Source of the DNA: Antedon mediterranea
Lineage: Eukaryota > Animalia > Echinodermata
Assembly (NCBI RefSeq): GCF_964355755.1
Contig: NC_092673.1
Span: 34,903,648-34,967,647 of the forward strand
Length of the DNA stretch: 64,000 bases
Reading direction: 5' to 3'
Each line of letters opens with the position of its first letter. Position 1 is the stretch's first letter. The translations under genes were made by a program, and so were the position numbers. Below, piece after piece: positions 1 through 64,000 of the stretch. The notes below the pieces were generated by a model. It had not been told where the DNA came from. It searched no databases and saw nothing but the letters and a program-made list of their open reading frames with translations.

Positions 1-3000
1 GTATGATATACAGTATGTAGTGACCAAACAAATAACTCTTAACAACATGGCATCTACCAAAGGTATGATATACAGTATGTAATGACCAACAAATAACTCT
101 TAACAACATGGCATCTACCAAAGGTATGATATACAGTATGTAATGACCAAACAAATAACTCTTAACAACATGGCATCTACCAAAGGTATGATATACAGTA
201 TGTAATGACCAACAAATAACTCTTAACAACATGGCATCTACCAAAGGTATGATAATATACAGTATGTAATGACCAAACAAATAACTCTTAACAACATGGC
301 ATCTACCAAAGGTATGATATACAGTATGTAATGACCAACAAATAACTCTTAACAACATGGCATCTACCAAAGGTATGATATACAGTATGTAATGACCAAA
401 CAAATAACTCTTAACAACATGGCATCTACCAAAGGTATGATATACAGTATGTAATGACCAAACAGATAACTCTTAACAACATGGCATCTACCAAAGGTAT
501 GATATACAGTATGTAATGACCAACAAATAACTCTTAACAACATGGCATCTACCAAAGGTATGATATACAGTATGTAATGACCAACAAATAACTCTTAACA
601 ACATGTCATCTACCAAAGGTATGATATACAGTATGTAATGACCAAACAAATAACTCTTAACAACATGGCATCTACCAAAGGTATGATATACAGTATGTAA
701 TGACCAACAAATAACTCTTAACAACATGGCATCTACCAAAGGTATGATAATATACAGTATGTAATGACCAAACAAATAACTCTTAACAACATGGCATCTA
801 CCAAAGGTATGATATACAGTATGTAATGACCAACAAATAACTCTTAACAACATGGCATCTACCAAAGGTATGATATACAGTATGTACTGACCAAACAAAT
901 AACTCTTAACAACATGGCATCTACCAAAGGTATGATATACAGTATGTAATGACCAAACAAATAACTCTTAACAACATGGCATCTACCAAAGGTATGATAT
1001 ACAGTATGTAATGACCAACAAATAACTCTTAACAACATGGCATCTACCAAAGGTATGATATACAGTATGTAATGACCAAACAAATAACTCTTAACAACAT
1101 GGCATCTACCAAAGGTATGATATACAGTATGTAATGACCAACAAATAACTCTTAACAACATGGCATCTACCAAAGGTATGATATACAGTATGTAATGACC
1201 AAACAAATAACTCTTAACAACATGGCATCTACCAAAGGTATGATAATATACAGTATGTAATGACCAAACAAATAACTCTTAACAACATGGCATCTACCAA
1301 AGGTATGATATACAGTATGTAATGACCAACAAATAACTCTTAACAACATGTCATCTACCAAAGGTATGATATACAGTATGTAGTGACCAAACAAATAACT
1401 CTTAACAACATGGCATCTACCAAAGGTATGATATACAGTATGTAATGACCAAACAAATAACTCTTAACAACATGGCATCTACCAAAGGTATGATATACAG
1501 TATGTAATGACCAACAAATAACTCTTAACAACATGGCATCTACCAAAGGTATGATATACAGTATGTAATGACCAACAAATAACTCTTAACAACATGGCAT
1601 CTACTAAAGGTATGATATACAGTATGTAATGACCAAACAAATAACTCTTAACAACATGTCATCTACCAAAGGTATGATATACAGTATGTAATGACCAAAC
1701 AAATAACTCTTAACAACATGGCATCTACCAAAGGTATGATATACAGTATGTAATGACCAAACAAATAACTCTTAACAACATGTCATCTACCAAAGGTATG
1801 ATATACAGTATGTAATGACCAAACAAATAACTCTTAACAACATGGCATCTACCAAAGGTATGATATACAGTATGTAATGACCAACAAATAACTCTTAACA
1901 ACATGGCATCTACCAAAGGTATGATATACAGTATGTAATGACCAACAAATAACTCTTAACAACATGGCATCTACCAAAGGTATGATATACAGTATGTAAT
2001 GACCAAACAAATAACTCTTAACAACATGGCATCTACCAAAGGTATGATATACAGTATGTAATGACCAAACAAATAACTCTTAACAACATGGCATCTACCA
2101 AAGGTATGATATACAGTATGTACTGACCAAACAAATAACTCTTAACAACATGGCATCTACCAAAGGTATGATATACAGTATGTAATGACCAACAAATAAC
2201 TCTTAACAACATGGCATCTACCAAAGGTATGATATACAGTATGTACTGACCAAACAAATAACTCTTAACAACATGGCATCTACCAAAGGTATGATATACA
2301 GTATGTAATGACCAACAAATAACTCTTAACAACATGGCATCTACCAAAGGTATGATATACAGTATGTACTGACCAAACAAATAACTCTTAACAACATGGC
2401 ATCTACCAAAGGTATGATATACAGTATGTACTGACCAAACAAATAACTCTTAACAACATGGCATCTACCAAAGGTATGATATACAGTATGTAATGACCAA
2501 ACAAATAACTCTTAACAACATGGCATCTACCAAAGGTATGATATACAGTATGTAATGACCAAACAAATAACTCTTAACAACATGGCATCTACCAAAGGTA
2601 TGATATACAGTATGTACTGACCAAACAAATAACTCTTAACAACATGGCATCTACCAAAGGTATGATATACAGTATGTAATGACCAACAAATAACTCTTAA
2701 CATCATGGCATCTACCAAAGGTATGATATACAGTATGTAATGACCAAACAAATAACTCTTAACAACATGTCATCTACCAAAGGTATGATATACAGTATGT
2801 AATGACCAAACAAATAACTCTTAACATCATGGCATCTACCAAAGGTATGATATACAGTATGTAGTGACCAAACAAATAACTCTTAACAACATGGCATCTA
2901 CCAAAGGTATGATATACAGTATGTAATGACCAAACAAATAACTCTTAACAACATGGCATCTACCAAAGGTATGATATACAGTATGTAATGACCAAACAAA

Positions 3001-3440
3001 TAACTCTTAACAACATGGCATCTACCAAAGGTATGATATACAGTATGTAATGACCAAACAAATAACTCTTAACAACATGGCATCTACCAAAGGTATGATA
3101 TACAGTATGTAATGACCAAACAAATAACTCTTAACAACATGGCATCTACCAAAGGTATGATATACAGTATGTAATGACCAACAAATAACTCTTAACAACA
3201 TGGCATCTACCAAAGGTATGATATACAGTATGTAATGACCAACAAATAACTCTTAACAACATGGCATCTACCAAAGGTATGATATACAGTATGTAATGAC
3301 CAAACAAATAACTCTTAACAACATGGCATCTACCAAAGGTATGATATACAGTATGTAATGACCAAACAAATAACTCTTAACAACATGGCATCTACCAAAG
3401 GTATGATATACAGTATGTAATGACCAAATAAATAACTCTT
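1..3440. repeat. 62-bp tandem satellite, ~55 copies, cut by window start
   Basis: Unit gtatgatatacagtatgtaatgaccaaacaaataactcttaacaacatggcatctaccaaag starts at 1 and 63; 61-bp (accaac) and 65-bp (gataatat) variants; no spacers. Confidence 0.97.
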
Positions 3441-4474
3441 TAGTTTTAACAAAACACAGAATTATGTATACTTTACTGCAGTAGTATTCTGTAGTTTATA
3501 TTTGATATGTAGCTGCCTTTGTATGTTTACTTTTCTCATTAAACTACTGGCTTTAGTTTTTACCTACAACATCTATTAATTTCATAAACATATTTAAAAT
3601 TAGTTTTTTAGAATAAATACCAGTATAAAGTTTGTTATTAATAAATAATGTTGTTTGATAATAATTTAATTATTTTTACTAACATAAACCATAAGCAATT
3701 TTAGAATTTTGGACCACTTTTTAAAAGACAGGCAATTACTATTAATTACAGTACTAGGTTAATCAATCATACTGCAAATGTTTTTTTTTTAAATTCCAAA
3801 ATAGATACGTTTTTTGGAACCGACAGGGTGTCCTCCTAATAGGGGTGTCCCCTGAATAGGAGTACCATTATTAAGGGGACACTAGCAAAAACCCTAAATT
3901 GTTCCCTTATTACAGGTTTTCGCTGGAAAAACAAAAAACAAATACACCAAGATGAACAATAATTGATTATTAACGTTTCACCAATAAAAACTTTCATGTT
4001 CATAATAATATTAATTTTTAAAATTCAAAATGATAGAAATGAATATAATTATTCGATCTTCTTTGTTGTTTTTTGTGACAAAAAAAACATTGAACTGCAG
4101 TCTCCACAAGTTCAGTTTATTTTGTTGTAAATATTGAAAAGGACTAAATACATAATTTGGACGAATACACAAAAACAACATTACAATTTTTTTTTAATGT
4201 AATAAAATAGTTTTTATGAATTTTAGTTTTATCTGGGATAACATTATAAAATTTGGTGCCACTTATGTTATTTTGGTTTGTGGATATAGGTAATTTTATG
4301 TTTAATTACGAAATGGAACGAGTTTGTGTCAATCTGAAGTAATCTTATTTGACAATAAATTATTTTCTTATACCAGTCAAATTCATTCAATTCAATTTGA
4401 AAAACAAATTGTAATCAAAGGATAGTTTAAGAAAGCTAAGCTGCTGAGTCAGGATATTGCTCACAATTGAGATT

Positions 4475-4951
4475 CATGTACTATATTGCAGTACTATATT
4501 GCATGTACTATATTGCGTGTACTATATTGCAGTACTATATTGCATGTACTATATTGCATGTACTATATTGCATGTACTATATTGCATGTACTATATTGCA
4601 TGTACTATATTGCATGTACTATATTGCATGTACTATATTGCATGTACTATATTGCATGTACTATACTGCATTTACTATATTGCATTTACTATATTGCATG
4701 TACTATACTGCATTTACTATATTGCATGTACTATATTGCATGTACTATATTGCATGTACTATATTGCATGTACTATACTGCATTTACTATATTGCATTTA
4801 CTATATTGCATGTACTATATTGCATTTACTATATTGCATTTACTATATTGCATGTACTATATTGCATTTACTATATTGCATGTACTATATTGCATTTACT
4901 ATATTGCATTTACTATATTGCATATATTATATTGCATGTACCATATTGCGT
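4475..4951. repeat. 15-bp intronic minisatellite (catgtactatattgc-type), ~32 copies
   Basis: Direct tandem repeats ending ~40 bp before the acceptor AG at 4988-4989. Confidence 0.95.
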
Positions 4952-4989
4952 GTTAATAAACTTATAATGGTGTTGTCTTTACATTTTAG

Positions 4990-5526
4990 AAATCTCACTG
5001 GAAGAATTTAATGAACTGTTGACTGATACAGCAAATTGGTATGACCGACTTGGATACCTCAAAGCGTTAAAACTTTTATACAAAGACAATTTGACAAAAT
5101 CTAATGTAGCGGTGTCTAAAGCTGAAAGTGTCTGGGATTTACTACAGGATTTAACAGGCTCTGGAAGTTTAAGTCCATCAAATCTTACTATCATATACGA
5201 CACAATAAAGATAACCAAGCAATTTGGCTTTAAGTCAAACATTAAAAATCAACCTCCAGAAGATATTAAGAACCATGTAATATCAATGTTGACATCTTAC
5301 AGACAGAAGCTTTTTAAGCTGGGAGTAGAACTTAAAGAGGATGAAGTATCAAAAATTGATTTTCTTTTTAACAATCCATTATTAAAGAAGTATCCAGATA
5401 GTTGGAGTTTGATTAAGGATTTTGAAGACCGAAAGATCATTGATAGCGATTATGCAAGGATGGAGGATTTTCTTAATGTTTTAGAAAGAAATGGAATGAC
5501 AAAGGCTGGGAAGATTTTTTTTGATG
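4990..5526 (+). CDS. NLR copy 1, tandem-DED exon 1 (537 nt, phase 1-1)
   Basis: ttttag|AA ATC acceptor and GAT G|gttagt donor. The protein ISLEEFNELL...SVWDLLQDL and TSYRQKLFKLGVELKEDEVSKIDFL...LIKDFEDRKII resembles caspase-8/FLIP tandem DEDs. The exon is conserved in the paralog at 55369. Confidence 0.85.
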
Positions 5527-6222
5527 GTTAGTTTCTTTGTTTTTCTTTTCTTTGGTATGTTATAGCCTTTATACTTACAGCATACATACAGCCAATAGTT
5601 ATATCTTTCTTGCACCTTCTAATCCGATAATGTGTTAAGAATCTTCAATCTCATGTATACTTTTACGTGTGTTAACTAGTATCAGTATAGCCATAATAAT
5701 GTGTTGTTTTTGTAAACTTTATGTGTTTCATATGGACAGTTTGTCTGAAATAAAGTTGAATTGAATTGAATTGAATGGCAATTTTTTTTGACCAATTTCT
5801 TTGATTGGTCATCTTAGTTTTAACGTCATGTATATGTACAGTATTCAAGTCGCAGACAGGTCAAAGGTAATGAATACAAAACCTAGTTAATAATACAAAA
5901 CGATAAATAAAATAATACAAATGATCAATTGAGTGTACTGTAAACATTTAAAGATATATTATCCCCTAGTAAACAAATCATTTAAAGAAAAATAATTTAT
6001 TTTTATGTTACTAAACAAGGCTATCAAACAACTTGGCTTAGCAAAATAGGCTATCGTAACAGACTTTAATGTTTGTTTTTATGTTTTGTGTTTATTGCTA
6101 TTTAATTGTAATTTGCTCATGGATCCTAGTGAAATTTTGTGGAAGCCAATTAACCACTGGCAAATCAAACAAACATGTATGGCTTAGATGCAATACTATT
6201 ATGTGCCGTCCATAACGTTTAC

Positions 6223-6549
6223 AGATGTATTGTCCCGTGACAAAATATTTTTTCCTTTTTTTTATATGTTAATTGTTATTTAAATATCACATAATAGTTA
6301 TCCACTTTGAACAAAAATTAAATCGAAAAAAAAAAAACTGTAATTTAAAGCAAAAAATAGTAAAATTGTCTTCCAGCCAATGGGTTTTTGGTTGAGTTTG
6401 ACCGTTTATTTTGTCATTTTATATGATAAAACATTTTTTTTATAGTTTTTTTTACGGAAGGGGTTAACTTTATTAAAACTACAAATAACCAATTCAAATT
6501 CTGATTTAATAAACCTTTTTGTTATTTTTTTTTGGGTGAAAATACATCT
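6223..6549. mobile_element. Kolobok-like MITE in intron
   Basis: Termini agatgtattgtccc...aatacatct followed by TTAA; absent from the paralogous intron (~56430); same termini as the element at 50637-54268. Confidence 0.6.
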
Positions 6550-6677
6550 TTAATTTAGCGATTTAAGTCTGGTTCTTTACAAGATTTGTTAAACTCTTTA
6601 CTGTGGATGAATCCACTGATTATTACTTGCGTGTTTTATTAAATTAAAATGGTGTTGTATTCATCTTCACATTATAG

Positions 6678-7211
6678 AAATGTCAGTCGAGGATTTTAAT
6701 CAACTGTTGATTGATACAGCAGAATGGTATGATCGACTTGGATACCTCAAACCCTTAAAACTATTATATAAAGACCATCTGACAAAATCTAACACAGGTA
6801 TAACTAGAGCTGAATGTGTCAAGGATCTACTACAGGATTTAACAGCCTCTGGGAAATTGAGTTTATCAAATCTTACTCTTCTGTATGACACAGTAAAAAT
6901 AACTAAGCAATTTGGCTTTAAGTCAACAGTTAAAAATCAACCTCCAGAGGACATTGAGAAACATGTTGTATGGATGCTGACATCTTCCAGACAAAAGATT
7001 TTTAAGTTAGGATTAGAACTGAAAAAGGATGAAGTATACACATTAGATTCTTTATATAACAATCCACCAAAGAAATATCAAAACAGCTGGAGTTTGATTG
7101 AAGATTTTGAAGACAGAGAAATCATTGATGAGGATTTTTAAAAAATGGACAAATTTCTTACAATTTTGGAAATAAATGGAATGACAGGAGCAAAGAAGAT
7201 ATTCATTGATG
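6678..7211 (+). CDS. NLR copy 1, tandem-DED exon 2 (534 nt, phase 1-1) with in-frame TAA at 7139-7141
   Basis: tatag|AA ATG acceptor and G|gttagt donor. The frame continues after the stop (*KMDKFLTILEINGMTGAKKIFID) and matches paralog DFKKMDTFL. Confidence 0.82.
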
Positions 7212-7608
7212 GTTAGTTTATTTGTTTATTGAATATTAATTAATAGATTTAATAGTGGAATACAAGACAATTGAGTGTTTTGTGTTTTAAATTAAACATT
7301 TAAACTTTGCATTAGTTTTATTATGATTTAGTCTTAAAATAAATTTTTGGATATTTAAAAGTAAATTAAACTGTTTTATATTTAAACTATTGTAATTACA
7401 ATATTGTAGTAAAATTGTTATTTCCTTTTTTTCAAAATTGTGTATACTTTACTACAGTAGTATTCCACCTGTAGTTTATATATATGTAGCTGCCTTTGTA
7501 TGTTTACTGTTACTCTACTGGCTGAGTAACTAAATTTAGTTTTTACCTACTTTCATAAATATATTTAAAATTTACTTGTACTGTATTGTATGGATTTTTT
7601 AAACTCAG

Positions 7609-7683
7609 ATGTGGAATCAAAGGAAAGAGTAGAGAAGCCTTCTTCTTTAAACTGGGAACAACAACTATCACTAACAGATAAAG
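7609..7683 (+). CDS. NLR copy 1, 75-nt linker exon (DVESKERVEKPSSLNWEQQLSLTDK)
   Basis: ctcag| and G|gtata boundaries, phase 1-1, open frame, conserved at 58019-58093. Confidence 0.8.
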
Positions 7684-8017
7684 GTATAATAAAATTAAAT
7701 TTTGTATAAAAAAAAATTAAACATATAAGAATATTTAAATTTTATAATTATACACCAATTAAATAAAATACTTATATGCATGTGCAGGTAAAATTACTGT
7801 TTCTATTGTCTTAACGTCCTCTTTCGTCTAAATCAAGGTAAAATCTGAATATCAAGTCTGTGCTGTAGTTCAATTAGTCATAATTTACGTCTTCAGATAC
7901 CGTCTAGATTGATCCTATGTTGATGATCAGTTTGACATCAAGTTGGAACACGCATTATTTTATAAGATTTATACATCCTAATATTTTGTAAAGATTGTTT
8001 TGTTTTCATTTTTGCAG

Positions 8018-8548
8018 ACATTTTTTATGCCTTTTACCTTAATGATAAGTTCCAGACTTTAAAATCTGAACTTAGCAAAATCTATAAGGGTCAGTTTTAC
8101 AAATGGTTGAGATTCTGCCTGTGTGATAAGATATGTTTGGAAGATATTACCCGTGATGATGGTACAGGAATTTTGTTATTCAGTGAACTTCAACGAACTG
8201 GTAAAATCACACCTTATAAATTTACTGTTCTGTTGGACATTGCAATTTTAACCGGTTTCAGGGAAGCTGAAGATCTGGTAATTCAGTATATGGTAGATAA
8301 CAATGTTGAACCTGTTGATGACGAAAGGCTGTCATTGTTTCGACAACAACTATTCCGGGCTTTAAGAGAAATTGGAAAAAATGAGTTGAAGAAAGTTAAT
8401 CATAATTATGATGTACTGAAAGAATTTAAATCGACAAATATTTGGGATGCTGTGCTAATACTAGAGAGAAAAAAACTCTTAGAAACACCTGCACAAATAG
8501 ATAAGTTTGCACATCTTCTTGGAAAATCCGCTCCACAGAGACTACTCG
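8018..8548 (+). CDS. NLR copy 1, tandem-DED exon 3 (531 nt, phase 1-1)
   Basis: tttgcag| and CTC G|gtatgt boundaries; FQTLKSELS...LLFSELQRTGKITP and LSLFRQQLFRALREIGKNELKKV...IWDAVLILERKKLL are DED-like; paralog at 58875. Confidence 0.82.
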
Positions 8549-9383
8549 GTATGTATATTTTCCCTTTTATTCACTGTTATCAACCATGGATAAACATTTT
8601 CATAAACTCGGCTATATTTCTTATAATTTATAAGGAATTTTAATGTTTCTTATCATTTTGAATGGCCAATATGGCATGTGATGTGTATAGGTATGAGAAC
8701 ACAATTTCATCTGGTTTTATTGAGATAATAGTTTATAAGTGTAACTTGCATGTCAAGCAGCTAGACTGATAGTCTAGCTGTTATTTTTAACAAACATAGC
8801 ATATGCACTATGTCGTGGTAAATTAAGTATCATACGTAATGGGTTATTGTAACAAACTTGTCCTTATTGTAATTAAATAATGCTGCGCCTGGACTGGTTC
8901 TGATAATACGAAAATGCATTCTCTTTTTAAGTTACAAAAAAAGGCAGAATCTGTTTTCTGATTGTAAATTTAGGGATGTAAATAATAAACGTTTTTGCTA
9001 CACAGTGGGTTTAAGCAAGTGAGCGAGGCCTAATATGTTTAATATTATCTTAAATAGTGAAAACCACCATAATTAATGTACTTTACCAAATTATTGTTTG
9101 TTCGTTGTATATGAATATCATACCATTTTATTTAAAATAACTTTTATTATTATATTTTTAAAAAAAATTATTTTAAACTCTTTTATTTACAGTGGACCTA
9201 ATGAATCTACTGTATTGTTAGTCGGAAATAATATATACTGTATATTAGTTTTCAATTTCAATTGAAAACAACTTTCCTTTCTTTTTAAAAATATTTTTTT
9301 TTTCAGAATAAAGACTAGTCAAAGCACACTATTCAATGATGTTCTAATTTGTTTAATGTATAATTTTTGTTATTTAAACACAG

Positions 9384-9425
9384 AATCTACCAAAGAAATA
9401 ATGAAACTATCAACAATAGATAAAG
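9384..9425 (+). CDS. NLR copy 1, 42-nt linker exon (ESTKEIMKLSTIDK)
   Basis: cacag| and G|gtaat boundaries, phase 1-1, conserved at 59640-59681. Confidence 0.75.
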
Positions 9426-9823
9426 GTAATTGCGTTTTGTAAATATTTTTATTTGAATTTACTACATACCAATATCTAGAAAATACTCTTAATTGATTGT
9501 GTATTTTAGATAGCATAGAGTTGATTTTAAATAACTACAGAAATGTAAACTTTTTCCTACACAAGAGTTAGATAAACATAATTTTATAACATTGAGCTTT
9601 GAGTTAACAGACAAATATCTGAATTTATCATTGATTGTATATTTGAACTCTTATTAAATTGATGTTGAACATAGTAAAATTATGACTAAACTAAAACTAG
9701 AGATAAAGCAAGGTGCTAAAAAACCACTACAATTAAATTAAAACTACAAATGTATTTATTTATGACTTTACATGTCATAAAGATAAACCTTCTTTATTTA
9801 TTAGATGTTGATTTTATTTACAG

Positions 9824-12800
9824 CTGCCAAGACATATCTGAAAGAAGAGCAACAAAAATCATATCAAGATATGAACTTAATGGGAACAGCAATTTTTAAT
9901 GAAGAACACAAAGTTGACATTGCAGACGTATTCACAGATCTTAAGTTACTTCAATCTACAAAAAAAAAACAGGTTGACCAAGCAACAAGACGGCAAGATG
10001 CTAAACCAACAAATTTAGTACATGTGTTGAAGATGATAAAATATAGAAGTTCATGTAAAGTTCTAATAACTGGTAAAGGGGGGATGGGAAAGACAACTGT
10101 TCTCAGATACATTACATATAACTGGGCTAATGATAAGGATGATACATTTTCTGATCAAGTATTGTTTCTGTTAAATATCAGAGATTTAGAGCCAGGAAAG
10201 ACAATCATAGATACTATTGTAGATGACATTGACCTTGAAAAAATTCCTACATCTGTAAAAGAAAAATCCAAAAAAGATCCTAAGGAATTGATCAAAACAT
10301 TCATGATAGAAAATGAGAATGAAATAGTTATACTATTAGATGGATTAGATGAGTTAAAGCAAGGTGATAAAAAACCATTACAATTATTGAAATTTAAATC
10401 GGACTATAAATATACCACAATAATAACATCACGGCCTGAAAATATTACGACATTTGTTGAAAACTGTGATGTGCATGTTGAAGTCAATGGATTTAGTGAA
10501 GAAAGTATGAAGCTTTATATTCAGAAATATTTCAAAGAAAATCCTAAATTAGGGAAAATGTTAATCAAAAAATTAAAGCTTATTTCACACAAGAATTATG
10601 ATTCAGAGGATTCAAATTCAACAGATTTTGATCCAGAAATGTCAGATTTAGAACATTCAAGTTTTGAGAATTCAAGTTCAGTAGACAAATATCCAGATTC
10701 ATTCAGAAATATAGATATAATTGAACTATGTTCATCTCCTTTGTTATTACTTTTGATTTGTAGCATTTGGGAAGAATCAGAAAAGCTTCCAAATGATTTG
10801 TCAGATCTTTTCAAAGAACTAATTTGTTGCACTTTAAATCAATATTTATCCAAAATAAATGGTGAGGGGAAGAAATCTGCAATTTCACAGTTTGAACAAA
10901 TTCAAGGTGATTATAAAACTGCTATCCTAGCGTTAGGCCAATGTATTTATCAACGACTAAAAACAAATGAACTGATAATTGACAGGTCTCAGTTCACAAA
11001 TATGGTTAAAAATGAATCAATAGAAGACTTGGCACTCAAAATTGGATTTGTTTACAAAAAGCCACCACTTAATAAAAGAGATCAAAAAGAGATATATGCT
11101 CCCCCGCATAAGCTAGTTTCAGAGGCATTAGCAGGGTTTTACCTTGCTGATAAGTGTCAGTCAGGTGATTTGAAGGAGGAGGAGTGTGAAATGATACTAT
11201 CTAATGGATATCTACATATGACAATCATATTTACAATAGGATTCCTAGGTGCTGATGCTGGTAGATTAATGAAACATTGGCTGAAGGTAAAAGCTTCAAA
11301 CTTGTATTCACTAACAAAGTATTTCAAATATGTAAAGGCAGAACATGAACCTTCTGTAGTAAAAGAATTGGAAGCAAAAATATCAGGTGATAAAGTACTT
11401 AAAGAAACATGTTTAGAAATGACCGAGTCATTTAGATATGCTCTAGGTTTTATTAACCCCTTGGATGAGCAAATAGCAACATCACAAATGCAATTAGTAC
11501 AACTTATGAGCAAATGTTATGGTTTTTCTAATGAACAGTGGATTTCAGTGATTATGGAGAAAAGACCCACTAAACCAACTACAGACTTTTGTGCTATGGT
11601 AGTTCATTTCTTAATATTCATGTATTCACCAATAAGTGATAATGAAGAAGTATTTAAATTAGATTTGTTTGTGAAAGACAATGAGATTGATACTATTTCA
11701 ACTATAATGGACAAATTTCAATTTCAATATGGCTTTGAAAATATTTCATTTGATAAATCACAGAGTCCTAATTTATTGGTACATTGTTTGAATTATTCAC
11801 CTAACTTAAAAAATATCTATTTTAAACCTGACAGTCTAACCATTATTACATTAAACCACGTTCTTGAAAATATCTTTCCACTTGATCTAAAGCTTCATAT
11901 TGAAAAGGATGATTTAAGTAATATTGATGCTGTTTCACTTTCTAAGTTGGTGAGTCTAGTTGAGAAGTTTACATTTAGTAACTGTAACTTATCAGTTGAT
12001 CACCTAAATGTTCTTGTAAATTTCTGTTATGAATGTGATAGGATATTGACATGGAAGAAGTTGGATTTAAGTCGAATTAACCTATGTTCAATTGAAGGAT
12101 CAAAATTAGCTTGTTTATTAAAATTCTCTCCACAACTAGAACATCTTGATATGAGTGAGTGTAATCTCTCAGGTAGTATTATAAAAGATTTATTGAATGA
12201 ATGTGATAAAAACAATGTGGTATTGAAACCTAAATTGCTTGATCTTAAGGAAAACAATTTGTCAGGTATTGATGTTAATATACTATTTAGGTTGGTTGAT
12301 CTAATTGATATGGATGATGACACTTTTGAATGGTGTGATTATAGCCTGTCACTTAATAACATTAGATGTCTTGCAGATGCCTGTCACGAACAAGGTAGGA
12401 TATTGACATGGAAAAAGTTGAATTTAAGTTGGATTAACCTATCTTCAATGGAAGGATCAAAATTAGCTTGTTTATTAAAATTCTCTCCACAATTACAACA
12501 TCTTGATATGAGAAATTGCCATATTTCAGGTAGTATTATAAAAGATTTATTGAATGAATGTGATAAAAACAATGTGGTATTGAAACCTAAATTGCTTGAT
12601 CTTGAGGAAAACAATTTGTCAGGTATTGATGGTAGTACACTATTTAGGTTGGTGGATTCAAATTGTATGAATTATTCTACTTTTAAATGGAAAGATTATA
12701 GCATGTCAGTTGATAACCTAAGAGGTCTTGCAGATGCCTGTTATGAACATGGTAGGATATTGACATGGGAACAGTTGAATTTAAGTAGGATTAACTTAGC

Positions 12801-15800
12801 TTCAATTGAAGTATCAACATTAGCTTGTTTATTAAAATTCTCTCCAGAATTAAAAACTCTTGTTATGCGTAATTGCCATCTTTCAGGTTGTATTATAAAA
12901 GATTTACTGAATGAATGTGATGAAAACAAAGTGGTATTGAAACCTGACATGCTATATCTAGAGGGAAATAATCTTTCAAAAATTGATGGTGTTACACTAT
13001 TTAGGTTGGTAGATCTAATTGATATGGATAATGACACTTTCAAATTTTCTGATTATAGCCTGTCAGTTGACCACCTGAAAAGTCTTATAGATGTCTGTTG
13101 TGAACATGGTAATATATTGATATGGGAAGAGTTGATTTTAAGTGGGCTCAACCTATCTTCAATTGAAGGATCAAAATTAGCTAGTTTAATTAAATTCTCT
13201 CCACAACTTAAATGTCTTAATATGAGAAATTGCCATCTCTCAGGTAGTATTATAAAAGATTTATTGAATGAATGTGATAAAAACAATGTGGTATTGAAAC
13301 CTAAATTGCTTGATCTTAAGGAAAACAATTTGTCAGGTATTGATGGTAGTACACTATTTAGGTTGGTAGATTCAAATTGTATGAATTATTCTACTTTTAA
13401 ATGGAAAGATTATAGCCTGTCAATAGATAACCTAAGAGGTCTTGCAGATGCCTGTTATGAACATGATAGGATATTGACATGGAAGAAGTTGGATTTAAGT
13501 CGAATTAACCTATGTTCAATTGAAGGATCAAAATTAGCTTGTTTATTAAAATTCTCTCCACAACTAGAACATCTTGATATGAGTGAGTGTAATCTCTCAG
13601 GTAGTATTATAAAAGATTTATTGAATGAATGTGATAAAAACAATGTGATATTAAAGCGAGGTATGGTTGATGTAACGAAAAACAATCTTTCAGATATTGA
13701 TGTTGATACACTATATAAGTTGGTGGATTCAGATTGTACGCATTATTTAATGTTTAAATTTTGTGATCATAGCCTGTCAGTTGACCACCTGAAAAGTCTT
13801 ATAGATGTATGTTGTGAACATGGTAGGATATTGATATGGGAAGAGTTGAGTTTAAGTAAGATTAACTTAGCTTCAATTGAAGGATCAAAATTAGCTTGCT
13901 TATTAAAATTCTCTCCACAATTACAAAATCTTAATATGAGAAATTGCCATATTTCAGGTAGTATTCTAAAAGATTTATTGAATGAATGTGATAAAAACAA
14001 TGTGGTATTGAAACCTAAATTGCTTGATCTTGAGGAAAACAATTTGTCAGGTATTGATGGTAGTACACTATTTAGGTTAGTGGATTCAAATTGTATGAAT
14101 TATTCTACTTTTAAATGGCAAGATTGTAGCCTGTCAGTTGATAACCTAAGAGGTCTTGCAGATGCCTGTTATAAACATGGTAGGATATTGACATGGGAAC
14201 AGTTGAATTTAAGGTGGATTAACCTAGCTTCCATTAAAGGATCACAATTAGCTTGTTTATTAAGATTCTCTCCACAATTACAAATTCTTGATATGAGAAA
14301 TTGCCATATTTCAGGTAGTATTATAAAAGATTTATTGAATGAATGTGATAAAAACAATGTGGTATTGAAACGTTATATGCTTGATCTAGAGGGAAACAAT
14401 CTTTCAGATATTGATGGTGTTACACTATTTAAGTTGGTAGATTCAAATTGTATGAATTATTCTACTTTTGAATGGAAAGATTATAGCCTGTCAGTTGATA
14501 ACCTAAGAGGTCTTGCAGATGCCTGTTATGAACATGGTAGGATATTGACATGGGAACAGTTGAATTTAAGTAGGATTAACTTAGCTTCAATTGAAGTATC
14601 AACATTAGCTTGTTTATTAAAATTCTCTCCAGAATTAAAAACTCTTGTTATGAGTAATTGCCATCTTTCAGGTTGTATTATAAAAGATTTACTGAATGAA
14701 TGTGATGAAAACAAAGTGGTATTGAAACCTGACATGCTATATCTAGAGGGAAATAATCTTTCAAAAATTGATGGTGTTACACTATTTAGGTTGGTAGATC
14801 TAATTGATATGGATAATGACACTTTCAAATTTTCTGATTATAGCCTGTCAGTTGACCACCTGAAAAGTCTTATAGATGTCTGTTGTGAACATGGTAAGAT
14901 ATTGATATGGGAAGAGTTGATTTTAAGTGGGCTCAACCTATCTTCAATTGAAGGATCAAAATTAGCTAGTTTAATTAAATTCTCTCCACAACTTAAATGT
15001 CTTAATATGAGAAATTGCCATCTCTCAGGTAGTATTATAAAAGATTTATTGAATGAATGTGATAAAAACAATGTGGTATTGAAACCTAAATTGCTTGATC
15101 TTAAGGAAAACAATTTGTCAGGTATTGATGGTAGTACACTATTTAGGTTGGTAGATTCAAATTGTATGAATTATTCTACTTTTGAATGGAAAGATTATAG
15201 CCTGTCAATAGATAACCTAAGAGGTCTTGCAGATGCCTGTTATGAACATGATAGGATATTGACATGGGAACAGTTGAATTTAAGGTGGATTAACCTATCT
15301 TCAATGGAAGGATCAAAATTAGCTTGTTTATTAAAATTCTCTCCACAATTACAAAATCTTGATATGAGAAATTGCCATATTTCAGATAGTATTATAAAAG
15401 ATTTATTGAATGAATGTGATAAAAACAATGTGGTATTGAAACCTAAAATGCTTGATCTAAGGTTAAACAATTTGTCAGGTATTGATGTTAATACACTATT
15501 TAGGTTGGTTGATTTAATTGATATGGATGATGACACTTTTGAATGGTGTGATTATAGCCTATCAGTTAATAACATTAGATGTCTTGCAGATGCCTGTCAT
15601 GAACATTGTAAGATATTGACATGGAAAAAGTTGAATTTAAGGTGGATTAACCTATCTTCAATGGAAGGATCAAAATTAGCTTGTTTATTAAAGTTCTCTC
15701 CACAACTTAAACGTCTTAATATAAGTAATTGCCATCTTTCAGGTGGTAATGTTAAAGACTTATTGAATGAATGTGATAAAATCAATGTGGTATTGAAAAC

Positions 15801-18498
15801 TGGCATGTTTGATCTAACGGCAAACAATTTATCAGGTATTGATGTTAGTACACTATATAGGTTGGTAGATTTAGATTGTACGTTTTATTTAATGTTTAAA
15901 TTTTTTGACCATAGCCTGTCAGTTGACCACCTGAAAAGTCTTATAGATGTCTGTTGTGAACATGGTAAGATATTGATATGGGAAGAGTTGAGTTTAAGTG
16001 GGCTCAACCTATCTTCAATTGAAGGATCAAAATTAGCTAGTTTAATTAAATTCTCTCCACAACTTAAATGTCTTAATATGAGAAATTGCCATCTCTCAGG
16101 TAGTATTATAAAAGATTTATTGAATGAATGTGATAAAAACAATGTGGTTTTGAAACAAGGCAATCTTGATCTGACGGAAAACAATTTGTCGTGTATTGAT
16201 GGTTTAACACTATTTAGGCTGGTGGACCTCATTGATACGAATGATGACTATTTTAAATGGAATGATTATAGCCTATTAGGTAATAACCTAAGAGGTCTTA
16301 TAGATGCCTGTTATGAACATGGTAGGATATTGACATGGAAAAAGTTGAATTTAAGTGGGATTAACTTAGCTTCAATTGAAGGATCAAAATTAGCTTGTTT
16401 ATTAAAATTCTCTCCACAACTACAACGTCTTGATATGAGTAATTGCCATCTCTCAGGTAGTATTATAAAAGATTTATTGAATGAATGTGATAAAAACAAT
16501 TTTGTATTGAAACCTGGCATGCTGGATCTAGAGGGAAATAATCTTTCAAAAATTGATGGTTTTACACTGTTTAGGTTGATTGATCTAATTGATATGGATG
16601 ATGACACTTTTAAATGGTGTGATTATAGCTTGTCAGTTAATAACCTAAGAGGTCTTGCAGATGCCTGTTATGAACATGGTGGGATATTGACATGGAAAAG
16701 GTTGAATTTACGGGAGATTAATCTAGCTTCAATTGAAGGATCAAAATTAGCTTGTTTAATCAAATTCTCTCCACAATTAAAACGTCTTGATATGAGAACT
16801 TGCCATCTGTCAGGTAGTATTATGAAAGATTTATTTAATGAATGTGATACAAACAATGTGGTATTGAAGCCTAGCATGCTGGATCTAGATGGGAACAATC
16901 TTTCAGATATTGATAGTGTTTCACTTTTCAGGTTGGTAGATTGTATGAATTATGAAATGTTTAAATGGTATGACTATAGCCTGTCATTTCATGACCAAAG
17001 AGGTCTTATAGATGCCTGTTATGAACATGGTAGGATATTGACATGGGAACAGTTAAATTTAAGAGGGATTAACCTAGCTTCCATTGAAGTATCAACATTA
17101 GCTTGTTTATTAAAATTCTCTCCAGAATTAAAAACTCTTGATATGAGTAATTGCCATCTTTCAGGTTGTATTATAAAAGATTTACTGAATGAATGTGATG
17201 AAAAAAAAGTGGTATTGAAACCTGACATGCTATATCTAGAGGGAAATAATCTTTCAAAAATTGATGGTGTTACACTATTTAGGTTGGTAGATCTAATTGA
17301 TATGGATAATGACACTTTCACATTTTCTGATTATAGCCTGTCAGTTGATAACCTAAGAGATCTTATAGATGCCTGTTATGAACATGGTAGGATATTCACT
17401 TGGGAAAAATTGAATTTAAGCAGCCTTAACTTAGCTTCCATTGAATTATCTAAACTAGCCTTATTATTACAATTCTCACCACAACTAATGTGTCTTGATA
17501 TGAGTAATTGTCATATCTCAGGTAATATTATTAATGATTTACTCAATCAATGTGATAAAAACAATGTGGTAATAAAACCTGAAATGCTGAATCTAGAAGA
17601 AAACAATCTGTCAAAAATAGATGGTGTTTCACTTTTTAAGTTGGTGCATTGTATGACTTATTCCACGTTTGAATGGAGGCGTGATTATAGCCTGTCGGTT
17701 GATAACCTACAAGAACTTGTAGATATCTGTAAGGTTAATGATAGTAAGTTGACATGGAATTATTTAGATTTAAATGGACTTAACCTTGTAGCATCCACTT
17801 TAGCTGGTTTAATACAATTCTCTCCATTTCTGGAACATCTCAGTTTGGAAAATTGCAATCGTTCGGGTGGAATGATGATGTCTGTATTGAATGAATGTGA
17901 AGGAAATGGAATAGTATTGAAGAAAGGTATGCTGAACCTGATGGGCAATGACCTTTCAGATATCACAGATGAAACATCAGTTGCTAAATTAGAATGGATC
18001 AGTAGTAGTCATAATTTGTTTTCTAATCCAGTCTCACGTTTAGACAACTTAGAAAATGAAAACTCAAATTTAAGTAACTTAGGAAATGAAAATTCTAATT
18101 TAGACAACCTGGGGAATGAAAACTCAGATTTAGACAACTTAGGAAATAGCAACTCAAATTTAAACAACAATGAAAACTCTGATTTAGACAACTTAGGATA
18201 TGAAAACTCAGATTTAGACAATTTAGAAAATGAAAACTCAGATTTAGTAAATACAGAAATCTCTGATGATCAAAAATCAGATTATACAAACACAGATCTA
18301 GAAAACACTGACATTTCTGATGACCAAGACAATTCAGATCTAGAAAACACTGACATCTGTGATGACCAAGACAATTCAGATCCAGGAATTGCAAACAAAT
18401 CTAAAGTGGCTCTAATAATGTATTTTTTCAATTACTTTTTACTTTTTATTTTCCTTATGTATATTTTCAATTTTTTATTTGGCCTACATTTATTTTAG
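9824..18498 (+). CDS. NLR copy 1, giant exon: NACHT NTPase, LRR super-repeat array, acidic spacer, hydrophobic tail
   Basis: tttacag|CT phase-1 acceptor; uninterrupted ~2890-codon frame. Walker A GKGGMGKT, Walker B ILLDGLDE, sensor TSRP, EVNGFS, PLLLLLICSIW, winged-helix HKLVSEALAGFYL, then LxxLxLxxN/C repeats. Confidence 0.95.
12030..17965 (+). repeat. Coding tandem repeat: 17 x 357 bp (119 aa, four LRRs per unit)
   Basis: FSP codons at 12124, 12481, 12838, 13195, 13552, 13909, 14266, 14623, 14980, 15337, 15694, 16051, 16408, 16765, 17116, 17473 and 17818. Confidence 0.95.
18040..18380 (+). repeat. Coding low-complexity repeats (ENSDLDNLGN 30 bp; DLENTDISDDQDNS 42 bp)
   Basis: Repeated gaaaactcagatttagacaacttagga and gatctagaaaacactgacat units. 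Confidence 0.85.
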
Positions 18499-18780
18499 AA
18501 TCATAAATCATATTGCTTTTTATAATATCACACTGAAAAGGGGAAATTGTTAAGAAGGTTGAAGATGTATTATCCCCCGAAAAAATAACGATTGTTGTTT
18601 TTCAACCTCTATTTTATTGGAACATCCCTACATATCAATGGGACCGTCGGCTAGTACGGGACCCCTTAGTGGGACCATCTCCGTGTATTACCATCATTTC
18701 TTTCTGTATTGTTGTTGAGCAAAGTACGAAAACAAAAGAACGAACTAATTCCGAGAATTTACAGCTGACTAGCTGAAATT

Positions 18781-19731
18781 AACGTTGCCTATTGAAGGAG
18801 GGCAAAAATATCATAGATACGTTGAAATTCGTTGCTCTTGCTCCCATTGCAGCAGGGCAGAAATATCATAGATATGTACGTTGTAAATCGTTGCCCTTGC
18901 TCCTATGAAGCAGGGCAGAAATATTATAGATACGTTGAAAATCGTTGCCCTTGCTCCTATTGAAGCAGGGCAGAAATATCATAGATACGTTGAAAATCGT
19001 TGCCCTTGCTCCTATGAAGCAGGGCAGAAATATTATAGATACGTTGAAAATCGTTGCCCTTGCTCCTATTGAAGCAGGGCAGAAATATTATAGATACGTT
19101 GAAAATCGTTGCCCTTGCTCCTATGAAGCAGGGCAGAAATATTATAGATACGTTGAAAATCGTTGCCCTTGCTCCTATTGAAGCAGGGTAGAAATATTAT
19201 AGATACGTTGAAAATCGTTGCCCTTGCTCCTATGAAGCAGGGCAGAAATATTATAGATACGTTGACAATCGTTGACCTTGCTCACATTGAAGCAGGGCAG
19301 AAATATTATAGATATGTTGGAAATCGTTGCCCTTGCTCCTATTGAAGCAGGGCAGAAATATCATAGATACGTTGAAAATCGTTGCCCTTGCCCCTATTGC
19401 AGCAGGGCAGAAATATTATAGATATGTTGAAAATCGTTGCCCTTGCTCCTATTGAAGCAGGGCAGAAATATTATAGATACGTTGAAAATCGTTGCCCTTG
19501 CTCCTATGAAGCAGGGCAGAAATAGTATAGATACGTTGACAATCGTTGCCCTTGCTCCTATTGAAGTAGGGCAGAAATATTATAGATACGTTAAAAACTG
19601 TTGCCCTTGTTTGTAGAACGGAACAGAAATATTACTTTACCTTACCGGAGTATAATCTCTCCGAGTAGGCTAGCATAGCTGATTGATACGTTGCAAACCG
19701 TTGCCCTCGTGGTTCATTCACGGGGCAGAAA
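18781..19731. repeat. 56-57-bp tandem repeat with internal inverted repeat, ~15 copies with degenerate edges
   Basis: Unit gaagcagggcagaaatattatagatacgttgaaaatcgttgcccttgctcctatt. Confidence 0.92.
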
Positions 19732-19776
19732 TACAGAATACAAAGGAATCAGTCCTGCATTTATTATTATTTATGT

Positions 19777-21208
19777 ATTTGTATACATGTTAAGTACTGT
19801 AGCCTGTATCATTGTCTATTATTTGTATACATGTTAAGTACTGTAGCCTGTATCATTGTCTATTATTTGTATACATGTTAAGTACTGTAGCCTGTATCAT
19901 TGTCTATTATTTGTATACATGTTAAGTACTGTAGCCTGTATCATTGTCTATTATTTGTATACATGTTAAGTACTGTAGCCTGTATCATTGTCTATTATTT
20001 GTATACATGTTAAGTACTGTAGCCTGTATCATTGTCTATTATTTGTATACATGTTAAGTACTGTAGCCTGTATCATTGTCTATTATTTGTATACATGTTA
20101 AGTACTGTAGCCTGTATCATTGTCTATTATTTGTATACATGTTAAGTACTGTAGCCTGTACCATTGTCTATTATTTGTATACATGTTAAGTACTGTAGCC
20201 TGTATCATTGTCTATTATTTGTATACATGTTAAGTACTGTAGCCTGTATCATTGTTTATTATTTGTATAAATGTTAAGTACTGTAGCCTGTATAATTGTC
20301 TATTATTTGTATACATGTTAAGTACTGTAGCCTGTATCATTGTCTATTATTTGTATACATGTTAAGTACTGTAGCCTGTATCATTGTCTATTATTTGTAT
20401 ACATGTTAAGTACTGTAGCCTGTATCATTGTCTATTATTTGTATACATGTTAAGTACTGTAGCCTGTATCATTGTCTATTATTTGTATACATGTTAAGTA
20501 CTGTAGCCTGTATCATTGTCTATTATTTGTATACATGTTAAGTACTGTAGCCTGTATCATTGTCTATTATTTGTATACATGTTAAGTACTGTAGCCTGTA
20601 TCATTGTCTATTATTTGTATACATGTTAAGTACTGTAGCCTGTACCATTGTCTATTATTTGTATACATGTTAAGTACTGTAGCCTGTATCATTGTCTATT
20701 ATTTGTATACATGTTAAGTACTGTAGCCTGTATCATTGTCTATTATTTGTATACATGTTAAGTACTGTAGCCTGTATCATTGTTTATTATTTGTATACAT
20801 GTTAAGTACTGTAGCCTGTATCATTGTCTATTATTTGTATACATGTTAAGTACTGTAACCTGTATCATTGTCTATTATTTGTATACATGTTAAGTACTGT
20901 AGCCTGTATCATTGTCTATTATTTGTATACATGTTAAGTACTGTAGCCTGTATCATTGTCTATTATTTGTATACATGTTAAGTACTGTAGCCTGTATCAT
21001 TGTCTATTATTTGTATACATGTTAAGTACTGTAGCCTGTATCATTGTCTATTATTTGTATACATGTTAAGTACTGTAGCCTGTATCATTGTCTATTATTT
21101 GTATACATGTTAAGTACTGTAGCCTGTATCATTGTCTATTATTTGTATACATGTTAAGTACTGTAGCCTGTATCATTGTCTATTATTTGTATACATGTTA
21201 AGTACTGT
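19777..21208. repeat. 44-bp tandem repeat, ~32 copies
   Basis: Unit atttgtatacatgttaagtactgtagcctgtatcattgtctatt at 19777, 19821, 19865 and onward. Confidence 0.97.
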
Positions 21209-21493
21209 ATGTTTATCATTGCATTATAGTTATATTTCTTTCTTGTATTATTACCTCATACGGTAAAATCTTTATTAATGGACACTTGTTGGATAAATGA
21301 GAGAAAGTTGTACAACCTCAGTTAAGTCATACTTAAAAGACACTTCTTCATTGTCTGAAAATATATGAAAACTGTAGAAAATAGTAGCCAGAGAAAGCAC
21401 TCCTATTGAAAAAAAAATATTTGTTTTGGTGCCAAAAGTGTCCCTTAAATATAATTCTACTGTATCTTAATTATACTGAATAATGTAGCAGTT

Positions 21494-21977
21494 ATTTTAT
21501 ATCTTGTATTTGTAGTTAAGTTTAATGTTGAAGTATATATTTATACTGTGCACAGATCACGTGCTTTAAGTAATTTTATATCTTGTATTTGTAGTTAAGT
21601 TTAATGTTGAAGTATATATTTATACTGTGCACAAATCACTTGCTTTTAAGTCATTTTATATCTTGTATTTGTAGTTAAGTTTAATGTTGAAGTATATATT
21701 TATACTGTGCACAGATCACTTGCTTTTAAGTCATTTTATATCTTGTATTTGTAGTTAAGTTTAATGTTGAAGTATATATTTATACTGTGCACAGATCACT
21801 TGCTTTTAAGTCATTTTATATCTTTTATTTGTAGTTAAGTTTAATGTTGAAGTATATATTTATACTGTGCACAGATCACTTGCTTTTAAGTCATTTTATA
21901 TCTTGTATTTGTAGTTAAGTTTAATGTTGAAGTATATATTTATACTGTTCACAGATCACTTGCTTTTAAGTCATTTT
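21494..21977. repeat. 80-bp tandem repeat, 6 copies
   Basis: ttttatatcttgtatttgtagttaagtttaatgttgaag...ttaagtca with period 80. Confidence 0.93.
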
Positions 21978-22105
21978 TTCTGAATCTATAAATTACAATT
22001 AAATCAATCAAATGTTGTATTTCTATCAGATATGTTGAAGAGATGAATAAAATGGATTAAAAATGTATGAGAGTATATTGCTTTCTTTGTTGTAGTTTTA
22101 TTTAT

Positions 22106-22390
22106 TGATGATTTTATATATAAATGACGACAACAGTATACATAGTGATCTACTTCCTGATGATTTAGATATAAATGACGACAACAGTATACATAGTGAT
22201 CTACTTCCTGATGATTTAGATATAAATGACGACAACAGTATACATAGTGATCTACTTCCTGATGATTTTATATATAAATGACGACAACAGTATACATAGT
22301 GATCTACTTCCTGATGATTTAGATATAAATGACGACAACAGTATACATAGTGATCTACTTCCTGATGATTTAGATATAAATGACGACAAC
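22106..22390. repeat. 51-bp tandem repeat, ~5.5 copies
   Basis: tgatgatttagatataaatgacgacaacagtatacatagtgatctacttcc. Confidence 0.92.
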
Positions 22391-23490
22391 TGTACTCATC
22401 TTCTTTGTTTCACCATCATAATGAATGTTGTGCACCATCTTCAGCATTGTAATTATAATATCACCATCATTTTACCATCATCATTGGTATATCATTTTCA
22501 TCATTGTTATATTGTATCAACTTTATCATTGTTAGTACCAGCTTTGTAATTGTCCTTCTTATACCATCTTAACATCATGTTACCACCATCATTATCTCAG
22601 TCTATTTTTTATATATATTCATTAAAAAATGTTTCTCAAGGGAAAACCTCTTTTGAATACTATAATATTACGGGGATGTTGAAAACATAGAGGGCAGACT
22701 TTGATAGGCACCATTTTGGTCTCTGAATTGTGTTACTGATATTGATAAAGTGAATGCCATATAATAATACGTCCCTGGATGCACGTGTTCTAATTTCAAA
22801 GACGTATCTGGGCCTAGACGTAGGAGGCCTAGAGGTAAGGAATTAAAATATATTAAAATAATGTTTTATAATCAAACTTTTTATTTAGTAAACGGTGCCT
22901 TTATTTAATTTCGAAAAGATACTCAGGACTCCTGACAAGAGGAGGTTGGCGAATAGGCGCCCGTACTAAAATAAGCCTCTCTGTTAATATTATAGCTAGG
23001 CCCTAGGCCTAGCTAGGATAATGTATGCATTCAGCATCAAATCAACTCGGACTGTACCATGCACACTGGATGTAGGCCTATTACGCCTGCCTGTATGTAG
23101 CATTTGTAATGGGGGATGCGAGCGAAGCGAGCAACAATGGCTGGGGGGCCAGGAGGCCGCCAAGGGCCCCCGGTCAGGGTCCAGGGGCCTTCAGCCCTGG
23201 CAAAATTTGCGTTATTTGACGTTCTAAAACTGATTTAAGACTCTTTGTTGTGGCTTGAGCTAGTTGAACGATGGACACCAGAACTTAACGCTTTCGTGAT
23301 GTTTAAAGGCCAACTCAGACAGCGTCGTACGACGCTGTCTGAGTTGGCCTTCCTTCCCATGTTTAGGCGCCGTATTCAATAGTGTCTGTATTTCAAGCAA
23401 ACACTTTACCGCGTACCGCGTACATGAAGCGCTAAGCTATTGCTTGTCGTCACATGATCGACTGCGCATGTTTTTTTACATCAAGTTTGT

Positions 23491-26400
23491 GATAGAGATC
23501 CTGCTGCAGACTGTCTGCCATGCGGTATGTCTGCCAGGCGGTATGTCCGCCAGGGGAACATATTTTCGACGATACCATTTTGTTTAAGGGAAAATATCTG
23601 TACTTTGTTTCTGTAATGTCTGCAAGGCGGTATGTCTGCCAGCCAGGGGGAACATACTCCTGACGATACCATTTTTTTAGAGGGAAAAATTATATGTACT
23701 TTGTTTCTGTAAGTAAATTGCGTTACTAAACCGTCACTTTTCCTAAAGTTGCGTCGACATATCCAAATGACAGTTTGATAGACCATAATCCGAGGTGTTT
23801 TGTAATACTATTATATATTATTAACTATCATAGCTAGGCCGGGCCTCCTGCGCAGCATATTATTATACTATTATTGTTATTCTACTGTGTACTACATTGG
23901 CCATTATTACCGAATTACTGTATATCTGATTCTTCATAATTTCAAAATCATATTAATTTTTCATATCATTTTTATTGTTTCACAGTACATACAGTTTTAT
24001 AAAACAGATGACAAGAACAAGCCTTGTTAAAAATGATGTGTGGAATCTAAAAAAAAAAGGATTTTGTCTGAGTTTCCAAAAGACATTAAACATTACAATG
24101 TAAAAACATAAAAAGACTTCCTAAACCTGAGATATAATTTATAAATTCCATAGGAGCAAGCGTATTAACTATCATGAATATTGATAGATTGACTTATTAT
24201 TTGTATTTTTTTAAAGAAAGTAAGGTTCGGGTAATAATTTAGGCCTAAAGTTTAATCAATGTAACATTCATTATGATTATTGTTTTATACACCCTAATTT
24301 AAGTAGCATATCTTTCAGAATACTACAGAATACTGTAGCAGAAATATTACAGACAAACTGTAAATTCAAACATACTGCACCCTTCAACACAGTGCATTTA
24401 ATTAAGACATTTGTAATAGTAAAACGAAAGGCTTGTAGACGAATGGACAAATGACATCTGCATGCAAAAATAAGGTTAAGTTAGTAAAAATGGATAAATT
24501 GGGTTATGAAAATATTCATACTTGTGTCTACTGTTTTGTCTTAATTTTAAATCAACTTTTTTCGACTAATTTTTGGTGAAAGTTAATAACTATTATGATA
24601 CTTCAAAATGACCAATTTTTTTTCGAAATATTAATTTTTTTAAACAATTTTTTTGTTGTTGAATTAGTCAAAGAGACAATACATCTTAACGTTGAAATAA
24701 GATTGAAAAACAAACGTAATAATGGCCTTAACACAATGTAATTTCAACCTTTATTCAATGTTGAAAAAATGTTGTCATTTTAACCAAAAATGCCAACTGG
24801 ATTTTAACGTTGAATTAACGTTAACATTATATTGTGTTATAAACACAATGTTCAATTCAAATCATGTTGCCATTTTAACCAAAAGCCAGCTCGATTATAA
24901 CGTTAAATTATCGTTGAAATGAGATTGCTAAAGAAACGCACACACTAGATTGGATCACTGTCTCGAAAAGCGGACCTCTGGAAATAATACTTTCTCAAAA
25001 TTTGGACCGGTGATGTGGAACGAACTCCCGTCTGTGATCCGGGAACAAACCACGGTTTTAAAATTTAAAAAAGCCCTCAAAACACATCTATTTCCTAAGA
25101 AGTGACTGATTGTTGGGTGTGCTGATGTAAAGCGCTATGATCATGTTATACTAATTTGGAAAAGCGCTATATAAATAAAATAATAATAATGATAATAATA
25201 ATAACGTAATACTGTAAAGGGGTTAAAACATGAAAGCATAATTTATAACTACCTACTTTCAATCTTTTTTCAACATTGAAAACATATCATTTAAACCAAA
25301 ATCGACTGGATTTCAACGTTAAATTAACATTGATAATAAACGTAAACGGTTGGGCGATTACATCAACGGCTTATCTGATGTTTATATAGAACGTACCTGT
25401 TGCTATATTATAATTGATTCATAATGTACTAAATACAAATTTATCTAAAGATGCCCTTAAACTCTCTCTGGCGGACAATTCGGTTACACAAGGTGTAGGT
25501 TTATCCCTTCACACCATACCCCCTCCGTTCAACATATTGACCAAACATGAACTAACGCCCCCTCTCCATCCAAGCTCAAATACACGATCACAACCAAACA
25601 AATTATTTAGTTAAAAAAAGAACTTAGGCCCGTCAAAAAACTCTCTCTGGTGGACAAACTGCATATTAGGCATATATCTTCAGGCCTATTAAAACAAACT
25701 GCATTTCTCTGCTATTTTTAAACGGACATTCAAAAACGGTACGATGTATAGTCAAGACTCATAATTTGTCACCTTCTGGAAGTAGGCCTATCATTAAAAA
25801 AATTAAATGTATATCATATTTTTTTCGGTGACAGAATATTGTAAATTAATAAACTCTCTCTTTAGTGGATAGTTGGGATATATTTTACGTTATAACAAAT
25901 ATTGGCACGTTTTTGGGCGATGAAATCAACGGCTTATCTGATGTTTATGTATAAAGTACATGTTGCCTGTTAAAATTTGTAATTGATCCATATAAATGTA
26001 AATATAAATTAATGTAAAGATGCACTTAAAAGCTCTCTCTGGCGGACACTGTTACAGTTACACACGATGTAGGCATATCCATTCACACCATACCCCCTCC
26101 GTTCAACATATTATCGACCAAACATGAACTCCCCCACCCCCTCCCCATCCAAGCTCAAATACACGATCACACCTAGACAAATTATTTAGTTTAAAAATTC
26201 AAAAACTTCCACTGGTGGACAAACTGCATATTAGATAGTTATATTAACTGTTATAATATAGAGAGTGCAATCTGTCACAGGGGTACCTTTTCTTTTTCTT
26301 TAATACTCATCCAACAGCGAGTAACCCGCCAATTACAGGATGGATAAACTATTTAATAATTTCACAAGACAAACATATACACAAGATGCTCTACATAAAC

Positions 26401-27813
26401 AAAGACTTATTATTAAGTCTTTGGGAGTGGAGTTGTAATTTGTCATGAGAAAAAAACCCTGACATATGACAGGGCTTTAACCCAGGACCTAATATTCTAA
26501 ACGGTCCGTAATATGCACCCCCTATAATAGATAGTTATTAACTATTATTATAGGGGTATAATCTGTCACGGGGGTACCTAATATTCTAGACAGTCGACCG
26601 TAATAATTGATAGATAGTAGTAAAAATAGTAAGATAGTAAAATAGATAGTTATTAAACTGTTGTAGGGTGTTCAATCTGTCACGGGGGTTACCTTTTCTA
26701 TACAGTCCGTGATATATTGTATCCCTTGGTGTATATAGATACTGGAAGGGTATAATCTGTTATACTCTCAGCATTGGATTTTGTATCCATTTGCAAAAAC
26801 ATGACAATTGATTTCATGGGGTTCACCTATTCTAGCCCGAAAAATTATTATTATATTACAAGGGTGTTGGTGTTACGGATGGGTCTCTAAATAGCTGTGT
26901 ATCCCCAATTATTATTTCTTTATACACGTATGTAGGCCTATGTGATGCCTTTAATGTTTTTGGGCCTCTTCAATTGGCGTACGTCCGTTTTCATTTGTAA
27001 AAATAATAATAAACAATTAAACATAATGTCACATGGGCCTAAAAAAAATATTGATTAAACAAATAATTATAATTATATTATAGATAAAATTCGGAGAGCG
27101 CTATAGGGTGCAAGATAATAATAATAACAATATTTAATAATAATAATGAATAATCATAGGCTTATAATGATATATGAGTATGAGTTTATGAGTAGCCCTT
27201 CATCAATGCATGTGAGAGTAGGCCTACTTAGACAAAACTGTCGGGATACCTAAAATTTTAACTAAGCTGAAATATTCTGTATCCCCCAAAACATGCGTAA
27301 AATTCGTAGGAGCATGCAACGTATTATTGTTGTAATTCAATAGGGGGTTTACTCTGTTTACGGGATACTAAAATTGTAGAACAGTGTAACTGTACCACTA
27401 CTAGAGAGATTTTAAAATCTTGGTCGTTATTACTTACTCTTTCATTATGGCTCTGTTATAAATGTAAAAATAGCGCCCTCTGTTGCCAATATTTTCTAAT
27501 TCGTCAATGTTTTAAAAAATCACAATAGACAATTGTAAAAGGTCATTTATTAATTAAAAAGAACAAAAAACTACACACAGTATATCAAATACCAGTATAG
27601 GTAATAACAATACGAGTAATTGACGGTCTACCACACTGTAGATACAATAATTACCCACTGTAAAATGGAATCGCCGGCTTATTGTACTAGTTACAGTAAT
27701 TACCCACTGTAAAATGGAATCGTCGGGCAATTTCACAAGGTACCGGTTGGCGGACACAAACTCCCTCTAGTAGACATACCGCATGGCGGACAGTCTGCAG
27801 CAACATGCAATTG
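23491..27813. mobile_element. 4.3-kb non-autonomous DNA element with 8-bp TSD and subterminal inverted repeats
   Basis: TSD aagtttgt at 23483-23490 and 27814-27821; inverted tgctgcagactgtcYgccatgcggtatgtct starting 11 nt inside each end; no transposase ORF. Confidence 0.75.
24940..25204 (+). mobile_element. L2-like LINE 3' remnant
   Basis: Reads ...MWNELPSVIRE...FKKALKTHLF*, then aagcgctatataaat and a (TAA)n tail. Confidence 0.65.
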
Positions 27814-28656
27814 AAGTTTGTAGTCAGTTCAGATTCCGTAATTTAATTATACCGGTATTTTTTCATTTTATATTAACATATTTTTGTTTGTATACCATTG
27901 ATAATGTAAATTTTGTATATATATATATATAATGATATTGTCTATAGTTAAACAAGACAAGAAGAAATACCAACCGAGGAAATAGTGGACCTTTTGGGAC
28001 TTGGGGGGGGGGGGTGCGTCTGCACCCAACGCACCCCCCCCCCCTTGGATACGGGCCTGGTATTAATTGCCGATGTAAATTGATTTCTCTGTTTGTTGCT
28101 ATCCTCGAAATAATACTAGATAGCCTAGTAATTGATTTACAATACATAAAAAGAAAAATAATTAATAGTGATTTAGTTTGTTCGCTGAATTAAATAAAAA
28201 TTGTTCAAGAAGTAGAAAGCTGATTTTTGCATACATATGCCAACATCAGAAGTTAAGAAAATCGGAGGGTAGTGTTTTTAAGGTAAACAACGCCCTCTAT
28301 TATTATTTTTTATTTATTTATTTTTTTTTTTTAGTTTTTTTTATTTACTATGTATAAGTATTTCTTTTTCTGTCTGACATTTTGTAAGTAGGCCCTAATG
28401 TGTATTTACTACTGACCTATTGCATCGATTTATTGATTTGCTCGTTATACAATTGTTTTTAAGTATCTACTCAAGTGTGCAATTACTACTGAACTGTACA
28501 TTTGTTTTTGTTTTGTTTTTTGTTTTTCCAATGTAAGTTTTATCATCATTTACCTTTTATATGTTGTTGTTTATATTTGTTTGGACGCACCACCGAAAGG
28601 TGTGTGCCACTGATTCGAAAGTGAGTACCAATAAATACTGAATACTGAATCTATTA

Positions 28657-29606
28657 GGTCGTGTTTATACAACACCCTAAATTTGAACACGGCTTTAATT
28701 TTTAGCGTGTTGTTCGGACCGAGGTCAACCCACCTTAACGTTTGCTGTTATACTAGAAATCACGATACCGTGTTATACCGGAAGTTTCATCAACACGCAG
28801 TGCATGCTAGGATAAAAGGTCAAATCGTTGATCGCCTGAATTGGCTGGGTTGTCAACAATCACCGTCGCCTCCGCGCTGTCCGATGTATTCGCGCGGTTT
28901 TTACCATTTTCATTATTGTATTCGTTTACGTTTGCATTGTTGTTTATTTTGTTCTCGGTTCATTTAAATTAATAAAAGTTATTTTAAGGGTTTCATTGTT
29001 TCATCTATACACTATGGAAGAAGATGCCATTTTTGCGATGTTATTTTTTATTCTGTTTGGAGTGGGAAACGATAGAGGCCTACTACCACTACGAGTTGGC
29101 CCCACTAGGCTAGCTTGGCGTAAAGCCTGGTTCCCACTAGAACGTAACACAAGGACGTAAACGCAACGCAAGCGTTTTAACCAATGACAAGAGAAGTTAT
29201 AGACAGTTAGCAATCACAAGCGAATAAAGCATCGATTGTGATTGGTCAATTCACTTGCGTTGCGTTACGTCCTTGTGTTGCGTTGCTAGTGCGTGGGAAC
29301 CACGCTTAAGACGTGGTAGGAGGATGATTGCTGGCAGCGAGGCAGCAATAAATGGGCCCAATCTTGTTAGCAACGTCGCATGACATGATTGATATTACGA
29401 CCTGTTTTAACGAGAGGTCAAAATATACCCTGAGGACACTTCCAACACGGTAACGGCGACCGGGAATCCACCAAATTTTAGGATTCAGCCAAGTAGCCTT
29501 TTTTGCAATTAAAATCTCATTACACGGAATCTCTTTGTTGTTATACAACACACTTCTCGTAGGCGTGTAGAATATGCGTGTAATAGCGTGTTGTATAAAC
29601 GCGCCC
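28657..29606. mobile_element. PIF/Harbinger-like non-autonomous element
   Basis: TIRs ggtcgtgtttatacaacac and gtgttgtataaacgcgccc, flanked by a TTA duplication. Confidence 0.65.
29124..29306. mobile_element. 183-bp palindromic MITE (PIF/Harbinger-like) nested in the previous element
   Basis: agcctggttcccac...gtgggaaccacgct, long fold-back arms, TAA on both sides. Confidence 0.8.
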
Positions 29607-29789
29607 TTAGAGAGGTAAAGAGTCAGTGCAGTGTCGTGTGACTTCACAAGCGATATTGCGTGATGGCTATGTGAGGGGAATCCCCTTTCCGTTCAGAAAA
29701 AAATTTAAAAATTATGGCCGCAATGGTCGTACAATAACTTAAATATCGTAAATGTGCGTGTGTGTAAGCCTTTTTGTTATTTTTAATGT

Positions 29790-32700
29790 AGAAAACAACA
29801 CATATACATCAACCATTACATTGATGACGATGAATTTAAATTTGCTTTATTCAGTCTTAATAATACCCTTGAATATAATAGAATGTTAAATCTGAAATTT
29901 AATCCATTTGTCTTTAATGATGTGATAAATAACTCTAATAATTTAATTGATTATGACATACCACATTCATGTTCTTATACCTTTGATCATAACATCTCAG
30001 CTACATGTGAAAAGGACTTTTCCATCTTACATATCAATCCACGAAGTTTCAATAAAAACGTTGATCTGATTAGCACGTTCCTCACTAGTTTAAGGCATAC
30101 CTTTTCGATTCTAGCTTTATCAGAAACCTGGTTTAAAGAAGATGGTTCCAATTTAATCCACATACTGTAGATAACTATAACTTGGTTAATACACCACGAA
30201 GTGGTGGTGTTGCTATCTATGTTCATAATACAATCTCATTTCGAATCCGGAATGATTTAAAATTAATTGACAAACCGTCTGAGCACTTTGATCATTCTGA
30301 ATCTATCTTTATCGAAATAACAGTTCCCGGTAGGAAAAACATTGTCGTTGGCAATATCTATCGTGCTCATCGTACCAATATTGAAACATTTTTTTATGAT
30401 CTTACAAATTGTCTCACAAAAATTAATACTGAAGAAAAACAATGTTATATATCCGGTGATTTTAATCTTGACCTTCTACATTCTAATGACAATCACATTA
30501 TTAATGAGTTCCTCTCTATTTTTTATAACCATAATATGTTTCCTCTTATCGATAGACCCACCAGAATTACCCCTTCAACAGCTTCCTTAATTGATAACAT
30601 TTTCACTAACGTTTTTACTCATTATATAAAATTGGGTGTTGTTATTGCCGATGTTTCTGATCATTATCCTGTTTACCAAATCACTAAATCAACTCCAATT
30701 AGCAATGCAAATACCTCGAATAGAATTCAACACTTTTTAGAAAATTTAAGCTTGGTTGATTGGAGTTGTATTACTGATCTTGATTCTTCTGACCATGCAT
30801 ATAATGTTTTCATCCATAAATTCACAGAGGTCTACAATGTACATTTTCCCATCTCTAAACATTCCAACAACAATTCCCGGCGTTGTTGTATTCCTCAAAA
30901 ACCTTGGATTACTTCGGCGATCCTAAAATCAATAACTCGAAAAGATAAATTATACAAAATGTATGCAAGTAACCCTACTGAATCCAACAAAACGTCTTAT
31001 GTTAATTATCGTAATAAACTTACTTCTTTAATCAGGATTTCTAAACAGCAGTATTATGCTGAAAAGCTTGAGGAAACAAAATTTAATTCAAAACAGACTT
31101 GGAATGTTCTCAATAACATTATGGGTAGACAAAACAATAAACACATATCATCATTTTTTTAAATAAATGATATACATATATCTGATTTTCAAATTATTGC
31201 TGATAACTTTAATAAATACTTTGTCAACATTGGTCCTGAATACCTACATAAAATTCCTCAATCTGATATTACTTTTAATTATTTTATAAATAACATAAAA
31301 TCACCCGTTAGCTCTCTGTTTTTTTTACCAACTGATAAAGATGAAGTACTCACAATATTCAGAAATCTGAAATCTGGTGCTAGCAGCGGTTTCGATGACA
31401 TTAAACCAGATATTATTAAATCTGTTGGGGAATTAATAGCATCTCCACTTGTTCATATTTTTAATTTATCACTAGCTACCGGTATTGTCCCGGAGAAGCT
31501 GAAAATTGCCAAGATAATTCCCGTCTTTAAACATGGTGAGACTGATAAATTTAGCAATTATAGGCCCATCTCGGTACTGCCCGTTTTCTCCAAAGTTTTA
31601 GAACGCATAATACATAAAAGACTCTATAATTATTTTTCTCGATTTAATTTATTGCAAGAGAACCAATTTGGTTTCCGCCCAAATATGTCTACTGAAATGG
31701 CTGTTCTACAAGCATATGATAAAATAATCTCTGAATTAGATAAGAAAAAGCATGTTCTTGGGATATTTCTGGACCTTTCAAAGGCCTTTGACATCGTCAA
31801 TCACGACACTCTCCTGTCTAAACTACAGCATTATGGTATACGTGGTGTTGCCTTTGATTGGTTCAGAAGTTACCTGACGGATAGAAAGCAATATATCTCT
31901 TTTAATTATCATAGTTCTTCTTCTTTAAACATTTGTTGTGGTGTTCCACAGGGCTCAATTTTAGGCCCGCTACTCTTTATTATTTACATTAATGATTTAG
32001 CAAACATCTGTAAACATTCCAATCTTATTTTATATGCAGATGACACTAACCTTTTAATTTCAGATAATGTTTTAAACCGTCTAGTTGATAATGTTAATTC
32101 CGATCTCTCGACTATCTCGAGTTGGTTTAAAGCAAATAAGTTATCGCTTAATGCTAATAAAACTAATTATATGATTTTTAAGAACAGATATAGTAACCGT
32201 GTTTACAATGACCTTAACATTTTCATTGATAATAATAACATCTCTCGTGTAACTAGTTGTAAATTTCTTGGTGTAATAATGGACGAATGCTTAACCTGGA
32301 ATCAACATACAATCCATATTGCAAACTTAGTTTCAAAATATTCTGGTATTCTTTTTAGGCTAAAACCAATTTTACATGTCAATGTTCTATCATCCTTATA
32401 CAAGACTCTAGTCCTTCCTCATATTCAATACTGCAGCTTGATTTGGGCTGACCACAATAACTGCGTTTATGCACAAATTCTCAATTCCTTGAGCATTCAC
32501 CACCATTTGCTAGTCTTAACAACTTAACTGTGTATGATATTCATAAGTTATCAAAAGGTGTTTTCATGTACAAATTTAAGAATAATTTATTACCAGCTAA
32601 CTTTTCTAATTATTTTGTTAAAGTAAACTCAGTTCATAATTATGGCATCAGGTCCTTTGATACTTATCGTCCTTATAATTTTGTTACCGATATGGGTAGA

Positions 32701-35700
32701 AACACTATCAGAGGACATGGTCCAATTTTATGGAACAATATTGATGCTTCTATTCGCATTTCATAATAAATAATAATAAATAACATTTATAAAGCGCAAG
32801 AGACAAAGGTTTCAAAGCGCTGTGTTTTCCAAGATCAGTGCAAGTAGTAGCGTGCGATTATGCTTCTCTGAAGAGATGAGTTTTGAGTTTAGTTTTAAAT
32901 GTGAAAACAGATTTTGATGAGCGTATTTCGAGTGGTAGAGTGTTCCAGAGTTTTGGGGCTGCGACAGCGAAAGCACGATCACCGTAAAACCGAGTTCTGG
33001 AACGGGGTCCAGGTTTTAGAAGAAGTCTGCTGGATGAACGAAGCGAAGAGTTGGTTGACGGAGTAATGATGTCACATATGTAGGCTGGAGCACATCCGTT
33101 GATGGCCTTATATGTCAGCAACAGGATTTTAAAACGAATGCGCTGATCAACAGGCAACCAGTGTAAGTCACGTAAAACGGGAGAAATATGTTCATGTCGT
33201 TTAGTGCCAGTGATAAGTCTTGCGGCGGAATTTTGGATTCGTTGAAGAGGAGACAGATAAGAAGTTGGTAGGCCGTACAGAAGCGAGTTATTACAGTCCA
33301 GACGAGATGAAACAAAAGCATGAACAAGACGTTCAGTTGATGTTTTGTCAAGGTACTTACGAATCTGGCCGATCTGGTAAATTCCAAAGGAAGCACCACG
33401 GCAAACATTACGAATGTGTTCTTTTAAACCGAGGCTGTTGTCTAGTTGGACGCCTAGATTTCTGGCTGAGCTGGAGGTAGAGACACTAGTATCTCCGATA
33501 TGGACCAAAGGAAATGATGATGCCTCACGGAACTTTGAATGAAAATGGATCATTTCAGTCTTGGAGTCGTTGAGCATGAGTTTATTTTGAATGGCCCATG
33601 AGCGAACATCTGCAATGCATGATTCAAGGCTGTTAACAGATTCAGAGTGATGTGTAGGTTTCATGATTAAATATAGTTGAGTGTCATCTGCATAGATCAT
33701 ATGACGAACTTCTGGGTGGGAATCAATGATGTTGCTGAGTGGTCCAGTGTATAAGATGAAATCGAGTGGACCTTTTACGGATCCCTGTGGTACACCCCAG
33801 GGTAGAGCGAACTCATCAGACATCGAATCACCCACAATGATTGCTTGTCTACGATTCTCAAAATATGAAAAAAAACCATTTCAATGCGGTTCCGCTTATG
33901 CCGTATCTTTTATGAAGACGTTGAAATAATAAATCATGATTGATAGTGTCAAATGCTGCGGAGTAGTCGAGTAGAATAAGTACCGCTTCATTACCTTTGT
34001 CTTTGACAGTTATTAGTGGAGTGTTTATGGAGTTAAGTTTCTTGCAAATTTTCAGAATCTTTTCATTAAAGAAACAGCCAAACTGGTTTGCGAGATCCAT
34101 TGAAGATGTGTGTTTTGGCAGAACAGGAGAAGAATCGACCGAGTACAGTTTACTTATGATGCGGAAAAGGTTCTTGTCATCCGCATTAGCGATTTCATTG
34201 CGATGATAATTGCATTTTGCTAGATCTAGCATATCTTTATATGCTTTGCATTCCAACTTGTACCTCTGTTTGTCGATATCCAAACCAGATTTCAACATTC
34301 TGCGTTCTGATCTCCGTTTGACGCACTTCGCTTCACGGAGTTCATTCGTGTACCATGGTGCCCGTGGTCTAATGGTGACCAGTTTAGTTGTTAACGGAGC
34401 ATGTTGGTCAAGGATGTACTGCAATACATTATTGTATTGGTCAGCGAGATCGGAGACATTATCTTCCGGTGCGCAGACGAGCGGGGAATTCATTATATCT
34501 TCCACAAAACAATTTAGATCAATGTTACGAAGTTTGCGGTAAGAGATTGTCTGCGTTGGTTGTTTAGGATGTGATAAATCCACAAAGCTGATGACAGCCA
34601 TATGGTCGGATGGTAGTCCTTGTTTGACAGTGGTTTGTTTTATTATGTTGTCGTTTTTTCGAGAGATTAGAAGGTCCAGTGTGTGCCCGCTAACGTGAGT
34701 GGGGCCTTGGACGTGTTGATGAAGACAACTCGTGTAAAGCAGTTCATCAAATCGCTTGGTGTTGTTGTCCAAGAGGTCATCTGTGTGAATATTGAAATCA
34801 CCAACTATCAGAAGGTTTTTGGTGCAAGAGACTGATTCAAGAAGTGATGAGAATTCAGTGATGAACAAGTCAAAGGTAAGTTTGTTTTTGGTCGATGGTG
34901 GTGGTCTGTAAATTGAAATCAAGTTAATTACAGATGAATTGGAAGTGATCTTGATATCCATATGTTCGAAAGACCGGAAACTTGTTGAAACATTTGGTGT
35001 TATTTGGAGTCCACGGTGCGAAATGATGCATATTCCACCTCCGCGTCCACCTGTAAGGCGTGGCTCATGTGACACCACGAAATTTGGGAGGGTGTTACTC
35101 ACGTCCGCAATAAAGTGGTTGTCACTTGCATCACCTTTCAACCAACTTTCGGTAATTACTAAAATGTCTAATTCAACATCCAAAATAAAATCACAAACGT
35201 GAACAGTTTTATTTCTTATAGAACGCGCATTCCACAGTCCAAAACAGATGGAACTCGAACTACGAGATTGTTCAGTATCCACGGAAACAGGTCTGCGAGG
35301 TTGAGAGATGTGTTCAGTGGCGGCAGAGATAAGCTTGCTTCGTCGTCGACCAGCCTTCTTTCCTCTATGTGTTTTTCGAGTTGAGAATGCTCGGCATGTG
35401 GTAAAGGCATTGATATTCAAACGATTTATAGTGTCAATTTCTGATGGAGTCAACGATGACTTTAAGTTTCCTGATAATCTGAGAAGTTGATCACGATCGT
35501 AGTAAATCATAGACGCAATAGATGAACTGACAGGTTGAATTAAAGTCAATGAACACCCGTTATGATAAGACGATTCGGTTCTGTGAAGTAAGCCGACTAC
35601 TACAATCCTAGGCCTACCGTAGTTGACAAATCCGGCAAAGAATGTTGAATGAACCGTGGATACGGCTGACCGCGAAGGCTGACTGCACAGGAATGTGAGT

Positions 35701-36257
35701 AGACAGGCAAACGAAACTGGCCTAGGAAAACGGAACATTAGTTTCGCTAGTAGACCAACGATGTTATCTTCACAAATACATACAACGGTCAGTAATAACC
35801 AGGAAAAGTTCGATGTGGCATTAAACACACAGATTTCAGTATACAGAAACTGTAATTTTACAGAAACTTGGAGAACAGATCAGACTGGCCGCTTGTAAGG
35901 CGCACACGTCTTTATAGGCTATGATCACTGCTGGTCATCATCTGTCAAAGTATTTAAAAAGTTGTATAAAAATAATTTGCTCTTAACTTATCAATGAGTG
36001 TTACAAATATGTTTACATGTACATTGTTCTTTTGCTTTTTTGGTTTTATCGCACTATCTTTGAGTTCAGATGCCAACATGTTTAGCTAGTATTGTCTCGT
36101 CCTGTGCTTCAATTATGTTTGTATCATGTATTAATTATTTTGTTAAGGTGGCCAAATACTGTACGAGCTTTGCTCTTTTTTGGTCATCCTTCCATTTTTG
36201 CATATATTCATTACACTTGTTTATATTGGAAAATAAAAACTGAAACTGAAACTGAAA
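29790..36257 (+). mobile_element. Degenerate CR1/L2-clade LINE (APE + RT), interrupted at ~32765-35934
   Basis: ALSETW, GDFN, SDH (APE); DLSKAFD, GVPQGSILGP, YADD (RT); stops and frameshifts near 30170 and 31160; C-terminus resumes at 35935 (SSSVKVFKKLYKNNLL); aataaa and (CTGAAA)n tail. Confidence 0.9.
32765..35934 (-). mobile_element. L2-like LINE (APE + RT, internal RT deletion, frameshift) nested in the opposite orientation
   Basis: WNARS, ITESWL, GDFNIH, SDH; DYSAAFD, GVPQGS, YADD; ends FKTKLKTHLF; (TTA)n tail; short tcat duplication at 32761 and 35935. Confidence 0.9.
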
Positions 36258-37729
36258 TTCAGTTATCTTTGTAATGTGGGAGAAAATGTGGAAAACCTGG
36301 AGCAAAATGTTAGGCCGGGAGACAAATCTAAAATATGGGAGTCTCCCATGTTGGCATGTATGTTTTTGTTATTATTAAAACAAATTATAGTATAAATAAT
36401 GAATACACTGTTACTGGAATGTTTCTTCATATATGATGCAGTATTTGGAGTAATAATGTATTTAATGTACTGTAGGCTACTTTAATATTATTGTTTAAAA
36501 CATTTTTGCAATGAAAAGTTTACACTAGGAGGTATATACTGCCCTCATATCAAAGTAAGCATGAACTTTTGTGGCACTTATTACAAAAATAACATCCAAA
36601 GGTTGTTTATGATATTTAAATAAATAGTCAATTTTGTTGAGGGCAGCAGCTATGTAAACTGTAGACCAATTCATAAACTGTGTTTTTGTAACTTTTGATG
36701 GCAGAATTCATTATTTGATTTTGATTGTTCTAGGTAAAGTATGATATTAAAATCTACAGAAAAATTATGCAGAAAGTTAACGGTGTATTGTAGTTAATTT
36801 TTGTAAAACCCAGAATGACTATTTATAAAATATGAAAGTAGGTATACATTAAATGTGTGCATTCAGCTTTGAAACAGGAATTGAAAGAAGTAAAGAAATA
36901 TAAAATAAAAGAAATTGTGCATTGACGTCAATGCTATTCAAACAAGTAAATCCCTATTTGTGATAATTCACTGATACAGATTGAATGTTAACAATCAACA
37001 AGTTGGTTTAAATGTTTTATCTTTTGATTGGTAATATTCTACACTGTAGTAGATCTAATACTAAATACTGTACACAATTTAAAATATCTATTTGTTTATT
37101 ATGGAAAGGTATTGGTAATCGTCTTGATTATTGCAGTCGTGCATGGGACCCTGATTGTAATAATTCATATACTGCGTTCAGCAAATTTTTTATTTTGTGG
37201 CCTAAAATCTAGTACCAGGATGCCACCCAGCTGGACCAATGAAACTAATACTAAAAGAGCTAACAAACTAACTAAAACCAGTGCAATTCTATTTTACTAT
37301 AACTAATAATTTTGTTTTCTTACAAAAATTCTTTCAATTATTTGATTAACATATTTTGCCTTCTTTTTCTACTCATCATAGTCATTGCACCTATATTTAT
37401 TTCATTAAAAGACCTACTGTAAGAAGTAGGGTTTTGTCAAGTAAAGAATATTCTCTACTCCTGGTTTTGTTTAGCAATTAACAATAAAAATGTCTCTCTT
37501 ATTCCAGACACTAGATATTATATAAGGTATTAAAAGTATCAAAGTAACTCAATTCAATTTAAAAGTAACCACAATCAACCTGTTTTCAAAATGTACAGTA
37601 TTACCGACTGATGGATAGAATTCCCTGTTCTTTATATCTACCTATATCATTTTTATATATTGAAATTTACTTTTATTGAAAGAACCAAATAGCAGGGTTT
37701 TGTTAACAGCAGGTTGCCTTAATTTGATT

Positions 37730-38040
37730 GATTGAAATATATATTTATACTGGGTAACCTCTTCAGTCAATGACTGGTCTCCCAGAGGGCCCAGTTGGTG
37801 ATCAGTGGCTGTGATGTACTAATACACCGGGGTAACCCCCTACTCGTCTCGAAAGATGTACTAGGTTCTTTAAAGTGCACACGAGCCAGATGTGTACACT
37901 GGACCTACGGTTTATAGTCCTTATCCGAGAAGACTCGTTCTACCACCAGAACCATGGAGTGAGTGAGCCTCGAACCCCTGCCGTTGTTATGGCTAGGTAA
38001 TTACGGTTCCACTGTCTTAACCGCTCGGCCACTCACTCAT
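37730..38040 (-). mobile_element. tRNA-derived SINE
   Basis: Minus strand has A box TGGCCGAGCGG, B box GGTTCGAGGCT and core cttctcggataaggactataaaccgtaggtcc shared with 52800-53152. Confidence 0.85.
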
Positions 38041-38764
38041 TAAGGAATAAGGTATTAAAGAGAATGTACAAACACAATCCAATTCAAAATTATCTGTTTT
38101 CACAATGTATTATTGTACCACCAACTTTAATGGAATATTAGAATAAACGGTGAAGGAGTGTTATTATCACACTTCAGTAAACTATTATGAATACTCTGAT
38201 TGCTAAAAAGGTTTACAATTGAAATTCCCCTGAGTGCATGTATTTTATATAGCAGGGTTTACATTGTACTACAAATTACATATAGAAGCGATATGATTAT
38301 TCCATTTACGGTCCAAACTCCTGTGTGGCAGGATGGATTTAAACTGAAATAAAACTTTATTTGTTCAGAAATGAAAAATAAATTTCTTAGGTGGATTAAA
38401 GTTGTGACCCACATCTCCTCCCCCAAAATTAAATGCAAAAGGCTTTAGGACACTACACTACATTTTGCATAAGGCACTGGGCACCCAAAAACAGACAAGG
38501 AATGACCTGGTTTAATGTTTTTAAAGTAATACAGGTATGCATTATTTTTACAAAACATCAACAATTGTAGGGATCGTGTCTATAATAAGTGATTTGAAAA
38601 ATTAACTAAAAATTACCTATTTCACAATAAAAATTGTACAATTAAATATTTATTAACCATTAGTATTATGTAGGCTAATCTTGCATGCTTTCATTCTTGA
38701 TACATTAAAATATAGAAATTATTCAGTTGAAATGGATGAAGCATAATAGGTAGTGATCAAGTTG

Positions 38765-39016
38765 TTTTAATCTGTTATGTACCATAGAAGGGATATCTGG
38801 TATATTCCTAGCACTTTTTAATCTGTTATGTATCACAGAAGGGATATCTGGTATATTCCTAGCACTTTTTAATCTGTTATGTATCACAGAAGGGATATCT
38901 GGTATATTCATAGCACTTTTTAATCTGTTATGTATCGCAGAAGGGATATCTGGTATATTCATAGCACTTTTTAATCTGTTATGTATCACAGAAGGGATAT
39001 CTGGTATATTCATAGC
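38765..39016. repeat. 51-bp tandem repeat, 5 copies
   Basis: ttttaatctgttatgtatcacagaagggatatctggtatattcatagcact. Confidence 0.9.
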
Positions 39017-39224
39017 AATTGATCAATGAATAAAAAGAAATTAACATATGATAAATTTACTAATTTTGTTTTAAATGATTTAAAAAATTAATCTTATTTA
39101 CTAATCCTACTAAATCTTATAATTATAATGTAACTCTAAAAAACAATGTAAAACAGGGTATAATTTATTTTATGTACTGTAGGCTAATACTTTAATTTTT
39201 GCAATGAAAAGTTTACAGGAGGTA

Positions 39225-40103
39225 TTCAATTCAATTCAATTTCTTTTTATTTCGGAAATATCATCCATATTAATAAACTCATAAACAGAAAACGAAAAAT
39301 CTAAACTTAAGTACAGTATATAGAATGCTTCTCCATCTACAATACATTTTGGAGTTATGGAGCATATGTTTGCAAACACAAGCAACAAGGATGTTACCAC
39401 TATTCAACATACGTTGCATGAAACCATAGTTGGATTTTCGCATGTACTCATTAAAGGAAGGGACACCATGTTCAATAAACATTGCACTGGCACTACTACT
39501 TCTAGAGACATTAAGTATACGGCGCAGAGCATTATTGTAGCATACATTAAGAGATCTAATATTCTTCATACGATAGTTACACCAAAGGGCTGCACAATAC
39601 ATATTAAATTTTAATACAGTAAGATCTAAAGAGACAACATTTAACATTGGTAGAGCATTTCATAAATTTACGATTGAGTGAGTTGCTTCTAATACACAAA
39701 GACCTGTACTGACTTTGAATGTCGGCCTCATCACTGCAATCACACATAAGAATATGACCAAGATAGGTACCTTTCTCAACATAAGCAAGTTTTGTACCAA
39801 AAAGTTTAGTAATAGAATTACCTTCAAGTTTGCAAGTACGAGGACAGAAACGCATACAAAAAGATTTCTTATCATTAAATAAAACATCATTCTCTTGCGA
39901 AAACTCTTCACAAACATGTACCAATAGCTGGAGACCAGCAACTGAAGGGGCAAGTAGAACAAGATCATCCGCATAACTAAGATGATTCAAAATAATGTTT
40001 CTACATTGGCAACCCTGACACAAACCACTTATTCTACAATTTAGAGTACTAATATATATGTTATAAAGGAGAGGGGACATAACCCCACCCTGTCTAACTC
40101 CCT
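39225..40103 (-). mobile_element. 5'-truncated LINE (RT C-terminal half)
   Basis: GVRQGGVMSPLLYNIY, LSYADDLVLL; (TTGAA)n tail; interrupts ggaggta|tacc, which is intact at ~46470. Confidence 0.88.
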
Positions 40104-40273
40104 GTATACCGCCCTCATATCAAAGTTTGTGGCACTTATTACAAAAATACCATTCAAAGGTTATTTATGATATTCAAATAAATAGTCAATTTTGTTGAGG
40201 GCTGCAGCTATAAAATGTCTTTTTGTAACTTTTGATGGCAGAATTCATTAGTTGATTTTGATTGTTCTAGGTA

Positions 40274-43200
40274 GCTCCTGTGTGGCAGGTGATATGCTTA
40301 TTCCCTTTACAGTCCAAACTCCTGTGTGGCAGGCAATATGCATTCCCTTTACAGTCCAAGTTCCTGTGTGGCAGGCGATATGCTTATTCCCTTTACAGTC
40401 CAAACTCCTGTGTGGTAGGCGATATGCTTATTCCTTTTACAGTCCAAACTCCTGTGTGGTTGGTGATATGCTTATTCCCTTTACAGTCCAAACTCCTGTG
40501 TGACAGGTGATATGCTTATTCCCTTTACAGTTCAAACTCCTGTGTGGCAGGCGATATGCTTATTCCCTTTACAGTCCAAACTCCTGTGTGGCAGGTGATA
40601 TGCTTATTCCCTTTACAGTCCAAACTCCTGTGTGGCAGGTGATATGCTTATTCCCTTTACAGTTCAAACTCCTGTGTGGCAGGTGATATGCTTATTCCCT
40701 TTACAGTCCAAACTCCTGTGTGGCAGGTGATATGCTTATTCCCTTTACAGTCCAAACTCATGTGTGGCAGGCGATATGCTTATTCCCTTTACAGTCTAAG
40801 CTCCTGTGTGGCAGGTGATATGCTTATTCCCTTTACAGTCCAAACTCCTGTGTGGCAGGCGATATGCTTATTCCCTTTACAGTCCAAGCTCCTGTGTGGC
40901 AGGCGATATGCTTATTCCCTTTACAGTCCAAACTCCTGTGTGGCAGGTTATATGCTTATTCCCTTTACAGTCCAAACTCCTGTGTGGCAGGTGATATGCT
41001 TATTCCCTTTACAGTCCAAACTCCTGTGTGGCAGGTGATATGCTTATTCCCTTTACAGTCCAAACTCCTGTGTGGCAGGTGATATGCTTATTCCCTTTAC
41101 AGTCCAAACTCCTGTGTGGCAGGTGATATGCTTATTCCCTTTACAGTCCAAACTCCTGTGTGGCAGGTGATATGCTTATTCCCTTTACAGTCCAAACTCC
41201 TGTGTGGCAGGCGATATGCTTATTCCCTTTACAGTCCAAGCTCCTGTGTGGCAGGCAATATGCTTATTCCCTTTACAGTCCAAACTCCTGTGTGGCAGGT
41301 GATATGCTTATTCCCTTTACAGTCCAAGCTCCTGTGTGGCAGGTGATATGATTATTCCCTTTACAGTTCAAATTCCTGAAAATTCTCAACCTACCTACTC
41401 TCGCATACAGAAGGCAAAGAGCTCATTTGATACAGATTTTTAAAATTTTACATGGAGTGGATAGTATTTCTGCTGATTCTTTTCTTGAGCGTGATGAAGA
41501 TGTTAGAACACGTGGTCATTCTTTTAAATTAAAATTTAAGTTCTCACGCACAAATTGGATGAGGGACTCATTTGGTCGAAAAGCTATTATATTATGGAAT
41601 TCGTTATCGGAGGATGTAGTAGCTTCAAGATCAACCAATCAATTTAAGTCCGGTCTTAAACGGGCATGGTCCAACCACCCTCTTAAATTTGCGCCATATT
41701 CAAGAGTTGATGTAATTATCAAGAGGGGCTTATAGGCATAGCCTAGCCTCGACTCCGGACCCAGCATTGCTGAGCTCCGGAAACAAGTAAGTAAGTAAGT
41801 AAACAAGTAAACTGTGTGGCAGGTGATATGCTTATTCCCTTTACAGTCCAAACTCCTGTGTGGCAGGCGATATGCTTATTCCCTTTACAGTCTAAGCTTC
41901 TGTGTGGCAGGTGATATGCTTATTCCCTTTACAGTCCAAGCTCCTGTGTGGCAGGTGATATGCTTATTCCCTTTACAGTCCAAACTCCTGTGTGGCAGGT
42001 GATATGCTTATTCCCTTTACAGTCTAAGCTCCTGTGTGGCAGGTGATATGCTTATTCCCTTTACAGTTCAAGCTCCTGTGTGGCAGGTGATATGCTTATT
42101 CCCTTTACAGTCCAAACTCCTGTGTGGCAGGTGATATGCTTATTCCCATTACACAGTCTAAGCTCCTGTGTGGCAGGTAATATGCTTATTCCCTTTACAG
42201 TCCAAGCTCCTGTGTGGTAGGTGATATGCTTATTCCCTTTACAGTCCAAGCTCCTGTGTGGCAGGCGATATGCTTATTCCCTTTACAGTCCAAACTCCTG
42301 TGTGACAGGTGATATGCTTATTCCCTTTACAGTTCAAACTCCTGTGTGACAGGCGATATGCTTATTCCCTTTACAGTCCAAACTCCTGTGTGGCAGGCGA
42401 TATGCTTATTCCCTTTACAGTCCAAGCTCCTGTGTGGCAGGTGATATGCTTATTCCCTTTACAGTCCAAACTCCTGTGTGGCAGGTGATATGCTTATTCC
42501 CATTACACAGTCTAAGCTCCTGAGTGGCAGGTAATATGCTTATTCCCTTTACAGTCCAAGCTCCTGTGTGGCAGGTGATATGCTTATTCCCTTTACAGTC
42601 CAAGCTCCTGTGTGGCAGGTGATATGCTTATTCCCTTTACAGTCCAAACTCCTGTGTGGCAGGCGATATGCTTATTCCTTTTACAGTCCAAACTCCTGTG
42701 TTGCAGGTGATATGCTTATTCCCGTTACAGTCCAAACTCCTGTGTGGCAGGTGATATGCTTATTCCCATTACACAGTCTAAGCTCCTGTGTGGCAGGTAA
42801 TATGCTTATTCCCTTTACAGTCCAAGCTCCTGTGTGGCAGGTGATATGCTTATTCCCTTTACAGTCCAAGCTCCTGTGTGGCAGGTGATATGCTTATTCC
42901 CTTTACAGTCCAAACTCCTGTGTGGCAGGCAATATGCTTATTCCCTTTACAGTCCAAACTCCTGTGTGGCAGGTGATATGCTTATTCCCTTTACAGTCCA
43001 AACTCCTGTGTGGCAGGTGATATGCTTATTCCCATTACACAGTCTAAGCTCCTGTGTGGCAGGTAATATGCTTATTCCCTTTACAGTCCAAACTCCTGTG
43101 TGGTAGGTGATATGCTTATTCCCTTTACAGTCCAAACTCCTGTGTGGCAGGTGATATGCTTATTCCCTTTACAGTCCAAACTCCTGTGTGGCAGGCGATA

Positions 43201-45955
43201 TGCTTATTCCCTTTACAGTCCAAACTCCTGTGTGGCAGGCGATATGCTTATTCCCTTTACAGTTCAAACTCCTGTGTGGTAGGTGATATGCTTATTCCCT
43301 TTACAGTCCAAACTCCTGTGTGGCAGGTGATATGCTTATTCCCTTTACAGTTCAAACTCCTGTGTGGTAGGTGATATGCTTATTCCCTTTACAGTCCAAA
43401 CTCCTGTGTGGTAGGTGATATGCTTATTCCCTTTACAGTCCAAACTCCTGTGTGGCAGGTGATATGCTTATTCCCTTTACAGTCCAAACTCCTGTGTGGC
43501 AGGCGATATGCTTATTCCCTTTACAGTTCAAACTCCTGTGTGGCAGGTGATATGCTTATTCCCTTTACAGTCCAAGCTCCTGTGTGGCAGGTGATATGCT
43601 TATTCCCTTTACAGTCAAAACTCCTGTGTGGCAGGTGATATGCTTATTCCCTTTACAGTCCAAGTTCCTGTGTGGCAGGCAATATGCTTATTCCCTTTAC
43701 AGTCAAAACTCCTGTGTGGCAGGTGATATGCTTATTCCCTTTACAGTCCAAGTTCCTGTGTGGCAGGCGATATGCTTATTCCCTTTACAGTTCAAACTCC
43801 TGTGTGGTAGGTGATATGCTTATTCCCTTTACAGTCCAAGCTCCTGTGTGGCAGGCAATATGCTTATTCCCTTTACAGTCCAAACTCCTGTGTGGCAGGT
43901 GATATGCTTATTCCCTTTACAGTCCAAGCTCCTGTGTGTCAGGTGATATGCTTATTCCCTTTACAGTCCAAACTCCTGTGTGGCAGGTGATATGCTTATT
44001 CCCTTTACAGTCCAAACTCCTGTGTGGCAGGTGATATGCTTATTCCCTTTACAGTTCAAACTCCTGTGTGGCAGGTGATATGCTTATTCCCTTTAGAGTC
44101 CAAACTCCTGTGTGGCAGGCGATATGCTTATTCCCTTTACAGTCCAAACTCCTGTGTGGCAGGCGATATGCTTATTCCCTTTACAGTCCAAGTTCCTGTG
44201 TGGCAGGCGATATGCTTATTCCCTTTACAGTCCAAACTCCTGTGTGGCAGGTGATATGCTTATTCCCTTTACAGTCCAAGCTCCTGTGTGGCAGGCGATA
44301 TGCTTATTCCCTTTACATTCCAAGCTCCTGTGTGGCAGGTGATATGCTTATTCCCTTTACAGTCCAAACTCCTGTGTGGCAGGTGATATGCTTATTCCCT
44401 TTACAGTTCAAACTCCTGTGTGGCAGGTGATATGCTTATTCCCTTTACAGTCCAAACTCCTGTGTGGCAGGCGATATGCTTATTCCCTTTACAGTCCAAA
44501 CTCCTGTGTGGCAGGCGATATGCTTATTCCCTTTACAGTCCAAGTTCCTGTGTGGCAGGCGATATGCTTATTCCCTTTACAGTTCAAACTCCTGTGTGGT
44601 AGGTGATATGCTTATTCCCTTTACAGTCCAAACTCCTGTGTGGTAGGCCATATGCTTGTTCCCTTTACAGTTCAAACTCCTGTGTGGCAGGTGATATGCT
44701 TATTCCCTTTACAGTCCAAACTCCTGTGTGGCAGGCGATATGCTTATTCCCTTTACAGTCCAAACTCCTGTGTGGCAGGCGATATGCTTATTCCCTTTAC
44801 AGTCCAAACTCTTGTGTGGCAGATGATATGCTTATTCTCTTTACAGTCCAAACTCCTGTGTGGCAGGTGATATGCTTATTCCCATTACACAGTCTAAGCT
44901 CCTGTGTGGCAGGCGATATGCTTATTCCCTTTACAGTCCAAACTCCTGTGTGGCAGGTGATATGCTTATTCCCTTTACAGTCCAATTTCCTGTGTGGCAG
45001 GCGATATGCTTATTCCCTTTACAGTTCAAGCTCCTGTGTGGCAGGGCGATATGCTTATTCCCTTTACAGTCCAAACTCCTGTGTGGCAGGCGATATGCTT
45101 ATTCCCTTTACAGTCCAAGCTCCTGTGTGGCAGGCGATATGCTTATTCCCTTTACAGTCCAAACTCCTGTGTGACAGGCGATATGCTTATTCCCTTTACA
45201 GTCCAAACTCCTGTGTGGCAGGTGATATGCTTATTCCCTTTACAGTCCAAGCTCCTGTGTGGCAGGCGATATGCTTATTCCCTTTACATTCCAAGCTCCT
45301 GTGTGGCAGGCGATATGCTTATTCCCTTTACAGTCCAAGCTCCTGTGTGGCAGGCGATATGCTTATTCCCTTTACAGTCCAAGCTCCTGTGTGGCAGGTG
45401 ATATGCTTATTCCCTTTACAGTCCAATCTCCTGTGTGGTAGGTGATATGCTTATTCCCTTTACAGTCCAAACTCCTGTGTGGTAGGTGATATGCTTATTC
45501 CCTTTACAGTCTAAGCTCCTGTGTGGCAGGTAATATGCTTATTCCCTTTACAGTCCAAGCTCCTGTGTGGCAGGCGATATGCTTATTCCCTTTACAGTCC
45601 AAGCTCCTGTGTGGTAGGTGATATGCTTATTCCCTTTACAGTCCAAGCTCCTGTGTGGCAGGTGATATGCTTATTCCCTTTACAGTCCAAACTCCTGTGT
45701 GGCAGGTGATATGCTTATTCCCTTTACAGTCCAAACTCCTGTGTGGCAGGTGATATGCTTATTCCCTTTACAGTCCAAACTCCTGTGTGGTAGGCGATAT
45801 GCTTATTCCCTTTACAGTCCAAGCTCCTGTGTGGCAGGTGATATGCTTATTCCCTTTACCGTCCAAACTCCTGTGTGGTAGGTGATATGCTTATTCCCTT
45901 TACAGTCCAAGCTCCTGTGTGGCAGGCAATATGCTTATTCCCTTTACAGTCCAAG
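40274..45955. repeat. 44-bp satellite, ~120 copies
   Basis: Unit ctcctgtgtggcaggtgatatgcttattccctttacagtccaaa; recurring 46-bp cccattacacag variant. Confidence 0.97.
41379..41811 (+). mobile_element. CR1-like LINE 3' fragment inserted in the satellite
   Basis: LPTLAYRRQRAHLIQIFKILHG...RTRGHSFKL...LWNSL; (AAGT)n tail. Confidence 0.85.
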
Positions 45956-47233
45956 TGTGGCAGGATGGATTTAAACTGAAATAAATGAATGAAAAATAAA
46001 TGTCTTAGGTGGATCAAAGTTGGGACCCACATCTCCTCCCCCAAGTCAATGCAACAGACTTTAGAACACTACACTACATTTTGCAGAAGGCACTGGGCAC
46101 CTAAGAACAGACAAGGAATGACCTGGTTTAATGGGTATATATAGGTATGTTTTGTTTTTACAAAACGTCAACAACTGTAGGGATGGTGTCTATAATAAGT
46201 GAAATTAACTAAAAATTACCTTTTTCACAATAAAAATGGTACAATTAAATATTTATTAACCATTAGTATTATGTAGGCTAATCTTGCAATGCTTTCATTC
46301 TTGATACATTAAAATATAGAAATTATTCAGTTGAAATGGATGAAGCATAATACTGTAGGTAGTGATCAAGTTGTTTTAATCTGTTTTGTACCACAGAAAG
46401 GAATATCTTGTATCCTTGCACTTTTTTGTTTAAAACTATTACATTTTTGCAATGAAAAGTTTACAGGAGGTATACCACCCACATATCAAAGTAAGCATGA
46501 ACTTTTGTGGCACTTATTACAAAAATAACATCCAAAGGTTGTTTATGATATTCAAATAAATAGTCTATTTTGTTGAGGGCAGCATCTATGTAAACTGTAA
46601 ACCAATTCATAAACTGTGTTTTTGTAACTTTTGATGGCAGAATTCATTAGTTGATTTTGATTGTTCTAGGTAAAGTATGAAATTAAAATCTACAGAAAAA
46701 TTATGCAGAAAGTTAACGTTGTATTGAAGTTAAATTGTGTAAAACCCAGAATTATATTTATAAAATGTGAAAGTAGGTATACATTAAATGTGTGCATTCA
46801 GCTGTGAAACAGGAATTGAAAGAAGTAAAGAAATATAAAATAAAAGAAATTGTGCATTGACGTCAATGCTATTCAAACAAGTAAATCCCTATTGTGAGAA
46901 ATCACTGATACAGGTTGAATGTTAACAATCAACAAGTTGGTTTAAATATTTTATCTTTTGATTAATAATAGTCTGGGCTGTAGTAGATGTTAATACTAAA
47001 TACTGTACAAAATTTGCAATATCTTTCTTGTATTATGAAAGTTCTAACTGTACCTTGTACCTTACTGTACCCTATTCTTGAATACAGTGTTGCATGGGAT
47101 TCTCATTGGGATATTTATTTTATTTATTTTATTCAGTTGACAACCAACAGCGATGAAACCGCCAATAACAGGTTGAATCTAAACATAATAAACTATAATA
47201 ATACAGATAATTCATATAACTAGAACAAATCCA

Positions 47234-48812
47234 AACTAGACATGAAACTCGTCACTTTGACGAGTTAGTTATCCGCACGACAAACGCCACGAGCACGTCA
47301 TACGTTGGAATATTGCACACAGAAAAAGATTATGGCATTATGACCTGAACTGAAGAATATCATATCTTGTTAGTGCTGAATTCTGTCTATTTTGTGTCAT
47401 ATAGTATATACAGTATAATCTGTATGCATATTACATACAGTGTAGAATAGGTGAAATTACGGGACCCACCGTTTATTCAAATTTTTAACATGGCGAAAGT
47501 ATTAAAATTAAAAACTAAGATAGCAATTTCGGAAGGACATTATCTCAGCAACAACATATTAACGTGTAGAAGAAATTTGGATACGTAAAATATAGATGCG
47601 CGCTCTTTTAAAAGTGATGAACTATTACGCAAAATATGAAAATACGACTTTTTTTATTCAACTGGCCATATGATGACGTCACAACGTCGGATTGGAAAAA
47701 TGTTCACATTAATTCGTATCTACAATCAAATAGCTTCCAGGAAACATTTTAATCATGATTATCACTTTTTATTCTGACGAGCCATAACAGATTGAAATTT
47801 ACTGTAAAGATGAAAATAAATGACCCACATTATTTACATTTTTATACATGATGACGTATTAAAAATTAAAATATTTTTAACTCATGCGAAAGATAGTTCA
47901 TTGACCTAGAAAATATCAAAATCTGGGTGAAAATTGAAAATGGATAAGTGGAGAGGCGCTCTATTAAATGTGATGAGCTACGACGAAAGATACAAAAATC
48001 CTAAATTTTATATTTGCGTGGCCATACGATGACGTCATAATGTCCGGTTAGCCATATTAATACATGATCCGATATCTATAACTCATCAACTTCAAGAATA
48101 TGTCATCCACAAAAAATTGACCGTCCAGTTTAGAAATTACGACTGTTTAAAAAATGTTTTGACAAATTTTGACGAATTTTTTAACTTTTTTATCAAAAAC
48201 TCGCGAAAATTATCCAATTCTACGTGCCCGTATGACGTGATTTTAAGTCGAAATTGTTTAAAAGTTTGTAAAATTACTATAAAAGGCTGGAAAAACATAA
48301 ATCACGCGAAAAAAAAGTGTTTTGCGCTACGTGTGTGTGCGTGCGTAAAAAAATTGCGCGCGCCTGGGAATTTTTGACATGCTTAAAATTACATGAAACG
48401 CGTAGAAAGTTGATTAGAAATTGATTTTTCGCATTTTGAAATTTTAAACGCGCGTGCGCGCGTAACTTCGTGTGAAACATGTCATTTTTTTACACATAAA
48501 GTTAGCGCATGATATAAATTAAACTTATGCTAAGTTTCATTTGAAATTGTTATATGGTTTTCGATCTATCTTAAATACGCGAAAAACGTAAAATAGCGCG
48601 TAAGTCACGTTGCGTAACTCTGACGTCATTCAAAATAAGAGATGCACAACTTCACGCGAATGCCCATATGTTGACAAAGTTATGAAATGTTATGTTTACA
48701 TGTTTTAGAGATACGCTCTGCACAAAAATGACAGAAAGAAAGAAGAATACAGAAAAAAAAAGATGAAACAGGACAGTTACAAGGAGTTATCCGCTGAATG
48801 CGGATAACTAAT
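47234..48812. mobile_element. Non-autonomous hairpin-ended element (Helentron/HINE-like)
   Basis: 5' hairpin aactcgtca-ctt-tgacgagtt followed by agttatccgc; 3' hairpin agttatccgc-tgaat-gcggataact; CpG-rich interior with no ORF. Confidence 0.5.
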
Positions 48813-49744
48813 AACTGCAAAAACTTTGTTTGTTGTGAGGAAGCTATTTTAAAGATGATGGTTTAAAATTCTTTAACATTTTTCTTTGGTTGTATGTAAA
48901 GATGAGAGATAAATATTGTAAGCTTCATGAATTTTGTGTGTTTTAAGAATTGGAATGTCTATTAAGTTCATTCAAAGTTACAAGATTACCTATGTCAACT
49001 ATTATCACCAAAATGTTACATTATGTTCTATAGCCTGAGATGAGAGTTATTATTGAAGAAAAAAACGTATTTGAAATTATCATCCTGTTGCTTTAAAGCG
49101 AAGAGTCTTTTTTCTTGATAGTAAAATTTGAAATCCAGTAAGTATCTTGGTAAAGTGTTTGGTGTTTCAGTATTTAGGCTTTTATTATTTAGTATCTTTC
49201 TAGATCTTTACTTATTTTGTTAATATAGTGTATTATAATATATCTTAATTGTGTGTTTTAATATAAGGAACAATTATTTTAATTTGAAAGTTTAAGTTGA
49301 TTCAACTTAAACTTAAGTGAACACATATAAACACATTACTAACCATTGTTGTTTTATAGGAGACTCATTTGTCAAAACCTACTGTAGACCTTTTAGCAGT
49401 ACAGTAGCATATTAAATGCAGAGGCCGGGCGTTTTAGCCTTTTTCAACATATTTAAATGCTTGTTTTTCCTTTTGGGCTGTGCTTAGGGGTTTCAGTAAG
49501 CTCAATGGCCCCTGGGTTTAGCCAGTGAGCGCTCATAGCCGTTACGCCAATGTCTTTCAATACTTTTATATTGTTTTCTGTTCTTTGGTTTTTGAATGGA
49601 AAACTTTTAGATAAAAGGTTTGATATTTAATAGTGATGCTTGTCGATAGCTATTTACAAAGTTTCTCATTGTCATGGAAAGTTGCACAATTTGAATGTAC
49701 ATATATTTTAAAATCAGTGAAAACCAGTGTTACTATTTTTACAG

Positions 49745-50003
49745 GACAAAGAATGCGTAGGTGTAGCATTGAAACACACGAACAACAGAATTATTAAGCA
49801 TAGCAAATTCACCAGTGATGTGATTGGTTTAAATGATCAGTTGATCAGCAGTTTTTGTCATTCAGTAAGGAGTGGCTTCTGCTTGTGGAACCACATAAAC
49901 TTGCTTTTTGACATTCAAGATGTAGTATGCTGTACATCAAGATACCGGAGCCTCCTTTACATGTGAATGGTAACCTGAATTCTGCAAGTATTGATAAATT
50001 GAT
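49745..50003 (+). other. Candidate 5' UTR exon of NLR copy 2
   Basis: tttttacag| acceptor and |gtaagt donor, 140 bp before the start exon. Confidence 0.4.
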
Positions 50004-50206
50004 GTAAGTATGTTTGTTGGTTTGTTTACTCTGTAGAGAATACTTTACTTTAGTATAGTAAATTAGAAGATTTTGTTGATTGAACTAATTCTGCAATAGT
50101 TATTTACAAATATCTAAAGTAGAATTTTTTAATTTTTTTTTAGACAATTTTGGATGAAAACAAATGTAATACTACTATACACAGCCTAGAGGTGATCTAG
50201 TTCAAC

Positions 50207-50222
50207 ATGGCATCCACTGAAG
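50207..50222 (+). CDS. NLR copy 2, start exon coding part (MASTE); exon 50144-50222
   Basis: Poly-T+ag acceptor at 50143, Kozak-like caacATGG, phase-1 donor GAAG|gtaaga that joins 55369 in frame (MASTEEISVEAFNELL). Confidence 0.7.
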
Positions 50223-51629
50223 GTAAGATGTGGCCCTAGGTAATATTCAGTTTAAGTTTAGTTTATTTCACACAACATATAATTAATTTGTAATGATAAA
50301 TATTAAATAATATTACAATCGTCTATGTAAATACGTGATTGGTTGAAACTGCATCACATGACTACCGCTGCGAGGATCGTAAATCGTATATATCCTCGAG
50401 TACGATGATATTGACTTTTCTCATAATTATCGTGTCCCTGTCATTAAACCTATAAAATCCAGTAAATTCTCGAATACAATGATATTTACTGTGTAATTTT
50501 CATGTGGCAACACTCGCGTTTGGCGATAAATAAACAAAAGTCATCTACTGAGACTTGAACACATCATCACGAGACAACTTTTTACCCGCTGCGCCACGCA
50601 ACTTGTTTGAAGAAATTAATCAACTAAACTATTTAAAGATGTATTGTCCCTTGAAACACAAAAAATTAACAAACAGGTAAATTAATTAGATTACATTTCG
50701 TCTGAGAAATCGTCGCAAGCAAAAGTAAACAAAGATTTCAAACCATGAGTATGCATTATGCAAGATGCTAATTAGGATTGTTTACAACTCATCACGGTTG
50801 AGAAGGTGTTTTCACACAGGTCGCGAGGAAGTTTTATGATTATGCATACAGAGTAGCCAAACAAGCGCATTGCATTATGGGATATGTTTTGATTGAAAAC
50901 TTTGACTGGAAGTCAAAGTTATTTTTTGAACAAAAAAACATCTGTATTTCGGTTAAATTATTTTTTTTTTGACTAATTTTTAAAAAAACATTTTTTTTTT
51001 TAATTAGTCAAAGCAGGCCCGTATCCAGGGGGGGTGCGTTGGGTGCAGACGCACCCCCCCAAGTCCCAAAAGGTCCACTATTTCCTCGGTTGGTATTTTT
51101 TCTTGTCTTGTTTAACTAAAGACAATATCATTATATATATACAAAATTTACATTATCAATGGTATACAAACAAAAATATGCTAATATAAAATGAAAAAAT
51201 ACCGGTAATTAAATTACGGAATCTGAACTGACTACAAACTCGATGTAAAACATGCGCAGTCGATCATGTGACGACAAGCAATAGCTTAGCGCTTCATGTA
51301 CGCGGTACGCGGTAAAGTGTTTGCTGGAAATACAGACAACTTAACCGGCGGTAAAGACGCGTCTGGAAATACAGACACTATCGAATACGGCGCCTAAACA
51401 AGGGAAGGCCAACTCAGACAGCGTCGTACGACGCTGTCTGAGTTGGCCTCATCATGAAAGCGTTAAGTTCTGTTGTCCATCGTTCAACTAGCCCAAGCCA
51501 CAACAGAGAGTCTTAAATCAGTCTTTAGAGTACGTCAAATAACGCAAATTTTTCCAGGGCCTTCCGCCCCTGGACCCTGACCGGGGGCCCTTGGCGGCCC
51601 CCTGGCCCCCCCCCCCCATTTTTGCTCGC

Positions 51630-54205
51630 GGGTCATTCCATCTCAGATCACCCAATGAGTTAAACCCTACCTCTTCCAATTTTGATGAAATTTGGTATAT
51701 GGGTGATTCATAGCAATTAAAGCGAAAATTTCAAATTTTAACTTTATCGTACCAACGGTTTTCGAGATATAGCAATTTAAATTTTCGGTTTTTACGCAAA
51801 AAAGGGCGCGTCCGCCACGTTTCAAAGAGCTGTATCTCGGGAACTATAGGTTCGATTTTAAAAACAAAGGCATTTTTGTAAAGGGGAGACCATAAGGAAC
51901 CTAAATATACTAATTGTGTGTGTTTTATGTTAATTTTAAGTTGAATAAAACTTTGACATATATTTTGACCTTGAAATTGACCCCGTGGAACACGCCCGAT
52001 TTGTTGATGACCATCACGAAAAATGTAGCCCTACGTGTCAACTACAACATATAAAAAAATTGGAGGGGTTTTTTTTCTTTGTTTCCATGAAATTACAATT
52101 TGAAGTTGACATACCTCTTCCTTTTAGTGTATTTTTGGTGTCTGTCCATGCATTACTTCAATGTCAATTTGATGTATTCCAAAAATAATTTTATTTACAA
52201 ACTAAATATCATTATAATGTTACAATTGTCTATGTCTGGCCTTTACTCCTTGTCATCTGGCCAATTCAAACAGTATTTAGAAATGTTGTGGCGATCATTT
52301 TGGGAAATACTGTAATTCCTAGTCGAAGAGGATTTTATAAACGGAGAGGCTATAATACAATGTACATTTGATTCAGGAATCCAACAACAGTCTTCTTTGG
52401 ACAGCCAATAAAAGGTTTTCGCTGGCCCATGAGGATGCATAAATTTAATTTGATAATCCCCAAACTCTTCTGAGACATCCACAACCAAACCAATCCATGG
52501 GACACCATCATAACTACAGCACACAAAATTCTGAAGTCTAATAATGGTGGGTTGTGTATCAGCAACAATTTAATTTTCATCACTGAAAGATTCTTGAATC
52601 ACAACCACATCCGGAGGGTTTATCTGGGTACTAAGTTTGTAGACCTGCATCTGTGCCAGAGAAACAGGAGCAAAGCGATGATATTGTAATGTACCCTTGA
52701 TGGTCTGGGTGAGGTTGAATCTTGGCTTTATTTCTTTTTCCACAGTAGATACCTCATCTATTCCCACATGAAAAAAGTTGATGCCTGGAATGTCCATATG
52801 AGCGAGTCATATGGCCGAGCGGTTAAGGCAGGGGTGCCGTTTACCGTACCTAAAGAGCCAAGAACAACATCGGCAAGGGTTCGAGGCCGACTCGCTCCTA
52901 GTTCTGGTGGTGGAACAAGTCTTCTCGGATAAGGACTATAAACCGTAGGTCCAGTGTACACAGTTATAACCTGTGTGTACTTTAAAGAACCCAGTTCATT
53001 ATTCGAAAAAGAGTAGGGGTTACCCCAGTGAACTGGTTCACACAATAGCCCCTGTATCAGGGGGATTACCACCTATCTGATAGGACACTGATTAGTTCAC
53101 TATTGGTAATCCTTGGCCACATTGCCTAAAGACATAAAATAAAAATTAAAAATTACACAGTAGTCGAACATACTGAGAGATGTGAGAATATGACATTCAG
53201 TCAAACGCTGTAAGCTTCTCTTAGTGACAAGCCTCTTAACTGTTCCACCTATGCCATCACATGCACTCTTGCCATGTGATGTAGCGAAAAAATTCCACTC
53301 GGCGTCTAAACCAAAATCTTCCTGGTGGTGGCAAAGGTTAATAAAGTTATATTTGTTTTTGCATTGGCTGCCACATCCATCTGTGAAATAATGAACTTTT
53401 TTCATGGTTGGTAGTTTTGTTTTTAAATAGGGGATGACAACCTTTAAAAAGGCCTATACAGTTAACTGTTGTATGTTCTCTGCAATCACTTATTATGCAT
53501 ATGTTAATGTGCATAATAACATAGTAAGGACACTAAACTATGTGTCAAAATTGATTTGAAAAGTATGTGAGTTACCCAGTATTTCTCATATCAAAATATA
53601 TCTACTGTTTAAGTGGGCCTGATGAGAAAGCGTAACAATAAGACACCTTAACAGTTAGTGTTCACACTGTGTATAAAGTATAACAACACCAAAAATACAC
53701 TAAAAGGAAGAGGTATGTCAACTTCAAATTGTAATTTCATGGAAACAAACAAAAAAACCCCTCCAATTTTTTTATATGTTGTAGTTGACACGTAGGGCTA
53801 CATTTTTCGTGATAGTCACCAACAAATCGGGCGTGTTCCACGGGGTCAATTTCAAGGTCAAAATATATGTCAAAGTTTTATTCAACTTAAAATTAACATA
53901 AAACACACACAATTAGTATATTTAGGTTCCTTATGGTCTCCCCTTTACAAAAATACCTTTGTTTTTAAAATCGAACCTATAGTTCCAGAGATACAGCTCT
54001 TTGAAACGTGGCGGCCGCGCCTTTTTTTGCGTAAAAAACGAAAATTTAAATTGCGATATCTCAAAAACCGTTGGTCCGATAAAGTTAAAATTTGAAATTT
54101 TGGCTTTAATTGCTATGAATCACCCATATACCAAATTTCATCAAAATTGGAAGAGGTAGGGTTTAAAATTCCATTTTTTTTGGGTGAACTGAGATGGAAT
54201 GACCC
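51630..54205 (-). mobile_element. Sola2-like DNA transposon, internally deleted, ~510-bp TIRs
   Basis: GGG...CCC termini, 4-bp TSD tcgc, 51630-52141 inverted at 53686-54205; transposase remnant HYFTDGCGSQCKN...WNFFATSHGKSACDGIGGTVKR. Confidence 0.8.
52800..53152 (+). mobile_element. tRNA-derived SINE inserted in the transposase
   Basis: A box TGGCCGAGCGG, B box GGTTCGAGGCC, core shared with 37730-38040, A-rich tail. Confidence 0.85.
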
Positions 54206-54844
54206 TCGCTTCGCTCGCACCCCCCATTATAAATGCTGCATACGGGCCTGCAAAGGGACAATACATCTTTAAACTATGCATAAATAGCGCGCTCATTTGT
54301 TATTAGCCCTCTCTAGACGTGATGAAAGATCGTTTGTGATTGGTCAATACTCACAGTAGTAACCTGGTACGCGACAAACATCCGGTGATTCGGCTCCTCG
54401 AAGAAGATGAATTATTATTTATTCGGCCTACCTGATAATAATATTATTTTTATTAATGTAGGCTTATTGATGGATATTCTTTGGTTAATTTAAACGACTT
54501 AGGCCTAAGTGAATATTTTATATCCAAGGAATCATTAATTAGTAATTATCTGTATATTATTCTTCGCAAGGTAAGGTGATGCAACACCAAACTAGGCAGG
54601 CTTATTACATAAAGGAGGCCTAGCTACCCGACCCAGTAGATATTCAACTTGTTGTTGGCTATATAATATAACAGATATCCCCTTTTATATCGGTAAAATA
54701 TAAGATTTAACATCCCCTTGGGAATGATATTATGTTCTGGAGAAATATATTTCCCACAGCTAGCGTTTCGGGAAATATATATTCCCGTGAATAAAATATC
54801 ATTCCCTCGGTGATGTCAAATCTTATATTTAACCTCTAAGCAGG

Positions 54845-55324
54845 CATACTATATTGCATGGATACTATATTGCGTGTACTATATTGCGTGTGCTATATTG
54901 CGTGTGCTATATTGCGTGTGCTATATTGCGTGTGCTATATTGCGTGTGCTATATTGCGTGTGCTATATTGCGTGTGCTATATTGCGTGTGCTATATTGCG
55001 TGTGCTATATTGCGTGTGCTATATTGCGTGTGCTATATTGCGTGTGCTATATTGCGTGTGCTATATTGCGTGTACTATATTGCGTGTACTATATTGCGTG
55101 TACTATATTGCGTGTACTATATTGCGTGTACTATATTGCGTGTACTATATTGCGTGTACTATATTGCGTGTACTATATTGCGTGTACTATATTGCGTGCA
55201 CTATATTGCGTGCACTATATCGCGTGCACTATATCGCGTGCACTATATCGCGTGCACTATATCGCGTGTACTATATCGCATGTACTATATCGCATGTACT
55301 ATATTACATGTACTATATTGCATG
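54845..55324. repeat. 15-bp intronic minisatellite (cgtgtRctatattg-type), ~32 copies
   Basis: Paralogous in position to 4475-4951; variant units occur in contiguous blocks. Confidence 0.95.
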
Positions 55325-55368
55325 TTTATAAAATTATAATGGTATTGTCTTATTTGTTTACATTTTAG

Positions 55369-55905
55369 AAATCTCAGTGGAAGCATTTAATGAACTGTTG
55401 ACTGATACAGCAAATTGGTATGACCGACTTGGATACCTCAAAGCGTTGAAACTTTTATACAAAGACCATTTGAAAAAATCTAATGTAGCAGTGTCTAATG
55501 CTAAAAGTGTCTGGGATCTACTACAGGATTTAACAGGCTCTGGAAGTTTAAGTCCATCAAATCTTACTATCATATACGACACAATAAAGATAACCAAGCA
55601 ATTTGGCTTTAAATCAAACGTTAAGAATCAACCTCCAGAAGATATTAAGAACCATGTAGTATCAATGTTGACATCTTACAGACAGAAGCTTTTTCAGCTG
55701 GGATTAGAACTTAAAAAGGATGAAGTATCAAAACTTGATTTTCGATTTAACAATCCATTATTAAAGAACTATCCAGATAGCTGGAGTTTGATTAAGGATT
55801 TTGAAGATAGAAAGATCATTGATAGCGATTATGCAAGGATGGAGGAGTTTCTTAATGTTTTAGAAAGAAATAGAATGACAAAGGCTGGGAACATTTTCCT
55901 TGATG
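55369..55905 (+). CDS. NLR copy 2, tandem-DED exon 1
   Basis: ttttag|AA ... G|gttagt; 537 nt; highly similar to 4990-5526. Confidence 0.85.
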
Positions 55906-56558
55906 GTTAGTTTCTTTGTTTCTTTTTTTTGTATATTATATAGCTGTAGTGCCTTGATATTTTAAATCATGCAGCCAATAGTTATATAGTTCTTGCACCT
56001 TCTAATCCCATGATGTGTTAAGAATGGAAAATTTTTTAAATCAATTTCTTGGATTAGTAATCTTAGTTATGTATAAGTTGCAGTCAAAGGTTATGAATAC
56101 AAACTAAATTTATTGTAAACTAGTTAAAAAATAATACAGGATGATCAATTGAGTGTACTAAACATTTATATATATATATATATATATATATTATCCCCCT
56201 GAAAAAATAATCTAAAGAAAAATAAATTATTTTTATCTTACTAAACAAGGCTATCAAACAACTCGGCTTGCCAAGATAGGCTATCATAACAGACTTTAAT
56301 TTGTTGTTTGGCTTAACGAATTCATGCACACCATACATTGTGTTATCCTAGTGAAATTTTGTGGAAGCCAGTTGACCACTGGCAAATCAATAGTAAATCA
56401 TAATAGTATTGCGTCCAAACCATAATGTTTGATCCAGCAATTTAAGTCTGGTTCTTTACAAGTTTTGTTTAACTCTTTACTGTGGATGAATTAATCCACT
56501 GACTATTATTTGTATGTTTTAAAATTAAAATAGTGTTTTACTCATTTTCCCATAATAG

Positions 56559-57089
56559 AAATGTCAGTCGAGGATTATAATCAACTGTTGATTGATACAG
56601 CAGAATGGTATGATCGACTTGGATACCTCAAACCCTTGAAATTATTATATAAAGACCATCTGACAAAATCTAACACCGGTATAACTAGAGCTGAAAGTGT
56701 CAAGGATCTACTACAGGATTTAACAGCCTCTGGGAAATTGAGTTCATCAAATCTAACTCTTCTGTATGACACAGTAAAAATAACTAAGCAATTTGGCTTT
56801 AAGTCAACAGTTAAAAATCAGCCTCCAGAAGATATTGAGAAACATGGATGGATGCTGACACCATACAGACAAAAGATTTTTAAGTTAGGATTAGAACTTA
56901 AAGAAGATGAAGTATACACATTAGATTCTTTATACAACAATCCACCAAAGAAATATCAAGACAGCTGGAGTTTGATTGAAGATTTTGAAGACAGAGAGAT
57001 CATTGATAAGGATTTTAAAAAAATGGACACATTTCTTACATATTTGGACAGAAATGGAATGACAGGAGCTACGAGGATATTCATTGATG
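56559..57089 (+). CDS. NLR copy 2, tandem-DED exon 2 (intact)
   Basis: aatag|AA ATG ... G|gttagt; 531 nt, open frame. Confidence 0.85.
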
Positions 57090-58018
57090 GTTAGTTTATT
57101 TGTTTATTGAATATTAATTAGTGTCTTTTAGTGTAATAGGACAATGATTTGAGTGTTTTGTGTTTCAAATTAAATATTTTAGGCAGATTTATACTTTTCC
57201 TTAGTTTTATTATGATTTAGCCTTAAATGTAAAATACATTCATCTTAGGATATTTAAAAGTAATATTGCACTGTTTTATATTTGAACTATTGTAATTAAA
57301 ATATTGTAGTAAAGTGGGTGAAATTTGTTGTTTTTAATTATGTATAGGCCTACTTTACTACAGTAGTTTGTATAATGAAAGCAGTACCTTTGTACAGTAT
57401 GTTACTGTTCTTATTAACTAACTGAGTCTTAAATAAAATTAGTTTTTACCTACAACCTATTCATTTCATATAAACATATTTAAATAAATTTTTTTCAGAA
57501 TAAATACCAGTAGAAAGTTTGTTATTGATAAATATTATATGTTGTTGTATTTAAATAATTTTGAACCACTTTTTGTCAGACAGACAATTACTATTAATTA
57601 TTAGGTTAATTATATCACACAGTGAATCATTTTTAATTAATAGTAAAATTTCTTTCTTTTCCTTATCAGCAAACTAAATCAATTTATTCAAATGGCAATA
57701 GAGCCAATGAATAAAAGGCGAAACAAACATTAAATCATGCAATTATATAATGGACAGCATAAAATTGGTGTCATTATGGCCAATTAGCATATTGCATAAT
57801 AATTAGGTTATTAATTATTATAATTCCACAACAAGAATATCATTAAAATTTATCTAAAGAATGCTAACAATAGCAAAATGTTTTAGGTGGTGGGCAGCCA
57901 CATGATACCCCCACGGGGGCCCTTCTTTACAAGATACTAGATATATTTCTTGTTACTTTTATAAACATAAATCATACAAACTGTGACGTATTATTGTATT
58001 GATATTTTTTTTACTTAG

Positions 58019-58093
58019 ATGTGGAATCAAATGAAAGAGTAATGAAGCCTTCTTCTTTAAACTTGGAACAACAACTATCACCAACAGATAAAG
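58019..58093 (+). CDS. NLR copy 2, 75-nt linker exon
   Basis: cttag|AT GTG GAA ... AAA G|gtatag. Confidence 0.8.
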
Positions 58094-58874
58094 GTATAGT
58101 AACAATAACAACAGCGGAATGTTTTCTCTCACGTGTACCGTGAAGTCACATGGTCTCTCTGTACTGATCATTAATACACATGAATTTATAGCAATGAATT
58201 TGTCCGAATTCTGTTAAATAAATAAACTTTTTATTTTTTATAAACATTTAATGACATGTTTTATTGATATTTCCAATGGTGATATATAAAATAAATTACT
58301 AAAAAACGTAATTATTAATTATTAACGACAAATGGCGTAGTTAATAGAAATGTCGACAGAGGATGCAAATTGTTTACATCGTTCGTGGCTGGCTAAAATT
58401 GATCATTTTTGGCGATGTTTTAGACCCTATATTTAAAAAACTACAGGTTTTCATAATTCTTTCTTTATTGCAATATTAATACAAAATACTAACAGATAAT
58501 ATTTAATTTGGTTGAAAAATAACAACTTTTAATTTTGCATCATTATCCCTATATGGACAACATGAACTATTATGCAGTCCTAGAACTTATTTAATCACCA
58601 CCTTGTATAGGTAATTACATTCATTTTGTCGGAAAATTTGCGATTCCGCCCGAAAAAGCACCAATACCCCCCCCCCCCCCATCCTGCCGTGCATACGCCA
58701 CTGAATAGTTGTGTTAGTTACGTCTTCAGATACCATCTACATTCATCCTCAATGGTTCAAATTACATTCTCAAAACAATGTTGATGAAGATCAGTTTGAT
58801 ATCAAGTTGAAACACACATTATTTTTTTTTATTTATACATATTTTGTAAGATTCTTTTATTTTCATTTTTGCAG

Positions 58875-59414
58875 ACAAAACTGAAGCTGATGTTGATGCC
58901 TTGTACCTCAAGGATAAGTTCCAAACTTTAAAATCTGAACTTAGCAATATCTATGAGGGTCAGTTTTACAAGTGGTTAAGATTCTGCCTGTTTGATAAGA
59001 TATGTGTGGAAGATTTTACCCGTGATGACGGTACAGGATTTTTTTTATTTAACGAACTTCAACGAACTGGTAAAATCACACCTTATAAATTTACTGTTCT
59101 GTTGGATATTGCAATTTTAACCGGTTTCAGGGAAGCTGAAGATCTGGTAATTCAGTATATGGTAGATGACAATGTTGAACCTAATGATGACGAAAGGTTG
59201 TCATTGTTTCGAAAACAACTTTTCCGGGCTTTAAGAGAAATTGGACAAAATGAGTTGAAGAAGGTTAATCATAATTATGATGTACTGATAAAATTAGAAT
59301 TGACAAATATTTGGGATGCTGTGCTAATACTAGAGAGGGAAAAACTCCTAAACACACCTGCACAAATAGATAAGTTTGCACATCTTCTTGGAAAATCCGC
59401 ACAGAGACTACTCG
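58875..59414 (+). CDS. NLR copy 2, tandem-DED exon 3
   Basis: ttgcag|AC ... CTC G|gtatgt; 540 nt; paralog of 8018-8548. Confidence 0.82.
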
Positions 59415-59639
59415 GTATGTATTCTTCTTTTTTTTCTGTGTCAGTGCTTCGATATGAAACAGCTAGAGTTAAAAAGAAAACAATCATGGATGAAAAATGT
59501 TCACAAACTGGGTCATATTTCTCAAAATTTATTAAAAATTTCCCTTCCCTTATTCCTATTATTTCAGAATAAAGACTAGTCCAAGCACACTGTTCGATGT
59601 GATGTTCTAAAGATAATATTTTTTTTTATTTAGATGCAG

Positions 59640-59681
59640 AATCGACTGAAAGAGTAATGAAGTTATCACCAATAGATAAAG
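59640..59681 (+). CDS. NLR copy 2, 42-nt linker exon (alternative in-frame acceptor gives a start at 59634)
   Basis: tagatgcag|AA TCG ... AAA G|gtaat. Confidence 0.72.
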
Positions 59682-59944
59682 GTAATGTTATAATAACATT
59701 GAGTGTTAATAATTTTAGCACAAAAAAAAAATATTTGAATTTAACAATTTTAGCACAAAAAAAAATGATATTTGAATTTATCCAATTGATTGTATCATTA
59801 AATTTGATTGTATATTATGTTTGATGTCACTTAGATCTAGAACATACTCTAATTGATTTTATCATTGATTGTATATTTTGGGTGGCATACAGCTGGGTAT
59901 AACTACAGAGAAGGTAAACTCTTTCCTAGACCAGAATCTTTAGA

Positions 59945-61940
59945 TGGAGTTATGAATTTCTCCCAATGATTGGTTCCAATATTTCTAAACCTATTTGATA
60001 TTAAAGGACAGGACGGGCCAAATATTACCGATCAATTGGACGTACGTAATCGAAGAGAAAATGATGTATGGAATGAATATTTTGATAGTCCGGTTTCAAA
60101 TGATGAAATCAGTGAAGCCATACAGAATTTTAAGAATTGAAAGGCCACAGGCATAGATGGATTTCCATCGGAGTTCTTTAAATATAGCCCTGTAATCGGA
60201 TCTCCTTATTAAATTATTTAATCTAATTTTAATTACCGGGTAATTCCCACTTGAATGGGCTTCGTGTCTTATTGTCCCCATACACAAAAAGGGCTCTAGA
60301 AATGACCCAGAAACTATCGCGGTATTTCATTGCTCCCAGCCATGAATACAATTTTCTCGAAAATTATACTTAATAGACTTGAGTTTTGGGCAGAAACAGA
60401 AGAAATATTTTACCACGAACAGGGAGGGTTCCGTAAAGGGACGATAGATAACGTGTTCATGATCGATACTGTAATAAATACATTTTTCCACGTAAAAGGG
60501 GAAGGGTATACATTGCTTTTGTAGACTTTCAAAAGGCTTTTGACCTTATTAGTCATAAAAGGCCCCTACACAAATTGAAAATGTTTGGTATCATAGGAAA
60601 TATATATAATGTATTGAATTCAATGTACATGCAGATATTAAAATGCATGAGTAAAATCATCACTCGGGATCACAGAGTGGTTTAAATTTACAGCTGGGGT
60701 CCAACAGGGATCCTTACTGTCACCTTTTCTTTTTAAATTGTTTATATTCAGATTTAAGTGAACAATTAAATAGGGACGATGTACAAACTACATCTTGGAG
60801 AGTGTTATTTCAGTCACCTCTTATTTACAGATGACCTTGCCCTAGCAATACAGTATTTGGTTTACAAAAGAAACTAAACATGTTGTCTGTTTATTGCCGC
60901 ACGTGGGGTTTTAAGGTGAATATTGATAAAACTAAAATTATTGTTTTTAAACATGGAGGTTTTCTCAAAAAGACCGAAAAATGGTATTTTGAGGGGACTC
61001 AAGTTAATGTTGTCAATATGTTTAAATGCCTGGGCAGTATGTTGAGTTGTAGTAGTAACTGGTTGAAAGTCCAACAACATACAGCTTCTCAAGCCAACAA
61101 GGCACGCGCGATGTTTTGACTTCAAAAAGCCTACAAAGATTTGGTCATCTTCCCATTGATATTCTTTTAAAGATATTTGATTCTAAAATTCTCCCCATTT
61201 TATTACCGGATGTGAGTTATGGGGGTTTGAAGATAATATTCTAATTTAATGTTAAGTCCAATATTTTACATTATTATGTTTTACGTTTTTGTTGTACAAT
61301 CTGCTCTTTCACTTTGTATACTTATATGGTTAAATGAACTGAACTTAAATAGTAAGAAAAAATTTAATTTGATTATTAAGCAAGCAGGTAAAATTATATA
61401 ATAGGCACCGATGTTAAATTGTTAGAACACTTATGTAATGAAATGATGTTACTCACCCTGTCTTTGATACCCTTGTTACCTGCAGATCAGGTAGATTACT
61501 CCACCCCAATGTCAAAACAAACAGATTTAGAAACACATATATTCCATCAGCTATCAAGTTGTATAATAGAGATTTTAAACGCTAGTCCGCTTATTACTCA
61601 TGTTTCTGTTACATTTCTCTGTTTATTATTTATTTTAGTCTTGTAATTTATGTTATATTCATACTAACTTGAGTGTACCTAAGGAACCATATCTCATAAC
61701 TGTATATTTTTGCCGTTTTATCGTATCGTATCGTAATAATTCTGCCGCTATGCCTTGCGAATTCCAAAGACAGCTCCAAACCCTGCAGTTAGAGGTGAAC
61801 TTGAAAGAAATACTTTCTTGCTAACAAGAATTATTATTAGTATCAACTATTGGCTGTATATTTTATTGTTGTGTCCAAGTAGATATTTATGGCAGTGCTA
61901 TAATTTTCCATATAACAAGGCACAACGAGGACAAACTCAA
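59945..61940 (+). mobile_element. Decayed LINE RT (RTE-X-like), fragmented
   Basis: KATGIDG, PIHKKGSRNDPENYRGISLL, EQGGFRKG, VDFQKAFD, GVQQGSLLSP, LFTDDL with many frameshifts; unrelated insert at ~61245-61735. Confidence 0.8.
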
Positions 61941-62229
61941 CAATTCTCCGCCCTGCATTACACGTTTCAAAATCATTTAAGCAATATGTTTATTTCCAAT
62001 TTTTCTATTCACAATTACCCTACACGTTCTAGAACAGATATTCACATACCTATCCACAACACCAATTATTTTCAAAAAACAGTACTGTATTAGATACTCT
62101 GGTTCATCAATGATGAACAGTCTACCTCCCCCAATTACAAATGCTGTACTTCATTTTCCAACAAATTAAAACGACACCCAATGTTAAACGACACCCAATG
62201 TTAAACGACACCCAATGTTAAACTATTAA

Positions 62230-64000
62230 AAGATAACAATCGAATGTCGCAATTTGATTTTTGCTGCTGTACTTTGATCTTCTGTGGTTTTGAGTTTTAT
62301 TTACTGATACTACAAACTGATTGATTTTTTATTTATTTCAAGATACACACATCTTCTCAGGATTATTTTTAGTAAAGCCATTGTTTCAACCAAGGAAGTC
62401 CTTTGTTTCAGAGAAGTTTACTAATAGCATTGGAATGTAGGTTCTTTGTTCTCAGATGATTCAAAATGTTGCAGCTAATGAACAGTTCGTTTCTCTTTGC
62501 TGTTTTGGCTTCAGCAATGTGTGTTATACGTATTAAAACAACGTATAAACCAACAATTGATGATGAATTCACACCCATTATGAATCGCCTGACAAAAGAC
62601 AACTGGACATCTCCTACTTTATAAATCCTGACAACTTATCAATTAAATCTCCAATATGCCAACTACTTGCACTTTCCAAGAAAACCACCACACTTTGTCG
62701 ATTAAAGAAGCAAAATCTGATCAAACTGAGTATCCTTATTATGATTGCTGGTGATGTTGCATCAAATCCTGGACCTGTTAACCAACAAGCACAAAATGAC
62801 TTCAATTTAAACTGTTTCAAAAAACGAGGCTTACATTTTGTACACCTCAATATTCGTTCGCTACTTCCAAAAATTTCAGAACTCCGTTTACTAGCTCAAC
62901 AAACCAAAGCGGCAGTATTAGCATTATCTGAAACTTGGTTAGACAACAGTGTAACAGATGCTGAAGTAGAGATTCAAGGTTATACAATCACAAGGAAAGA
63001 CAGAAATCGAAATGGAGGAGGAGTGTGTATCTACATAAGAAATGATGTATCGTTCAATACAAAACCTGAAATGAATATTGACAGTCTAGAATCAATTTGG
63101 ATTGATATATTGCTACCCAAGTCGAAACCTATTGCTGTTGGATGTTTTTATCGCCCTCCCACTTGTAAAGCATTTTTTGAAAACTTAGAGTCATCCTTCT
63201 TAAACTTAAGATCTGATTGTGAATTGTATCTTTTAGGTGATTTTAATATTAATTTTAATAGTCAAGATGAACCACTATTGAAAAGGTATAAAGATGTATT
63301 AAGTTTATTTAATTGTTCTCAAATTATAGACATCCCTACTAGAATAACCGATACTACAGCTACTACTCTTGATCATATAATTACCAATTCAAAAGAAAAA
63401 ATATTACAATATGGTACTTTAAATGTTGGTCTAAGTGATCACTTGATCACATATTGTACCCGTAAAATATGGAGATGTCAAATTAACAGACATAATACAA
63501 TACGTATTCGTAGCATGAGACATTACAATAAGGAGTCTTTGCTTAACAAACTTGCTAATGTTAATTGGGAGTCAACTTTATCATGTAACAAAGTAAATGA
63601 GGCTTGGTTTAAGTTTAAAACTGTATTTGTAGGTGTCATTGACGAAATAGCTCCTGTGAAAGAAGTTAGAATTAAATGTAGAACTGAACCTTGGATGAAT
63701 GATAATATCCTTCTGGATATTCGTCAAAGAGACAAACACCTATTTTTATTTAAGAAATTCCATTGTAAAGACATGTACTCTAAATATTGTAAATTAAGAA
63801 ATAAGATACAAAGAGAAAGCTAAGTTAAGAAAGCTAAATCAGAATATCTCAAAACTAAGATTGAGGAAAACAAGGGTAATCCCAAAAAACTTTGGCAAAC
63901 CCTAAAATCTACAGGTTTTAGTCAACAAAGTAAATCTCAAAATACAATTGTACTTAATAATAATGGTCATCCATGCACTGAACCATTTTCTGTAGCTAAT
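62230..64000 (+). mobile_element. CR1/L2-clade LINE 5' part (2A-like motif and APE endonuclease), runs off window
   Basis: GDVASNPGP, HLNIRSL, ALSETWL, YRPP, GDFN, LDH, SDH; frameshift near 63820. Confidence 0.9.

Follow-up and report, generated by a model that had tools for sequence, protein, structure and literature searches.

A mosaic array of four-LRR units in a predicted crinoid DED-NACHT-LRR receptor gene, probably a germline-shuffled sensor

The window analysed here, a stretch of 64,000 nucleotides from the crinoid Antedon mediterranea, carries on its forward strand a gene whose giant last coding exon (9824..18498; 2,891 codons, a single open frame) encodes a NACHT domain, helical domains, an array of leucine-rich repeats (LRRs) and a tail. 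The open frame itself spans 9805-18498 (2,897 aa), contains a tandem array with a period of 357 bp, and is maintained over the exon at about 31% GC. Five further exons were predicted upstream on the same strand, all of phase 1-1. Exon A (4990..5526, 537 bp), a tandem DED region, is supported by AG/GT splice sites, an open frame and a Pfam DED match (E 5e-9), and shows 87% identity to residues 23-201 of the predicted protein P0002; the DED exons of the gene show 87-93% identity to Antedon mediterranea. Exon B (6678..7211, 534 bp), also a DED region, is interrupted by an in-frame TAA (7139-7141); the tandem paralog described below has a lysine codon at this place. A 75-bp linker exon (7609..7683), kept in the paralog, is followed by exon C (8018..8548, 531 bp), which matches the protein P0038 (phmmer E 5e-60) and is present in other family members; a Pfam search with exon C gave no match. 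A 42-bp linker exon (9384..9425) precedes the giant exon. The predicted set begins at exon A, the gene's first exon not being in view. This copy may have been disabled by the stop codon upstream of the array, and the allele as assembled may be null if exon B, whose phase permits skipping, is not left out. The tandem paralog (55369..59681, forward strand) shares with this gene all five upstream exons and the 14-bp intron minisatellite, and its NACHT exon lies outside the window, which is rich in minisatellites.

We compared the window with assembled contigs from four sequencing runs. Contigs of one run (X1), which may be the window's own source, match several flanking and NACHT stretches identically, and two others (X5 and X6) each provided one 547-bp contig identical to 9403-9949. 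None of the 15 joints shown, out of 203, linked predicted exons in these contigs. The summed contig depth of unit 1 of the array was about 9-16 times that of NACHT, a value that is no copy number.

The NACHT domain (10060..10539, forward strand; Pfam PF05729, E 6e-18) contains what we take to be Walker A (10072-10095), Walker B (10330-10353) and sensor-1 motifs, all intact, with what is presumably the winged-helix histidine motif downstream of them. Measured against the definition of metazoan NLRs (PMC3879445), the NACHT match scores 65.6 bits for a cut-off of 26.7, the C-terminal LRRs are recognised by LRR_1 above its cut-off, in agreement with AlphaFold and Foldseek, and on the N-terminal death-fold side DED exons in compatible phases lie upstream of the NACHT exon, exon B with its stop. 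DED exons and NACHT are united in a single predicted protein in P0002. On these features, the array forms the C-terminal portion of a predicted DED-NACHT-LRR NOD-like receptor gene in a crinoid gene cluster. The acidic, low-complexity tail (18039..18498, forward strand) has 30-bp and 42-bp repeats and ends in a hydrophobic stretch of 59% T. A C-terminal membrane anchor was considered doubtful on account of this composition and of the missing tail in P0002, and was not adopted.

The array comprises sixteen full units (12043..17745, forward strand) of 357 bp each, except units 14 (351 bp) and 16 (354 bp); 14 of the 16 thus encode 119 aa, one 117 and one 118. A diverged half unit with the C and D LRRs (11892..12042; nhmmer E 2e-13) lies ahead of them, and a diverged, partial 17th unit with the terminal LRRs (17746..17964), kept in P0002, follows on the same strand. 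The 17 units of 119 aa in one exon proposed in the preliminary description are therefore better counted as sixteen full and two partial end units, still within one exon. The strand motif variants A-D quoted there were all found in the sequence; the scaffold strings called nearly invariant are exact in only 7 and 10 of the 16 units, although column entropy along the scaffold is low. Mean identity between units is 83% at the nucleotide and 71% at the amino-acid level, and divergence reaches 29%, whereas units 3 and 8 differ by 2 nt and units 4 and 9 by 1 nt.

In place of a poor single-sequence model (pLDDT 61), we used an alignment-based AlphaFold model (pLDDT 91), in which each unit consists of four ribonuclease-inhibitor-like LRRs with strands at unit positions 6-8, 34-36, 66-67 and 94-96. 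The 119-aa unit is predicted to fold as four alpha/beta LRRs of the ribonuclease-inhibitor type (28+31+28+32 aa) and to comprise two halves, each of about 60 aa and related to the other. Among the top-ranked Foldseek hits are ribonuclease inhibitor, NOD2, NLRP3 and NLRP9. The global fit to these structures is poor (TM about 0.45, rmsd 8-9 Å over 12 LRRs), suggesting a curvature different from that of ribonuclease-inhibitor-type LRRs, and some 69 LRRs would need a superhelical shape instead of a flat horseshoe.

The units are mosaics of one another. A 779-bp tract from the end of unit 2 to the start of unit 5 (12704..13482) recurs downstream on the same strand (14489..15267) with three mismatches, at an offset of 1,785 bp or exactly five units, and exact shared tracts between units generally sit at whole-unit offsets. 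We considered, and rejected, that the three mismatches were templated from other units, since only one fits and the other two occur solely or almost solely in unit 3. Units 1 and 5, noted previously as alike and then different, share an exact 184-bp tract (12036-12219 and 13464-13647) beyond which 56 nt differ, and the strand B common to units 4, 9 and 12 was likewise recovered, with units 4 and 12 identical over 156 bp. The PHI statistic was 0.39 against 0.565, a value reached in none of 5,000 permutations, and site incompatibility climbs with distance from 0.24 to about 0.6. The corresponding z was -14.1 overall and -10.9 on the codons outside the variable strand positions, with a minimum of -2.2 in 40 simulations free of recombination; the signal persists after the removal of units 8 and 9. 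In a quick tree, the nearest unit lies in the same gene for all 16 units. Unequal crossover or gene conversion within the exon, as suggested earlier, is strongly supported by PHI, the simulations and the exact tracts. Exchange of A, B, C and D sub-cassettes with fixed borders was rejected: the 27 switches are scattered over the unit.

For the analysis of variable sites, we defined 20 strand-region x positions per unit, leaving 99 other sites; their exposure on the binding face follows from the LRR register and is presumed. Entropy is 1.49 bits at x sites and 0.61 at the remaining sites outside the core, a difference matched in none of 100,000 permutations. Variation is thus concentrated at x positions, as described previously, but columns 75, 79, 87-92, 109, 115 and 119 vary too. 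Omega is 1.27 at x sites and 0.40 elsewhere (p 7e-15), but the x sites taken together do not exceed 1 significantly (p 0.15, per-LRR trees), and their value drops to 0.93-1.32 once the strand zones have their own synonymous rate. Under a uniform synonymous rate, M2a was better than M1a (p 3e-4 and 5e-5), and the omega 4 class held 5 of the 20 x sites and 1 of the 99 others; with zone synonymous rates, the p values were 0.06 (F3x4) and 0.009 (F61), and residual recombination inflates such site tests. A few sites keep posteriors of 0.8-0.99 for omega about 3 with zone rates, and about 58% of sites are assigned to the omega=1 class. These results suggest four sites at omega 3-4, and positive selection at strand-region sites is moderately supported. 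Both the selection and the recombination results describe one haplotype.

Crinoid DED-NACHT-LRR homologs bear the same 119-aa unit, which occurs, among the proteins named, in crinoid proteins only. Crinoid relatives contain 2-14 four-LRR units or, where the unit is a two-LRR block of 57-60 aa, as many as 46, with the same variation pattern. The x-site excess was significant (p<0.01) in five of seven homolog arrays, including the independently expanded arrays of Anneissia, and protein PHI gave p<0.05 in all six testable arrays, four of them marginally (0.03-0.045). Within-gene clustering was weak in P0012 (2 of 12 units, quick tree). A three-unit query found no near-length homolog among 7,998 candidates, and an Atlas search returned generic LRR leads only.

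The alternative that best survives these data is neutral turnover, in which an LRR exon expanded and was homogenised like any tandem repeat, the strand face being merely unconstrained, perhaps in a young pseudogene. An x-site omega not different from 1 under the local synonymous rate, the large omega=1 class, the in-frame stop of exon B and a window full of minisatellites are all in line with this possibility. We regard it as rather unlikely, given the few sites that retain high posteriors for omega about 3, the long exon open at low GC and the x-site excess in the independently expanded Anneissia arrays, although relaxed constraint predicts the last likewise. Far less probable is a somatic generator, in which the array would be rearranged in immune cells, by a mechanism like that of the VLRs or by mitotic unequal exchange, to give cell-to-cell diversity. 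The abundant near-identical tracts could support mitotic exchange, and the available text of PMC13449251 and PMC12222747 presents somatic rearrangement of fungal high-internal-conservation (HIC) NLRs as reported or suspected. Against it, the germline gene is complete, nhmmer on the 64-kb window found 18 unit-like segments, all contiguous inside the open reading frame, the switch points keep to no fixed borders, and the divergence between units needs a long germline history; the VLR-cassette and somatic-generator ideas of the preliminary description thus gained no support in the window. A mis-joining of two haplotypes, which would have created the 779-bp duplication and inflated the unit count, could account for the 99.6% identity of the tract copies and for the two mismatches untemplated by other units, but is hardly credible with a frame open across every junction, three different units between the copies, a recombination signal independent of units 8 and 9, and 9-14 units in annotated relatives.

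We therefore favour, with reasonable confidence, the reading that the array is the C-terminal, probably sensor, region of a DED-NACHT-LRR gene and that unequal crossover and gene conversion in the germline produced its 16 mosaic units. Where units of about 83% identity misalign, exchange between them would add, remove and overwrite segments at arbitrary points, while purifying selection (omega about 0.4-0.5) would hold the scaffold. Diversity of the strand face would reflect relaxed constraint together with diversifying selection at a few sites, probably columns 11, 34, 64 and 98. The predicted protein would sense a ligand on its concave face and oligomerise through NACHT; by analogy with other NLRs, signalling would pass through the DEDs to a caspase-8/FADD-type pathway. 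A broader scheme, in which dozens of crinoid DED-NACHT genes reshuffle single-exon LRR arrays quickly enough for alleles to differ among individuals and even among the immune cells of one animal, with neither RAG nor AID, seems to us highly improbable; if true, it would amount to a somatically varied repertoire of intracellular receptors in an invertebrate.

Shuffling of NLR sensor repeats has been characterised mainly in fungi, and the animal literature consulted notes only that HIC NLRs occur. The array gene and its crinoid family provide a concrete animal case with LRRs, which bears on the diversification of intracellular receptors in long-lived invertebrates; an invariant or neutral array would be an ordinary expanded LRR tail. 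We found no paper on crinoid NLRs or such arrays, though supplementary NLR tables could list crinoid proteins. The available text of PMC13449251 describes a survey that discarded repeat units over 100, and a four-LRR unit of 119 aa would have been missed by it. Because the array lies in one exon that can be amplified in a single piece, long reads offer a direct test of its variation among alleles and among cells.

Vertebrate NLRP/NOD receptors have ribonuclease-inhibitor-type LRRs in alternating 28/29-aa pairs and share the alpha/beta LRR fold predicted for the crinoid array, from which they are distinguished by its approximately 69 LRRs in one exon with NACHT. Lamprey VLRs, which are extracellular, start from an incomplete germline gene that is completed somatically with flanking cassettes; LRR modules, variable concave residues and new combinations are common to both systems, but the scattered switch points and the lack of donor cassettes in the window indicate that the array is not VLR-like. 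In plant NLRs (RPP5, flax L), LRRs diversify via intragenic exchange with variable xxLxLxx faces, a sensor shuffling shared with the crinoid gene, but plant NLRs have NB-ARC and far lower identity between repeats. Repeat shuffling in plants is mentioned in the available text of PMC13449251. Within echinoderms, DEATH/DED-NACHT-LRR NLRs number 203 in Strongylocentrotus purpuratus and 53 in Chiridota heheva (PMC8913654), with the same architecture and lineage-specific expansion, and a sea urchin LRR NLR with HIC is attributed to Hibino 2006 in the available text of PMC12222747.

The closest likeness is to fungal HIC NLRs (Podospora HET-E/HET-D HNWD, ANK/TPR), which combine NACHT with shuffled near-identical sensor repeats. 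The HET-E analogy is closer than first claimed, since a NACHT NTPase, itself preceded by DED exons, carries the array. The NACHT domain, the DED exons, the in-frame stop, the tandem paralog and the wider crinoid family were all absent from the preliminary description. According to the available text of PMC12222747 and PMC4986451, fungal HIC repeats are alike within a gene, cluster gene-wise, are reshuffled and have few hypervariable codons per repeat. The HIC threshold of PMC4986451, more than 85% repeat identity over at least 100 aa, is reached by units 3 and 8 and by units 4 and 9, and the array shows both concerted evolution within the gene and repeat shuffling. The sensor repeats are LRRs, in contrast to the WD40, ANK and TPR repeats of fungi, in whose NLRs PMC4986451 reports no LRRs; the repeat exchanged measures 119 aa (four LRRs) in the crinoid gene and 24-42 aa in fungi (PMC12222747), and the predicted N terminus is DED, unlike in fungal HIC NLRs. 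HNWD membership was rejected, HET and WD40 being replaced by DED and LRR, so the gene resembles HET-E and is not a member. The array gene is a crinoid LRR variant of the known HIC NLRs, and its array is likely a germline-shuffled sensor like the fungal ones.

The window contains an open frame of 2,897 codons (9805-18498), inside which lies a tandem array with a period of 357 bp. Splitting the array gave 16 full units (12043-17745), 14 of 119 aa, one of 117 aa, and one of 118 aa, instead of the 17 full units counted in the preliminary description; a diverged partial unit follows directly, and nhmmer located a half unit immediately ahead of the array. No other unit-like DNA was found by nhmmer elsewhere in the 64 kb. 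The units share 71-99.7% DNA identity (mean 83%). The motif variants and the segments common to several units that had been described are both present in the sequence, but the strings called nearly invariant are exact in only 7 and 10 of the 16 units.

The same frame encodes a NACHT domain (residues 86-245) with intact Walker A, Walker B, and sensor-1 motifs. Upstream of the NACHT exon, we predicted two DED exons, a third domain exon, and two linkers, a set that begins downstream of the gene's first exon, which is outside the window. The DED exons share 87-93% identity with P0002, a homolog from Antedon mediterranea. The predicted DED exon B contains an in-frame TAA (7139-7141), at which the paralog described below has a lysine codon, and the 8.7-kb exon downstream of this stop is open throughout. 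Therefore, the assembled allele is null, exon B is skipped, or the sequence is in error; because all five upstream exons are of phase 1-1 with AG/GT ends, skipping would preserve the frame. An acidic, serine-rich insertion of ~40 aa (about 10590-10710) in the helical domain after NACHT does not occur in P0002 or another homolog, P0003, and in the homolog P0007 an acidic insertion rich in Asp and Tyr occupies a comparable place. At 18039-18498, the frame extends beyond the end of P0002 with acidic repeats of 10 aa and 14 aa and a hydrophobic, T-rich end.

Recombination between the units, proposed in the preliminary description, is strongly supported. PHI was 0.389 versus 0.565 (0 of 5,000 permutations) for 14 units, excluding the near-duplicate units 8 and 9, and all 16 units gave the same outcome. 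Incompatibility grew from 0.24 to ~0.6 as sites lay farther apart, and identical runs were longer than expected in 21 of 120 unit pairs (p up to 0.002, uncorrected). The observed z of -14.1 compares with a minimum of -2.2 in 40 simulations without recombination but with site-specific rates; the signal persisted on non-x codons (z -10.9) and was weak on the 12 informative sites of amino-acid-invariant codons (p 0.0125). The longest tracts recur after a whole number of units: one of 779 bp with 3 mismatches after five, tracts of 238 bp after three and after seven, and an exact tract of 184 bp after four. A copying model placed 27 switches, which are dispersed across the unit without any fixed border. 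In a quick tree, every one of the 16 units was nearest to another unit of its own gene, as were 9/9 in P0010 and 4/4 in P0004; this did not hold for P0012 (2/12) or P0002 (0/3). Protein PHI gave p<0.05 in all six testable four-LRR arrays of relatives (two strong, four marginal; P0157 was untestable) and in two of three two-LRR arrays. It is thus well supported that the LRR array of this crinoid NLR is recombining.

An AlphaFold model of three units, based on a 26-sequence alignment, had a pLDDT of 91 and a pTM of 0.83, with four short strands (columns 6-8, 34-36, 66-67, and 94-96) and four helices per unit. Ribonuclease inhibitors and NLR LRRs were among the best Foldseek matches (E about 2e-7, but TM about 0.45), and the modelled repeats belong to the same class, probably with a different curvature. 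Entropy was 1.49 bits at the 20 x positions, which are positions 2, 3, 5, 7, and 8 of each LRR consensus motif and were chosen after the entropy table had been seen, versus 0.61 at other non-core sites, in line with the earlier claim that these strand residues vary. The register of LRR D was placed by eye and agreed afterwards with the predicted strand. From general knowledge of LRRs, the x positions are presumably exposed on the concave face.

Pairwise dN at x sites was 1.8 times the global dS (bootstrap 1.2-2.7) and 1.2 times the local dS (0.7-2.3), versus 0.5 at non-x sites. Custom codon-model code, run with one tree per LRR on 14 units, put omega at 1.27 for x sites and at 0.40 for the others (p 7e-15), the excess over 1 not being significant (p 0.15). 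M2a was better than M1a (p 3e-4 with F3x4, 5e-5 with F61), and columns 11, 34, 64, and 98 had posteriors >0.9 for an omega of about 4. Across 12043-17745, synonymous divergence seemed higher around strands than helices (rate ratio 1.3-1.9; p 0.026 with F3x4, 0.32 with F61), as could arise if strand variants resist homogenisation, and a separate strand-zone rate was therefore modelled. The x-site omega then became 0.93-1.32 and the M2a test gave p 0.06 and 0.009, with column 11 still at a posterior of 0.97-0.99. On these figures, diversifying selection at a small number of sites is probable rather than established. The excess at x sites reached p<0.01 in five of seven arrays of relatives, P0012 (0.06) and P0156 (0.13) missing it.

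The likeliest mechanism is misaligned exchange in the germline between the 357-bp units, which would continually duplicate, delete, and overwrite segments, while purifying selection would keep the scaffold and diversity would be retained at the strand face, so that recombination would yield new sensor surfaces. Signalling, as expected from NLR biology, would proceed via NACHT oligomerisation and the DEDs. Neutral turnover with relaxed constraint, under which the strand-face diversity would need no selection, is an unlikely alternative. Somatic reshuffling of the units and partial mis-assembly both seem very improbable.

A second copy of all five upstream exons begins at ~55.4 kb (55369-59681), with its NACHT exon outside the window; the locus is therefore a tandem NLR cluster. 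A 14-bp minisatellite of ~34 copies immediately precedes exon A in both paralogs (4475-4953 and 54847-55325), and the differing consensus units suggest separate homogenisation since the duplication. At 29787-35879, 39279-40119, and, after the paralog, 60000-64000, within the NLR genes and in the spaces separating them, are several LINE-like endonuclease/reverse-transcriptase fragments, identified by eye except for a Pfam endonuclease match at 62567-63823, and large satellites of 62, 55, 44, and 132 bp.

With the repeat as query, 7 and 8 proteins were recovered (11 distinct), every one belonging to Antedon mediterranea or Anneissia japonica. The NACHT part as query matched 53 clusters at E up to 1e-30, and unit-like repeats are present in 41 of P0001-P0053. 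Thirty of the 31 named relatives are crinoid, the other being a lancelet protein without a unit match. The relatives, all predicted proteins, carry either four-LRR units of ~117-130 aa in 2-14 copies (P0010 and P0154, 14; P0012, 12) or as many as 46 two-LRR units, each of 57-60 aa; the sixteen units here are not unique, but at the top of the observed range. The two halves of the 119-aa unit align weakly to each other, so two units of the shorter kind were likely its origin. P0046, a 3,951-aa NLR of Antedon mediterranea in which higher-order repetition is visible among ~46 two-LRR units of 57 aa, is a stronger candidate for repeat-number polymorphism. P0004 has an OTU-like domain (PF02338, precomputed) and P0025 ~5 tandem DED blocks, architectures that point to shuffling of N-terminal exons in the family.

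The gene belongs to a crinoid NLR family without a description in the literature searched: full-text searches of the main text of papers outside subscription journals yielded none of crinoid NLRs or a four-LRR super-repeat, and passages of PMC11508797 do not mention crinoids. Passages on NLR definition (PMC3879445), on sponge clade C, in which one exon holds NACHT and LRRs (PMC3879445), and on echinoderm death/DED NLRs (PMC8913654) provide the background. PMC13449251 reports NLRs with high internal conservation (HIC) from fungi as well as from animals, plants, and bacteria; passages of PMC4986451 concern such NLRs in fungi, and a passage of PMC12222747 cites Hibino 2006 for a sea urchin NLR that combines LRRs and HIC. 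Of the analogies drawn in the preliminary description, the one with lamprey VLRs does not hold for this array. The one with HET-E stands in that the gene would work likewise, although it is not a member of the HNWD family, and the pattern of the array matches that of HIC NLRs.
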